A DNA stretch of 64,000 nt from Squalus acanthias. Taxonomy: Eukaryota. Both the position numbers and the translations under genes were made by a program. Shown one piece after another: positions 1 through 64,000 of this stretch. Under the pieces are notes generated by a model. That model did no database searches and was not told the origin of the DNA. It worked only from the letters and a program-made list of their open reading frames with translations. Numbering within the stretch: the first letter of the stretch is position 1; each line of letters begins with the position of its first letter. The stretch covers positions 96,846,001-96,910,000 of the forward strand of contig CM059432.1 in assembly GCA_030390025.1 (NCBI GenBank). The letters are read 5' to 3'.

Positions 1-232
1 GAGATAGGAAGGGGCGAGGCCATAGAGGGATTTGAAAACAAGGATGAGAATTTTGAAATCAAGGTGCTGCTTAACCGGGAGCCAATGTAGGTCAGTGAGC
101 ACAGGGGGGATGGGCGAACGGGACTTGGTGTGAGTTAGGACAAGGGCAGCCGAATTTTGGATGACCTCAAGTTTATATAGGGTGGAATGTGGGAGGCCAG
201 CCAGGAGTGCATTGGAATAGTCAAGTCTAGAG
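1..232 (-). mobile_element. L2-clade LINE fragment (RT C-terminal region), runs off window edge
   Basis: Colinear with the L2 copy at ~10095-10325 (GGATTTGAAAA..GGAGCCAATGTAGGTCAG..GGAATAGTCAAGTCT), whose minus strand encodes VTSRLDYSNALLAGLP...LHWLPV. Confidence 0.85.
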
Positions 233-2020
233 TTACAGCCTGCCAACCCGAAAATGACCCATTTATTCCTACTCTCTGTTTTCCGTCCATTAACCAATCC
301 TCAATCCATGCTAGTATATTACCCCCAATCCCACGAGCCCTCATTTTGTTTAATAACCTCTTGTGTTGCACCTTATCGAATGCCTTCTGAAAATCCAAGT
401 ACACCACATCCACTGGTTCCCCTTTATCTATTCTGTTAGTTACAACCTCAAAAACCTCTAACAGATTTGTCAAACATGATTTCCCTTTCATAAATCCGAG
501 TTGACTCAGCCCAATCCTATTATTATTTTCTAAGTGCCCTGTTACCACGTGCTTAATAATAGATTCTAGCATTTTCCCTACTACTGATGCCAGGCGAACT
601 GGTCTGTAGTTCCCTGTTTTCTCCCTCCTTTTTTAATAGTGGGGTTTCATTTGCTACCTTCCAATCTGCGGGAACCGTTCCAGACTCTCTGGAATTTTGG
701 AAATTGACAACCAATGCATCCACTATCTCTGTAGCCACCTCTTTCAAAACCCTAGGATTTAGGCCATCAGGTCATGGGGATTTATCGGCTTTCAGTTCCA
801 TTAATTTCTCCAGTACTATTTTTTTACTAATACTAATTTCTTTCAGTTCCTCATTCTCGCTAGACCCTTGGTTCTCCACTATTTCTGGGAAGTTGTTTGC
901 GTCTTCTTCCGTGAAGACAGACACAAAGTATTTGTTTAATTTCTCTGCCATTTCCTTATTCCTCATTATAACTTCTCCTGTCTCAGCCTGTAAGGGACCC
1001 ACATTTACTTTCGCTAATCTTTTCCTTTTTACATACCTATAGAAGCTTTTACAGTCTGTTTTTATGTCTCTCGCTAGTTTACTCTCATATTCTATTTTCC
1101 CTTTCTTTATCAATTTCTTGGTCCTCCTTTGCTGAATTCTGAAATCCTCCCAATCCTCAGACGTACTACTCTTTTTGGCAAAATTATAAGCCTCTTCCTT
1201 TGATCTAATAATATCTTTAACTTGTTAGCCACGGTTGGACCACTTTTTCTGTGGGGTTTTTGTGCCTTCATGAATGTATATTTGTTGTAAATTATGTATT
1301 AATTCTTTAAATGCTAGCCATTGCTTGTCTAAAATCATATCTTTTAATGTAGTTTCCCAATCTACCATAGCCAACTCATACCGATGTAGTTTGCTTCGTT
1401 TAGATTTAAGACCCTAGTTTCGGATTTAACTAAATCAATTTCAAACTCAATATAAAATTCTATCATATTATGGTCACTCTTCCTTACTACAAGGTTATTA
1501 ATTAACCCTTTCTCATTGCACAATACTAGATCTAAAATAGCCTGTTCCCTAGTTGGTTCCTCAACATACTGATCTAGAAAACTACATTGCATACATTCCA
1601 TGAATTCGTGCTCCACACTATTACTGCAAATTTGTTTTGCCCAGTCTATATGTAGATTAAATTCCCCCATGATCACTGTATTACCCTTGTAACATGCACC
1701 TCTAACTTCCTGATTTATACTCTGCCCTACATTACAACTATTATTTGGGGGCCTATAAACAACTGCCCCAATGTTTTCTGCCCCTTGCTCCACCCAAACT
1801 GATTCTACTTCTTGATTTTCAGAGCTAAGATCCTTTCTCTTTACTGTCTTTATCCCATCCTTTATTATCAGGGCTACCGCTCCTCCTTTTCCATTTTGCC
1901 TATCACTTCTAAAAGTTAAGTATCCTGGAATATTTAGTTCCCAACCTTGGCCACTTTGCAACCACGTCTCCGTAATGGCTATTAGATCAAACCTATTAAT
2001 TTCTATCTGTGCTATTAATT

Positions 2021-2887
2021 AATATCGACTGTAACAGGACATTGAAAGGCTAGCAGAATAGGCAGACAAGTGGCAGATGGAATTAAATACAGAGAAGTCT
2101 GAGGTGATGCATTTTGGCAGAAGGAACAGGGAGAGGCAATATACACTTAATGGCAGAGTCTTAAAGGGTGTTCAGGGACAGAGGGACCTGGGAGTTAATG
2201 TGCATAGGTCCCTGAAGGTGGCAGGACATATTGAGAGAGTGGTTACCAAAGCATATGGGATCTTGGGCTTCATAAATAGAGGTATTGAGTAGAGAAGTTA
2301 TGCTGAATCTTTATAAAGCGCTGGTTAGGCCACAACTGGATTATTGCATCCAGTTCTGGTCACCACACTTTAGGAAGGATGTGAAGGCACTTGAGAGGGT
2401 GCAGAGGAGATTTACCAGAATGGTTCTGGGGATGGGGGATCTTAGTTGCAAGGACAGGTTGGAGAAGCTGGATTTGTTTTCATTAGAGCAAAGGAGGTTG
2501 AGAGGTGATTTGATAGAGGTGCACAAGATTATGACGGATTTCGATAGGCTAGATGGGGAAAGGCTGTTCACATTAGTTGATGGTACAAGGATTAAGGGAC
2601 ACAGATTTAAAGTTTTGGGCGAGAGGTACAGGGGGGATGTGAGGAAGAACTTTTTTACGCAGCGAGTGGTGAGGACCTGGAACCTGTTGCCGAGGGAAGT
2701 GGTGGAAGCGGACACACTCAATGTTTTCAAGGGGAGACTGGATAGGCACTTGAGCGAAATAAACTTGCAGGGCTACGGGGATAGAGCGGGGAATGGGACT
2801 GACTGGATCGCTCCGCAGAGAGCCGACATGGACTCGATGGGCCAAATGGCCTCCTTCTGTGCCGTTATAACTCTATGACTCTCTGAC
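2021..2887 (+). mobile_element. 5'-truncated CR1 LINE inserted into the APE region of the CR1 above
   Basis: LYKALVRPQLDYCIQFWSP...FFTQRVV peptide and CTATGACT-type tail. TAATT is duplicated at 2016-2020 and 2888-2892; removing the insert restores IRNKIDELIAQIE in the host. Confidence 0.92.
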
Positions 2888-3132
2888 TAATTCATCAATT
2901 TTGTTGCGAATGCTTCGCACATTCAGATATAGTACCTTTAGCTTTGTCTAATTTCTATTTTTCCCTGATGTCAACTTAATCACTGATGCCTTATTACCTT
3001 TGTTACTCTCTCTGTCCCTTCCTGACCCACTCTGCTTATTTTTACCCATAACTCTACTCTGCTCTAGAGCCTTGACTTTTCTCTCACTGCTTTTAAATTT
3101 ACTCTTTCCTGAATCCTCCCACTCCCCCTTCA

Positions 3133-4979
3133 TTAGTTTAAAGCCCTGTCTACTGTCCTAGTTATTCGGTTCAGCAGGACACTGGTCCCAGCCCGGTTTA
3201 AATGCAGCCCGTCCTGACGGAACAACTCCCTCTTTCCCCAGTACTGGTACCAGTGCCCCATGAACTGAAACCCCTTCCTCCCACACCACTCTTTGAGCCA
3301 CGCATTTAAACCTCTAATCTGTTTGTCTCTATGCCAATTTGCGTGAGGCTCAGGTAACAATCCAGAGATTATTACCTTTGAGGTTTTCATTTTTAATTTG
3401 GATCTTAGCTCTTCAAACTCCCTCAGCAGAATCTCATTACTAGTTCTTCCTATGTCGTTGGTTCCTACGTGGACCACGACAACTGGCTCCTCCCCTTCCC
3501 ACTCCAAGTTCTTCTCCAGCCGCGAGGAGCTGTCTTTAACCCTGGCACGGCAACACAACCTTCGGAACTCTCGGTCGAGGCTGTAGCAAAGAGTATCTAT
3601 CCCCCTGACTATACTGTCCCCTACCACAACTACATTCCCTTTCACTCCCCCCACTTGAATGGCCTCCTGCACCATGGTGCCATGGTCAGCCTGCTCATCC
3701 ATTCTGCAGGTTTTTCTCTCATCCACACAGGCAGCAAGAACCTCATACCTGTTGGAGAAGGGCAAAGTCTGAGGCTCCTCCAGTACTGCACCTGGGGTCC
3801 CCTTACCTGCCTGAGTTGCAGTCACACCCTCCTGTCCCTGACCACTAACCAGACCTGTACCACTACCTAACCTAAGGGGTGTGACTGCCTCCTGGATCAA
3901 AGGGGGAGAAATTCAGTCTCGCCCCATTTGGGGCGCAATTATCGGCCGGGCGCAAAGATTAGCATCTGGCGCTAATTATCGCCACCGACAGCAAACTTGA
4001 CTTTTATCGCCCCTGGAGGTGATTGGAGCGCTAAATCAAGCGCTTCACACCTGTCTTAAGGCACAAAGGCCGAGGAGCAAGGCGCTACCTCAGAGCGCTG
4101 GCGAAGCTCATGTGATGTCAGTCAGCAATGGAACACACACACAATGGCACGGGCCAGTTCTTAAAGGGGATGGTTGATCTTGCTTTCCATCCACATCCTG
4201 CTCATTGCAGCTTTGAATCTCGGCCTGGAGAGACCTGCACATCAAATCTGCTGGAAAGAACAATGGAGAGTACCAGGGAAAGAGCTCAGAGTGCAGCCCC
4301 CACACTCTCTTCTAAATTGAGACAAGGAAGGGCAAATCAAAATGAACCTGCAAAGTGCTGCTCAGTACCCAAAACACCTTCACACAGCGTTGAATCTCTG
4401 CAGAAGTCTCTCTCTCTCTCAGAATGTGTGGTTCAAAAATGGTATCAACAATAAAAGGCAGGAAGCGGTCGCCTTTAAATAGCACTCCCCCAGTCCCTTC
4501 ATGACTGCAAAACGCTCCCCTCAACCTGTCGTTGCTAGCGTCAGGCGGTAAGGCAGGGGGCGCCACTCAATATCCACTCCGGGACGATACCGGGGCGTTG
4601 CGCACTCGACTGACGTCACGATCTGCCGGCGCAGGAGATCGTGGCGGTAGTGCTTAGCGCCACCGCAAAATGTCTAGTTAATTTCGCGAGCGGCGCAAAC
4701 ATCGCGGCGCCTGGGCGCTAGATGCTTTGCGCCCCATTAGCGCCCTCTTAAGGCGCTAATGGGAGGCGCAACCAACTGAATTTTTCCCCCAAAGTGTCCA
4801 GGTAACTCTTCCCCATCCCTGATGCCCCGTAATGTCTGCACCTCAGACTCCAGCTCAAAATCTCTGAGCTGAAGTTCCTCAAGATGCAGGCACTTACTAC
4901 AAACGTGGTTGTCTGGGATCACAATGCTCTCCACAAATTCCCACATGCTGCAGTTGCAGCACACCACTTGCACTACCAT
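3133..4979 (-). pseudogene. CR1 ORF1 (zinc-finger/leucine-zipper + SGNH esterase), split by a Harbinger derivative and frameshifted
   Basis: CCNC...CSKC N-terminus and esterase motifs. After removing 3902-4793 the two halves are one base out of frame. Confidence 0.85.
3902..4790. mobile_element. Non-autonomous PIF/Harbinger element (internal-deletion relative of the 37496-41967 family)
   Basis: TIRs GGGGGAGAAATTCAGT / ACTGAATTTTTCCCCC; AAA duplicated at 3899-3901 and 4791-4793. Both ends align with the ends of 37496-41967. Confidence 0.92.
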
Positions 4980-5964
4980 CCCGATATGACCTTGTTTTAT
5001 TTAATTAAATTTGTACTTAGGTAACTTAGTTTACAGTGTAGTTTCTTGACTACTTACTTGATCTAGATTAAGCTAAGGGTACTGAAATTAAATATCTACC
5101 TGTAACACAAAGCACTACAAGTAGTGTAGGCAAAAAGCAGCAATTCCTTCCCCCTTTTCCCCAAATTCCCAAATAAAGCACTCTGTTCAAGTCCACTCCG
5201 TTTAATCCTGCTCTGTGCTAATGCAGGTACTTTAATATAGCGAAAACCATTATGTATTGGTGTAAAAGTGGTAATATAACTAGCTTGACTGTGCTTCCCT
5301 GCTGTGGCAAAGCTAAGATTAAGAAGTTAGCATACAGAGGAATCATGGGCATGATCTGTGTCCCGCAACTCCATAGTATAATGTGTTGGTACTTCAGATC
5401 ACTATGCTTCCATTGTGCGGTTTAATCTAGAGAACATCGGTAAGGTAGGAATCACCTTTAGTACTTTGAAATTATTACAAATAAATTCATATTGGATATT
5501 TGCTTCTGCAAAGACAGAGCAGTATTTATTAGTGCTGGGAATGGGGCTGAGTCATTAGTAGATCATGTTGCTAGGCTACGAATAGTACTGAGTCAAAAAT
5601 TCAATGCTGTTCAGCTCATTTCTGTACAAAGTACCACATGTTGCTGTATAAAGCTGATATTATCCAGCAGTTCATAGGGTTACTTTCATTGCACAACATT
5701 AGTTCTGTAAATGGGAGATACAGTTAAGAAAGGAACCCGTGATGTTTGGATCTGCAATGTTTTGATAGAGTATCTATATCTTGAAAGAACCATGGTAATA
5801 ATATTTCTATGGTAACATGAATCTTGCCAATGCAAAGTTGCTGAATTTCCACATGGTGTCAGTAGAAGCACATAGTATTGCGCTCATTTTCAATGCTCAT
5901 TTTCCTTTTATTATGATTTCTTACCTTCGCTTTCAAAATCAGACTACGTACTTTAATTTTTTTT

Positions 5965-6226
5965 TCATCGGTTTTCTCCTTCCCCTCATCTTCTGAAAGC
6001 TGGGGTGCAGTTCCGAGAAGTCATTATTCATGTGTGACCACAGAGAGCTTCCAAGCTGAGCCTAATCCTATCCCCTTCTGACATCAATGCATGCATACTT
6101 CCAGCAGGGATCCATAGATTGCAATCAGGAGTGGGAAATCTGAACTAATTTCTTTCCCTAATCTGGCACACTAAAGGTAATTAGCAATTAGCAACCTCAG
6201 CATAAATCAAAGGATGAAACATGGGG
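5965..6226 (-). mobile_element. Old SINE-like interspersed repeat fragment
   Basis: Loose similarity to 63858-63965 (AATCAGGA..GGAA..CTGA..TT..TCCCTAA). Family not identified. Confidence 0.35.
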
Positions 6227-6233
6227 TTTTGTT

Positions 6234-9200
6234 GGCTTGGAATTTCCTGGAAACTTGGCGCATCAATGGTGTATGACATTTTTCCAGTGTAGAAGATCCA
6301 GGAAACAATGGTGTAAGTGAGTTATGCTATTAGTCACGTTGCGCCATAATTTGCTGAGACTTTTGTGCCACTTAGAATCATAGAATAGTTACAGCACGGA
6401 AGAAGGCCATTTGGCCCGTTGAGCCCGTGCCGGCTCTTTGCAAGAGCGCTTCAGCTAGTCCCACTCCCCCGTGCTTTCCCCATAGCCCTGCAAATTTCTT
6501 TCTACCAAAATGTATCACTTCACACTTTTCTGTGTTAAATTTCATCTGCCACGTGTCCACCCATTTCACCAGCCTGCCTATGTCTTCCTGAAGTCTATCA
6601 CTCTCCTCCTCACTGTTCACTATACTTCCAATTTTTGTGTCCTCTGCAAATTTTGAAATTGTGCCTGTACACCCAAGTCCAAGTCATTAATATATATCAA
6701 GAAAAGCAGTGGTCCTAGAGCCGACCCCTGGGGAACACACTAACGCAGGTGTCCTAAGGCGAGCTCAAGGAGAACAATCCTCCAGTCTGAACAACATCCA
6801 TTCACCACTACCCTCTGTTTCCTGTCACTTAGCCAATTCCGTAACCATGCTGCCACTCTCCCTTTTATTCCTTGGGCTTCAACTTTGCTCGCAAGCCCAT
6901 TATGTGGCACTTTGTTGAACGCCTTTTGAAAATCCATGTAAACTACGTCAACTGCATTACCCTCATCAACCCTCTCTGTTACCTCATCAAAGAACTCAAT
7001 CAAGTTAGTTAAACACGATTTGCCTTTAACAAATCTGTGCTCGCTTTCCTTAATTAATCCACACATGTCTACGTGACTGTTAATATTGTCCCTGATTACT
7101 GTTTCTAAAAGCTTCCCCACTACCGAGGTCAAACTATCTGGCCTGCAGTTGCTGGGTTTATCTTTACACCCTTTTTTGAACAATGGTGTAACATTTGCAA
7201 TTCTCCAGTCCTCTGGCACCACCCCTGTTTCTAAGGAGGATTGGAATATTATGACCAGTACCGCCGCGATTTCCTCCCTCAATTCCATCAGCATCCTAGG
7301 ATGCATCCCATCTGCTCCTGGGGACTTATCTACTTTAAGTACAGCCAGCCTTTCTAATACCTCCTCTATCAATTTTTGTAGTATCAAGTATCTCCACTAT
7401 CTCCTCCTTTACTATGTCTATGGCAGCATCCTCTTCCTTGGTGAAGACAGATGCAAAGTACTCGTTTAGTACCTCAGCCATACCCTCTGCTTCCATGCGT
7501 AGGTCTCCTTTTTGGTCCCTAATCAGCCCCACCCCTCCTCTTACTATCCTTTTACTATTTATATGCCTATAAAAGACTTTTGGATTAACTTTTATATTAG
7601 CTGCCATTCTATTCTCAGACCCTCTCTTTGCCCCTCTTATTTTCTTTTTCACTTCTCCTCTGACCTTTCAATATATAGCCTGATTCTCAAATGTATTTGC
7701 AACCTGACATCTGTCATACGTGCTCTTTTTCTGCTTCATCATATTCTCTATCTCTTTTGTCATCCAGAGAGCCCTGACTTTAGTTGCCCTGCCTTTCCCC
7801 CTAGTGGGAATGTATCTCAACTCTACCTGAACTATTTCCTCTTTAAAGGCAGCCCATTGTTCCATTACAGTTTTACCTACCAATCTTTGATTCCAGTTTA
7901 CCTGGGCCAGATCCGTTCTCATCCCACTGAAATTGGCCTTCCCCCAGTTAAATATTTTTACTTTAGATTGCTCCCTGTCCTTTTCCATAGCTGATCTAAA
8001 CCTTATGATACTATGATCAATGTGCCCTAACTGTTCACCTACTGACACTTGCTCCACTTGACCTACCTCATTCCCCAGAACCATATCCAGCAATGCCTCC
8101 TCCCTCATCTGGCTGGAAACATACTGATCAAGAAAGTTCTCCTGAACACACTTCAGAAATTCTTCCCCTTCTCTGCCCTGAACACTATTACTATCCCAGT
8201 CTATATTAGGATAGTTAAAGTCCCCCATTATTACTACTCTATAGTTCTTGCACCTCTCTGTAATTTCTCTGCAAATTTGCTCCTCCATATGTTTCCCACT
8301 ATTTGGTGGTCTATAGAATACACCTAGTAGTGTAATGGCACCTCTAATATTTCTTAACTCTAGCCATATAGATTCTGTCCTTGACCCCTCCAGGACATCC
8401 TCCCTCTCCAGCACTTCTCCAATACCCTCACCGAAACCAAGAAAAGTTCATATCATAGCTCCGCCCACCATTACAGTCAATGGCGCTTACGATTTTCCTG
8501 GATTTATGCCTGCTTTCTTGCTGCAGCCACTTAGACTGAAAAATATTGGTGCAGGTGACCTGGTATTGACGTGATTCATGGCCTTTGCATGACTCTCAGT
8601 CTGGGAGGACAACAAAAGGACCATTAAAGCTGCAGTCTGGAAAATGTTCTCAGATTCTCTCAGTTTTCACAGTATTGCCAGTTTTGCCATCCAGAATCCT
8701 GAGTGTCTGAAGGCAATACTTTCAGGACCCCCATGTGTTAAGAGGGTGAAAGGATTGCAGTGGACTATCCACTTGCATTCCCCTGCTCTTGATTATCATG
8801 AACGACCTGGAAGAGTGGCAGATGGAGGAATAATGGCGCATGAGGGAGCGTGGGCGGAGACTGCACCAAACTTGTTACATCTCCCCCCACCCTCTCCAGA
8901 GAGTGTAGGAGAGCAAATGTCATTTGAGGTGCTGTTGGAGGAATTGTGCTTGCGCAGCCTGCGCTTCACCAAGGAAGCAATTGGCTAACTTTGCGAAATG
9001 TTGCAGGAAGACCTGAAGCTATGGTTTATCTCTCGCAAGGCCGTGACAGTGGGAATGAAGGTAATGATGGCCCTCGATTTGGAAGGATCTGGTTTCTTCC
9101 AGTCAGGCACTGTGTAACATCAGCTAAGGAGCTGTGAGGATCTGCATTCAACAGGTGACAGATGCTATCTTCCGCAGGGACATTAAACTTCATTAATTAC

Positions 9201-9620
9201 AGCCGGTCCTGTATTTGCTCTACCTCATTGTAAAGGGCCCACAGGTCTTCAACTCCGAAGATCCTGGTCCTTTTCTTCACCTCTTCCTGCAACATATGTG
9301 TGGAAAAGGGGATGTACAGAAAGTGGAAATTGCTATTTACAGTGTTTTACAACAATGTTTTTCAACCAAAATTAACAGTTTAAAATTGATTTAAGGTGAT
9401 TTCATAACAGACAGCTCACGTACCTCCCCTCTGCCAATCCTCACTCTGAGTTACGGTACCTGTTCCTTGCTTTTTATGTGCTATATGATGGGTCTGTAGG
9501 GTAAGACATTGGCTGCACCACAAATGAGGTCTCTGATCCGTCACTGAACTCGTTATGCCATTGTCAAATCAATTTTCCAGCAAATTTTGCCGTAAGTGTA
9601 ATGCAAGATCGGAGCGTGCA
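6234..9620. mobile_element. Degraded Harbinger element (transposase remnant on +, probable Myb remnant on -), interrupted by a CR1
   Basis: TIR-like GGCTTGGAATTTC at 6234. 8880-9190 encodes EELCLRSLRFTKEAI..LCEMLQEDL..AVTVGMKVMMAL..GFFQ, the HARBI1-like N-terminus. Right boundary uncertain. Confidence 0.6.
6374..8411 (-). mobile_element. 5'-truncated CR1 LINE with an internal deletion of the RT C-terminus
   Basis: APE (7668-8414) and RT (6740-7387) peptides; ATTCTATG-type tail at 6374; CACTT at 6369-6373 and 8412-8416. Confidence 0.9.
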
Positions 9621-11158
9621 GCTTCTTGATTCATGGCAATACTTAAAACAAATCAAAATGTAGTGGATTCTTGCTGGCACTAATTTTGTTGGAGTAACTC
9701 AATTACTAAAGGTTAGTGAAATATTTGAAATAACTGCTGCCCTAAATAACAACAACAACTTGTATTTATATAGCGCTTTTAACGTAGTAAAACATCCCAA
9801 GGCGCATGACTGGAGTATTATAGAACAAACAATTTGTCACCGAGTCACATAAGGAGAAATTAGGTCAGGTGACCAAAAGCTTGGTCAAAGAGATAGATTT
9901 TAAGGAACGTCTTAAAGGAGGAAAGAGAGGTAGAGAGGCGGAAAGGTTTAGGAAGGGAATTCCAGAGCTTAGGGCCTAGGCAACAGAAGGCACGGCCACC
10001 AAAGGTTGAGCGATTATAATCAGGGATGCGCAAGAGGGCAGAATTAGAGGAGCGCAGATATCTCAAGGGGTTGTGGGGCTGAAGGAGATTACAGAGATAG
10101 GGAGGGGCAAACCCATGGAGGGATTTGAAAATAAGGATGAGAATTTTGAAATCGAGGTGTTGCTTAACCGGGAGCCAATGTAGGTCAGCGAGCACAGGGG
10201 TGATAGGTGAATGGTACTTGGTGCAAGTTAGGACATGGGCAGGCAAGTTTTGGATCACCTCAAGTTTACGTAGGGTAGAACGTGGGAGGCCGGCCAGGAG
10301 TGCATTGGAATAGTCAAGTCTGGAGGTAACAAACAAAGACATGGATGAGGGTTTCAGCAGCAGATGAGATGAGACGGGTGGAGACGGGCGATGTTATGGA
10401 GGTGGAAATAGGCGGTCTTAGTTATGCCGCCGATATGTGGTCGGGAGCTCATTTCAGGGTCAAATATGACACCAAGGTTGCGAACAATGTGGTTCAGCAT
10501 CAGACAGATGCTAGGGAGAGGGATGGAGTCCGTGGCTAGGGAACGGAGTTTGTGGTGGGGACCGAAAACAATGGCTTTGGTCTTCCCAATATTTAAATGG
10601 AGAAAATTTCTGCTCATCCAGTACTGGATGTCAGACAAGCAGTCTGACAATTTACAGACCATGAAGGGGATGAGAGAAGTGGGTGGTGAGGTAGAGCTGG
10701 GTGTCGTCAGCGTACACGTGGAAACTGATGCTGTGTTTTCGGGTGATGTCGCCAAGGGGCAGCATGTAGATAAGAAATAGGAGGGGGCCAAGGATAGATC
10801 CTTGGGGGACACCAGAGGGAACGATGCAGGAGCGGGAAGAGAAGCCGTTGCAGGTGATTCTCTGGCTATGATTAGATAGATAAGAATGGAACCAGGCGAT
10901 TGAAATCCCACCCAGCTGGACGACGGTGGAGAGGCGTTGGAGAAAAATGGAGTGGTCAACCATGTAAAAGGCTGCAGACAAGTCGAGAAGGACGAGAAGG
11001 GATAGTTTACCTTTGTCACAGTCACAAAGGATGTCATTTGTGACTTTGATGAGAGCCGTTTCGGTACTGTGGCAAGGGCGGAAACCTGATTGGAGGGATT
11101 TAAACATGGAGTTCCGGGAAAGGTGGGCACAAGTTTGGGAGGTGACAACACACTCAAA

Positions 11159-12977
11159 GGGGGAGAAATTAGTGTTCACCAGCAAAGTTGCCGGTGTTAC
11201 CGGCAACTGCAGTTAATGGCAGTAGAAATGGCTGCAACGGTAACTGAGTCAAATTGGTCTGTGGTTCATGGAGATAGGTGGCGCAGTGCTCACCTTCCGT
11301 GCAACACCATGTTGCTGGAGGGATCCGGGACGAAGTTCCCGTCCAGGTCTGGTGTTGCAGCTTCCCACAGCCTCTGTGAGCGAAGCTGTGGAGCTCGCAA
11401 GGAATTGTGGGCAATGAAGAGGTCTGAGAATTAAAGGGGCCATGCACACTGTAGCAATACAAAATAAAATGCAGTGAATCAATACATTTTTCAGCCCTTT
11501 CTGCCTTTTGAAAAATATTCAACATTTAAAAATTTTCCAAATGTGAATATTCAGCTGTTAAAGCTGAATTACCTTCCTAACCTCAACAAATGGGGAAATT
11601 GCCTCAGCACTAACACAAATGGCTCAGCAAGCCAGGGAAGGGGCACTGAGGGTCTCACACGCAGCACTCCAGCTTTGTGCAGGGGGTCAACACTGCAAGA
11701 GCGGCCCTCTACCCACAGGGGCCAGCAGGCCCTCCAGAAAGAATGATGTGGGAGTACATCACTAAGGCCGTCACTGCCAGCAGTGTCACCCCACCACCTG
11801 GCTCCAGTGCCCAAAGAAGCTTCATGACCTCAAACCACTGGTCAAGGTCACTGAGTGCATCTTCAAAAGTCATCTCTTACCAACTGCACCACTAGCCTCA
11901 CACACTGCTCATTGCACGACCCCCCAATCACTCACCTACCAACAATCTGCACCTATGACGAGGCACATCTCCCATTCCTAGCATCACCTCATCCCCTTGG
12001 AGGAGACGGTGCAGGCCATTCTTGGCAGGAGCATGGTTGAGCCCTTGGCCAGCGGCGGGGCTGAAAGGATACAAGATGAGGGTATCTTCGTACACTATCC
12101 TCCTTCTGGCATGCACCTCTTGCTTTCCAGCCCTCCCATTAGCACAACTCCACCCTTGTGCCTTCCTCATTTCACACACCCAAGAAATGCAGCCAGCCCA
12201 GCCAGTGGGTCAACAAGAAGAGGCAGCCTGCCCAGCCAGTGGGACCGCAGGTGGATGTTTCCATCCTGGATATCCCGGCTACAAAGGGCTGTCTAGGATG
12301 CATCCTTCTGTATGATTCCAACTCTTTTGCTTCCTCCTCTTATGCGTCTTCCTCTTCCCTCTGCAAGCGGATGCTGTAAATGTGAAATGACAGCATAAAA
12401 TGCTGGAAATACTCAGTTGGTCAGGCAGCATGTCGACCTGAGATGTGAACTCTGTTTTTCTCTCCACGGATGTTGCGTGAGCTACTGAGTATTCGCAGCG
12501 TCTTCTCAAAGGCCATCATTTACCATCCGAGCCCTTACAAGCGTCAAGCAGCATTCCCTACACAGTTAAAAAAAAAATCATATCTATTGCAGCAAGCCAC
12601 CACTTCAATAAAATCAAAACAATCCAGTCCAAACGCTTAAATTCAAACTTACCCGAATGATGTGCATGTCCCTTGAAGAGCTGCAGACATCGCCACTGTC
12701 AGCCTGTTTGCACGCCAGGTTAACTTGGCATGCTTAGGACCCAGCGCTAGGGTTGAAGTTCGCGTTGGTGACGCTAAGAAGGCATTGCACAACAATTGAT
12801 GTAATCACGCCGTCTTTTTTTTTCCAGGGCGCTGCCAGTTACCGGCAGCGCAAAGTGGGAGGGCAATATGACGGCCGCCGCAGGACCCGCCACCAGCTGA
12901 CAAAAGTGCGGCGGCCGTCATTTTATCGCCATTTCATGGGGTTACGGAGTGTCGGTAAGGAGATGAATTTCTAACCC
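11159..12977 (+). mobile_element. Non-autonomous/degraded Harbinger with Myb-gene remnants
   Basis: Ends GGGGGAGAAATT / AATTTCTAACCC with flanking AAA and AAG; 11805-11850 resembles QCRKKFNDLT..VKV. Confidence 0.85.
12396..12506. mobile_element. Short palindromic Penelope pLTR remnant
   Basis: AAAATGCTGGAAATACTCAG..GGCAGCA followed by the opposite-orientation pLTR end, as in 14453-14677 and 59940-60030. Confidence 0.7.
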
Positions 12978-13449
12978 AAGGGCTTTGGAGAGAAAAGGGA
13001 GCTTGGAGATGGGGCGGTAGTTTGCAAGGACGGAGGGGTCAAGGGTTGTTTTTTTGAGGAGAGGGTTGATGACAGCAGATTTAAAAGCAATTGTTACTGT
13101 ATTTATTAATTCCTTCAAATAAAATGTGAAAAATAACTGTTTAAGAATGTGGTATAAGGATAAACGCAGATAATCTAATAGTCTTCAGACCACAGTGATC
13201 ACGGATTGCTGGGGTTGTAGAAGAGCATTTTGTGGAGCTGTAGATAAGGTGCCTAAGATTATATTCTGAGTTGTATTTGGGCAGATTTGCTAATTGTCTT
13301 GTAGGTCAGGGAAGTCTTCATCATTTAGGAGGATTAGTTTACCTCCTCAGGATAGTGATTGGATTGATAAAATTGATGCGGTGGACTGAATGTCTTTTTT
13401 TTCATTCCATGCTTTATTATGTTCTTATTAGAAATTACTTCTGAGTAAA

Positions 13450-13710
13450 CTGGGTAAAAAACCAAAGAGGAAATGCGGAGAATTTTTTTTACACAGCGAG
13501 TTGTTATGATCTACAATGCACTGCCTGAAAGGGTGGTGGAAGCAGATTCAGTAGTAATTTTCAAAAGGGAATTGGAAAAATACTTGAAAAGGTAAAAAGG
13601 AAAAATTTACAGGGCTATGGAGAAAGACCGGGGGAGTGGGACTAATTCAAAGAGCCGGCTCAGGCACAATAGGATCAATATCCACCCTCTATGCTGTATG
13701 ATTCCATGAA
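13450..13710 (+). mobile_element. CR1 3'-end fragment
   Basis: NFFTQRVV..NALPERVVEA motif and CR1 3'UTR/tail. Confidence 0.8.
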
Positions 13711-14452
13711 ATTTCATGCAGTCATTTTCCTTTTCTCAGCTTGCAGCTTGCTTCTCTCTCTAAAGGCTAGGATGGTTTGCCCTACGTGCTGGATTTGAAA
13801 ATTAGGCTGCCGTCTTCCACCCCTAAAGCTGTCTGCAACTCCCCTCACACCAGCAGTTCCTTGTTACCTACCTTAGCGGCTGCACAGAAGCAAATTGAAT
13901 TAAAAAGTGCTTGTGGTTAATTAAAAGAAAATGGAGTACAGATATACAAACATATCATGGGGGATACATGCAAAAACTCCTTATTTTGAATTGCCCACTA
14001 CAGGGATTTAAGCTGCATTTTCTGCTGATGCAAATGAATGGATATGATGGCACTTTGTATATTTCTATTAAATGTATTGCTGTTGGGTTAATAGGCTTCA
14101 CTTGCCATACATCCATTGCCTCATATTTCTGCTGCAGCACTGCCAATTTTCTGGTGCTTAATTTTAATAAGGTGAACAAGGTTTTGGCCAGAAGTGGAGC
14201 CTTGCAATTGTACCCTACAGCGCTTTATCACATCAAAATATCTCAAAGTGCTTTGCACAATGAATGACTTTTGAAATTTAGGAATATCTGCTGGAAAGGC
14301 AATTTGATTTTAGGCTAATCTATTTTAGCAAGTCATCCCTGTGCCTTAGTGTTGAATTATGAGTCACTGTAAAGACCAGTGCTGCAGATATCATGTAACT
14401 ATTACCAGCTTGAGCATATAATGTGGGGGGGGGCTAAGCAAAATATTTTTCT

Positions 14453-14677
14453 AATAACAACAGAAAATGCTGAAAATACTCAGCAGGTCAGGCAGCATCT
14501 GTAGAGAGAGAAACAGAGTCAACGTTTCGGGTCGAGGACCCTTCGTCAGAACCCTTCGTCCTTGATCTGAAATGTTGACTCTGTTTCTTTCTCCTCAATG
14601 CTGCCTGACCTGCTGAGTGTTTCGAGCATTTTCTGTTGTTATTTCAGATTTCCAGCATCCGCAATATTTTGCTATTG
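14453..14677. mobile_element. Penelope-derived fold-back (inverted pLTR ends) with a hammerhead motif on the minus strand
   Basis: Arms of about 80 bp (AATAACAACAGAAAATGCT... / ...AGCATTTTCTGTTGTTATT) plus the CAGATTTCCAGCATCCGCA tail shared with 60036-60070. Confidence 0.85.
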
Positions 14678-14894
14678 TGTGGAGAAATGTTTTTGTATTG
14701 TTCATATGCCAATGGCTCCTTTTTTATAAAGGTTTTTAAAATGATGTTTAGTTGGTACAATGAAGCATGTAACACCATAGAATGATGGGATGTGAATTCA
14801 CATGACAAACATGCATCCCTCCTCCAACACACATTTCCAGTTGAGCTTCTCGTCTCAGCTACATAACTATGGTGCAGTGCAAAGCAAAGGCAAT

Positions 14895-17025
14895 GGCTTA
14901 GAAATTGGATCGTGCCTGAAAAAGGGGCACAAGGGATGGGATGCATACTACACATGCCTGTTTATGTGGTCCCATGGACCAAATGAAATTGGTGCTGGGA
15001 CCTCATTATAATATTTCAGGTGTACAGCCAGCATTATTACCTTGGCTATTCATTGGCTGCACGCTTGTTTGGGTCAGGGTGGAAAAAGGGCATCACTGAT
15101 GCCACTTAAAGGCAGCCAGCACTTCTTAAAGGGTAGGTGCACTTTGGATTCAGACACCAGGGATACACTTCTAAACACAACATGGCGGGAAAAGTACAGA
15201 CAGAGCACCCAGGTTCTGTGATGCTACCTCGGAGGCCCTGGTACAGGTGGTGGACAGCAGATGGGAAATCCTGTTCCCACCAGGGATCAGAAGGTCCTCT
15301 GGGCAATGCCTCCGTCACCAGTGTGAAGAGGGTGCAGAGGAAGTTAATGCCAGGAGCTTAGCTCCCAGGATATGGCTGGAATGCCGAAAAAGGTTCAGTG
15401 ACCTCACCAGTGTTGTAGAAGTTAAGAATACTGCTCTCTTACTCTCTGCTCACACCTCTAGCCTCACTACTTACTCACTTCCCTTCACTCTCCGACAATC
15501 ACTGCACCACACTTCAGTCCATCATTTTCTATTCATATTCACACACTCACCACTATTGCAACCCTCACGTCCCCATACCTAACAGTTTACACACTGCATA
15601 CAAAGTATTCTATCATGACAGGCACATTCTCTAAACACCTTACAAGACTAATGCTAACACATTCCTTTCTTGCAGGAGAAGGTCGTGCACAACCTGCACC
15701 AGGAGGCTGCCACCGGAGGAGTTCGAGCCCGCCTGCACAGCCCCTCTCCTATGGAAGGAAACATGCTGACCATCATGGTCATGGCGAGCAGCAATGCTGG
15801 AGGAGACCATGCAGGGTTTCTTCACACTCATATACTTCTTTTCCCATCTGACTTCTATCTCACCTTACACACTCGGCATGACAAACTGCAGCTGCTTTCC
15901 TCAGCCACATCTCTCTCTGCTCTCCCTGCATACTAAAAGCTAACCCTTGTGCTTCTTTTTCATTTCAGGTGCTGAAAATGTGGACATCTGACTGTCAGTG
16001 GAGGAAGAGGAGGCCAGTCTACCTGAAGAAGCAGCATCACTCAATCTCACTCTTGCAAGCACCAGCTCAGATATTAGCACCATGCGAACTTTAGAGGCTA
16101 GGCTAGGGGAGGGATCGTCACGTGGTAAATCACCGAGCACAAGTGTGCGGGAGCTAGGGCAGAGGATAGAACAGGTGCCAATTTGCTGGTGAGCGATATT
16201 GCATGATGGTTCTGTTGCAAAGGTCTCAGATGCTTACTTTAGAGGCTAGTCTAGGGGAGGGATTTTCACATGGTGAATCACCAGGACAAGTGTGCAGGAG
16301 CTAGGGCAGAGAATAGAACGCCACAGGGTGCCAATTTTCTGGAGGGCGAGATTTCATGATGGTTCTGCTGCAGAGGACTCAGATGCTTACTTTGAGATCC
16401 CAGACTACTTAAGAAGACTGATGGACATGCACAAGGATTGATAGGTGCAGCTTGCTAGCCTCAGAGCATGAAGGAGTTGAGCTCCAACTTGTGCCGGGGT
16501 TTTCTGCAGAGCATGGGGACCATTCTGTCCAACATGGACTGACTGGTCAGGTCCATGAACATGACAGTGACGCCCACCATGATGGAACCTCTCCTGACAG
16601 CTCTGACAACTTGCAATGGAAGCTTAGACAGCTGTCTTCCTGGCTCTGGGGGTTAGTGTTGACAGGGCTTCCAGAGCTTCACATCACTCCTGCACTCCGT
16701 TCTCACGCAAAACTGTAGGAGTGCTGTTGTGCAATCCCAGGAGACTGGCCTTGGCTCCATGGGAGAGGCACCTGCTGTCCTCTCTCAGGATGACAGCATG
16801 CCTGAACCCCTGCCACCCACTCTGCCTGTGTCCTGGCTAGGACAGACTGCCCCGGCCCAAAGCAAGATGCTTAAGTCTGCAGCCAGGATCTCAAGACCCA
16901 GAGCTGCTCAAGGTCGCCCACCATTGCCATCTGAAGTGTCCTCAATGGAAGCTCAGCAGCCTTCTACCTTGCAAGCTGTAGCCACTGGGAAAACACTTCA
17001 TAGGAGCATGAGGCTAGGTAAGCAA
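14895..17025 (+). mobile_element. Harbinger remnant carrying a degraded 3-exon Myb/SANT-like gene; no transposase
   Basis: Left end resembles 20858; RAPRF..EALV..V..R.EILFP and WLECRKRFSDLT motifs; exon 2/3 and C-terminal (LSQDDS..QQPST) similarity to the other Myb genes. Confidence 0.8.
16088..16393 (+). repeat. Two-copy ~150-bp tandem duplication inside the Myb exon 3 remnant
   Basis: ACTTTAGAGGCTAG..CTAGGGGAGGGAT...CTCAGATGCTT occurs at 16088 and again at ~16236. Confidence 0.85.
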
Positions 17026-18305
17026 GCCCTCCTATGTTATAATGCTCTACCACTTTTCGGAGACAGAAGAATATTCCCACAGAGGACCAGGATAGATCGA
17101 ATTAACAGATTGGACTCGCCTGTGAGTGTATTCGAAGATGCAGAAGTCAAAAAATCTGAGTGGGAGGGTAGAAAATATCCCAAAATGTAACATGGAGATT
17201 CTTAGGATTGTGTCAGTATTGGAAAGGGGATCCCTACACAGAAAAAGTGAAATTTTGTTGGACAATATACCATGTATCAGTGGCAGATGAATTAGTAGTG
17301 AGCTAATGTCTGATACTAGTTCACAAAGCGCTACAACTGAACATCAACTGTTACCTTGTGCTTACCCGGGATAAGTTTTGCTTTGAATGTAAAATTATAT
17401 TACTTTGCAAACTTCTCCTCCCCAGTGCAATTATCCACTAGACTGCCTCTTGATGATTTCCACAGCTGTTGCATTGTCAGTTTAAATAGCACTTCTTTTT
17501 GGCTAACTGGGGGGCTTCACATAGTTCGTGCTATGACAATGGGTAGAAGCTGTAATAATGTGATGTCTCCTGTGGATTCAACCTCCATCATGGCCATCTG
17601 TCAGCCGCTTAAACCTTGGCAAGAAATGCTACGCCTGTGAAATCTAGAAGCTTGTCACTAGTTTTTCACTCCGTAGTATGCTAGGCTGAAACACAACCAA
17701 TTCTGCCATTGTGCTTTAGTCTGTATCTAAACTTGTGACAACTATGCTCTTTTAAATAGCAGGAATTATTGAGTATAATGGTATTCATATAGTTTAGGAC
17801 CACAATAAAGTTATAGGATAAGCATACATATTTTCAAACTCAACATATCCTCCAACCTTTTTCAGGCTTTTAAAACACAAGTTTGTATCACTTAATTCTG
17901 ATTTCATAGAATCATAGAGCACAGATGGAGGCCATTTGGCCCATCGTGCCTATGCCGGCTTTCTGAAAGAGCTACCAATTAGTGCCAACCCCTGCTCTTT
18001 CCCCATAGCCCTGCAAATGTTTCCTTTTTAAGTATAGTATGTCCAATTCCTCTTTGAAAGTTACTATTGAATCTGCTTCCACTACCCTTTCAGACAATGC
18101 ATTCCAGATCATAACAACTCGCTGAATAAAAATAAAACTCCTCATCTCCACCCTGGCTTTCTAACCAATTATCTTACTTCTGTTTCTCCTGGTTACTGAC
18201 CCGTCTGCCAGTCGAAACAATGTCTCCCTATCTACTCTGTCAAAACCACTCATAATTTTGAACACCTCTAGTAAATCTCCCCTTAACCTTCTCTGCTCTA
18301 AAGAG

Positions 18306-18490
18306 ATCATGATGTGGAGATGCCGGCGTTGGACTGGGGTGGACAAAAATGAGAAGTCGCACAACACCAGGTTATAGTCCAACAGATTTATTTAATTTTA
18401 CAAGCTTTCGGAGCAGTTCGCTCCTTCGTCAGGTAAGTTAGCAGTGAGAGAATCTCCCAGAATTCACAATTTAAACACAGACACAAAAAA
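18306..18490 (-). mobile_element. Penelope-like pLTR fragment of a second family
   Basis: Interrupts the CR1 RT and carries a hammerhead core (next feature). Sequence is unrelated to the 57656-60070 pLTR outside the ribozyme core. Confidence 0.7.
18398..18436 (-). ncRNA. Minimal type I hammerhead ribozyme motif (AAGCUU variant)
   Basis: Minus strand TTAC-CTGACGA-A-GGAGC-GAACT-GCTCC-GAAA-GCTT-GTAA: intact cores, paired stems I and II, palindromic stem III. Confidence 0.8.
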
Positions 18491-19535
18491 TCAACCCTAG
18501 CTTCTCCAGTCTCTCCACATAATTGAATTCCTTCATCCCTGGTACCATTCTAGTAAATCTCCTCTACACCCTCACTAAGGCCTTGACATCCTTTCTAAAG
18601 TGTGGTGCCCAGAATTGGCCACAATACTCTAGCTGAGGTCTAGCCAGTGTTTTATAAAGGTTTACCATAGCTTCTTGCTTTTGTACTCTATGCCTCTATT
18701 TATAAAAACAAGGATCTCATACACTTTTTAACAGCTTTATCAGCTTGTCCTGCCACCTTCAAAGCTTTGTGTATGTGAACCCCCAGGTCTCTCTATTCCT
18801 TCACCCCTTTAAAATTTTACCATTTAGTTTATATTTCCTCTAATCATTTTCCTTCCAAAATGCACCATTTCACACTTCTCTGTATTACATTTAATCTACT
18901 ATGTGTCTGCCCATTTCACCTGTCTTTCTATATCCTTCTGAAGTCTGCTAATAACCTCCTCACTGTTTAGTACATTTCTAAACTTTATATCTTCTGCAAA
19001 CTTTAAAATTATGCCCTGTATACTCAATTCCAGGTCATTACGAGCACCACTTCACTCTTCGCTCCAGTCTGAAAAAACAACCATTCACCACCACTCTCTG
19101 CTTTCTGTCTCTCAGCCAATGTTGTATCCACACTTCCACTGCCTCTGTAATCCCATGGGCTTTAATTTTGCTAACAAGTCAATTATGTACCTGTAGTACT
19201 TTGTCAAATGCCTTTTGAAAGTCCATTTACACAAGACCAACTGCACTACCTTCATCAACCCTCTCTGTTACTTTATCGAAGAACTGAATCAAGTTAATCA
19301 GACATGATTTGCCTTTAATAAATCTGTGTTGGCTGTCTTAGCTTCTCTCAAACTCTTTTCAACAATAGTGGTGTCCCCCCGGTATAGATCCTGAGTCTTT
19401 ACCTTAGGCTTGCAGTTCAAAAAAAATGATGACAATAAATCAGGATTAAGTTAAAAACAAAGAGAATTGATTGTCCTGTTACCATATCCATTCATGTGTC
19501 TTTGTTGACATTCAGGTGGTGGTGCTGGCTGTGGA

Positions 19536-19589
19536 ACTGGGTCATGCATTCCACAAGAGATAAGTCTCCTGTTGAATGCATGACCCAGT
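19536..19589. repeat. Isolated near-perfect hairpin (16-bp perfect outer stem)
   Basis: ACTGGGTCATGCATTC (19536-19551) is the exact reverse complement of 19574-19589; inner ACA/TGT and GAGA/TCTC pairs close a TAAG loop. Confidence 0.9.
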
Positions 19590-19974
19590 AGGAAGTGAAG
19601 CATAACTTCAACCCTGTACAAAACTGCATTTTAAAACTGCTCAGGCTGTGTTGGAGCACTTTCTAAACTTATTTTTCAATATTTCTAATTTTAGGAGAAA
19701 GTGGACACTCCTATATGCTCTCTTCTAACATTGCAACTTAGCCACCAAGGGAGTGAAGGTCTACATACAGATAGAACGCCTTTGCACTGCTGACAGTGCA
19801 ACTGGCAAGGAAGCAGCTACACATTGGATTCCACAGATAACAGTCTGACACCGGCAGCTGCAATATAACTGCAGCCTAAGAGCTTGGAGGCATTAACCAG
19901 TTTATTTTAAATGGGCTCATGCTCCCTTAAAGTAGTGAGCAAATGAATTTGAAATGAGTGAAGTAAATGTTTGT

Positions 19975-20158
19975 ATAATAACAACAACTCACATTTATGG
20001 AAAACCTTTAACATAATAAACGTTCCAATGCATCTTATAGAGGTAAAAATGGAAAATAAAGCTGTAATAAATGAATTGGGATGGTGACTGAAAGCAAAAG
20101 GATAAGTTATGAGTTGGCTTTTGACGATGGAGAAAGATTAACAAGGTGGAGGAGTTTA
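19975..20158 (-). mobile_element. L2 3'-end fragment, continuing at ~32601-32655 beyond the nested CR1
   Basis: (AAC)n tail and similarity to 9748-9950. GGAGTTT|GGGGGAGAATTC..CTTAG..CAACTAAAAGCAC parallels 9945-9995. Confidence 0.65.
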
Positions 20159-22279
20159 TAGAATCATAGAATAATACAGCACAGAAGGAGGCCATTCAGC
20201 CCATTATGCCTGTGCCGGCTCTTTGAATGAGCTGTCCAATTACTCCCACTCACCTGTGCTTTCCCCATAGCCCTGAAAATGTTTCCCCTTCAAGTATTTA
20301 CCCAATTCCCTTTTGAAAGTTAGTGGCCCGGAATTTGTGATAAGAATAACTATGAAGCTATCAGCACTCACCGTTATAACGGAGGAAATCTGACAGTAAC
20401 TTCTAGCATACGCACATGCGCAATTAAACACGGAAATCGGGATGTTGCTGTCACAGATACACCGCTCATCCACAGGGTGCACTGTAACAGTCCTCGCTGA
20501 GAGACTCGTCATTGGAATCAATGTCATGAACTTGGGGTACTTGCCCATTAGTTCCCCACTAAACACGCCAGAAAAAGTTAGGAGTAAATTAATTTTTAAC
20601 GGTGTGATAAGTGATAATTACTGCCAAACGACCTCTGTGGCCCTGAAAATGTAATCTTACAAGTGTGGAATATCATTTCTTCAGAAGTTAATTAGATTTA
20701 AAAAAAAGTACACTATTTTTTTTAAACTTTTTCTGTATGTCTCCTTTATCTCTCTTTCTTAATCCCACCTGTCTCTCCCAATCTTTATTTTACTTTCTGT
20801 ACATGATTTAAATCTAATTTATACTTCATGCTTTATACTTCCTGGATTAGACTCTGTGGGGGCTAAATTGCATAGCCCCTGAAAACGGGCGCGGGGATCG
20901 CAATGTACGATTAACCCGCGCCCATTCAGTGTAATACAGGCAGCACGCCAACTTTGTGCTGCCTGCTCATTATAATAATTTCAGCGTGCAGTCAGCGCTA
21001 ATCACGCTGTTCATCTGCTGCATGCATCAGCAGGGGGTGGAAAATTGTTAGTAACTTGCACTAATTAAAGCTACCCTGCACTATTTAAAGCTAGCCTGCA
21101 CCTCTTACAGGGAGGTGCATTGTGACTGGAACAGGTGCTGGGAGTCGTTCTGCAACTGAATCTGACCTGGGAAAGAGTGAAGAATGGCTGACCATGGGAT
21201 AGATTGGGCACTGGAGGTCTTGGTGGAAGAGGTGGAAAGGAGGATCGGTGTTCTGTATCCTCGGGGGACCAGGATGCGAAGAAAGCTGCGGAGGTCAATG
21301 CCAGTAGTTTAGCCTCAGGGACCTGGATGCAGTGCCGGAAGAAGTTTAATGACCTCACACAAGTGGTCAAGGTCAGTGAGTGCATCTTCAAATACCATAT
21401 CCTACCAACTGCACCACTAGTCTCAGCCACTGCTCAATTCACCACACCCCCATCACTCACCTACCAACTATCCCTATCAATCAGGACTCATACCTAACAT
21501 TCATATGCTTCACCACACCCTCACACATTTAGCACTGTTGCAAGCCTCACACCCACATCTCACAGCTTGCACACACTGGCAGCTATTCAACTATGACAGC
21601 CACATCACCCAAACATATTGCACAACCCTCACTGACATACTTCCCTCTCTCTTGCAGGACAAGGTTGCACACAACAAGGAGGCAGCAGGAACTAATCGGA
21701 GGGGGATAAGCACATCTGCATGTTCTAACCCCCATGGAGGAGACAGTTCTGGCCATTATGGGAAGGGCCATTGCTGAGGCCGTGGCCACCGGTGGGACTG
21801 AATCCATTGAAGATGATGGTATCCTCATATCTAATCCTCCTTCTCACATCCCACTTCTCCCTCATCCCTAACTCTCTTCTGACTTACAAGCTTCAGATGC
21901 TTTAAGCATGCACTCCTTAATTTTGCCTCCTCCCTCACCACAACCCAACCCTTGTCTCTTTTTCATTTCAGATACCCAAGAACTACAACCTGCCCAAGCA
22001 GTGGAGGAAGAGCGGGAAGACAGTGATGATGAAAACACACTGTCACTTGATTTCACACTCGCAGCCAGCAGTTCAGATAGTGACACTGCGCATATCTTAG
22101 AGTATAGCATAAAGGCGGGAGCTGCATGTGGTGAGACACCGAGCACTAGTGCGCCGCAGTCAGGGCAGGAGGCAATGCTATCACAGGTGCCAGTTCACCT
22201 GAGGGCAAGGTTGCACATGAGTTCTGCTGCAGAGGACTCAGAAGAGGAGTTTTGTGGGCCAGGCTGCAGAAAAAGGCTG

Positions 22280-22837
22280 TGATTTTAATTCTCCGGACCA
22301 CTCCGACTCTGACCTCTCTGTCATGGCCTCCTCCATTGTTCCAATGAAGCTCAATGTAAGCTCAAGGAACAGCACCTCATCTTTCAATTAATCACTAGAC
22401 AGCCTTCCGGACTAAACATTGGGTTCAACAATTTGAGCTCATAATCTCTGGCCCCATTTTGCCGGCGGGCAGCTGCTGTTGATGATTCTGATATTCACAT
22501 TTACACCTCTTCTATAACGATATTTTGTTTCTTTACTTGTCCCATTACCATCTCCTTTCACCTTGCACCATCATCCCTTTTATCATTTAATCTCTCCTGC
22601 CTTCCATCCTATCACAGACCTTCCCATTTGTTCTTTCCTCCCCTCCCCCTTTTCCTGCCTCTGTATTTGCTTAAAACCTGTTACATCTTTAATTTTTTCT
22701 AGTTCTGACGAAAGGTCATCAACCTGAAACGTTAACTCTGTTTCTCTCTTCACAGATGCTGCCTGACCTGCTGAGTATTTCCAGCATTTTCTGTTTTTAA
22801 TTCAGATTTCCAGCATCCACAGTATTTTGCTTTTGTC
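22280..22837 (+). mobile_element. 5'-truncated Penelope (end of GIY-YIG ORF plus pLTR with hammerhead at 22701-22737)
   Basis: Matches 59490-60070; imperfect 13-bp TSD CAGAAAAAGGCTG (22267-22279) / CAGGAAAAGGTTG (22838-22850). Confidence 0.9.
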
Positions 22838-23751
22838 CAGGAAAAGGTTGATCGGTGTACACACCGAAATGCTTGGTGCATTGCAGGCTGCCAGAAAGCT
22901 TGCATTCAATGTCAAGGAGCATGGAGGAGTCCAGCACCAATTTGGCACAGGGCTCTGCGCAGAACTTGGAGCCCATCCTTTCCAGCATGGAACTGGTGGC
23001 CAACTCCATCACCACACTTGTCGAGCCAACCATGATGCAGCGTCTGATGGCCGATGTCTCAGCTTCCATTGCAGCACAAGCAGCAGCCACCCAACGTCTG
23101 AGTGCTGCAGTGGAAGCTCAGACTGATGCCATCATGGCTCAGGATACCAGTGTTCAAAGCGACTTGCAGGGGGTCATAGCAGTCCAGCAATCAGTCCTCC
23201 AACAGATTACTGGATTGGTGAGGAGTTGTTGCGGGGGAATGGCAGAGGCTCCATGGAGCACGAACTTGCTGTCCTTTCTCAGGATGACAGCATTTATGCT
23301 CCCAACCCTGCCACTCTGCCAGTGCCTTTGCTGTTGCCCATCAGCCAGCCAGCCAGACCAGACTGCTGCCGCCCATGCCGAGATGGTGCAGTATGAAGCC
23401 GGGCCTTCTAGTCTCTTAGCTGCTCGAGGTCGTCTTCCAAGGCCATCTGCAGACTGCTCCACTGAAAGTCAGTAGCCTTCCACCAGCCATGCTGCAGCCA
23501 CTGGGGTAGCACTGCGTAGGAGCACTAGGACAGGTAAAGGCACACGGAAGACAGTCAAAATGGAATGCACAAGGGTGATTCATTTATTTTTGTATGCAAT
23601 ATGGCATGATTTAATTTATAAATTTGGATTGGAATGTGTATTTTGTGTTGGCTTTTACTTTTGCATTGTGGGCAAGAGGAAGATGTGATAGTCAGTGACA
23701 TAGAAGGTAAGGAATGTGTGACTTTTGGTGAATGGGAAATTGAGGTTGAGG

Positions 23752-24918
23752 CTACTGGTATTGCACTTGAATTAGTTCTTCACATACAGCCCAGGCAGAA
23801 AGGGGCTGTCTGGGTTGCAGAATCCCTTCCTCTTCCGCCTCTTCTGCCTCCTCATCTTCCTCTTCCTTCTTCTCCTGCTCCTCAGCTTCTCGCCTGATAG
23901 GTGGTGGCAAGGGCTGTTCCCTCATGATGGCAAGGTTGTGCAGCATGTAGCATACCACCACAAATCTTGAGACCCGCTCAGCTGAGTACTGCAGGGCTCC
24001 TCCAGAGTGGTCCAGGCAGCGGAATTGTTGTTTCAGCACGCCAATAGTCTGCTCTGTCAGATCTCTTGTGGCAGCATGGCTCTCATTGTATACATGCTGC
24101 GCACGTGTGCGAGGGTAGCGAACCGGAGTCCTGAGCCATGTCGTCAGTGGCTAGCCCTTGTCTCCCAGTAGCCACCCTTTGGTTTGCTGTGGTGGTTGAA
24201 ATACAGCAGGCCCAGAGGACTGCCGCAGAATGATCACATCATGACTGCTGCCAGGATACCGGGCATTGACCTGCATGATGCACTGCCTATGGTCACACAC
24301 CACCTGCACGTTGAGGGAGTGGAATCCCTTTTGGTTCAGGTACATGGCAGAGTTGACATGAGGAAGATGCAAAGCAATGTGTGTCCAGTCATTGGCACCC
24401 TGCATTATGGGGAAGCCTACAATCCTTGAAAACCCTTGTGCTCGCTCCGCCTGCTTTTCTCTGGCAAGAGGGAATGAATTGAAGTTATCTCTCTTTGAAT
24501 AGAGAGCCTCAGTGACCTCCCTTATGCAGCAGTGCACTGCAAACTGCGAGATGTTGCTAATATCTACAGCAGCAGCCTGGAAGGAGCCAGACGCATAAAA
24601 GTTGATCACCATGGTCACCTTCACAGCCACTGGCAATGTGGTCCCTGCCCCGCTCTGAGGTTGGAGTTGTGCCTGCAGCAGTTGGCAGATTTCAGTGACG
24701 ACCTCCTCAGTGAAGTGCAGACGTCGCAAACATTGTTCATCGCTGAAGTTCAGGTACGAGATTTGTTCCCTGAACACCTTGGGTGAATATGGCCGCCTTC
24801 TGAGAGCCCTTCTCCCCCTCCTCCTTCCTCTTCTAGCAACTTGTCCTGCTCTGCATGGCCTCTGTTCATTCTCCCATTCATGCTCAATTCTGAGAGGAAG
24901 GCTTACTAGTGCACCCAT
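23752..24918 (-). pseudogene. Harbinger (HARBI1-like) DDE transposase pseudogene
   Basis: AVKVT...[26 protein letters not shown] then a stop at 24151; LKQQFRCLD and MLHN follow downstream. Confidence 0.9.
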
Positions 24919-26423
24919 GTCTGGGAGCAACTGGCTGTGTAGAAGCCTTGAAGTCAGCAAAAAGTCCATCAGCACCTGCCAAACCACTCTCTGTAGACTT
25001 TTGAAACTTGAAACAACTGTGGAAAGCACCAAAAACATGTTGAATTGTAGCAACAGCCAGAAGAAATCAACCAGCAACTAACCTGTAAGTAATTGATGAT
25101 CCCTTTAAATAGCACTGGTGGAGGGTCCTTCATGCTGCTTAACATTGTGTTCAGCTGTGTGATGTTAAGAGAGGGCATAGGCTGGAGCATGAAGCTCTAA
25201 AATAGCAGCGCTGGCATAAAATCAGCATTGCACACTGATTGACATCATGATCTGCCTGCTCTGCATACTTCTGGTGGACGTTAAGTGCACGTGTGCGCTA
25301 ACCCCTTCGCTAATATGGCATTCGCTGCAATTTGTGTCAGAAGTGTGTGCATGCACCGCAGACGCCATTTTGGAACCTTATAGGGCCTCGTAGCACCCAA
25401 CAAATGGGCTCTATCAAGCCTAATTTCACCTCTGCGTGTCTCAGTGAGCATTCTTCAATTTGATTGGTTGAAGAGCTTCGCTGTTGTTTTCCTTGCTCAC
25501 ACATGCCACAGAACCCCTGTTGAGGGCACCGTGCTGGCAAAGATGGCGGATTAGAGAAATCTTCGCTGACAAGCCCGCGAAAAGTCTGAGTGCCATTCCT
25601 TCGCCACTGAGAGCAAAATCCAGGCCAAAATTGAATCTGCTTCCACAACCCTTTCAGGCAGTGCATTCCAGATAATAACAACTCGCTGTGCTAATTACCT
25701 TAAATCTGTGGCCTTGATTACCAATCCTTCTGTCACTCGAAACATTTTCTCCTTATTTACTCTATCAAAATTGTTCATGATTTTGAACACCTCTATCAAA
25801 TCTCCCCTTAAGCTTCTCTGCTCTAAGGAGAATAACCCCAGTTTCTCTAGTCTCTCCATGTAACCGAAGTCTTTCATCCCTGATACCATTATCGTAAATC
25901 TCCGCTGCACCCTCTCTAAGGACATGACATCCTTCTTAAAGTGTGGTGCCCAGAATTGGCCACAATACTCCAGCTGGGACCTGATCAGTGTTTTATAAAG
26001 GTTTACCATAACTTCCTTGCTTTTGAACTCTTATGTCTCTATTTATAAAGCCAAGGATCCCTTTGGCCTTTGTAATAGCCTTCTCAACTTGTTCTGCCAC
26101 CTTCAAAGACTTGTGTATGTGCACCCCTAGGTGTGCAGATCGGAACAGAGTGTTAAGCTATGAGTTTGGTGAGTGAGGGAGTTCGGGGAGGGAGGTGTTC
26201 CTTTCTTTTTCCATCTTTGTCAGCTTCCAGGAGAGCAGGAGCTAAAAAGCTGCACAAGAGGGGACAGAGAACCAGTGGTGAGTATTTCTACACTATTTCT
26301 ACATTCCAGTCATTAAAGTAAAAGTAACATCTCTAGTTTCGAGTAAGTCATGTATAAAGGGAAGTAAGGTCCCTAGTGTATTTAATAGTATTTAATTTAA
26401 AGGGTGTAAATTAAGGGTAGGAC

Positions 26424-27374
26424 ATGGCAGGGCAGCTCGGCAGCGTGGAGTGCTCCTCCTGTGCTGTGTTGGAAGTCAGGGACACTTTAGGTGTCCAGGG
26501 CGAACACATGTGCAGGAAGTGTCTCCAGCTGCAGCTACTTGAAATCTGCGTTTCGGAGCTGGAGCTGCGGCTGGAGTCACTGTGGAGCATCCACGAAGCT
26601 GAGATCTTCGTCGATAGCACGTTTAATGAGGTGGTCACACCGCAGATAAAGAGTGCACAGGCAGACAGGGAATGGGTGACCACCAGACAGAGTAAAAGAA
26701 CTAGGAAGGTAGTGCAGAAGTCCCCTGGGTCCATCTCCCTCTCCGACAGATTTTCCGTTTTGGATACTGATGGGGGAGATGGTTTCTCAGGGGAATGCAG
26801 CAAGAGCCAAGTCCATGGCACTACGAGTGGCTCAGCTGCACAGGAGGGGAGGAAAAAGAGTGGGAGAGCAATAGTGATAGGGGATTCTATCGTAAGGGGA
26901 ACAGATAGACGTTTCTGTGGCCGCAGACGTGATTCCAGGATGGTATGTTGCCTCCCTGGTGCCAGGGTCAAGGATGTCACTGAACGGCTGCAGGGCATTC
27001 TGAAGGGGGAGGGCGAACAGTCAGAGGTCGTGGTTTACATTGGTACCAATGACATGGGTAGAAAGAGGGATGAGGTCCTGCAACAAGAATTTAGGGAGCT
27101 AGGTAGCAGATTAAAAAGCAGGACCTCAAAGGTTGTAATCTCTGGATTACTCCCGGTGCCACGTGCTAGTGAGTATAGGAATAGGAGGATAGAACAGATG
27201 AATGCGTGGCTAAAGAGTTGGTGCAGGAGGGAGGGCTTTAGTTTCCTGGATCACTGGGTCTGCTTCTGGGGAAGGTGGGACCTGTACAAGTCGGACGGGT
27301 TGCACCTGAACCGGAACGGGACCAACATCCTTGCGGGGAGGTTTACTAGTAATGTTGGGGGGGGTTTAAACTAA
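26424..27374 (+). CDS. CR1 ORF1 protein, 316 aa, uninterrupted (zinc finger/leucine zipper + SGNH esterase)
   Basis: CSSC...CRKC, heptad leucines, GDSIVRG, IGTNDMG, DGLHLN. Confidence 0.9.
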   Translation: MAGQLGSVECSSCAVLEVRDTLGVQGEHMCRKCLQLQLLEICVSELELRLESLWSIHEAEIFVDSTFNEVVTPQIKSAQADREWVTTRQSKRTRKVVQKSPGSISLSDRFSVLDTDGGDGFSGECSKSQVHGTTSGSAAQEGRKKSGRAIVIGDSIVRGTDRRFCGRRRDSRMVCCLPGARVKDVTERLQGILKGEGEQSEVVVYIGTNDMGRKRDEVLQQEFRELGSRLKSRTSKVVISGLLPVPRASEYRNRRIEQMNAWLKSWCRREGFSFLDHWVCFWGRWDLYKSDGLHLNRNGTNILAGRFTSNVGGGLN

Positions 27375-27493
27375 CTTGGCAGAGGGATGGGATATGGAGT
27401 GGAGCTATAGTAGGGGGTGATGCACAGCCAAATATAGAGGAAAAAACAAGTCAGCCTGGAAGGCAGAGCAAATATGTAACGGAGCAAAGGAGT

Positions 27494-30295
27494 ATGGCAA
27501 GGCTGGATGGCAATTATTTTAATGCAAGGAGTCTTGCGAGTAAGGCAGATGAATTGAAGGTGTTGATGAACACATGGGAGTATGATATTGTTGCTATCAC
27601 AGAGATGTGGTTGAGGGAGGGGCAGGACTGGCAGCTCAATATTCCGGGGTATAAAATCTTGAGGCGAGACAGAGGGGGGTGTAAAAGAGGAGGGGGTGTC
27701 GCAATATTAATCAAGGAGTCAATTACTGCTGTAAGGAGGGATGATATCTTAGCAGGTTCCTCTAATGAGGCCATATGGGTAGAACTTAAAAACAAAAAGG
27801 GGCAAGCACTTTGCTGGGAGTGTACTCTTGGCCCCTAAACAGTCAGGGGGAGATAGAGGAACAGATATGTAGGCAAAACTCAGAAGTGTAGAAATAATAG
27901 GGTAATAATAGTAGGGGATTTCAACTTCCCCGATATTAACTGGGATAGTCAGAGTGTGAAAGGCTTAGAGGGTGTGGAATTCTTAAAGTGCATCCAGGAG
28001 AGCTTTTTGAGCCAGCATGTAGAAAGTCCTACAAGAGAAGGGGCGGTACTGGACCTAATTCTAGGGAATGTAGCTGGGCAAGTGGTAGAAGTGTTAGTAG
28101 GAGAGCATTTTGGTGACAGTGACCATAATTCGGTGAGATTTAAGGTAGTCATGGAAAAGGACAAAGATGGACCGGAAATAAAGGTTCTAAATTGGGAGAA
28201 GGCCGATTTTAATATGATAAGGCAAGATCTGGCCAAAGTGGACTGGGATCAGCTACTTGTAGGAAAATCCACATCAGAGCAGTGGGAGTCTTTCAGAAAG
28301 GAAATAGAGAGAGTACAACGGCAACATGTTCCCGTAAAGGTCAAGGGTGGGACCAACAAGCCCAGGAAATCCTGGATGTCAAGGGATATACAAGAATGGA
28401 TGAGGAAAAAAAGGGAGGCTTTTGGCAGATACAAAGGACTAAAAACAGTGGAAGTCCTAGAGGAGTATAGAAAGTGCAGGGGGGTACTTAAAAAAGAAAT
28501 TAGGAGAGCGAAGAGGGGGCATGAAATAACACTGGCGGGCAAAATAAAGGAAAATCCCAAGGTGTTTTATAAGTATATTAAGGGCAAGAGGTTAACCAGG
28601 GAAAGAGTAGGGCCCATTAGGGACCAAAGTGGCAATCTGTGTGTAGAGCCAGAAGATGTAGGTGGGGTTTTAAATGAATATTTTGCATCTGTGTTCACTA
28701 TGGAAAAGGACGATGTAGGCATAGAAATCAGGCAGGGGGATTGTGATATACTTGAACAAATTAGTATTGAGAGGGAGGAGGTACTAGCGGTTTTAGCGGG
28801 CTTAAAAGTGGATAAATCACCAGGCCCAGACGAGATGTATCCCAGGCTGCTGTGTGAGGCAAGGGAGGAGATTGCAGGGGTTCTGACACAAATTTTCAGA
28901 ACCTCTCTGGCCACAGGGGAGGTGCCAGAGAACAGCTAACGTAGTACCATTATTCAAGAAGGGTAGTGGGGATAAACCAGGGAATTACAGGCCAGTGAGC
29001 CCAACATCAGTGGTAGGGAAATTATTGGAAAAAATTCTGAGGGACAGAATTAGTCTCCACTTGGAGAGGCAAGGATTAATCAAGGATAGTCAGCATGGCT
29101 TTGTCAGGGGGAGATCATGACTGACCAATTTGATTGAATTTTTCGAGGGGGTGACTAGGTGTGTGGATGAGGGTAGTGCAGTTGATGTGGTCTACGTGGA
29201 CTTCAGGAAGGCTTTTGACAAAGTCCCGCATGGGAGACTGGTCAAGAAGGTAAGAGCCCATGGGATCCAGGGCAACTTGGCACATTGGATCCAAAATTGG
29301 CTTAGTGGCAGGAGGCAGAGGGTGATGGTCAAAGGTTGTTTTTGTGACTGGAAGCCTGTGTCCAGTGGTGTACCGCAGGGATCGGTGCTGGGTCCTTTGC
29401 TGTTTCTAGTGTACATTAATGATTTAGATATGAATGTAGGAGGTATGATCAGTAAGTTTGCAGATGACCCGAAAATTGGTGGGGTGGTAAATAGCGAGGA
29501 GGGAAGCCTTAGGCTACAGGACGATATAGACGGTTTGGTCTGATGGGCAGAACAGTGGCAAATGGAATTTAACCCTGAAAAGTGTGAGGTGATGCATTTT
29601 GGGAGGACCAACAAGGCAAGGGAATACACAATGAATGGTAGGACCCTAGGAAGGACAGAGGATCAGAGGGACCTTGGTGTGCATGTACATAGATCCCTGA
29701 AGGCAGCAGGACAGGTAGATAAGGTGGTTCAAAGGCATATGGGATACTTGCCTCCATTAGCCGAGGCATAGAATATAAGAGCAGGGAGATTATGATGGAG
29801 CTGTACAAAATGCTAGTTAGGCCACAGCTGGAATACTGTGTGCAGTTCTGGTCGCCACACTATAGGAAGGATGTGATTGCATTGGAGAGGGTGCAGAGGA
29901 GATTCACCAGGATGTTACCTGGGCTGCAGCGCTTCAGCTATGAAGAGAGACTGGACAGGCTGGGGTTGTTTTCCTTAGAGCAGAGAAGGCTGAGGGCGGA
30001 CCTGATTGAGGTGTACAAAATTATGAGGGGCATAGATAGGGTAGATAGAAAAGAACTTTTCCCCTTAGTAGAGGGGTTAATAACCAGGGGACATAGTTTC
30101 AAGGTAAGGGGCAGGAGGTTTGGAGGGGATTTGAGGAAAAACTTTTTCACCCAGAGGGTGGTTGGAATCTGGTACTCACTGCCTGAAAGGGTGGTAGAGG
30201 CAGGAACCCTCACAACATTCAAGAAGCATTTAGATGAGCACTTGAAACGCCATAGCATACAAGGCTACAGACCAAGTGCTGGCAAATGGGGTTAG
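27494..30295 (+). pseudogene. CR1 ORF2 (APE endonuclease + reverse transcriptase), several frameshifts and stops
   Basis: Consecutive ORF fragments with NARS, DSDHN, KSPGPD, DFRKAFDKV, GVPQGSVLGP, FADD and RPQLEYC motifs. Confidence 0.92.
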
Positions 30296-31003
30296 AATAG
30301 ACAGGGCTTGATGGCCGGCGCAGACACGATGGGCCAAAGGGCCTCTTTCCGTGCTTTATAACTCTATGACTCTCTTGCTGCACCCCCTTTAAAGTTGTAC
30401 CATTGAGTTTATATTGCCTCTTCTCATTCTTCCTACCAAAATGAATCACTTTACACTTCTCAGCATTGAATTTCATTTGCCATGTGCCTGCCTATTTCAC
30501 CAGTCTGTCTATGTCCTCCTGAAGTCTGTTACTATCCTCCTCACTGTTTACTACATTTCCGAGTTTCGTGTCATCTGCAAACTTTAAAACTATGCCCTGT
30601 ATACTCAATTACAGGTCATTAATATATATCAAAAAGAGCAGTGGTCCCAACACTGACCCTGGGATCACCACTGCACCCTTCCCTCCAGTCTGAAAAATAA
30701 CTGTTCACCACTACTCTCTGCTTTCTATTCCTTAGCCAATTTCGTATCCATGCAGCCATTGCCGCTTTAATCCTATGGGCTTCAATTCTTCTAACAGGTC
30801 TATTATGTGGCACTTTATCAAACACCTCTTGAAAGTCCACATACACAACATCAACCGCACTAACCTCATCAACCCTCTCCGTTACTTCATTGAAGAATTA
30901 AATCAAGTTAGTCAAACATGATTTGCGTTTAACAAATCCATGCTGGCTTTCATTTACTAACCCATATTTTTCGACGTGCCAATTAATTTTGTTCTGGATT
31001 ATT

Positions 31004-32464
31004 GGCCCGGTTACGGTCAGCGGCGAATGCATGGCCGGCCGTTCATTACACTTACCCTTGCCCAGACTTTCTGTGGGCTTTTGCACTGGAACTTGTAGTT
31101 ATTAGAGAGCCAAACCAGTGTGGCGCCCTCTACAGGGGAATCTGTGAACAGGGCAAGCAATGGTATGTCTCCTTAACCAATCAGATTGAAGAACCATTAC
31201 TGAGCCATGCAGGGGTGAAATTTAACCCCCAAAAAGGGTGGGTTGGGGTTGGGTGAAATGTTACAATTTAAAAAATCTGAAACCCGGCTCCAACCCTCCC
31301 ACTTTTGAGTTTAACGGAGGCGGGACAGGGGGCGAGCAGCCAAACCACTCCCAGGATGTGGGTTGGCCATTTAAATATTTTAATGAGTCTGGCAGCCTCA
31401 GATTTAACCCGTTTTGCAGATTTAATCCTGACCGGCTGGATTACCCGGACCTCAGGAAACCCGGCAGCTCAAGGGAGGCGAGGACAGCTTCGGGACCAGG
31501 AGGAGCAGAAATGCTTCCTTTTGGCCCCCCAAGCTTACATTCTTCCCTTGGATCTGAACCCCCATCAGCCCCCCCCACTATACAAAGGCCGGTGATGGGA
31601 CCCCCTCCTTGATCGGAACCGCCCCCCCAGAGACGGGAATCGAGGATTGGACCCCCCTCGGGGTATGGGACCCCACATCCCTGAGGTCAGGGATTGGACC
31701 TCCCCCATGATCCCAGTAGCAGCTGTAGGCTCTCTATCTGCTCCTGCGGCCTGCTCCAGAGTCCTACCCGCCCGACTGGAAGCCAAGCCTGTCAATCAGG
31801 CTGACTTCCGGCCGGCGATCCTGTCAAAGAAAAAAGTCGCATGTGGGGAAACCCAGACTTCGAAACTCCACCCCCCCCCCACCCCCCCGGCCTATGCAAC
31901 TCACTTCTGTCAATATCGGGGTTGCAGAGTCTAAACCAGGAAGAGTAAGTTAGAATATTTAACTCAATGCCAAATCATGTACAGAAAGCAAAATAAAGAC
32001 TGGGAAAGAATGATGGGATTAAGTGAGAGAGAGAAGAGACAGAAAGGAAAAGTAAAAAAAAACTATTAATTTTAAAACATTTTAATTATCCAACAATAAT
32101 TCAAATCTGAAGAAGAGACTCCACACTTGTAAAAGTTAATTTTCAATGCCAGAAAGGCCGTTTGACAGTAATTAAGACTTATCACGCTGTTAAAATTCAC
32201 TTGCACTTGAATGGACAACCCATCTTTTTCTGGCATGTTTAGTGGGTATCAAGTGATTAAGTACTGCAAATTCATACCCTTTCATGCCAAATCTCTTGCC
32301 AAGATAGTGAAGCTTGTGGAGGAGCAGGGCAACTCGGACAGCAAGTTCCTGATTTCCACGTTTAACTACGTATGTGCGGACACCGAAAGTTGCTGTCCGA
32401 TTTACTCCTTAATAACAGCGAGCGCTAGTAACCTCACCGTTATTTTCACTGCAAAATCCTGGTC
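31004..32464. mobile_element. Harbinger-type MITE, copy B (same family as 20325-25626, opposite orientation)
   Basis: Ends GGCCCGG.. / ..GCAAAATCCTGGTC; ATT duplicated at 31001-31003 and 32465-32467. Confidence 0.88.
31212..31923. mobile_element. GC-rich non-coding Harbinger-type element nested in MITE copy B
   Basis: Starts GGGGTGAAATTT, ends CAATATCGGGGTT; GCA duplicated at 31209-31211 and 31924-31926. Confidence 0.85.
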
Positions 32465-32689
32465 ATTGAATCTAAAAGTTTCCCCACCACTGCCGTTAGG
32501 TTGACCGGCCTGTAGTTGCCGGGTTGATCCCGCTCCCTTTTTTGAACAGGAGTGTAACATTTACAATCCTCCAGTCCCCTGGCACCATTCCCACTCTTTC
32601 GGGGGAGAATTCTCAAGGGGCAAGGTGGCTGAAGGCTTAGCAACTAAAAGCACAATAATATTGGACAGCTTAACTCAAATGCTTATATA

Positions 32690-33122
32690 TCAGTTTGGCT
32701 CAATTGGTAACACTCTCACCACTGAGCCAGATTGCTGTGGATTCAAGCTCCACTCAAGACTTAACTACATAATCTAGATTGATACTTCAGCTCAGTACTG
32801 AAGGAATGCTGTGTTGTAAAAGGAGCTGCAGTTGGATGAAATGTTAAACTGAGCCACTATTTGCCTATTCTAGTGGTTCACTTGGATGTTAAAGATGCTA
32901 TGGCAATATTTGGAGAACATAGTGGTCAACATTGCTCTCTGAAAGTGATTAATTGGTCAGTCGGCTCATTGCTGTTTGTGGGACCTTGCTGGATGCAAAA
33001 TGGCTGCTGTGTCTGCCTATATAACACCAATGACTGCACTTCAAAAAATAGTTCATGGTACGTGATGTGTTTTGTAACGTTTCTGAGAGACAGGACTGCA
33101 TAAATGTAACTTCTTTTTCTTT
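32690..33122 (+). mobile_element. tRNA-headed DeuSINE (SacSINE1-like), diverged
   Basis: A-box-like TGGCTCAATTGG and B-box-like GATTCAAGC; Deu-domain blocks CAGTACTGA.GGA.TGCTG, GGATGA.A.GTTAAAC.GAG and ATTGCTGTTTGTGGGA.CTTGCT; L2-like tail. Recognised from memory of the consensus. Confidence 0.8.
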
Positions 33123-33529
33123 TGCAGTCAGGGATTTCCCAGTCTTTGCATTATTACTAACTTTGTATAGGATACTGTACATGTTTTAGAGTCAGTAAGC
33201 AGGTACATTCAGGGAATAACCTTCAAAGCAGAAGCAGTGGTAACTTAACTGGTACTGCACTGGCACCTATGGTAGTACTCCTATATGAAGAAGATAGGAG
33301 CAGGAAGGAGCACACAGCTTTGCCTACTTCTCTTTCTTTGTTCATTTTGAGTTTCATAAAATCAAGAAGCCACATGACTGATTTTAAATTGTTTGTATTT
33401 TCAATGGAATCTGTGTATTGTATTTTTAAAGTTAGATGAGAAGCATGCAGAATCTCCTGGAATTTTAGTTTGTTGAGTAATAGTGGGTTTAATATTGGGG
33501 TTGGGCCGTTGTTGTTCATTGTTTGTGTT

Positions 33530-33864
33530 ACACACCTGCTCCTCCCGGCTCTGCATTGAGGTATTTTTTTTCAAAACGTAACTTTTTGGGAGCGGTCTCC
33601 AGCAGTTCCTTTAAGGACCACCGTTTGTAGACTGAGTTATTCTGAAGGCAGCAGGCCCGGCGCCAGCTGCATTCAAGGCAGCCGAATTGCGGAAAGAGGT
33701 CCTGAAGTATGTGTTTCAGGCACGAGCCCTAGACGCCTATACTTCAGCCTTTATCAATGTGGTGGGTAGCGCACTTCCGGCATGGAACATGCCGCCTTAT
33801 TGGATGCCTAGGGCGCCTGTTTTACGCCTGTAAAACGGGCACAGCCCCAACATATTTCTAGGTC
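33530..33864. mobile_element. Right-hand part of a Harbinger-type MITE
   Basis: CpG-rich block with CCTTTAAGG, a subterminal hairpin (GCCTGTTTTAC..GTAAAACGGGC) and TIR-like ATTTCTAGGTC end. Confidence 0.55.
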
Positions 33865-34669
33865 AATATGTTGCAATTGGTATTTAAGTAAGTTACGAGA
33901 AGAAAAGACAGCAATCAAGATATTTTGAACAGCAGTCCCTTTTGTGCAAGCTTGAAGTTTTTAAAAATGTAAGTTTGCAGGCACAACTTCTTCAAAACAA
34001 AAGAAACAAAACAAAAAGTATTGTTGAAAAACAAAGGAAGACAGAAAGCAAAGAAATGCAAAATAATCTAATCTAATCATTTGTTCAATTGCCTAAATCA
34101 AAACTCAAACAAAATTGTCAGCAGCATACTAAAAAGCTAACTCCAAAATAAGAAAGTTATTGTTATAGAATGAATTCAACACTGATCTTCATTTGGTTTC
34201 TTCATTTCTCTTCACAATTCATTTGAATCTCAACAAAAGAATTTTCCCCATTGTCTCAACTAGCTCAAGATACATATTATTATGATCATCTTTATTATAT
34301 AATGTTAAGTTTATTGTTCTGTTCGAATAATATAATTGAAACCACTGTCAACTTGCAGGCTTGAGGGGCTGAATGGCCTAATCCTACTCCTATTTCTTAT
34401 ATCCTTTGAAGAAACAAAGACAGAAAAAATGACAAATATAGTGGTTACTTTTGAGGTTAGAGTTACAGTAGCTAAAAACTTAATAAAAATCATGCAAAGC
34501 ACATGCACAGTAGAACTATTAACCAAGTTATTCTAACCACTTTATGTAGGAAGATGCTTTTTATTTTTACTACTGTGGTCCATTTTCAGGATTGTGCAGT
34601 TTACATATTCATGCCAGTGACCTCCTCTATCCATTATTCTTGTCACTCATAAAGCTAAAACCCAGTAAC

Positions 34670-36380
34670 TGTAGAATTCGCAATATATCGCGATTTTATA
34701 AATAAGGAGAAAAACACAGAGTTTCGTTCAAACAGCTTTTATTTCAGCAGAATGCTGTCAGGTTTTCAAAGTGGACACAAGCAGCTTGTAAAATGGCCGC
34801 CGCACCTCGTGGCAGAACATTCTAGACTTTTCAACAGGCAGACAAGATGGCGTTCCAGTAAACATTTGTGCAAGATCGATTAAGACTCAGCACATTGAAG
34901 ATAATACACGAGACATCATGGGTTTACAGTATACACATAAATACTGAAATCGGTCTCCCAGGTACGAATGAAAGCTATTGTACCAAGTAATCAAGAGCCC
35001 ATCCAAAGACATTAATATGTAAAATCCCAACGACTCTACGATGAGAGAGCCGTTAGCGGGTAGTTACAGAAAACACTTGGAAGCCCCAAAACCCCTCCAG
35101 GGAGAACACCGACCGATTAAACAATGGGAGAAATATTAACAGGTACTCAGACATTTATGAGTAGCCCCGAAACCCATCAAAAACGGAGATCACCCTATAC
35201 AAGACATTTGAGCGCCAAACCCTAACAAAAGAAAAGACATTAAGGTTGGGCGGGAAACGGAAGATTTTGTACTATAATTACAAGCTCCAAACCGTCCATC
35301 TTTCTCTTATCCTCTTATCTTGCTGGTGTTCATCCTCGTGGCTGCTCCTGTGCTCTTGACTCGCCGTCTTGTTCCTGCTTGCCTCGTGTCTCTTTTAAAG
35401 ACTGTTGAACTTTGTGATCCGCTCGGATCTACCTCGTGTCGTGTCGCGAAGACCTGTGTAGAACTGGGCTCTGAAGCCTTGAAGCGGGCGCACCATTCCG
35501 ATAAGTCGGTAAACGGTGTCGGAACCGAAGGCCCGAGATGAGATGAGATGAGATGAGATGAGATGAGAAGAGAAGAAGACCATACTTATCGCCACGGTCA
35601 GTAAGCCCCGACCGCGCCTATAGGTCGAATAGACATTTTCCTTGCCAGGAAGACTTCTTTGAGTTCTACAGAACTGACACAGGAAGACTCTTCTTCGAGT
35701 TTTATCGAACCTGTGCGAGGGCACAGGAAGACTCTTTTTTGAGTATAGTCGGAACTCCGAGGACAACACAGATCTTCATGACAGCAGACGTTCCAGCCTG
35801 CTAGCCGGAGCAGAACGAGTAAACAAGTGGGGCCAGGAGACCCCCTGATCGACACGTGGGTGCTGCGGTGAAAAACATCCGATCAGAGTTTTCGGAATTC
35901 TCCGAGTTATCACGAGTGGTGAGCATGAGTCTCGAATCCTACGAATCTAGCTTAGGACAGATATTGATAGGGGAGGGTTTCAAGTATTAAGGATAATTGT
36001 AATGTGTGCCCCCATTTACGGTGTGTCATTCGTTCCTCGTTTCCCTGAAATTAGTTACATAACTGCGTGTAAGATTGTACTGTCATTAATCTGTGCTTAT
36101 GACATGTATTTCGTAATCTTAAGTATTATGCAATAAAGATTTTCCATTTCGTACCATTCAACCGAGTCTACCTGAGTTTCATCTCCATTACTGCTCTCGC
36201 ATCTAAGTCCAGTGTCTAGAACTGTAAGGGCGAGTGGGTCGAACCACTCACAGGTGTGTATAGTGCTCCCAGACTGGCTGGAGACCAGAACAGGCAACAA
36301 GGCCTAAACCCGCACTAGCATACAGGCTGCACAGAGCCACACGAATCTCACAGGCTGAGAGACGGTCAGAAACCCTTACA
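34670..36380 (+). mobile_element. Solo LTR, 1711 bp (LTR retrotransposon or ERV; family unassigned)
   Basis: TGTA...TACA termini; TAAC duplicated at 34666-34669 and 36381-36384; GC box 35248, TATAAT 35273, AATAAA 36132; CpG-rich relative to flanks. Confidence 0.88.
35536..35580 (+). repeat. (AGATG)n pentanucleotide microsatellite inside the LTR
   Basis: Six AGATG units followed by AGAAG units. Confidence 0.95.
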
Positions 36381-37853
36381 TAACGAAGAAATATCTTTGT
36401 AACAGTTGGTGCTTGGAGAAATCTTTTTATGTGTAGGCTTTTTAGTTAGTACATCGCGGGATACTGTCTGGAACATTGTGCACTGCTGCTTCTTTACAGC
36501 ATTGTAGCTATTTATGCACCTATGTCAAAACCCTAGGGGGGAATTTTCCGTGGTCAGCGGGCACAATTGGTGGCGGGTCGGGTGGAAAAGTGGGGCTTTT
36601 TGATACCGGGTCAAGACCTCGCTGTCAACCCGCCACCACGTGCCTTTACCAAATGTTGGGTCTGTCAGCACTGAGTAGACCCGACACGCAGCGGTGGGGG
36701 AGGCAATTCACATCATTATGATCTTGTTAACAGAGGATTAACAACAATTTTGAGCTCAACTTTAGAATTTACCAGCTCGCCAACGGGGTCCATGCTGCTT
36801 GGGGATCACGTCTGTTAAGCTGGGCCAGAGTTGAATGGCCATGGAATCATCTCATTACTTGACAGCTGCAAATGTGCTATAAAAGCTCCCATCTCACAGC
36901 TGTTTACTTTCCAAGCTCAGAAGCTGTTGCTTACTGCTTTTGGAAGACAGATTGAGCTTCATGCAGGTTGCAAGTGTTTGAAGCAAACTCTCTATCCAGT
37001 GTCACCTCATTGGAACAACCTCTCTCACCATTGACAGGTTGCTTCTGTCATCACAAGTTCACCTGCCACCTATTCCATCAGCATCAGTGCCCTTTACACT
37101 CTCTCACCTAGGTCCTCAGAATCTGACCACGATCAGCCGCAACACCAGCAGCACCAGGCACACCAGCAGCACCAACAACCACACCAACCTTCTCCGCAAT
37201 CACCTGATGCTCCACAGGACAAACGGCATCAGCACCCAAGTACATTGCTGCCCAGGACGCCAGGGATGGCCTCACCATGGCCACATTTAATTCACTTGAC
37301 GCTGTATACCCTGGCTGCCACATGATGCGCCAGGTTGGCACTACCCCACACCATCACCATAAAGCATCCCTACAATGCCCAAGCCATTCCTTTCACAATA
37401 ACCACCATTGCGGGGGGTGCCGCTATGTCTCACCATTCACTGCAACTCACTAAGCCACTTCCAAATGTGTACACAAATTTGTCCAAGAACACAAATGGGT
37501 AGAAATTAGGTCGCGCCCCATTTGGGGCGCAAATATCGTCCGGACGCAAATATTAGCGCCTGACGCTAATTATCGGCACTGACAGGAAACTTCACTTTTA
37601 CCGCCCCGGGAGGTGAGTGGAGCGCTAAATTAGGCGCTGCACACCTCTCTTAAGGCGCAAAGGCCAAGGAGTGAGGCGCTAACTCAGCGCACGAGCGCAG
37701 CGCAGCTGCTGCCAGTTAGCGAGGGAACACAGACACAATGGCGCTGGACACTTCTTAAAGCGGGGGGGGGCCACTTGCTCCCCAGCCACACCCTGCTCAT
37801 TGCAGCCTTGAATCTCAGCCTGGAGAGACCTGTAATCCATTTTGCTGCCAAGC

Positions 37854-40001
37854 ATGGAGAGGGTGAGAGAACGCGCTCATCGCTTCACCGAGCGGGCCTT
37901 GGATGCTCTGGTTGACGCAGTGGAGCGCAGACGATGCATGCTGTTCCCGGAGAGTGGTAGGAGGCCTTTGCCACGCGAGTTCAGAAGAGTGTGGAGGGAG
38001 GTGGCTCAGAGCGTCTCCTCCAGGAGCATGGTGCCCAGGACCCATGTTCAATGCCGCAAAAAGTTCAACGACCTCACTCGGGTCGTCAGGGTGAGTGGCT
38101 TTTTCTCAATACCTCTCCATCCCTCCATCTCAACCTCACTCTATGGCCAGAGGGTCTTAAAACCCCAATGCACAACACTCATCCAACACCTATGGCCCTT
38201 TCATCAAACACACACACACATTCTACACTTTGCATACAGTAAGGGCTATTCACCTATGGGAGGCACATCAGGCAAGACCATGGCTGCATACAGTAAGGGC
38301 TATTCACCTATGGGAGGCACATCAGGCAAGACCATGGCTGCATACAGTAAGGGCTATTCACCTATGGGAGGCACATCAGGCAAGACCATGGCTGTATATT
38401 GTAAGGGCTATTCATCTATGGGAGGCACATCAGGCAAGACCATGGCTGTATATTGTAAGGGCTATTCACCTATGGGAGGCACATCAGGCAAGACCATGGC
38501 TGTATATTGTAAGGGCTATTCACCTATGGGAGGCACATCAGGCAAGACCATGGCTGTATATTGTAAGGGCTATTCACCTATGGGAGGCACATCAGGCAAG
38601 ACCATGGCTGTATATTGTAAGGGCTATTCACCTATGGGAGGCACATCAGGCAAGACCATGGCTGTATATTTACTCAGATGCTGTCCTTTTTCTTGCAGGC
38701 TAAGCTGGCTCATAATCGGAGACAGCAGCAACGGACGGGTGGAGGGCGGCTTCAGCTGCAACCCCTCAGCGATCTGGAGGAGCGCGTCCACAGGATTGTG
38801 GCAAGCCGGGTGATCGGTCCCGTCGCCACTGGAGACGCCGACCCCGTTGTGGACAGCAATGGTAAGGTCATCACCTTTTTGTCCTCTGTCCTTCCACTTG
38901 TCCCTCACAATACCAGCCTTTGACACTTTCAATCCAACTTGCTAACTCGCTGCACTTATTCCTCCCTTACTGCCACCCTGTCCTCACGCTAAAGCCACTC
39001 TTGTACCTCCCTGCTTTCAGATGGTGATTCACCAGCTGAGGAGACGGGCCCTGAAGCTGCCACTGGGAGTGATGCTGCAGCTGAGGAGGAAGAGGAAGCC
39101 GGAGCATCAGTGCCACCCTCTCCCGAGGAAGCCCATGCCCACACTGGGAACACGCCTTCCCCGGAGGGGAGCAGGGGGGAAGGGGCTGATGATGGTGAAG
39201 CTCCAGGACCCAGCGGGTTGCAGCAACGCCATGGGGGGGGGGAGGGAAGAACGGGGGCCTTCTCCCCAGAGGGAGAGTATGCCAGACACTCCTACTGCAA
39301 TGGACGCAGAGGAGGAGCGGCTGATTGCAGAAATGAACAGCCAGGCGGTGGGCATGCACACTGAGCTCATGGGTGCAGTGGGAAGGGTGCCCGAATGCAT
39401 TGAGTCACTGGCAAGGAGTGTGGAGCACTTCGCTGTAGCACAGGCGGATGCCACACTAAAGCTTAGTGCTGCAATTCAGTCACTGGCTGCCAGGAACCCA
39501 TCTGAGACTGCTCTCATGCAGACTCAGATTGAGGCCACGCGAGCACTGACTGCTGCCATCCTCGATGGTTCGTGCACATGTCCCCGGGGCTGTCACCGCG
39601 CTGCAGCAGGCCAGCAATCTGTTCTCCGGCAAATTGCTCCGGATGCTGAAGTGCTGCCCCGTGGGAGTGCCAGTGTGTCGGGCGAGCAGGGAGTTGCTGT
39701 CCTCTCTCACGATGACAGCATTCCTGCTGCCAACACTGTCACTTCTCCACTGCACTTGCCACCGCCTGTAGGACAGACTGCTGCCGCCCATGCAGAGTTG
39801 GTGCAGTCTGCAGCCGGGCCCTCCAGGCCCAGAAGTGGTCGAGGCCGTCCTTCAGGGGCATCTGCAGTGTCAGGGTCTGACGAGCAGCAGCCTTCCACCA
39901 GCCTTGCTGCAGCCACTGAGGTCCCATTACGGAGGAGCAGTAGGGTTAGAAGGGGGGAAGTGCGCAAGGGAAGGAGATCACCCTCGAAGGGCAAAAAGTA
40001 G
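37854..40001 (+). CDS. Harbinger Myb/SANT-like DNA-binding protein; exons 37854-38090, 38699-38861, 39021-40001; one frameshift at G10 (39233-39242)
   Basis: RAHRFTERALDALV..W..VA..RTHVQCRKKFNDLTR trihelix motif; GTGAGT and GTAAGG donors, TTGCAG and TTTCAG acceptors with compatible phases; the same exon layout recurs in three other elements here. Confidence 0.85.
38231..38670 (+). repeat. Minisatellite, 8 x 54 bp, in Myb intron 1
   Basis: Unit TG(C/T)ATA(CA/TT)GTAAGGGCTATTCACCTATGGGAGGCACATCAGGCAAGACCATGGC; 3 copies of one variant, then 5 of the other. Confidence 0.98.
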
Positions 40002-40295
40002 GAGGTGTGCCAAAATGCTGGTCATTTTTTTATTAAAGGCCGAGGTTCATGGTCCAACTTTTGTTTAGTGTTTTGGACATTATCTCCAGGTTGTGAGAAC
40101 CAGTTATGTTATTGACTGTTTTTTTGTGTTTATTTCTATGAGTTTGTCATGAGGAATTGACACACACAGAGTTTGTAAAATAAATAAGTTTCTGTATTCA
40201 AAATATACATGGCTGGTGGTTGGAATTATTGGTGCCTTGGCCGGCTTAGGGGTTGCGTGCTGGGTTGATTAGTGTTTGTAGCAATGGCAGGGGCC

Positions 40296-41456
40296 CTAGA
40301 AGCGGCTTGCTATTAGTCGTTGACGGACAGCCCTTGCAGTTTGACCATTGTGGGCCGCCCTCCTGCCTTGGTGCTGCTGCTGATCATCGTCCTCGTCCTC
40401 TTCCTCCTCCTCCTCCTCCTCCTCTGGTGGTGCTACAAGGCCTGGTGGCATTGGCTGGGTCCTGAGGATTGCCATGTTGTGCAACATGCAGCACACGACT
40501 ACGAAGTTCGAAACTTGCTCAGGCGAGTACTGCAGGGCTCCTCCGGAATGGTCCAGACAGCGGAACCGTTGTTTCAGCACGCCGATTGTGCACTCAATAA
40601 TGTTCCTGGTTGCTTGATGGCTTTCATTGTACCGCAGCTCAGCAGGGGTGTTTGGCGTACGGAGCGGTGTCATCAGCCAGGTGCTCAATGCGTACCCCTT
40701 GTCCCCCAGAAGCCAACCAACTGGCTGATGCGGTGCCTCGAAAACTTCTGCCACAGTAGTCTGGCGCAGGATGAAAGCATCGTGGCAGCTGCCCGGATAG
40801 TGGGCATTGACAGCGAGTATCACCTGTCTGTGGTCACAGACCAACTGCACATTCAAGGAATGGAACCCCTTTCTGTTCCTGAATTCCTCTGCATTCTCTC
40901 GCGGAGCACGCAAAGCCACATGCGTGCAGTCAATGGCGCCCTGCACCATGGGGAAGCCCGCTACCCTCGCAAAGCCCAGAGCACGGTCACGCTGCTTGTC
41001 TGGGGTCATAGGGAAAGAGATGAAGTCTCGTCTCCTTCTGAAGAGGGCATTGGTGACCTGCCGGATGCAGCGATGCACCGCAAACTGGGAGATATTGGCG
41101 AGGTCCCCAACAGCAGCTTGGAATGAGCCAGTGGCGTAGAAGTTCAAAGCCACTGTGACCTTCACTGCCACCGACAGAGACGTCCTGGACCTCAGCTGAG
41201 GCTGCAGATCTGGCTGCAGCAGGTGGCAGAGCTCAGTGACCACCTCCTTGCTGAATCGCTGCCTTCGCAAACACAGCTCCTCGGACATATGGATGTAGGA
41301 GAGCTGTTCACGATATACCCTGGGAGGGTAAGCTCTCCTGTACATGCGCCTGATGGCCCTCCTCCGTCTGGCCATCATTGCCACTCTCTGTCTGCGTCTC
41401 ACTATCCTCCGATTCAGCTGGAGCAGGACGACGCCCCCAATCATTGCAGCCCCCAT
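40296..41456 (-). CDS. Harbinger (HARBI1-like) DDE transposase, 386 aa, intact
   Basis: Uninterrupted ORF from ATG 41456; catalytic motifs GAIDCTH, LLGDKGY and RNIIE, plus [27 protein letters not shown] and CCMLHN. Confidence 0.95.
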   Translation of the reverse strand: MGAAMIGGVVLLQLNRRIVRRRQRVAMMARRRRAIRRMYRRAYPPRVYREQLSYIHMSEELCLRRQRFSKEVVTELCHLLQPDLQPQLRSRTSLSVAVKVTVALNFYATGSFQAAVGDLANISQFAVHRCIRQVTNALFRRRRDFISFPMTPDKQRDRALGFARVAGFPMVQGAIDCTHVALRAPRENAEEFRNRKGFHSLNVQLVCDHRQVILAVNAHYPGSCHDAFILRQTTVAEVFEAPHQPVGWLLGDKGYALSTWLMTPLRTPNTPAELRYNESHQATRNIIECTIGVLKQRFRCLDHSGGALQYSPEQVSNFVVVCCMLHNMAILRTQPMPPGLVAPPEEEEEEEEEDEDDDQQQHQGRRAAHNGQTARAVRQRLIASRF

Positions 41457-43046
41457 ATTCTCTTTGCGAGAAAAGTAATGAGGTACAGCAACTAAAGTAG
41501 CAACAAAGTTAGGATGAACTAGCAAAACTACCTCACAAAGCGTTGAGTCAATGTAGAAGTCTCTCTCTCTCTCTCTCCGAATCTCTCTCTCTCTCTCAGA
41601 ACGAGTGGTGCATAAATGTCGACCACAGAAAAAGACAGGAAGAGGCCCCCTTTAAATAGCGCCCCCCCCAGCCCCACACCGATTGATAACGTTCCAGTCT
41701 TCCGGTCGTTGGAAGTGCCAGGTGGTAAGGCAGGGGGCGCCACTCAATTTCCTCTCCGGGGCGCCCCAAGGGCGTTGCACCATGGAATGACGTCACAATC
41801 TGCGCGCGCAGGTGGTCGCAGCGGTAAGTTTTAGCGCCGCCGCACAATCTCAAGTTAAGTTCTCGAGCGGCGCAAACAGCACTGCGCCCGGGCGTTAGCG
41901 GCTTAACGCCCCATTAGCGCCCTCTTAAGGCGCTAACGGGAGGCGCAACCAAGTGAATTTTTACCCCAAAGTGTTGAAAATAAAGATTTCAATGTTTGAC
42001 AGCACATTAACAGAAACTTCACATGAACATTGGCTAAAACACCCAAGTACCTACCCTTGTGTGTTAGTTGGTATGATTGGACTAGGATGAAGGTGAGTGT
42101 GAGGGGTGGCTAGTGAGATGGGGAAGTGATAATGTAGATAGAGAGGGATGAGTGGAGGTGCAAGGTAAGTTGGTGTGAGTAAGGATGTGCAGGAGTGGGG
42201 TAGGGAAGGCAGAGTGGTGGGGATATGATGAGTGACACAGCAGGATGAGGTTGAGTGCGGCTTTGCAGTAACGTTTCCTGATCTACTGTGATCATTGAAA
42301 GGTTTGCGCCACTGCAGCCTGGTCGTCCTGACGACATTCCTGCTTGTGTCCTCCTGTGCAATGTGTAACCAGGCTGCGCTGGTCTCCTGGGGAGGTGTCT
42401 TCCACCCATTGGACGGGAAGAGAACCTCCCTGCGTGCTGTGACTTCCTCCATAAGCAAATGGAGGGAGTCATGGGAGAGCTTGGGTGCAGCTGTGCACCT
42501 CTGTGCAGTGCTTGTCAGTGTTTGCAGCACCTCAATGCTGTAGAACGCTGACAGCACAAATGTCAAAGTAAATTTGCGCATGGTCCCTTTAAGGAAGCTG
42601 GCTGATGATGTGTCATCAAATGACGTCATCAGACCCGCTTCTTTTATTGGACCGGGAATCATGCTGGGCGGGCTTAACAAGCCCCATTACAGCAAAATCC
42701 TTTCTTGCAGTGGGATGAAGGCAGCAACGGGTGCGCAGACCGCCACCGACCTCGCCTGCCACGGACCCGCCCAGGCAGGGGAAATCGCGACCCTAGTCTC
42801 CTCGTTTCTATGAGGTAGATTTTCATCTTCACTGTGTAGGTGATAATCTGTATCTGAAGTTTTAGACCAAACAGTGACTGACCTTATCAAAAGAAAAAAA
42901 TAGGTGTAATACATTTTCAGAAGTCAGGTCAGTTAATAGCACTCTGAATTTTCCCCACAAACACTTGCTGCTGACTGAAGATATCACTTATCTGCCAGTA
43001 GTAATTGATTCCTAAATTGGGGCACAACCTATTGTTGGAACACATG

Positions 43047-46000
43047 GGGGGAGAAATTAATTGTAGCCCAGGAATGGGTGGTAACTTCAGAAAAGTTTGA
43101 GATTGGCGCTAATGAATCACGCTATACTCAAAATGAACTCTCATCGCTCAAAGAAAGGATGGGAGTGCTAAATCAAGGACTAATGGCCTAGCTCATGGTG
43201 CTACACTGAAAGCGCTAACCAATATCAGGTGCAGTCTAATCGTAAGTCATCATTGCCACAGGCTCTTTGCAGTTCTTAAAGGGGAGGTTCATTCGTGCTG
43301 CAGAACCTCATTTTCAGCATTGCTGGCTGTGAACCTGTGTGAGCAAACATAAGCAGGCCAAGACCAAGGAGCCGGACCACTCAAGCAGGTGTCATGATAG
43401 CAGATCCACGCCCCAGGGAGAGAGCCTGCAGATTTTCAGACCAAGCATTGGAGGAGTTGATGTCCGCTGTGGAGAGACGGAGGGTGGTGCTCTACCCGGC
43501 AAGTGGCAGGGGGCACTCGCTGCAAGTCTTCCGCGCCATGCGAAGGGAGGTAGCGCAGCACGTCTCGGGCAGCACTGTGGTCTCTAGGACCCACACACTG
43601 TGCAGGAAGCAATTTAACGACCTCACTCGGGTGGTCAGGGTGAGTCAAAGCTTCAACAAATGCTACATACCACCATCTGAACCTCAGTCTGCACACACTG
43701 GCCAAAGCACCACACCCCCAGTACTCACCCACCAACAATCTCCACCTACCAACACTCACACCCACATCTCACACCTTGCACACAATTACAGCTATTCAAC
43801 TATGGCAGGCACATCACCCAAACACATTGCTCCACACTCACACACTTTTCTTTCTCTTGCAGGCCAAGGTCGCTCACAGCAGGTGGGAGCAGGAGTGCAC
43901 AGGCGGGGGACAAGCCGACACCCAACCACTGTCTGCGCTGGAAAATAGAGTGCTGGAGATTATTGGGTACCAGTTGGTGGACGCCGTGGCCAATGGCGAT
44001 GTTGACCCCCTTGGTCTGTTCATCCCTACTCCTTCTTCTCACATCCCACTTCCCCCTCACCCCACAAGCCTTTCACACTTTCCAGCTAATCATGCTATAT
44101 GCAAGCATTTCTCCCTTCCTGCCCCCCTCCCCTCACCTTAACCCAACTCTCGTGCGTTTATGCTTTCAGATAATGAGCAAGCACCTGAGCAGCCTGTCCC
44201 TGAGGGCACCGTAGAGAGCGAGGCGGGAGAAGAGGAGGAGGAAGAACACACCGCGTCACTGCATGTCTCACCCGCAGGCACCAGCTCAGATACTGGCACT
44301 ACAATAATATAGTAGCGGGATCTGCACAGGGTGATGCACCGGGAATGATAAGGCTGCAGCAAGGCCAGGGGGAAAGGGTAGCTCGGGGGCCAGCTCCCCG
44401 GAGGGCGGGTTCGCGCATGAGTTCTGCTGTACAGGACTCAGATGAGGACCTCAATGGGGAGGCCTTTAGAAGAAGGGTGATGGGCATGCACACACATATG
44501 ATAGATGCAATGGCAAGGGTGCCCAAGAGCCTCTCAGCAATGATAAGGAGCATGGAGGAGTCTGCCTCCAACATTTCACAAGGCTCTGTGCACAAAATGG
44601 AGCCCATCATTTGCAGTCTGCAAAGGATGGTCGACTCCCAGAGAGACTGTGGCGACCCAGACCTGATGCCACGTGTGATAGGCAAAGGCACAGTAATGAG
44701 GGGCACTAAGGGATTGCACAAGGTTGAATAGTTAATATTGTTGTTGTAAATATGTGTTAACTGATTATTGATAAATTTATTAATTCAGTTTGGATTATTT
44801 TGTGTCTCATTTCAGCTTTGTGCTGTGAAATGGCCTGTGACAGGGATGGAATGATGGGGATGTGGTGAGCAACGGGGATCTGGGATTTAATTTATTGAAA
44901 CCGCAGTCTGATGAGGCAGGCATAAAGCCGATTGAGTGGCTGCCTCCTCCCTTGCTCCTGTTCCTCGTTCTCGTCCTCCTCTTTCTCTTCCTGAGGTGGA
45001 CCCACAATCCCTGGTGGCAAGGGCTGGGACCTTATGATGGCCAAATTGTGGAGCTTGTAGCAGACGACAACGAAATGGGACACCTGCTCAGCCAAGTACT
45101 GGAGGGCTCCTCCCGAGTGGTCAAGGCAGCGGAACCATTGCTTGAGCACACTGATGGTCTGCTTGATGACGTTCCTGGTGGCAGCATGGCTCTCCTTATA
45201 TGAGTGCTGGGCAGGAGTGTTGGGGTTGCGGAGGGGAGTCATGAGCCAGGTGGACAGTGGACAGCCCTTGTCTCCAATCAGCCAGTCGCGAGCTTGATGT
45301 GTTGGCTGGAAGAGTGCTGGCACACCGGTCTGGCGCAAGATGAAGGCATCGTGGCTGCTGCCAGGATAGCGGGCATTCACATTGAGAATTCGCTGTCCGT
45401 GGTCGCATACCAACTGCACATTAAGTGAGTGGTAGCCTTTGTGGTTACAGAGATCTCAGGATTGTTATGCGGTGCCCGCAAAGTCACGTGGGTGCAGTCA
45501 ATGGCGCCCTGCACCATGGGGAATCCCGCTATCCTGGCAAAGCCAAATGCACGTTCGTCCTGCTTCTCTCTGGTGATGGGGAAGGAAATGTAGTCCCTTC
45601 TCCTACTGTAGAGAGCCTCTGTGACCTCCCGTATGCAGCGATGGATGGCGAACTGTGAGATGCTAGCTATGTCTCCTGTTGCAGACTGGAAGGATCCGCT
45701 GGCGAAGAAATTGAGGGCAACGGTGACCTTGACTGCCACTGGGAGACCCGTGGTCGTCTTGATCTGAGGCTGGAGGTCTGGTTACAGGAGGTGGCAGAGT
45801 TCTGTGACCACCTCCTTGGTGAAGTGGAGCCTTCTAATACACTGCTCGTCGCTTAATTGAAGGTAGGAGAAGTGCTGTCGGAATAACCTCAAAGGGTAAG
45901 GCCTCCTGTTGACATCCCTCATGTCCCTCCTCCTCCCTCTGGCCACACGTTCCAATCTTTCTCGCTGCCTGCGCTCCCTCCGCTGTAGATCCTGGAGGGC

Positions 46001-46512
46001 GAGGTCAACTGCCAGTACAGTGTCCATTAATGTAACCAAGTGTAGCAATTTGATATGTTATGAGAATAAACATAACTCATTTTTAGTAGCCACGACACTC
46101 TGGAGACTAAACAACTGATGACTGATTTAAACTGTTACACAATGTCAATCTGACAAGGAAGCAGTGAAACAGCACTAACCTGACAGCTGCGACTCATTAC
46201 TCATGATCCCTTTAAGTAACGTCCCTGGAGCCGGCTACCGACTGCTTCATGCCTCCTCTCTCTGTCGCTGTCGGGGCGAGGCGCTAAAGCAAGGGGCGAT
46301 AATCAATTTCGCAGATTGTGTGCCCAGTGAGCGTTGCACGATCTGACTGGCGCTGAATTCCCCGGCGCTAACTCATAGCGGCGGTGCTACAGGGGTGCCG
46401 GATTTTGCATGCATCACTGGATTCGTCTTGCCGCGGCGCTACTGCCTCAGCGCCCCGTTAGCGCCCCCGCCAGGCGCTAACTGGAGGTGCTTAGGTACAG
46501 AATTTCTCCCCC
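43047..46512. mobile_element. Full-structure Harbinger of another family (Myb + at 43394-44730, transposase -); both genes disrupted
   Basis: TIRs GGGGGAGAAATT / AATTTCTCCCCC; RACRFSDQALEEL..CRKQFNDLTR Myb motif. Confidence 0.93.
44892..46048 (-). pseudogene. Harbinger transposase pseudogene (three consecutive frames)
   Basis: ORFs 45782-46048, 45377-45739 and 44892-45419 carry successive motifs including GAIDCTH, LIGDKG and FRCLD. Confidence 0.92.
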
Positions 46513-47290
46513 TTTGAGTTAAATGCAGTAACCTGTGAAATACAACACAGTTAAAAGCCAAGGTGAAACTTATAAAATAGTTCACCGTTTTAGGCAACTG
46601 AAGTAACAAGTGAAGTAAGTTTGCATGTTAGATTTTTCTCACTTGTTAAGATGAGGCTGTTAACACATCCTGAGAATCTGGTCTGTGCTTTGGGATGATT
46701 AATGGGTGATTAATGATCCAGGATAGATGTCAGAAAGAGTTCAATACAGAGCACTACAACTATAAAATATATATTTATAAGCAATGAAGCTTGTTCGCCA
46801 GTTTCAATAGAAATGTTATTGCCATCGTAAATAAATGTTAGAAGTTTGCTTGTGGATTAAACTTAATTTGAACAGAAGATCCCACTCTTGTCTGACTTGC
46901 TTTACATAGAATTACATAGAAATTACAGCACAGAAACAGGCCATTCAGCCCAACTGGTGTTTATGCTCCACACAAGCTTCCTCCCATCTTACTTACATAG
47001 TTCTTACAATTGTTCCACAAGGCATGCATGAAAAACAGTGGATGTATTTCTGAATTCCTAAGTAAAGAATAATAACAAATAGGTCAAATGCTACTTTGTG
47101 GCCAACACTGATTTGGCTCACTGAAGCTTTGTAGACTTACCAATCCTGTCTATATAATAAAGAGGGACAATATTTTTCTAAGTATTAAAGGAAGTTAAAC
47201 ATGGGACCAATAATGCTATTTTGAGCATCCTTACTGCTATAGCACTTCAAATATTACTCAGCGCCTGGTGAACATCACACATGACAAGGT

Positions 47291-47951
47291 GGGGGATTTT
47301 GAACTGCCTGCCACTTGCAAAACAGGCGACCAGCAGAGAAAAATCTGGCGGGGAACTTGTACATCCATTTGCCTGATTGATCCAATTTTCAGGCAGGCCT
47401 TTAAATGGGTGGCCAGCACTCCCGGCCAAAACAGGCGGGAGGCTGTTTAAATATACAAACTTGGGTCCTACGACAATTGTAGGACCCTGATTGCAATTTT
47501 CTTGGAGAAATACATGTGAAGCGCCTGTAAGCCCTACTTTATCCATCTGTCGATAGACCTAACCAGTTGTCCTTAAAGGGACCTCTAGAGACCGCTCTGA
47601 AACTGTAAGCTGTTGTTATTTTTATAAGATTCTTGTTGGGCCTGGATGAACATTCTACTCCTGCCCCACAAAAATCTTCAAACCTACTGCTGGCCTGTTC
47701 TTGCCCCTGCTCCATGGGATTCCCCCCTGCTGCCCTAACAGGCCATTCCTACCGGCTAGTTCTGTGCAGAAGCTAGGCAAATGTCTGCATCACCAAACCA
47801 GTGAGCCGCAGCAGAGTGCCCGTTTGGCACCCGCTAGCTTGTCGAAAAATTCAGGATGCCCGAAGCTGAAAATGGTCTGGGCCTCCCGACTGTGGCCTTG
47901 GGTAGTCCTCCCGATATCGCACCAGTTTAGGGCCTGATGTGAATATTTCCC
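47291..47951. mobile_element. Probable Harbinger-type MITE, degraded
   Basis: GC-richer block starting GGGGGATTTT and ending AATATTTCCC, with GGCGGG and CTTAAAGGG motifs like the other MITEs. Confidence 0.5.
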
Positions 47952-49199
47952 TGCATGTAATTTAGTACAGGGTCTCACAATGGGGCAGATTTCAAATTTC
48001 ACCACATGGAAACCTCCCTTTTTAATTGAAATATATGCGACCAGGTGCTCAGCGGAGCAGGCTCCTTGTGAATGTGTCGCCATATAGCACACGGGCATGC
48101 GTATGATGACACAGCGTGCTTGGTGTTTTTAATTTGCCACATTTAGTGGAACTCAGGGAAATGGCTTTTCCTGAAAAAGGAAGGGCTGCCAGTGGATTTG
48201 CTAAGTGCGTGAGTAGTTCTCTATTGTCTTTCTGCAATGCAGTTGCTGCACTAGGACTGCACTTTTGGCCCCTGTAGGACATAAAAGGTAATCATGTAGT
48301 GTAATATCAAAATAAATGCTAGAATGAGATATTACATGCATTATTAATATAAATAATGGTTTACTGCTGTTTGGGGTCATGGTTTACTGCTGTTTGGGGC
48401 CAGTTACACAATATCTCATCAACAATACGTTAGTGTTATACTGACTAGACACTACCTAATTACAATCAGCTTTGTAGGAGTCACATGGGATTTCAAGCTA
48501 GCACTGCACTTCTTAAAGTAGAAAAAAGCTGGAGATAAATTAAACCAAGTCATTGAAACGCAGAGCAATCAATCAAAATAAGCCCACTCTTTTCCAAGGT
48601 GGTCCCAAAGGACAACTGTGCCTGAGGCTCTCCCAGAAGATATAACCTTCACTCAGATCAAAGCTGGGATCCTGCTACTGATCTTTCAAAGATATAGTAA
48701 AGGTTGACAGTATCAATCTGGAAATGTTTGGTTCAATTTGTTTGTGCTGGCAAGTGGTTTTTACTCAAGAGATCTATTATTACTTATGTCATCAAGGAGA
48801 AGGATTATTTGTGTGTAAATCCTTGATTTATGATCATTATCAATATGTGGGAAAAGTAAAATGCCAGTAATTTGTACCAAAGTTGATAAAAGGCTACTTA
48901 TCAACCAACAAAAAAAAATAAAGTCAAGTAATACCCATCTGCGATATAAAAAGTGACGTTTCTGAACTTTACCTCATTCCGTAATGACTATTTCATTACA
49001 TTTTAACATATTGCTTAATTCCAACTGAAGTTTTTCAAAAAAATTATGATTGTTTGAAAAAATCTTTACAATAAAACATACTTTATTTGTTTAGAAGAGA
49101 AAGTATCTGTGTGGGGGGGTGGGGGCATGGGAGTTGAGGGATGCTACTGTGAATTTATAGCATTTCCTCAGCTTTGGAAGATGAATTAGAGAAATACTT

Positions 49200-51813
49200 G
49201 GAAAGCACGTTTCTAGATGTGGTCACCCTGCAGCCTCAGAATGTGCAGGCAGAGAGGAAATGGGTGACCACCAGACTGAGAAGGAGGATCAGGTAGGTAG
49301 GGCAGGACTCCCCAGAGTGCATCTTGCTCACTAACCGGTTCACAGTTCTAGAAACTGGTGGGGGTGATGGTTCCTCTGGGGAGAGTTGCCAGAGCCAAGG
49401 TCACGGCACCACGGGTGGCTCAGCTGCACAGGGGGGGAGGAAGAAGAGTGGAAGAGCAATAGTGATAGGGGATTCATTAGTTAGGGGAACAGATAGGCGT
49501 TTCTGTGGATGCAGGCGTGACTACAGGATGGTATGTTGCTTCCCTGGTGCCAGGGTCAAGGATGTCACTGAGCGGCTGCAGGACACTCTGAGGGGGGAGG
49601 GTGAACAGCCAGAGGTCGTTGTCCATATCGGTACCAATGACATAGGCAGAAAGAGGGATGAGGTTCTGCAGGCAGACTATAGGGAGTTAGGAAAGAGATT
49701 AAAAAGCAGGACCTCAAAGGTAGTAATCTCCGGATTACTCCCGGTGCCACATGCTAGTGAGTACAGGAATAGGAGGATAAAACAGATGAATGCGTGGCTG
49801 GAGAGATGGTGCAGGAGGGAGGGCTTTAGATTCCTGAGGCATTGGACCAATTCTGGGGAAGATGGGACCTGTACAAGCCAGACGGGTTACACCTCAACAG
49901 AGCTGGGACCAATATTCTCGGGGGGAGGTTTGCTAATGCTGTTGGGGAGGGTGTAAACTAGCTTGGCAGGGAGATAGTACTAGAGAAGAAAGTAATACTA
50001 GAGGCAGAAGTAGTACCATAGTAGATAGGAGCAGACTAAGAAAGACTGCGAAAAATTCAAAAATAGGTTTAGAATGTATGTACGTAAACGCACAAAGTGT
50101 GGTGAATAAGGTTGGTGAGCTACAAGCACAATTGGCCGTGTGGCAATATGATGTTGTGGTAATAACGGAAACGTGGCTTAAAAACGGTGAGGACTAGGCA
50201 CTTAATATTCAAGGGTACAAGGTGTTCAGAAAAGATAGGGAAGGAAAAAAGGGATGTAGGGTGGCAGTACTGATTAAGGAAGACATTGTAGTGTTGGAAA
50301 GGGAGGATGTTCTTGAGGGGACAAGAACAGAATCCATTTGGTTAGAGTTGAGGAGCAAAAAGGGTATGATCACGCTATGGGGGTATTCTATAGCCTTCAG
50401 ATAATGAGAGGGAAGTAGAGGAGCAAATCTGCAGGGAAATTACAGAGATATGCAAGAGCTATAGAGTGGTGATATTGGGGGACTTTAATTACCCAAATAT
50501 CGATTGGGATAATGTTAGGGTACAGAGAAAGGAAGGGGAGGAATTTCTGAAATGTGTTCAGGAGAATTTCCTTGCCCAGTAATTTCTTGTCCCAACTAGG
50601 AAGGAGGCATTGCTGAATCTGGTGCTGGGGAATGAGGTGGGCCAGGTCGACCAAGTGTCTGTGGGAGAACACTTGGCTACGAGTGATCATCGTATCATAA
50701 GATTTAGATTAGCAATGGAGAGGAGCAAGGAACAATCTAGAGTGGAACTTCTAAACTGGAATAGGGCTAACTTCAATGGGATGCGAAAGGATCTAGCCAG
50801 GGTAAAATGGAACAAAGACTGACAGGAAAAACTGTAATGGAACAATGGGTGATCTTTAAGGAGGAGATGTTCCAAGTACAGGCTAGGTACATTCCAGCAA
50901 GAGGGAAGGGTAAGGGAACCAAAGCAAGTGCTCCTTGGATGACGAGGGAGATAGAGCAGATGATGAAACAAAAAAAGAGGGTGTATGATGCATATCAGAT
51001 GAATTCTTCAAGGGAGAACCAGATCAAATACAATAAGTTGAGAGGGGAAGTGAAGATGAAAATGAGATTGGCAAAGAGAGAATATGAGAGTAGAATGGCG
51101 GTTAACATAAAAGGGAACCCAAAAATCAGTAAGTGGGTAGTAAGAGGCGGGATGTGGCCTATTAGGGACTAAGAAGGTGATATATGCTTAGAGGTGCAGG
51201 GCAAGGCTAGAATACTCAATGAGTACTTTGTATTGGTGTTTACTAAGGAGGTGGATGCTGACAAAATATCGGTAGAAGTGGAAAAGGTAGAAGCAATGGA
51301 AGGTGTGAGAATTTATAACCAGGATGTACTAGAAAGGCTGGGTATGCTTAGAGTGGATAAGTCACCTGGTCCAGATGGCTTGCATCCCAGGTTGCTAAGG
51401 GAATTGGGGGAGGAGATAACGGAAGGGTTTGCCATATTTTTCCAATCTTCCCTAGATGTGGGGTGTCTGAGGATTAGAAAGTGGCAAATCTGACACCATT
51501 GTTCAAAAAAGTGTGTAAGGACAATCCTAGTAATTACAGGCAGGTCAGTTTAACATCAGTGGTGGGTAAAGTTTCAGAAACAATAATCAAGGAAAAAATT
51601 AACGGGCACTTGGAGAGGTTTAAGCTAATTGAGGAGAGCCAACTCGGATTTGTAAAAGGCAGATTGTGTTTGACTAATCTAATTGCATTTTTTGATGAAG
51701 TAACAGGGAGGATTGATGAAGGGAATGCAATAGATGTTGTTTACATGGATTATTGGAAGGCGTTTGACAAAGTACCACATAGAAGGCTGGTTAACAAAAT
51801 TGAGGCTCATGGA
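49200..51813 (+). mobile_element. CR1 LINE internal fragment (partial ORF1, APE, N-terminal RT), degraded
   Basis: GDSLVRG/IGTNDIG esterase; TSDHR, KSPGPD and KAFDKV motifs; no 3' tail. Confidence 0.9.
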
Positions 51814-52074
51814 TGCTGAACAGCTGTCCTTCCAAAGGACTCTATCACTGACAGGTATTGCCTTTGATCTTGGAGACCAGAATAGCGGATCTCCACAGAG
51901 GAAGAGAAAGTAACTCAATATTTTAAATATATCCTACAAAGTAAATGATTTCAAAACTTTTTTAAACTTACTAAGGTGGAAAGAACAATTTTTATTGAAA
52001 TGATTTTCAGCACAGTTTCCTTCTTTAATAAAATTATTCAGAACTGAGTGAAGTGGTGGGGAAAGGTGAAATGT

Positions 52075-52390
52075 CATTCTGCATTTACAAATCTCTCCGT
52101 GGCCTTGCCCTACCCTAAACTAGCCATTCCCTACATTCTAGTCCTTTAGTTCTCCGGCTCTGGTTTCCTGTTAAATCCCCCTCCCTCCCTCCATCATTGG
52201 TGGCAGAGCTCTCAGCCATTTTGACTCTACTCTGGGCGTCTCTCCCTAAATTCCTCTGCCTTGCTACTTCTCTCCCCACCAGTAAAAGCCTCCCAAAAAC
52301 ATACCTTTCAAACCATGCTTTAGTTTTCTCGCCTAACTCTCCTATTACTTTTCACCATCTATTTCTCCTCTGTGAAGCAGCTTGGGACAA
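52075..52390 (+). mobile_element. L2 3'-end fragment, old
   Basis: Similar to the reverse complement of 9790-10140 (AAATCTCTCC.TGGCCTTGCCC..TCTCCCTAAA..TGTGAAGC..CTTGGGAC). Confidence 0.7.
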
Positions 52391-52764
52391 ATCAGTACAA
52401 ATTGGGAGAGACTGAATCGATATCACTCATTTTACACTACCACCCAAAGACAAAATTATCCCGCAATGTTCAATCCACTATTTAAATGCAAATTGTTGTT
52501 GTCAGTGAAAACTGATGTATCCCTCCTGTACCCATTGGATTGACAGCGCATACAGTTGCTTAATTGGCAATTGAACTGATAATGAAGCGCGACAGCTAAA
52601 ATCGCTGTAGCCTCACTCTATCGCAGGCGGGCAGAAATGCAACTGAAACCAGTGGGAGCCTGCTGAAAACCCGCTGGCAGTTAAAATTATACATCCCCCC
52701 CCCCCCCCGCCAACACCCGGACTAAGAATGTTTGGACTTTCTCCGAACTCTCAATATTAAGTAT

Positions 52765-55013
52765 AAACAGAAAATGCTGGAAATACTCAGCAGGTCAGGC
52801 AGCATCTGTGGAGAGAGAGTTAATGGCCGCGATTTTGCCAGCGCTCAGAGGGCAGGCTTGGAGGCGGGTCAGAGGTTAAATTCATTTTGATTGACGGCAG
52901 GTTCGGAACCCGCCGTCAACCCGCCTCTACGCAACTTTGCCAAGTGCCGGGTCTAGGAGTCCCGCTCAAACCCGCCACCAAGCGGCGGGAGAGGCACTTA
53001 AGGCAGTTAACAGCTTGTTCCACACCGTTCGCAAAACACGCCAGCGGATTGTGCTGAGTTCAGGAACTAAGCGAATTCTTGACAGCTGCACCTACAGCAT
53101 AAAAGTGGACCTGTAAAAAGGCTGACTTTCAGATGGCAGAACTTTGATTTTTGAGGTGTTGGAACACTTTTTGCAGGTCTATTGAGCTTGTAAGTGGTTA
53201 AGCTGAGATCCATATGCACTGTGACCTCCTTGGAAAACCCTCTCCCCACATTGCCTGAGTGCTTATAACATCTATTCCTCAACTGACATATATACCAGCG
53301 GAATGGGAACCATTTATACCCTCTCATCCTGGTCCTCAGAATCTGAGGAAGAGCAGCCGTGGCAGCAGCAGAACCCGGCACAACAGCAGCAGCAACAACA
53401 GGAGCGCCAACCTTCTCCTCACCCACCTGATGCTGCACAGGGCAGAGGGCGTCAGCGCAGGGCTGCACCGCACCGCAGGAGATTCCCCCAACACAGGGTT
53501 TATAGGCAGAGGATGAGCTTCCTCAACATGACTGAGCAGCAGTGCCAAAGGAGGCTGAGACTTTCGCAACAGGTAGTCGTTGACATCTGCGCAATGTTGC
53601 ACCAACACCTGGAGCCCAGAGGAGCGGGTGGACACTCCTTACCAGTGGCTGTCAAAGTCACCACCGCCCTCAATTTTTTGCATCAGGGTCCTTCCAGGGA
53701 TCATCAGCAGACATCAGCGGCATCTCCCAGTCAGCCGCACACACTTGCATGCACCGATACCCTCTTTGCAAAGGCGCACAATTACATCCACTTCTCCACA
53801 GATGAAGCAAGTGTAACCGTGCGTGCGGTTGGCTTTGCAAATATGGCAGGCTTGCCAAGGGTGCAGGGCATCGTAGACTGCACACATGTGGCCATTAGGG
53901 CACCCCATCACAACTAAGCTGTATTTGTGAACCGCAAGGGCTTCCACTCCCTTAACGTCCAGCTGGTATGTAACCACAGAAAGGACATTATGCATGTTTG
54001 CGCCAAGTTCCCTGGCCATTGCCATGACTCGTTCATCCTGCAGCAGTCTACTGTGCCTCAGCTCTTCAATCCGCCAACCCAACCTTCCAGATGGCTACTT
54101 GGAGACAAGATCTATCCCCTGAAGATGTGGCTAGTGACGCCGTTGAGGAGGCCATCAAACGAAGCTCAGGAGCGCTACAATGCGAGCCACATTTCCACCA
54201 GAGCCATCATCGAGCAAACCATTGGCTTGCTCAAAATGCGATTCAGATGCCTCGACAGATCAGGTGGAGCCCTACAGTACTCACCAGCCAGGGTCTCCAG
54301 AATCATCATGGTCTGCTGTGCACTGCACAACATCGCACAGCAGCGTGGCCTGAGGAGCAAGTGGCTCAGCGCACAGCCTCCTCCTCCTCACAGTGGGGAG
54401 GGGGGCTCTTGATGGTCCTGTGGGGGAGTAAAGGCATGAGTTAGAAATGTGATATTAATGTAGCAGGCACATTGAATTGTGCAGATGATCATAACTCAAT
54501 CTGTATGAACATCAGATGACATATCAGTCACTCATGCAATCTAACTGAGAGGGCTGCTCATCTCCTCAGCAATTTGCAGCCAGGCTGCTTTGGTTTGCTG
54601 AGGAGGCTTCCTCCATCCATTTGAGGGAACAGTACCTCTTGGCGCACTCTCACTCCCTCCACAAGAGCATGGAGGGAGTCATCATCAAATCTGGGAGATG
54701 CCTTGGGTCTTGCAGCAGTCATTTTCACAAGTGGTACACGGAGAAGCAGCAGAATAGGATTGATCAAAAACAAGGCTGCATGGGCCCCTTAAATGCAGCT
54801 GGCTGACAGGTCAGCAGAGGCGAGCAGCAGACCTGAACCCAATGATTGGGCTGGGTAGCGCGCATGATGGGCTTAATCAGCCCACTTAAGCAAAAATTGT
54901 AATTCCATTGCGGCTGAAACCGGCAGCGGGACCGGAACCCGCCGAACATCAAAGCCACCTCCAACCCACTTCCACTCGGAAAATCGTAGCCGGAACATTT
55001 CAGGTCAATGACC
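52765..55013 (-). mobile_element. Penelope pLTR fragment split by a Harbinger (52765-52824 + 54994-55013)
   Basis: AAACAGAAAATGCTGGAAATACTCAGCAGG...GAGTTAAT | AACATTTCAGGTCAATGACC rejoins to the pLTR sequence seen at 57660-57742. Confidence 0.8.
52825..54991. mobile_element. Harbinger with frameshifted transposase (+, 53303-54412) and Myb exon 1 remnant (-, ~54558-54720)
   Basis: Ends GGCCGCGATTTT / [44 protein letters not shown] and CCALHN motifs. Confidence 0.92.
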
Positions 55014-55434
55014 TGGAAAAAGTTAGAGATGTAACAGGTTTTAAGCAAGTACAGAGGCAGGGAAAGGGGAAATATTGAATATTCATTCAAACTATTTAAC
55101 TTTATCTTTGCTGTCAAGGGGTACAGATAGGGTTGCTGATATGTATATATAAATGGTACATTCCCTTCAACTGTACACGTATAATACCACATTTTAAATA
55201 CAGAAAAGTTACAAGCTACTATCCATCTTTTTTTTCCCATCATACCTTCATATTGCCCAGCAGTGTAAAGGTAAAACATTATCTGCACCATACGTGTGAT
55301 GATCCACTCAAAGCCTTGCTGATAATGGATTTGGGTTTCAGTATGTTGTGTTTCTCAGTACAATAGGAACTCATGGTGGGAATGAATTGCTATTGTTAAA
55401 GTAGTAGCACTGGTACAAAACACTGAAACACAAA

Positions 55435-56045
55435 TGGATGAATTTTAACTCCCAAGTGGGAAGCTGACGAGAGCTGCGTGGAGCTCTCACCCGGGAGTGT
55501 CCATGGGAGGCCCGACTGATATTAACTGCCAGGACTTATTTGCTGGTGAAGATCGAGCAGCCCGGAGGTCACCTCCTGGCACTCAGGTAAGTCATGGAGG
55601 AGGGTTTGGCAGGGTCTTGCAGGTTGGTGGGGTGGGGGGGTACCTGGAGCTGTAGAGGCCAAGACTTTCCCTATGGGAACCCGAGGAGCAATCCTACTCC
55701 TCCTGGCACCACAAAGCTACATTTAAAACTTACCTTTTATCCCTCCAATTCTTCCCCAACATGTTTTACAGAGTGCAGCCCCTCGCGGTGGGTGCCCTGC
55801 CACCGTACCCTGTTAAATGCTTTCGGGGTCCTATGTACGTCGAGGACCCCGATTAGCATATATTAATGGAAGTTCATTTATCAAACAGAGCACGACACCT
55901 GAGTCAGGCGGGCGCCTCAGCTGCCGGTAAAAACAGTGGCAATAAACTTGCTGCAGGACGCGAATGGAGGAGCAAATAGAGCCACTTCATTTTAACTCCT
56001 GGTCCACTGGGTTTCAAGTCAGCGGAGGAATTAAAATTTCCCCCT
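55435..56045. mobile_element. Harbinger-type MITE
   Basis: Ends TGGATGAATTTTAAC / TTAAAATTTCCCCC(T) with AAA on both flanks. Confidence 0.7.
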
Positions 56046-56595
56046 AAAGATTTTAATGACAACCTGTGTGTAAAGCTACACATTGTAGCTTTGGTTCACG
56101 TGGAAAAGAAGCAGTATCAGTGTAGGATTTACCAAAACAGTCCCATTGCCCTAAAGTAGAACTGTTAGAATCCACACAATCTAAGAAATGTAAGCATCAT
56201 ATTTCTAACTGTTACTTGTTGACATAAATTTGACACCTAATCTGGAATACATTATAGTAAATGTCTCTCAGTAAACTGACCCATTGTGAACCAGTCAAAC
56301 AGCTTAATGTACTCCACAAGTAGTGCTCTGTTTGATAAATGAACTTTCAGATCAAAACAAAATGTTTTGCCACGTGTTAAAAAAAATGCATTACCCTGCT
56401 TGTCAGTTCAAAAGGATATAAGTGATTTTCAGTTCAGGTACAGAATGCACAAAAACTTCTTGTTTTCCTTCTAAAATTAAATTGATAATAAAATTATTCA
56501 GATGATTAAAGACTGGCTATTAATTATACTTGAAAATATCCAATTCACCTCTCTTACGTTTCCTGGGGGTAGAATATGTTTTTTTCGGTTGAATT

Positions 56596-57584
56596 AGAAA
56601 CATAGAAGATAGGAGCAGGAGTAGGCCATTCGGCCCCTCGAGCCTGCTCCGCCATTTAATGAGATCATGGCTGATCATCCAAATTCAGTACCCTGTCCCT
56701 GCTTTCTCCCCATATCCCTTGATCCCTTTAGCCTTAAGAAATATATCTATCTCCTTCTTGATTATATTTAATGAATTGGCCTCAACTGTCTTCTGTGGTA
56801 GAGAATTCCACAGGTTCACCACTCTCTGGGTGAAGAAATTCCTCCTCATCTCAGTCCGAAATAGCTTACCCCTTATCCTTAGACTGTGACCCCTGGTTCT
56901 GGACTCTCCCGCCATCGGGAACATCCTTCCTGCATCTAGTCTGTCTAGTCTTGTTAGAATTTTATAAGTTTCAATGAGATCCCCTCTCATTCTTCTAAAC
57001 TCTAGCGAATATAAGCCTAATCGACCCAATCTCTCCTCATATGCCATTCCTGCCATCCCAGGTATCAGTCTGGTGAATCTTCGCTGCACTCCCTCCATGG
57101 CAAGAACATCCTTCCTCAGATAAGGCGACCAAAACTGCACACAATACTCAAGGTGTGGTCTCACCAAGGCCCTGTACAACTGCAGCAAGACATCCTAGCT
57201 CCTGTACTCGAATCCTCTCGCTATGAAGGCCAACAGACCATTTGCCTTCTTAACCGCCTGCTGCACCTGCATGCTTACCTTCAGCGACTGGTGCACAAGG
57301 ACACCCAGGTCTCATTGCACTTCCCCTTTTCCCAATCTATTGCCATTCAGATAATAATCTGTCTTCCTGTTTTTGCCTCCAAAGTGGATAACCTCGCATT
57401 TATCCACACTATACTGCTTCTGCCATGCATCTGCCCAATCACCTAACCTGTCCAAATCATACTGGAGTTTCTCTGCATCCTCCTCACAGCACACAGGCCC
57501 ACCCAGCTTTGAGTCGTCTGCAAACGTAGAGATATTACATCTAGTTCCCTCGTCTAGATCATTAATATATATTGTGAATAGCTG
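56596..57584 (-). mobile_element. 5'-truncated young CR1 LINE
   Basis: RT C-terminal ORFs and TTCTATG-type tail; GAATT at 56591-56595 and 57585-57589. Confidence 0.93.
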
Positions 57585-58080
57585 GAATTCACCCGAAATT
57601 GGCGTAACCGCTGCAAAAATCTCAGAACTTTAAGCGCAAATTACGTTTAGCGCAAATAACAACAGAAAACGCTGGAAAAACTCAGCAGGCCAGGCAGCAT
57701 CCGTGGAGAGAGAAAGAGAGTTAACGTTTCAGGTCGATGACCTTTCGTCAGAACTGTGAAGAGCCGGAAATCAAATAGATTTAAGGCCAGAGTAAAGCTG
57801 GGAAAAGGGGGAGGGGATAAAAGAACAAAGGGGGAGATGAAGAGACATTAAGAGACATTAAGAGATATGCAAGGCTAGAGGTGGTGTTAATGTGACAGAT
57901 TAAGGCTGAAAGAAGTGTGAAATCCACTGGCAGAATGAAGGACAGCTGCCAGCTTCTAGGAGGAAAAAAAAAAGGTGGGGGGGAGGCAAATAAAAGGGTG
58001 GAAAAAATAAAATATAAATGTGATTGGAGCTGAGGTTATGATCTAAAATTGTTGAATTCGATATTGAGTCCAGAGGGCTC

Positions 58081-59655
58081 TACCTCCTTCCCAAGACCCA
58101 CAAACAGGACTGCCCCGGTAGACCCATCGTTTCAGCCTGTTCTTGCCCCACGGAGCTTATCTCTTCCTATCTCGACTCTATTTTTTCTCCCCTTGTCCAG
58201 TCTCTTCCCACCTACATCCGCGACTCTTCCGATGCCCTCCGCCATTTTAACAGTTTCCAGTTTCCCGGCCCCAACCGTCTCTTCTTCACTATGGACGTAC
58301 AATCCCTCTACACCTCCATTCCCCACCAGGATGGCCTGAGGGCGCTCCGCTTCTTCCTTGAACAGAGGCCCAACCAGTCCCCATCCACCACCACCCTCCT
58401 CCGCCTGGCTGAACTTGTTCTCACATTGAACAACTTCTCCTTTGACTCTACCCATTTCCTCCAAATTAAAGGTGTTGCTATGGGTACCCGCATGGGTCCT
58501 AGCTATGCCTGCCTTTTCGTGGGATATGTGGAACACTCTTTGTTCCAGTTCTACTCGGGTCCCCTCCCTCACCTCTTTTTCCGGTACATTGATGACTGTA
58601 TCGGTACCGTCTCCTGCTCTCGCCCTGAACTAGAACATTTCATTCACTATGCTTCCAATTTCCACCCTTCCCTCACCTTCACATGGTCCATCTCCGACTC
58701 TTCCCTTCCCTTCCTCGACTTCTCCATCTCCATCTCTGGGGATAGGTTATTGACTAACATTCACTACAAGCCCACTGACTCCCACAGCTACCTGGACTAC
58801 ACTTCCTCCCACCCCGCCTCCTGTAAGGACTCTATTCCATTCTCCCAGTTTCTCCGTCTCCGCCGCATCTGCTCTGATGATGCCACCTTCCATACCAGTG
58901 CTTCCGACATGTCTTCCTTTTTCCTCAACCGAGGATTCCCCTCTACCGTGGTCGACACGGCCCTCGACCGTGTCCGTTCTATCTCCCGCACTTCTGCCCT
59001 CACCCCTGCCCCTCCCTCCCGGAACCACGATAGGGTTCCCCTTGTCCTCACCTTTCACCCCACCAGCCTCCACATTCAACGGATCATCCTCCGCCATTTC
59101 CGCCACCTCCAGCGTGATCCCACCACCAAACACATCTTCCCCTCACCTCCCCTTTCAGCATTCCGCAGGGACCGCTCCCTCCGCGACACCCTAGTCCACT
59201 CCTCTACCACCCCCAGCACCCCTTCCCCTTCGCCCGGCACCTTCCCGTGCACGCGCAGGAGATGCAACACATGCCCTTACACCTCCCCTCTTCCCACTGT
59301 CCAGGGCCCCAAACACCCCTTCCAGGTGAAACAGCGATTTACTTGTACTTCCTGCAATTTAGTATACTGTATTCGCTGCTCAAGATGTGGTCTCCTCTAC
59401 ATTGGGGAGACCAAGCGCAGATTGGGTGACCGCTTTGCGGAACACCTCCGTTCAGTCCGTAAGGGGGACCCCGAGCTCCCGGTGGCCTGTCACTTTAATT
59501 CACCGCTTCACTCCCACTCTGACCTCACCGTCCTCGGCCTATTACACTGTTCCACGGAAGCGCAGCGTAAGCTCGAGGAACAGCACCTCATCTTTCGTTT
59601 AGGCACGCTACAGCCCTCTGGACTCAATATCGAGTTCAACAATTTTAGATCATAA
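58081..59655 (+). CDS. Penelope RT + GIY-YIG endonuclease (5'-truncated, frame open throughout; first Met 58291)
   Basis: YLLPKTHK..PGRPIVS, DVQSLY, GVAMG and RYIDD RT motifs; C..RRC..C, VYCIRC..C..LYIGETKR and RFAEH endonuclease motifs. Confidence 0.95.
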   Translation, partial: YLLPKTHKQDCPGRPIVSACSCPTELISSYLDSIFSPLVQSLPTYIRDSSDALRHFNSFQFPGPNRLFFTMDVQSLYTSIPHQDGLRALRFFLEQRPNQSPSTTTLLRLAELVLTLNNFSFDSTHFLQIKGVAMGTRMGPSYACLFVGYVEHSLFQFYSGPLPHLFFRYIDDCIGTVSCSRPELEHFIHYASNFHPSLTFTWSISDSSLPFLDFSISISGDRLLTNIHYKPTDSHSYLDYTSSHPASCKDSIPFSQFLRLRRICSDDATFHTSASDMSSFFLNRGFPSTVVDTALDRVRSISRTSALTPAPPSRNHDRVPLVLTFHPTSLHIQRIILRHFRHLQRDPTTKHIFPSPPLSAFRRDRSLRDTLVHSSTTPSTPSPSPGTFPCTRRRCNTCPYTSPLPTVQGPKHPFQVKQRFTCTSCNLVYCIRCSRCGLLYIGETKRRLGDRFAEHLRSVRKGDPELPVACHFNSPLHSHSDLTVLGLLHCSTEAQRKLEEQHLIFRLGTLQPSGLNIEFNNFRS

Positions 59656-59934
59656 CCTCAGCTCCAATCACATTTATATTTTATTTTTTCCACCCTTTTA
59701 TTTGCCTCCCCCCCACCTTTTTTTTTCCTCCTAGAAGCTGGCAGCTGTCCTTCATTCTGCCAGTGGATTTCACACTTCTTTCAGCCTTAATCTGTCACAT
59801 TAACACCACCTCTAGCCTTGCATATCTCTTAATGTCTCTTAATGTCTCTTCATCTCCCCCTTTGTTCTTTTATCCCCTCCCCCTTTTCCCAGCTTTACTC
59901 TGGCCTTAAATCTATTTGATTTCCGGCTCTTCAC

Positions 59935-59971
59935 AGTTCTGACGAAAGGTCATCGACCTGAAACGTTAACT
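59935..59971 (+). ncRNA. Minimal type I hammerhead ribozyme motif (AACGUU variant); mirror copy at 57719-57755 (-)
   Basis: AGTT-CTGACGA-A-AGGTC-ATC-GACCT-GAAA-CGTT-AACT. Confidence 0.85.
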
Positions 59972-61257
59972 CTCTTTCTCTCTCCACGGATGCTGCCTGG
60001 CCTGCTGAGTTTTTCCAGCGTTTTCTGTTGTTATTTCAGATTTCCCGCATCCGCAGTATTTTGCTATCGTATTACGTTTAGCGCAACTTGAGTTTCCGTG
60101 ATCTTTTACGCTAGTTTAAAAGACGTCGTGCTAGAAGTCAGCCTGCCCACAAACTGGCCCCGCCCACAGGATGAATTAATCCCCATTGGTAGTTTCTGCT
60201 TAATTGCACTCGTTTGCAGGCTTTCGAGGAGGCTCTAAAAATAAAGCTGGATCTTTTGGGTGCAAGGACACTAATAGACACGTTTAAAAAACTGTTTAAT
60301 TTACTAAGAAACTGACTACTGTATCCCAATATAATTAGCAAATGGTTCTGTATATTTTTAAAAAGTAATTTTCAGTTATTTAAAATCAGGTTACTCTCAG
60401 GTGGTGGATTGACACTGTGATTAAAAAAAATTATTTTTTGTAATAAACCCATTTTTAGCTGTATTAGTCAAACTGTGCCAGTCACCACTCTTAAATATAT
60501 CGTGGAATATTTTAAAAGATTTTTTAAATTACGTTTTAAAATGCTGCCCGATTGCGCTGGTTCAAGGCAGATTTTATGTTCAGTGATATGCAAATGAGTT
60601 TGAGCGGAACCTCGAGAAAAAAAACCATTGCTCAAAACGGGCGCAATTTTGATCGCAGTTTGCACCCGGATTGTGCCCAAAGCAGAAATTCTTCGCCAGT
60701 TTTGTTCCTTACAATTCCACCATACAAATGGTGTTATATAATTATTGCAGGGAAACTGTGATTTTGTTTTGTGGCCTTGTTCTTGCCATTGTTTTTATGA
60801 ATTTTGACTAAGCTAATTTATATACACAGTTGAAAAAAATAAAACTGAGAAAGACAAAATAAAGTAGCAAGGTAGGAATTTGCAGACTGCACGAATTTTC
60901 CTTCTGCAGACTTCAATTTCGATCTTGAAAAATGAGAGGATTCAACAATCTGTGCCAAATTTATCCATTTGCACAAACAGGAATGGTTGACATGTTGAAA
61001 TGTTGACTTTGCATTAGCCATTGATTAATGTTATGAAACATTATTGATCTGCAGCTGACAAAAGTCAATAATACCATGAATTCATGTTGTCAGAAATAAC
61101 ATTTCTGCCATGGAAGGAGAACACCAGTGAACATGCCTTAACCCTAGGATCCAGGCTGCACCCTTATTTCACCAGTGTGCAATTTTTATTTTTGTACCAG
61201 TAATCCTTATTGATTCAGTGAGATTATGAATAAGCATCTGAATTTGGATCCCAGCAT

Positions 61258-62547
61258 AAAGGTAAATTATGCTTGACTAATCTACTGGAATTTTTTGAGG
61301 ATGTAACTGGTAGAATAGATAAGGGAGAACCAGTGGATGTGGTGTATTTGGACTTTCAGAAGGCTTTCGATAAGGTCCTGCATAAGAGATTAGCGTGCAA
61401 AGTTAAAGCACATGGGATTGAGGGTAAGGTACTGATTGGATAGAAAACTGGTTGGCAGACAGGAAGCAAAGAGTTGGAATAAACGGGTCTTTTTCCGAGT
61501 GGCAGGCAGTGACTAGTGGGGTACCGCAGGGATCGGTGCTAGGACCCCAGTTATTCACAATATATATTAATGATCTAGACGAGGGAACTAGATGTAATAT
61601 CTCCAAGTTTGCAGACGACACAAAGCTGGGTGGGCGTGTGTGCTGTGAGGAGGATGCAGAGCAACTCCAGTATGATTTGGACAGGTTGGGTGATTGGGCA
61701 GATGCATGGCAGATGCAGTATAATGTGGATAAATGCGAGGTTATCCACTTTGGTGGCAAAAACAGGAAGTCAGATTATTATCTGAACGGCAATAGATTGG
61801 AAAAAGGGGAAGTGCAACGAGACCTGGGTGTCCTTGTGCACCAGTTGCTGAAGGTAAGCATGCAGGTGCAGCAGGCGGTTAAGAAGGCAAATGGTCTGTT
61901 GGCCTTCATAGCGAGAGGATTCGAGTACAGGAGCAAGGATGTCTTGCTGCAGTTGTACAGGGCCTTAGTGAGACCACACCTTGAGTATTGTGTGCAGTTT
62001 TGATTGCCTTATCTGAGGAAGGATGTTCTTGCTATGGAGGGAGTGCAGCGAAGATTCACCAGACTGATACCTGGGATGGCAGGAATGACGTATGAAGAGA
62101 GATTGGGTCGATTGGGCTTGTATTCACTAGAGTTTAGAAGAATGAGAGGGGATCTCATTGAAACTTATAAAATTCTAACAGGACTAGACAGACTAGATGC
62201 AGGAAGGATGTTCCGGTTGGCGGGGGCGTCCAGAACCAGGGGTCACAGTCTAAGGATAAGGGGTAAGCCATTTAGGACTGAGATGAGGAGGAATTTCTTC
62301 ACCCAGAGAGTGGTGAACCTGTGGAATTCTCTACCACAGAAGACAGTTGAAACCAATTCATTAAATATATTCAAGAAGGAGTTAGATGTATTTCTTAAGG
62401 CTAAAGGGATCAAGGGATATGGGGAGAAAGCAGGGACAGGGTACTGAATTTGGATGATCAGCCATGATCACATTGAATGGCGGAGCTGGCTCGAGGGGCC
62501 GAATGGCCTACTCCTGCTCCTATCTTCTATTTTTCTATGTTTCTATG
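61258..62547 (+). mobile_element. 5'-truncated young CR1 LINE (same subfamily as 56596-57584)
   Basis: RT motifs GVPQGSVLGP and FADDTK, one stop at 62001-62003, TTTCTATG tail. Confidence 0.93.
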
Positions 62548-62769
62548 TGGACATACATACGGATTATCTTTATTAAAATCCAATGCATGTGCAAGCAGGG
62601 AAGACTTGACCAGCAATGGACATATCCGTTACACAATTACTGATGTTATTCTTTATAACTTAATATTTTGAATACTACAGGTGGGATAAAAAAATCAGCA
62701 ACTTAACATTGGACCTGCTAAAGTCTAATTTAATTCAGTTGTGTACTTGTTGTATATCTGGGACTGTCT

Positions 62770-62925
62770 TCTCTAAAAGACTGTGGATGCTGGGTCGGTT
62801 GGTAAAGTTATCAAGAGAAATAGAGCAAAGGTAGGTAAATGGAGACACAGATTAGCCACAATATAACTGAATGGCAGAACAGGCTTGAGGGGCTGAATGG
62901 CCTACTCCTGATCCTATGTTGTTCT
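62770..62925 (+). mobile_element. CR1 3'UTR fragment
   Basis: GAATGGCAGAACAGGCTTGAGGGGCTGAATGGCCTACTCCTG matches CR1 3' ends such as 62476-62520. Confidence 0.75.
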
Positions 62926-63139
62926 TTAGATAGCATTCCCACCGTCCCTGAACCACAGCACAAGTTCCATGTAGGATTTGTTCAATCTACATCTACAGTT
63001 TCTTGCAGTTAATTCAAAGTCATTTTTTTGCTCAAAGAAACTTCTAATTACCAGTGATTTGAATTCATAAAACAGCACAAGACCTGTTTTTTTACATGAT
63101 TTCAATGTGCATTAGTAGTTAATATGAAATAAAGGAGTA

Positions 63140-63570
63140 GACTGTATTTCAAAATTCCACATGATATTCCAAATGGGGCCTCACCATTGATCTATGCAAA
63201 GATATAATAAATTCATTCAACTTATAGTCGACCAACCTTGAAATGGATTCTAGAATTAAATTGACTTAAAACTTTCAGGGAATGATTAATCATCATGCCC
63301 AAATCCTTTTCCTCCTCCAAGTTGCTAAATGAAACCTTTTCATTGTGTATACATTCTTACTGTTGTACATTTCAATATCTATTGCCATAACATTTATATA
63401 TAGTATAAGCTTATTGCAATTCATAGCTATATGCTTAATTGGTCCATTGGTATCTTCAGATTTCTTTTTAATATTATTGCAAGAAGTACTTTCCTCCAAG
63501 TCATTTATGAATAGTGTGAATAACAGGTGTTCCCGATTAGGCTGTTGTGGCAGTCTCCTCTATGATGCAT
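63140..63570 (-). mobile_element. Ancient, highly diverged CR1-like RT fragment
   Basis: Minus strand gives LPQ...LLFTLFINDLEE and MVRPHLEY remnants. Confidence 0.65.
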
Positions 63571-63857
63571 TCAGAATTAACATGAACTCTGATTTTAGCA
63601 TCATTTTGATTTTTATCCCTAAGTGTATTTGATTAATTTGAAGCAAATTATAGTGAATTTTGTACTGTGCATGTGTGCCCAATGGGAACACTGCCTTGGC
63701 ATCAGATTGCTCAAACTCATTTTATTCGAACATTTGACAGCTGCAGGGGAGGGCGAGGAATCTAGATGCCAACCGTGGAGGCTCGATTTTAACACAGATC
63801 TCAGAGGTGAAAGGACAACCATTTTTGAGAATTAAAAAATAAGTTATAAAAGGGAAT

Positions 63858-63965
63858 GGTAATCAGGATTAGGAACCTTACTGATTTTCCTCTCCCTAAC
63901 CCAGGGGCTAATTGTAGTGTCCCTACCACTTTCCAGGCTAAGATCAGTTAACTTAGCACAGACCT
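63858..63965 (-). mobile_element. Old SINE-like repeat fragment
   Basis: Loose similarity to 6120-6210. Family not identified. Confidence 0.35.
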
Positions 63966-64000
63966 ATTGAGTTTTGTTAAGTATTCGGGAAAAGTCAAGA

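What the first reader, a model, noticed from the sequence alone, without database searches (positions are those of the whole stretch)
20325..32464. Two copies of one MITE family were hit at the identical nucleotide by two different Harbinger elements
Seen: MITE A (20325-25626) and MITE B (31004-32464) are reverse-complement homologues. In B orientation both break at ...CTGAG(ACAC/CCAT)-GCA-GAGTCTAA(T/A)CCAGGAAG. A holds a 4.6-kb Myb+transposase element (flanks GCA/ACA); B holds a 712-bp GC-rich non-coding element (GCA/GCA). Beyond the first ~11 bp (G.GGTGAAATT) the two inserts do not align by eye. Inference: independent, site-specific targeting. The MITE carries an optimal Harbinger target and may act as a mobile landing pad that seeds insertion sites for its own superfamily.
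Basis: partly seen in the sequence, partly recalled or inferred. Interest (0 to 1): 0.78.

Follow-up and report, generated by a model that had tools for sequence, protein, structure and literature searches.

The report
Harbinger hot spot inside a MITE
About three in ten copies of a small cut-and-paste transposon in this large animal genome have been split at the same three bases by many unrelated Harbinger-type transposons, most likely because that spot happens to spell the target sequence this class is already known to prefer; one-letter variants of the spot are hit several times less often.

Summary
Observation confirmed and extended. A and B are copies of one ~785-bp non-coding element (GGCC- inverted ends, AWT duplication). 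Both are split at one GCA by unrelated inserts (best E 0.4). In copies found by their ends alone, 20 of 76 are filled at that GCA; exact-pattern counts give 111 filled-type against 265 empty-type. The inserts come from at least 8 families, in both orientations, scattered over the host tree, so they are independent. The site, AGACAC-GCA-GAGTCT, matches the target logo of both insert families taken from their copies elsewhere, and resembles the published Harbinger3_DR target. A natural test: copies with A at the logo's most conserved position are about 50% filled, G about 9%, C about 17%, with no age difference. 'Landing pad' holds only passively. The MITE supplies most intact copies of this exact 15-mer (24 of 30), but only 1 of 58 other copies of the two insert families lies there, and a Penelope-type repeat holds more insertions. 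No selection or co-transposition was seen. This scan noted similar hot spots before in this genome (CR1 tails, Penelope repeat). Real and well quantified; known cause.

The parts
20325..20854 (-). Host MITE copy A, long arm, with terminal inverted repeat GGCCCGGAATTT at 20325; outer flank AGT at 20322-20324 (decayed duplication; paralogous empty sites read ACT)
20855..20857 (-). Target-site duplication copy (reads ACA on minus, GCA in the partner copy)
20858..25432 (.). Insert A: 4575-bp decayed two-gene Harbinger-type element, ends GGGGGCTAAATT and GAGGTGAAATT
   Evidence: family copies elsewhere 83-87% identical over the end searched
21184..21371 (+). First exon of the Myb/SANT-like gene of insert A, broken by a frame change
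   Evidence: no Pfam hit on this copy, Myb_DNA-bind_5 on two intact relatives
22277..22836 (+). Pieces of a Penelope-type element and its repeat nested in insert A
   Evidence: BLAST to 59487-60065; element ORF 58042-59652 has weak RVT_1 and GIY-YIG hits below Pfam cut-off
23752..25077 (-). DDE transposase frame of insert A, in-frame stop at 24151-24153
25433..25435 (-). Target-site duplication copy (GCA on minus)
25436..25626 (-). Host MITE copy A, short arm; left half-site AGACAC next to the GCA; terminal repeat GGCCTGGATTTT ending at 25626
31004..31208 (+). Host MITE copy B, short arm; outer duplication ATT at 31001-31003; left half-site AGCCAT (weaker allele)
31209..31211 (+). Target-site duplication GCA (left copy)
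31212..31923 (+). Insert B: 712-bp non-coding Harbinger-type element, ends GGGGTGAAATT and (family) AATATCGGGGCC
31924..31926 (+). Target-site duplication GCA (right copy)
31927..32464 (+). Host MITE copy B, long arm starting with right half-site GAGTCT; outer duplication ATT at 32465-32467

Best explanation
Many unrelated Harbinger-type transposon families inserted separately at the same GCA of this 785-bp MITE, likely because the flanking bases AGACAC-NNN-GAGTCT match the spaced palindrome that their transposition machinery reads in target DNA. Shown: the repeated, single-nucleotide, multi-family, two-orientation insertion; the match of the site to the logo of both insert families elsewhere; and that filling follows the base at the logo's most conserved position. 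Inferred: the MITE carried the site by chance, copied it to some thousands of places, and the transposase/Myb-like complexes then active filled a quarter to a third of them through sequence readout alone, as they would any equally good site. The MITE is a passive distributor of good targets, not an adapted landing pad.
For: Filled at the site: 8 of 25 (right end of B as query), 5 of 27 (left end), 7 of 24 (right end of A), counting copies that reach the site out of 29 each (read in 16, 29, 43; L096 and L185 re-read); 11 of 39 with the long arm as query. Other host positions with a Harbinger-type insert were seen once or twice each. Genome-wide exact counts 111 GCA+GG against 265 GCA+GA; 28 of 30 GG rows were insertions, one of them doubtful; 54 of 55 GA rows were empty. 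50 inserts fall into 16 clusters, 8 of them with both ends seen; family B occurs in both orientations, 10 and 7. Filled copies are scattered among empty ones; nearest-neighbour identity never above 0.90. Logos from copies outside the host: position -7 is A in 22 of 29 (family A) and 19 of 30 (family B, which includes the two host-site copies). Allele at -7, hand count of the first 100 listed rows each: filled A80 G12 C8, empty A33 G50 C17, odds ratio 8.1, p 2e-11; over the same chromosome span A against G 6.7, p 3e-5. The matrix predicts a loss of 2.7-3.2 bits (6-9 fold); the estimated rates differ 7-fold (G) and 4-fold (C). Allele groups have equal divergence (0.091, 0.090, 0.093; p 0.57) and at most one weakly linked column per pair. 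Outside the MITE the same 15-mer looks depleted: about 100 of 391 against 301 with a 4-base spacer and 284 expected. Literature: extended 15-bp target in vertebrate Harbinger (PMC2836001, PMC3016246, passages).
Against: The matrix does not account for all of the excess. Insert density in 399 kb of arbitrary DNA is about 5-7e-5 per base (41 ends, about 27 elements, lower bound), so the A allele is enriched roughly 10,000-fold, while the matrix gives about 1,200-fold: about 8-fold is unexplained (decay of flanks flattens the logo, but that was not tested). With a 7-bp matrix from family B alone the consensus allele ranked only 10th in the host and position 174 ranked first, yet 174 was hit once. 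The logos rest on 68 half-sites from the best-scoring copies only. Allele counts are by hand, from partial listings, for one subfamily context. The depletion outside the MITE rests on one control spacer. No biochemical test.
Confidence: 0.83

Rival explanations
1. Sequence match plus tethering: Myb-like/transposase complexes bound to the resident MITE's own ends, 220 bp away, or open chromatin at its CCAAT-like box, would raise the use of the site above what the 15-mer gives alone.
For: About 8-fold excess over the matrix prediction; position 174 scores nearly as well but was hit once; several other Harbinger-type inserts and host-in-host nestings occur in host copies. MITE-in-MITE preference is reported in rice and maize (PMC5172404, PMC6719617, passages).
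Against: The same 15-mer outside the MITE appears about 3-fold depleted, which fits a similar fill rate without the MITE. A repeat with no Harbinger ends is also a single-nucleotide hot spot.
Confidence: 0.1
2. Adapted landing pad or sink: the site is kept in the MITE by selection, because nested insertion spares genes or benefits the superfamily, and it directs a sizeable share of Harbinger traffic.
For: The site is near the matrix maximum (10.2 of 11.5 bits) and present in both host subfamilies; the MITE supplies 24 of 30 intact copies of the exact 15-mer.
Against: Only 1 of 58 other copies of the two insert families lies in it (95% upper bound 9%); my estimate is about 1% of all such insertions. 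About half of the exact-pattern copies carry weaker G or C alleles. The column is no more conserved than many others. A split MITE gains nothing visible: no composite copies.
Confidence: 0.05
3. One ancestral nested insertion was copied with the host, and the inserts later diverged or were replaced.
For: A and B inserts share about 11 terminal bases; 17 of 50 inserts belong to one cluster.
Against: Most host copies are empty; the inserts do not align; at least 8 families; both orientations within family B and family A; filled hosts are not a clade; both families are abundant elsewhere with other flanks.
Confidence: 0.02

Closest known systems
Harbinger3_DR / Harbinger3N_DR of zebrafish (target AAACACCWGGTCTTT; PMC3016246 and PMC2836001, passages read; the primary paper was not held)
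   Same: Two genes (DDE transposase, Myb-like), 3-bp duplication, 15-bp near-palindromic target with 6-bp half-sites; left half AAACAC against AGACAC here.
   Different: The centre is free here (duplication varies, leaning to T/A; GCA in the MITE) rather than CWG; the preference is softer and shared by many families; here it produces a hot spot in a high-copy repeat that can be read allele by allele.
Nested Tourist MITEs of rice and maize, e.g. Ditto targeted by many families (Jiang and Wessler 2001, seen only as cited in PMC5172404 and PMC6719617)
   Same: A PIF/Harbinger-type MITE is the repeated target of independent insertions by several families.
   Different: Animal genome; one nucleotide; coding and non-coding inserts; about 30% occupancy. 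Whether the rice cases are single-position I could not check, as the paper was not held.
NuwaI, NuwaII and Pangu groups of the PHIS superfamily (PMC4482050, passages)
   Same: Inserts have GGG/GGC ends, Myb plus DDE genes and C|NNN|G flanks as in NuwaII (C|TNA|G); the host's AWT duplication fits Pangu's ANT.
   Different: Insert duplications are not fixed TNA or CWG; no transposase was tied to the host; no tree was built.
Tx1L retrotransposon targeting Tx1D DNA transposons in Xenopus (PMC6719617, passage)
   Same: A mobile non-autonomous DNA element carries the site used by another element.
   Different: That is described as an evolved preference for the host element; here 57 of 58 sampled copies of the inserts lie elsewhere.

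Membership tests
PIF/Harbinger (PHIS) superfamily, insert A family | DDE transposase of the IS5/Harbinger type | tested here: met
   DDE_Tnp_4 above cut-off in both pieces, Plant_tran weak
PIF/Harbinger (PHIS) superfamily, insert A family | Second gene with Myb/SANT domain | tested here: met
   Met on two relatives; this copy is frame-broken and gave no hit
PIF/Harbinger (PHIS) superfamily, inserts A and B | Short terminal inverted repeats starting with G, 3-bp duplication | tested here: met
PIF/Harbinger (PHIS) superfamily, inserts A and B | Extended palindromic target preference beyond the duplication | tested here: met
PIF/Harbinger group in the narrow sense (PMC4482050) | TWA duplication | tested here: not met
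   Duplications vary freely; Nuwa-like groups fit better
NuwaI / NuwaII | Fixed CWG or C|TNA|G target and transposase clade | tested here: inconclusive
   C at -4 and G at +4 are favoured, centre is not fixed; no phylogeny made
Harbinger-type MITE (host) | Non-coding, short, terminal inverted repeats, 3-bp duplication, high copy | tested here: met
   785-bp consensus, GGCCCGGATTTTGC ends; AWT in 99 half-sites, 14 of 29 pairs identical; 6976 first-look candidates
Harbinger-type MITE (host) | Mobilised by a Harbinger-type transposase with matching ends | not tested
   No coding partner was searched for; assignment rests on end motif and duplication length
Element-targeting systems (Tx1L/Tx1D type) | Most copies of the incoming element lie in the host element | tested here: not met
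   0 of 29 (family A) and 1 of 29 (family B)

The most novel reading that the evidence does not exclude
The MITE actively draws its relatives: its own bound ends tether incoming Harbinger complexes to an internal near-perfect target, making it a self-spreading sink for the superfamily, and the common G, C and two-base-deletion alleles are escape variants favoured because unsplit copies stay mobile. The unexplained ~8-fold excess and the high share of weak alleles leave room for this.
Probability: 0.08. Interest if true: 0.7.

Novelty: new member of a known kind. Interest (0 to 1): 0.36.

Why it matters
It gives a ready-made in vivo measurement of Harbinger target choice: thousands of copies of one site, of one age, with natural one-base variants whose fill rates can be counted. 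That helps define targets for Harbinger-based site-preferring insertion tools and warns repeat annotators that about 30% of this family is split at one base. It does not show a new kind of system; extended target preference and MITE-in-MITE nesting are both in print.

Tried and rejected
Single ancestral insertion and composite transposition: rejected. CAG as the duplication (as in Harbinger3_DR's CWG): considered, rejected because element ends line up only with GCA across families. Allele effect as a by-product of subfamily age: not supported. Escape-allele idea: no age difference, and at least 15 other columns are as polymorphic. A 7-bp matrix from family B alone ranked the consensus allele 10th; 6-bp and pooled matrices rank the A allele first; both are reported. 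Pfam on this copy's Myb pieces: nothing. Rfam on the Penelope-type repeat: no hammerhead match, only hairpin-type matches below gathering score. Look-up of earlier notes by the MITE sequence: nothing relevant. Jiang and Wessler 2001 and Sinzelle et al. 2008 were not held. Seven paper searches (listings, plus passages of seven papers) showed no report of a single-nucleotide multi-family Harbinger hot spot in an animal MITE; the library lacks most subscription journals and Repbase reports, and no supplements were read. No protein homologue search, fold or tree of the transposase was made.
Full report
Setting. The window is G000:C8:96846001-96910000 in a 3.71-Gb genome. It is dense in LINE, Penelope-type and Harbinger-type repeats. 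Earlier notes call the genome shark-type; I did not test that.

1. The observation. A (20325-25626, reverse) and B (31004-32464) are homologous: long arms 408 of 558 aligned columns, short arms 149 of 214. Both are split in the same register. A has GCA | 4575 bp | ACA, B has GCA | 712 bp | GCA. The inserts do not align (best E 0.40). Insert A holds a DDE_Tnp_4 transposase frame with an in-frame stop at 24151-24153, and a Myb exon with a frame change. That exon gave no Pfam hit; two intact relatives did. Insert B is 56.6% GC with no frame above 86 aa.

2. The host. A consensus of 17 empty copies is 785 bp with GGCCCGGATTTTGC ends. Outer flanks read A-(A/T)-T in 99 half-sites; 14 of 29 left/right pairs are identical. 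This fits a Harbinger-type MITE; no coding partner was sought. Copy number is some thousands: 6976 first-look candidates; about 3,300 from the exact-pattern count divided by the share of sampled copies that match it (5 of 44; a lower bound); 2 full-length copies in 399 kb of arbitrary DNA.

3. How often the site is hit. Three searches used only a host end as query, 29 non-self loci each out of 39 listed. Among copies that reach the site, filled were 8 of 25, 5 of 27 and 7 of 24: 20 of 76. I dropped 4, 2 and 5 copies that end or break before the site; L096 was moved to empty and L185 confirmed as filled after re-reading. With the long arm as query, 11 of 39 were filled; one locus is shared. These are the best-scoring copies, not a random draw. 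A whole-genome exact count with a fixed 21-base context gave 111 ending GCA+GG and 265 ending GCA+GA, 29.5%. Of the first 30 GG rows 28 were insertions, one with a doubtful end, and 2 were point variants. Of 55 GA rows, chosen by allele, 54 were empty. Other Harbinger-type inserts in host copies were at about positions 47, 174, 176, 310, 345, 396, 474 and 500, once each except 500 (two loci that may be one duplicated). The peak is sharp.

4. Independence. Fifty inserts at the site form 16 clusters by end similarity. Some singletons may be the other end of a cluster, but 8 clusters have both ends seen. The B cluster occurs in both orientations (10 and 7), and so does the A cluster. In a tree of 120 of 142 host copies (rows under 450 columns dropped, site masked) filled and empty copies are mixed, and no pair exceeds 0.90 identity. 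The tree is star-like and weakly resolved, and a few allele labels on it are wrong where the left arm was outside the locus; alleles were re-called.

5. Why this spot. Copies of insert B elsewhere have flanks like CAGANAC-NNN-GTNTCTG; copies of insert A have A(A/G)A(C/G)(A/T)C before the duplication. Position -7 is the most conserved. The host site AGACAC-GCA-GAGTCT fits. On a pooled 6-bp matrix from 68 half-sites outside the host, the GAGACAC allele scores 10.2 of 11.5 bits, first of 770 host positions and above all ~243,000 background positions; G and C alleles lose 2.7-3.2 bits. Against this: a 7-bp matrix from family B alone put the consensus allele (GAGCCAT, B's own) tenth and position 174 first.

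6. A natural experiment. The host is polymorphic at -7. Hand counts of the first 100 listed rows: filled A 80, G 12, C 8; empty A 33, G 50, C 17. Odds ratio 8.1, p 2e-11; over the same chromosome span, A against non-A 4.5 (p 7e-5) and A against G 6.7 (p 3e-5). Scaled to the totals, about 50% of A, 9% of G and 17% of C copies are filled; over the same span only, 48%, 12% and 29%. Implied rates differ 7-fold and 4-fold, near the 9- and 6.5-fold of the matrix. Age does not explain it: leave-one-out divergence 0.091, 0.090, 0.093 (n 17, 17, 14 of 55; p 0.57), and at most one weakly linked column per allele pair. Seven copies with a two-base deletion in the half-site were all empty.

7. Is it a landing pad? 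In one narrow sense yes: 24 of the first 30 intact AGACAC-NNN-GAGTCT sites, of 391 in the genome, lie in this MITE. But 0 of 29 other copies of family A and 1 of 29 of family B lie in the site. With about 27 elements of these families per 399 kb (by my pairing of 41 ends), some 250,000 in all, the MITE would hold about 1%. A second hot spot takes more: in a Penelope-type repeat, 1,834 GG against 51,000 GT exact matches, 9 of 12 GG rows being insertions; 3 of 29 family B copies were there. Its fill rate per copy is lower, about 2.6%. That suggests a similar fill rate without MITE context; it is indirect and rests on one control. An excess of about 8-fold over the matrix remains (roughly 10,000-fold seen, 1,200-fold predicted).

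8. Mechanism. Shown: repeated independent insertion, logo match, allele dependence. [quoted passage not shown] Inferred: a symmetric complex reads two 6-bp half-sites around a free centre; the MITE carried a near-best site by chance and spread it; many families with the same inherited preference filled it.

9. What is known. MITEs nesting in MITEs, with Ditto targeted by many families, is reported for rice (PMC5172404, passage; PMC6719617, passage; the primary paper was not held). Nuwa and Pangu groups give the nearest duplication rules (PMC4482050, passages). PMC9179366 and PMC2213677 (passages) added background only. Seven searches found no report of this exact case, within a library that lacks most subscription journals; no supplements were read. 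Earlier notes of this scan describe like hot spots in CR1 tails and in the Penelope repeat of this genome; they are unchecked AI notes, and I had found the Penelope site before reading them.

Verdict. Real, strong and now quantified; a new instance of a known behaviour. The allele-resolved fill rates are the useful part. Interest 0.36.

Noticed in passing
window 57654-60036 and copies at 14453-14643, 22620-22836, 52753-52818: Penelope-type element (RT plus GIY-YIG, both below Pfam cut-off) between 99% identical inverted repeats. The repeat is a second single-site Harbinger hot spot (AAC duplication); one such insertion starts at window 52825. A hammerhead-like core is visible by eye (recalled motif); Rfam found none.
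   Followed up: partly
L031, L132 (and L005, L184): Host MITE copies nested in or next to other host copies, at AAT-type sites near host positions 396 and 310.
   Followed up: no
host consensus, many columns (e.g. 104, 111, 118, 174, 438, 595): At least 15 non-CpG columns are split about 50:50 with no linkage to the -7 allele, which suggests many source copies or exchange between copies.
   Followed up: partly
window 56595-57585 and 61547-62537: Two 991-bp LINE-like arms, 96% complementary, facing each other around the Penelope-type element.
   Followed up: no
window 38177-38770: 54-bp tandem array inside the Myb-gene region of another Harbinger-type element.
   Followed up: no
window 3903, 11160, 43048, 46511 and transposase-like stretches 40387-41374, 44956-45945, 53571-54331: Several more Harbinger-type elements with GGGGGAGAAATT ends; their flanks (e.g. 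AACTC AAA, AACAC ATG) fit the same half-site.
   Followed up: partly
L091 and L092: Two host copies 4 kb apart in inverted arrangement with the same scores, possibly a local inverted duplication.
   Followed up: no
inserts A and B, family B copies: Ends are unequal by one base (11 and 12 bases to the AATT/ATATT core) in both families.
   Followed up: no

Follow-up and report, generated by a model that had tools for sequence, protein, structure and literature searches.

A PIF/Harbinger element with an open transposase gene and a frame-shifted Myb-like gene, probably a decaying copy of a many-copy elasmobranch family

The stretch of Squalus acanthias DNA analysed here (the window, 64,000 nucleotides) contains a Harbinger element of 4,472 bp at positions 37496-41967. 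A DDE transposase, a Myb/SANT-like gene, terminal inverted repeats (TIRs), a 3-bp target site duplication (TSD) and interspersed copies are all present, and the element belongs to the PIF/Harbinger group. Its features, and those of one non-coding relative, are as follows.

3902..4790, + strand: MITE-like non-coding relative of 889 bp, both ends shared with the element at ~80%, AAA/AAA flanks
37493..37495, + strand: left TSD AAA, centre of the palindromic target ACAC-AAA-GTGT
37496..37507, + strand: left TIR, imperfect, 10 of 12 bases equal to the right TIR; base 1 is T, not G
37508..37760, no strand: left subterminal region with GGCGC(A/T)A repeats, four motif matches
37854..38090, + strand: Myb exon 1 with Myb/SANT-like domain (PF13873, E 1.3e-9); 50-59% identity to P0122, P0123 and P0130
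38091..38698, + strand: intron 1, GT..AG; junction backed by the continuous homologues P0123 and P0128
38699..38861, + strand: Myb exon 2; exons 2 and 3 match full-length P0123
38862..39020, + strand: intron 2, GT..AG; spliced junction in one contig of run X13
39021..40001, + strand: Myb exon 3, an acidic N-terminal part followed by the homologous C-terminal frame (39243-40001)
39233..39242, + strand: G10 run shifting the Myb frame; elsewhere an in-frame 6-nt G5T (runs X13, X19, X6) or one base shorter (run X1)
39362..39364, + strand: premature stop of the Myb frame spliced as is; product of 247 aa
39632, 40592, 41260 and 41716: near-private differences of the copy (silent, R289C, L66Q and non-coding, respectively)
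40029..40184, no strand: poly(A) signal candidates in the region where the two genes converge (AATAAA on the - strand at 40029 and 40129-40134, ATTAAA on the + strand at 40032, AATAAA on the + strand at 40179)
40296..41456, - strand: Harbinger DDE transposase (P0001), 386 aa, open; PF13359, E 6.6e-39; D176/D252/E288
40592, - strand: near-private change to Cys289, Arg in the runs; adjoins catalytic Glu288
41260, - strand: near-private change to Gln66, Leu in the runs; conserved transposase site
41640..41955, no strand: right subterminal region, six GGCGC(A/T)A matches; C8 run at 41662-41669 length-variable among copies
41956..41967, - strand: right TIR, 10 of 12 bases equal to the left TIR
41968..41970, + strand: right TSD AAA, the same triplet as on the left

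The original prediction had placed ends, TIRs and TSD at these positions. Both ends are exact and flanked by AAA, with the caveat that the TIRs are short: over the 12 bp compared 10 match, and an automated repeat search of the window did not list them. The usual TIR length is quoted as 25-50 bp, longer than found here, in the accessible text of PMC9179366. The first TIR base is G at all six other Harbinger ends within the window and T at the left end of this element, which lies outside the coverage of the run contigs aligned to it. The left subterminal region (37508-37760) shares 81% identity with the left end of the MITE at 3902, and the GGCGC(A/T)A repeats of both subterminal regions are candidate binding sites of the Myb protein. 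The target half-site ACWC occurs at six of the seven Harbinger ends in the window (p ~1e-12 against a background of 0.74%, for a motif picked after the ends had been viewed), as does the central triplet AAA/TTT. In X1, the run matching the element best, 55 loose ends run left-flank-like sequence directly into the right flank with a single AAA, as empty sites would; their left flank, compared by eye, is identical to that of the element at 26 of 30 positions. Different flanks follow positions 41967-41974 in X13, X19 and X6 and mark other insertion sites.

The transposase reading frame, predicted to be intact, is indeed open from 41456 to 40296 on the minus strand. At the element's age this is to be expected: of 386-codon frames under random change, 89% remain free of stops at 0.3% change and 67% at 1%. 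D176, D252 and E288 are the majority residues in 97/117, 93/115 and 75/116 homologues; the catalytic Glu is kept in only 2 of 19 selected relatives. The homologue set consists mostly of gene models of decayed Pristiophorus copies, and these counts are therefore not independent. Solved structures gave no meaningful match to P0001 (best E 0.0046, on the acidic tail). We examined 40 of 207 rows of differences between the element and the runs, and four of them (39632, 40592, 41260 and 41716) disagree with nearly all depth in every covering run. At 40592 all depth shown in the four runs has a different letter, encoding R289, and C289 occurs in 0 of 115 homologues. At 41260 the other letter accounts for 184,756 of 184,921 X1 depth and for all depth of the remaining three runs; position 66 is Leu in 77 of 91 homologues and in all four window sisters, and Gln in one homologue.

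The Myb gene has the canonical splice sites that were predicted, with three exons and GT..AG at all introns. Intron 1 contains a tandem array of eight 54-bp units (38239-38670). In the X13 contig that supports intron 2, an 11-nt loose end ahead of 39020 equals 38850-38860, i.e. the exon 2/3 junction; X13 is guessed to be RNA, and this contig bears on the family, not on the element's own copy. Among the runs containing element sequence none is recorded as RNA and four are guessed to be, which says nothing for or against expression. As predicted, the spliced frame stops at 39364, and the copy as assembled does not have both reading frames open. With the G10 tract the product measures 247 aa, with nine G 459 aa, and with a 6-nt tract 458 aa. 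As had been proposed, the true Myb C-terminus is encoded by the frame beyond the tract: matches to it occur in three sister elements of the window and, by a full HMMER scan of the representative library, in 10 proteins, of which P0129, P0131, P0125 and P0132 are spurious or chimeric. A word-index search with the same frame gave 0 hits at E<=0.001 among 6,926 candidates, and a search from exon 1 for longer proteins gave 1 of 158. The as-is tail beyond the G run matches only itself among the window sisters and Myb homologues compared. The 247-aa product retains the Myb domain and exon 2 and loses the conserved C-terminal frame together with a basic tail (12 K/R among the last 25 residues).

Regarding the converging 3' ends, AATAAA signals at 40179 (+) and 40129 (-) had been taken to imply an overlap. 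The signals are present; the overlap is possible but not implied, since a further AATAAA (-) lies at 40029 and an ATTAAA (+) at 40032, and the latter could terminate the Myb mRNA without overlap. The AATAAA pair occurred in overlapping order in 1.5% of 5,000 shuffles, both signals anywhere in 3.1%, and the minus-strand signal alone in 41%. The plus-strand signal is missing from all three sister ranges examined.

The frame-shifting tract occurs in several states. Four letters are absent, and G is replaced by T at 39242, in one contig each of X13 (248 nt), X6 (704 nt) and X19. In X1, where counts derive from ~55% of the run, the tract is one letter shorter in 22 contigs with 123,091 of 893,087 summed depth (~14%, a measure that is not copy number), a state which G9 and G8T fit alike; the 4-base deletion is found in none of the X1 contigs, which are short, although 34 of them have the T. 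The readable homologues have the spacing of the 6-nt form. The spacer from LQx to PxP measures 9 codons in all five readable homologues (P0123, P0125, P0126, P0130 and the sister at 44.3 kb); it is 31 nt in the window copy, and a 6-nt tract would make it exactly 27. An in-frame 9-nt tract is present in the 22 contigs of X1, so the most likely origin of G10 is a +1 slip after secondary expansion of the tract, and an assembly error is a less likely one. The original prediction had left error, recent slippage or a switch open: slippage or homopolymer error stands as the likeliest last step, and the switch is not supported. The comparison of G-run lengths which it had proposed for sister copies yields the one-base-shorter tract in X1 and G5T in the other three runs.

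If G10 were an assembly error, the true locus would have an in-frame 9-nt tract, a 459-aa Myb protein and both reading frames open, and the changes in transposase and TIR would remain. Homopolymer indels are a common error of long-read assemblies, and the shorter tract in the 22 X1 contigs fits such an error. However, homopolymer length varies naturally among the copies in X1, where the C8 run reaches C9 and C10, and the copy is old enough for several point changes; slippage in mononucleotide runs is much faster than base substitution. We consider an assembly error rather unlikely.

Far less plausible, indeed barely so, is a selected slippage switch in which the tract would set Myb production and hence transposition. 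The run does lie within coding sequence, its length does set the frame and at least two length states are present. Yet three of four runs have the interrupted G5T, so that no pure homopolymer is conserved in the family, and the three window sisters aligned over the tract have at most a run of 5 G. Homologous proteins vary in their residues at the site, and the five readable ones lack an extra codon. As a slippage control, the non-coding C8 at 41662 is equally variable, with +1 in 40 and +2 in 29 X1 contigs. Moreover, a per-copy switch would presumably be of little use to a many-copy element complemented in trans; in C. inopinata the two functions are reported to be supplied in trans (PMC13668399, in part).

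As the stop lies in the last exon, the G10 mRNA may escape nonsense-mediated decay. A stable 247-aa protein that only binds DNA might then damp the family as a dominant-negative repressor, given that the truncated product still has the Myb domain and exon 2 and lacks the C-terminal frame and basic tail, and that one run contig suggests splicing in the family. Against this purely conjectural idea, the runs showed no transcript from the copy or with G10, the copy gives no sign of selection, and a protein lacking the basic tail may stay outside the nucleus. We judge it very improbable.

The family to which the element belongs is many-copy and of low divergence. Twenty runs under nine organism labels each contain 51-91% of the sampled 31-mers, with a family identity of ~98-99.7% across the labels, and in X1 at least 33,980 contigs align to the element, 6,062 of them at >=99%, with several different right flanks. 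The public protein closest to P0001 is P0002 of Pristiophorus japonicus (66%), P0001 itself being absent from the collection searched; named elasmobranchs account for 114 of the best 120 transposase matches listed and for all of the first 61. Near-identity over nine labels and the presence of the 31-mers in all 20 runs could also be explained by a domesticated gene pair at a single locus that related sharks have conserved, and conserved cross-order elasmobranch Harbinger proteins do exist. However, the element retains both TIRs, the TSD and the subterminal repeats, variant contigs number in the thousands, empty sites and further flanks occur, and in the tree P0001 groups with Pristiophorus copies (96/95), apart from the conserved cross-order pairs. 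Domestication is thus highly improbable. None of 622 metagenome and none of 602 viral contig pattern matches was confirmed as a relative, and hence no vector for horizontal transfer was seen among them.

The element is probably a decaying genomic copy of a many-copy, low-divergence elasmobranch PIF/Harbinger cut-and-paste family, with G10 as wear in this copy. The intact family form would combine the transposase (minus strand) with a spliced Myb-like partner of ~458 aa (plus strand) in converging genes. By analogy with Harbinger3_DR, the Myb protein would bind the subterminal repeats, bring about nuclear import of the transposase and place it on the ends; insertion would occur into a palindromic ACWC-NNN-GWGT site with duplication of the central 3 bp. 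That Harbinger transposition requires both proteins, as the original prediction had it, and that the Myb partner enables nuclear import, is supported by the accessible parts of PMC9710019 and PMC9179366. The tract presumably passed from G5T to a pure run by change of the interrupting T to G, grew by slippage (the 9-nt in-frame form present in X1) and gained G10 by an extra +1 slip, which would truncate Myb at 247 aa and remove the basic tail. The copy also appears to have acquired two or more missense changes where the transposase is conserved and, probably, the T at TIR position 1. With Q66, C289 and this T, its conserved residues and terminal bases seem not all to be retained, and the view that a single base separates the element from full integrity is not supported. 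A change at one end may lower mobility and need not abolish it, as the available mPing data suggest (PMC9921582), and the copy might at best be mobilised, or supply one protein, in trans. As to the proposed possible activity, the data speak neither for nor against it in the family and lean against it in the copy. It is possible, though we think it unlikely, that the family keeps fully intact mobile members in living sharks, i.e. a native vertebrate Harbinger that needs no reconstruction and has a palindromic target of ~11-13 bp around the AAA TSD; identity across labels could then partly reflect horizontal spread, although with coded organism labels slow vertical descent would look alike.

While a slippage switch would have been surprising, it is unsupported and the copy itself is an ordinary, decaying one. 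Our analysis describes a Harbinger of full length with both genes from an elasmobranch and addresses a gap named in the accessible text of PMC9179366, in which no Harbinger was found in elephant shark and testing of other cartilaginous fish is called for; PIF-Harbinger is listed for whale shark, with no element described, in part of PMC8455134. Our searches of mainly openly accessible literature listed no paper that describes a shark Harbinger as intact or active. The analysis also provides the family's exon structure, AAA TSD and palindromic target, and the family form is almost directly readable from public contigs. If intact members were still mobile, mechanism work or gene delivery could draw on a vertebrate Harbinger that is natural and site-selective.

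Among known systems, elasmobranch gene models annotated as 'putative nuclease HARBI1' and Myb-like are related to the element: P0123 resembles the Myb gene in its exon structure and matches it in the C-terminal block, but the HARBI1 models share at most 66% identity with P0001 and most relatives checked (17 of 19 selected) lack the catalytic Glu. Rice Ping/Pong/mPing, which is naturally active, is likewise a two-protein PIF/Harbinger system with MITE derivatives; its host is a plant. Its TSD is of the TAA/TTA type. Coelacanth LatiHarb1 and teleost Harbingers resemble the family in being high-copy and differ in host lineage; autonomous and non-autonomous members and transcription are reported for them in the available parts of PMC3787270 and PMC9179366. 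Harbinger3_DR is the reconstructed zebrafish PIF/Harbinger (PMC3016246, PMC9710019, PMC9179366, each in part), and the vertebrate system named in the accessible text of the review PMC3016246 is this reconstructed one. The element shares with it a DDE transposase and a Myb-like gene, short TIRs, a 3-bp TSD and a repeated subterminal motif as candidate Myb site. The Harbinger3_DR target AAACACCWGGTCTTT is palindromic with an ACAC-type arm, as at the target of the element; its central triplet is CWG, whereas six of the seven Harbinger ends in the window have AAA/TTT, and the element differs further in its candidate motif GGCGC(A/T)A and in its host, an elasmobranch and not zebrafish.

The element at 37496-41967 carries every defining feature of PIF/Harbinger that was tested. 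Its left and right terminal inverted repeats (TIRs) agree in 10 of 12 positions, the transposase contains PF13359 (E 6.6e-39) with D176, D252 and E288 present, and exon 1 of the Myb gene contains PF13873. The anatomy given in the original prediction (ends, TIRs, duplication, open reading frame, exons, stop at 39364 and ten-G run) is accurate.

37496-41967: element, AAA on either side
41456-40296, minus strand: transposase open reading frame, 386 aa, open
37854-38090, 38699-38861 and 39021 onward, plus strand: Myb gene exons, introns GT..AG
39233-39242, plus strand: G10 run, Myb exon 3

As assembled, the spliced Myb product is 247 aa long and ends at 39364, and tracts of 6, 9 or 12 nt in place of G10 give 458, 459 (as predicted) or 460 aa. 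The frame downstream of the run had been proposed as the true Myb C-terminus, and this is borne out: it matches three sister elements and public proteins, among them P0123, a full-length protein of 554 aa whose match extends to exons 1 and 2 and the beginning of exon 3, while the tail read as assembled matches only itself when compared with window sisters and public proteins. The read comparison spanned 38680-42400, with the exon 1/2 junction and the left TIR lying outside; in a single contig of the sequencing run X13, whose RNA nature is a guess, the 11 nt of a loose end preceding 39020 are identical to the end of exon 2, as the predicted splice requires. Because the G10 frame costs the protein its conserved C-terminal block and its basic tail (K/R at 12 of 25 residues), the element as assembled is non-autonomous. 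P0125, a Pristiophorus gene model of 801 aa, combines Harbinger Myb-partner exons 2-3 with an N-terminus of RING/B-box/coiled-coil type and may be either an exonisation or a chimeric prediction.

Myb intron 1 holds a minisatellite of eight 54-bp units (38231-38670) with two unit variants in blocks of three and five; every unit contains the donor-like word GTAAGG. Two sister elements each have only one degenerate piece of this array. Both AATAAA hexamers between the converging genes are present, in an overlap order found in 1.5% of 5,000 shuffles, but they do not imply overlapping 3' ends as had been claimed: alternative signals lie at 40029 (minus) and 40032 (plus), and no plus-strand signal is present in the three sister ranges examined. 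Such an overlap is possible from the sequence.

Twenty public runs (12 studies, 9 organism labels) contain 50% or more of the words sampled from 38700-41500, a word share equivalent to about 0.3-2.2% difference per base, and tract states were read in four of them, X1, X13, X19 and X6. The length of the G run in sister copies had been named as a check. In X13, X19 and X6 one contig each lacks four letters at 39233 and has T at 39242, so that the tract is the interrupted in-frame 6-nt form G5T; the contig of X13 is 248 nt long with four other differences, that of X6 704 nt with six. The LQx-to-PxP spacer measures nine codons in the sister at 44.3 kb and in four public homologues (the only four of 11 in which it is readable). 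It measures 31 nt in the window, and since 31 minus 4 nt equals nine codons (27 nt), the 6-nt tract agrees with the homologous proteins. In X1, the best match, the T is carried by 34 contigs (380,171 of 728,761 summed depth), no contig with a 4-base gap at the tract occurs among the differences listed, and one letter is missing in 22 contigs (123,091 of 893,087). A 9-nt in-frame tract, G9 or G8T, from this locus or another copy, therefore exists in X1.

This 9-nt form speaks for the original prediction. The reading of G10 as a switchable on/off tract failed its tests: the interrupted 6-nt tract is found in three of the four runs, and a non-coding control, C8 at 41662, is one base longer in 40 and two bases longer in 29 X1 contigs. 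Run-length drift is a background of this Harbinger family, and since non-coding C8 also varies among copies, no switch is needed. The simplest history would lead from G5T through loss of the T and expansion to a final +1 slip or assembly error.

The tract is not the only defect, and the element is not one base from fully intact. At least four differences, among 40 of 207, are all but private to the window.

39632: silent
41716: non-coding
41260: Gln66 of the transposase
40592: Cys289, beside the catalytic Glu

Position 66 is Leu in 77 of 91 homologues and in all four window sisters, and position 289 is Cys in none of 115 homologues and Q, H, R or K in 106, homologue counts that are non-independent, coming largely from decayed copies of one species. 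The left TIR begins with T, where the other Harbinger ends of the window have G (6 of 6); for mPing, PMC9921582 places position 1 among the conserved positions and describes single-end changes at positions 1-3 as additive with the other end. Gln66, Cys289 and the TIR T1 are putative lesions at conserved sites, and with the Myb stop at 39364 they led us to reject an intact autonomous copy.

The changes amount to about 0.1% (at least four in about 3.3 kb, among the differences listed), and the nearest X1 sequence is at most about 0.3% distant, an upper bound from word share. At the rate of 7e-10 per base per generation reported for the epaulette shark, a different lineage (PMC10587355), the age would be very roughly a million generations or more. 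On such a time scale, little divergence need not mean recent insertion, and horizontal transfer would not be required to explain why related sharks share nearly identical sequence. Simulated copies were still stop-free in 89% of cases at 0.3% change and in 67% at 1%; since most stay open at this age, the open transposase frame is no sign of selection.

The element is nested within an older Harbinger-derived repeat, with a transposase 5' piece to its left (36993-37233) and a Myb exon to its right (42488-42282). This repeat (~36300-43000), for which no ends were found, is a Harbinger-derived deletion piece, and its 42055-42179 is the bin of highest summed contig depth in X1 and X19. In X1, 55 loose ends run from the right flank leftwards into sequence 26/30 identical to the left flank (compared by eye); such loose ends mark sites left empty in further copies of the repeat, and because they show a single AAA, both ends and the duplication are fixed. 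Other flanks lie beyond the right TIR in X13, X19 and X6. At least four other Harbinger transposases in the window are all decayed, each with a stop.

3902-4790: 889-bp non-coding MITE-like relative, both ends ~80% identical to the element, AAA/AAA duplication
43047-46512; 21200-24900; 15200-17200; 52800-54700; 8896-9178; 11159: no fewer than five more decayed Harbinger pieces within 64 kb, same GGGGGAGAAATT-type ends, suggesting clustering or nesting of Harbingers
58042-59655: open reading frame, 537 aa, open, within 57654-60036, between the arms of a 429-bp inverted repeat (99.3% identity)
56595-57585 and 61547-62537: inverted CR1-like fragment pair, 95.8% identical over 991 bp

The MITE-like relative has perfect GGGGG ends and the highest CpG ratio among the regions compared (0.80). 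A second G9 run of the element (37762-37770), ahead of the Myb gene and directly behind a TATA-like word, aligns to an interrupted tract in this relative and mirrors the C8 run that precedes the transposase gene. The segment 57654-60036 is probably a very young insertion; its 537-aa product is a putative Penelope-type RT plus GIY-YIG protein.

Among the transposase relatives listed, 114 of 120 are named elasmobranch proteins (best 66%, Pristiophorus), and in a tree built from 37 selected proteins the element's transposase, P0001, groups with four Pristiophorus copies (support 96/95). The host is thus most probably a shark close to that lineage. Elsewhere, several short-branched clades show 72-89% identity between genera of sharks and rays (P0005/P0006; P0011/P0013; P0023/P0026/P0071; P0039/P0040; P0009/P0018/P0021/P0022/P0024/P0033) and are candidates for elasmobranch-specific domesticated transposases; in most of their members the catalytic Glu or one Asp is missing. 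The element itself failed as a domesticated locus, with TIRs and AAA duplication kept, many copies and empty sites. That its family still has mobile members we consider unlikely.

Harbingers have been described from teleosts and coelacanth, and whale shark is among the listed hosts (PMC9179366, PMC3787270, PMC8455134); no description of an intact shark Harbinger was found in the literature searched, which lay mostly outside the subscription journals and outside Repbase/Dfam. In Harbinger3_DR and Ping/Pong both proteins are required, the Myb partner serving to bind the ends and to import the transposase (PMC9710019, PMC9179366). By analogy, the Myb protein of the element would do the same and both proteins would be needed. 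The motif GGCGC(A/T)A has 32 occurrences across the window, of which 27 fall within Harbinger-related ends (element 10, MITE-like relative 11, neighbour at 43047-46512 6), and is a candidate Myb-binding site after the subterminal motif of Harbinger3_DR (PMC9710019). In six of the seven Harbinger ends that the window contains, ACWC stands directly outside the duplicated triplet (background 0.74%, p ~1e-12, the motif having been picked after the ends had been viewed); the target resembles the palindromic target of Harbinger3_DR, as described in PMC3016246, but has a different centre.
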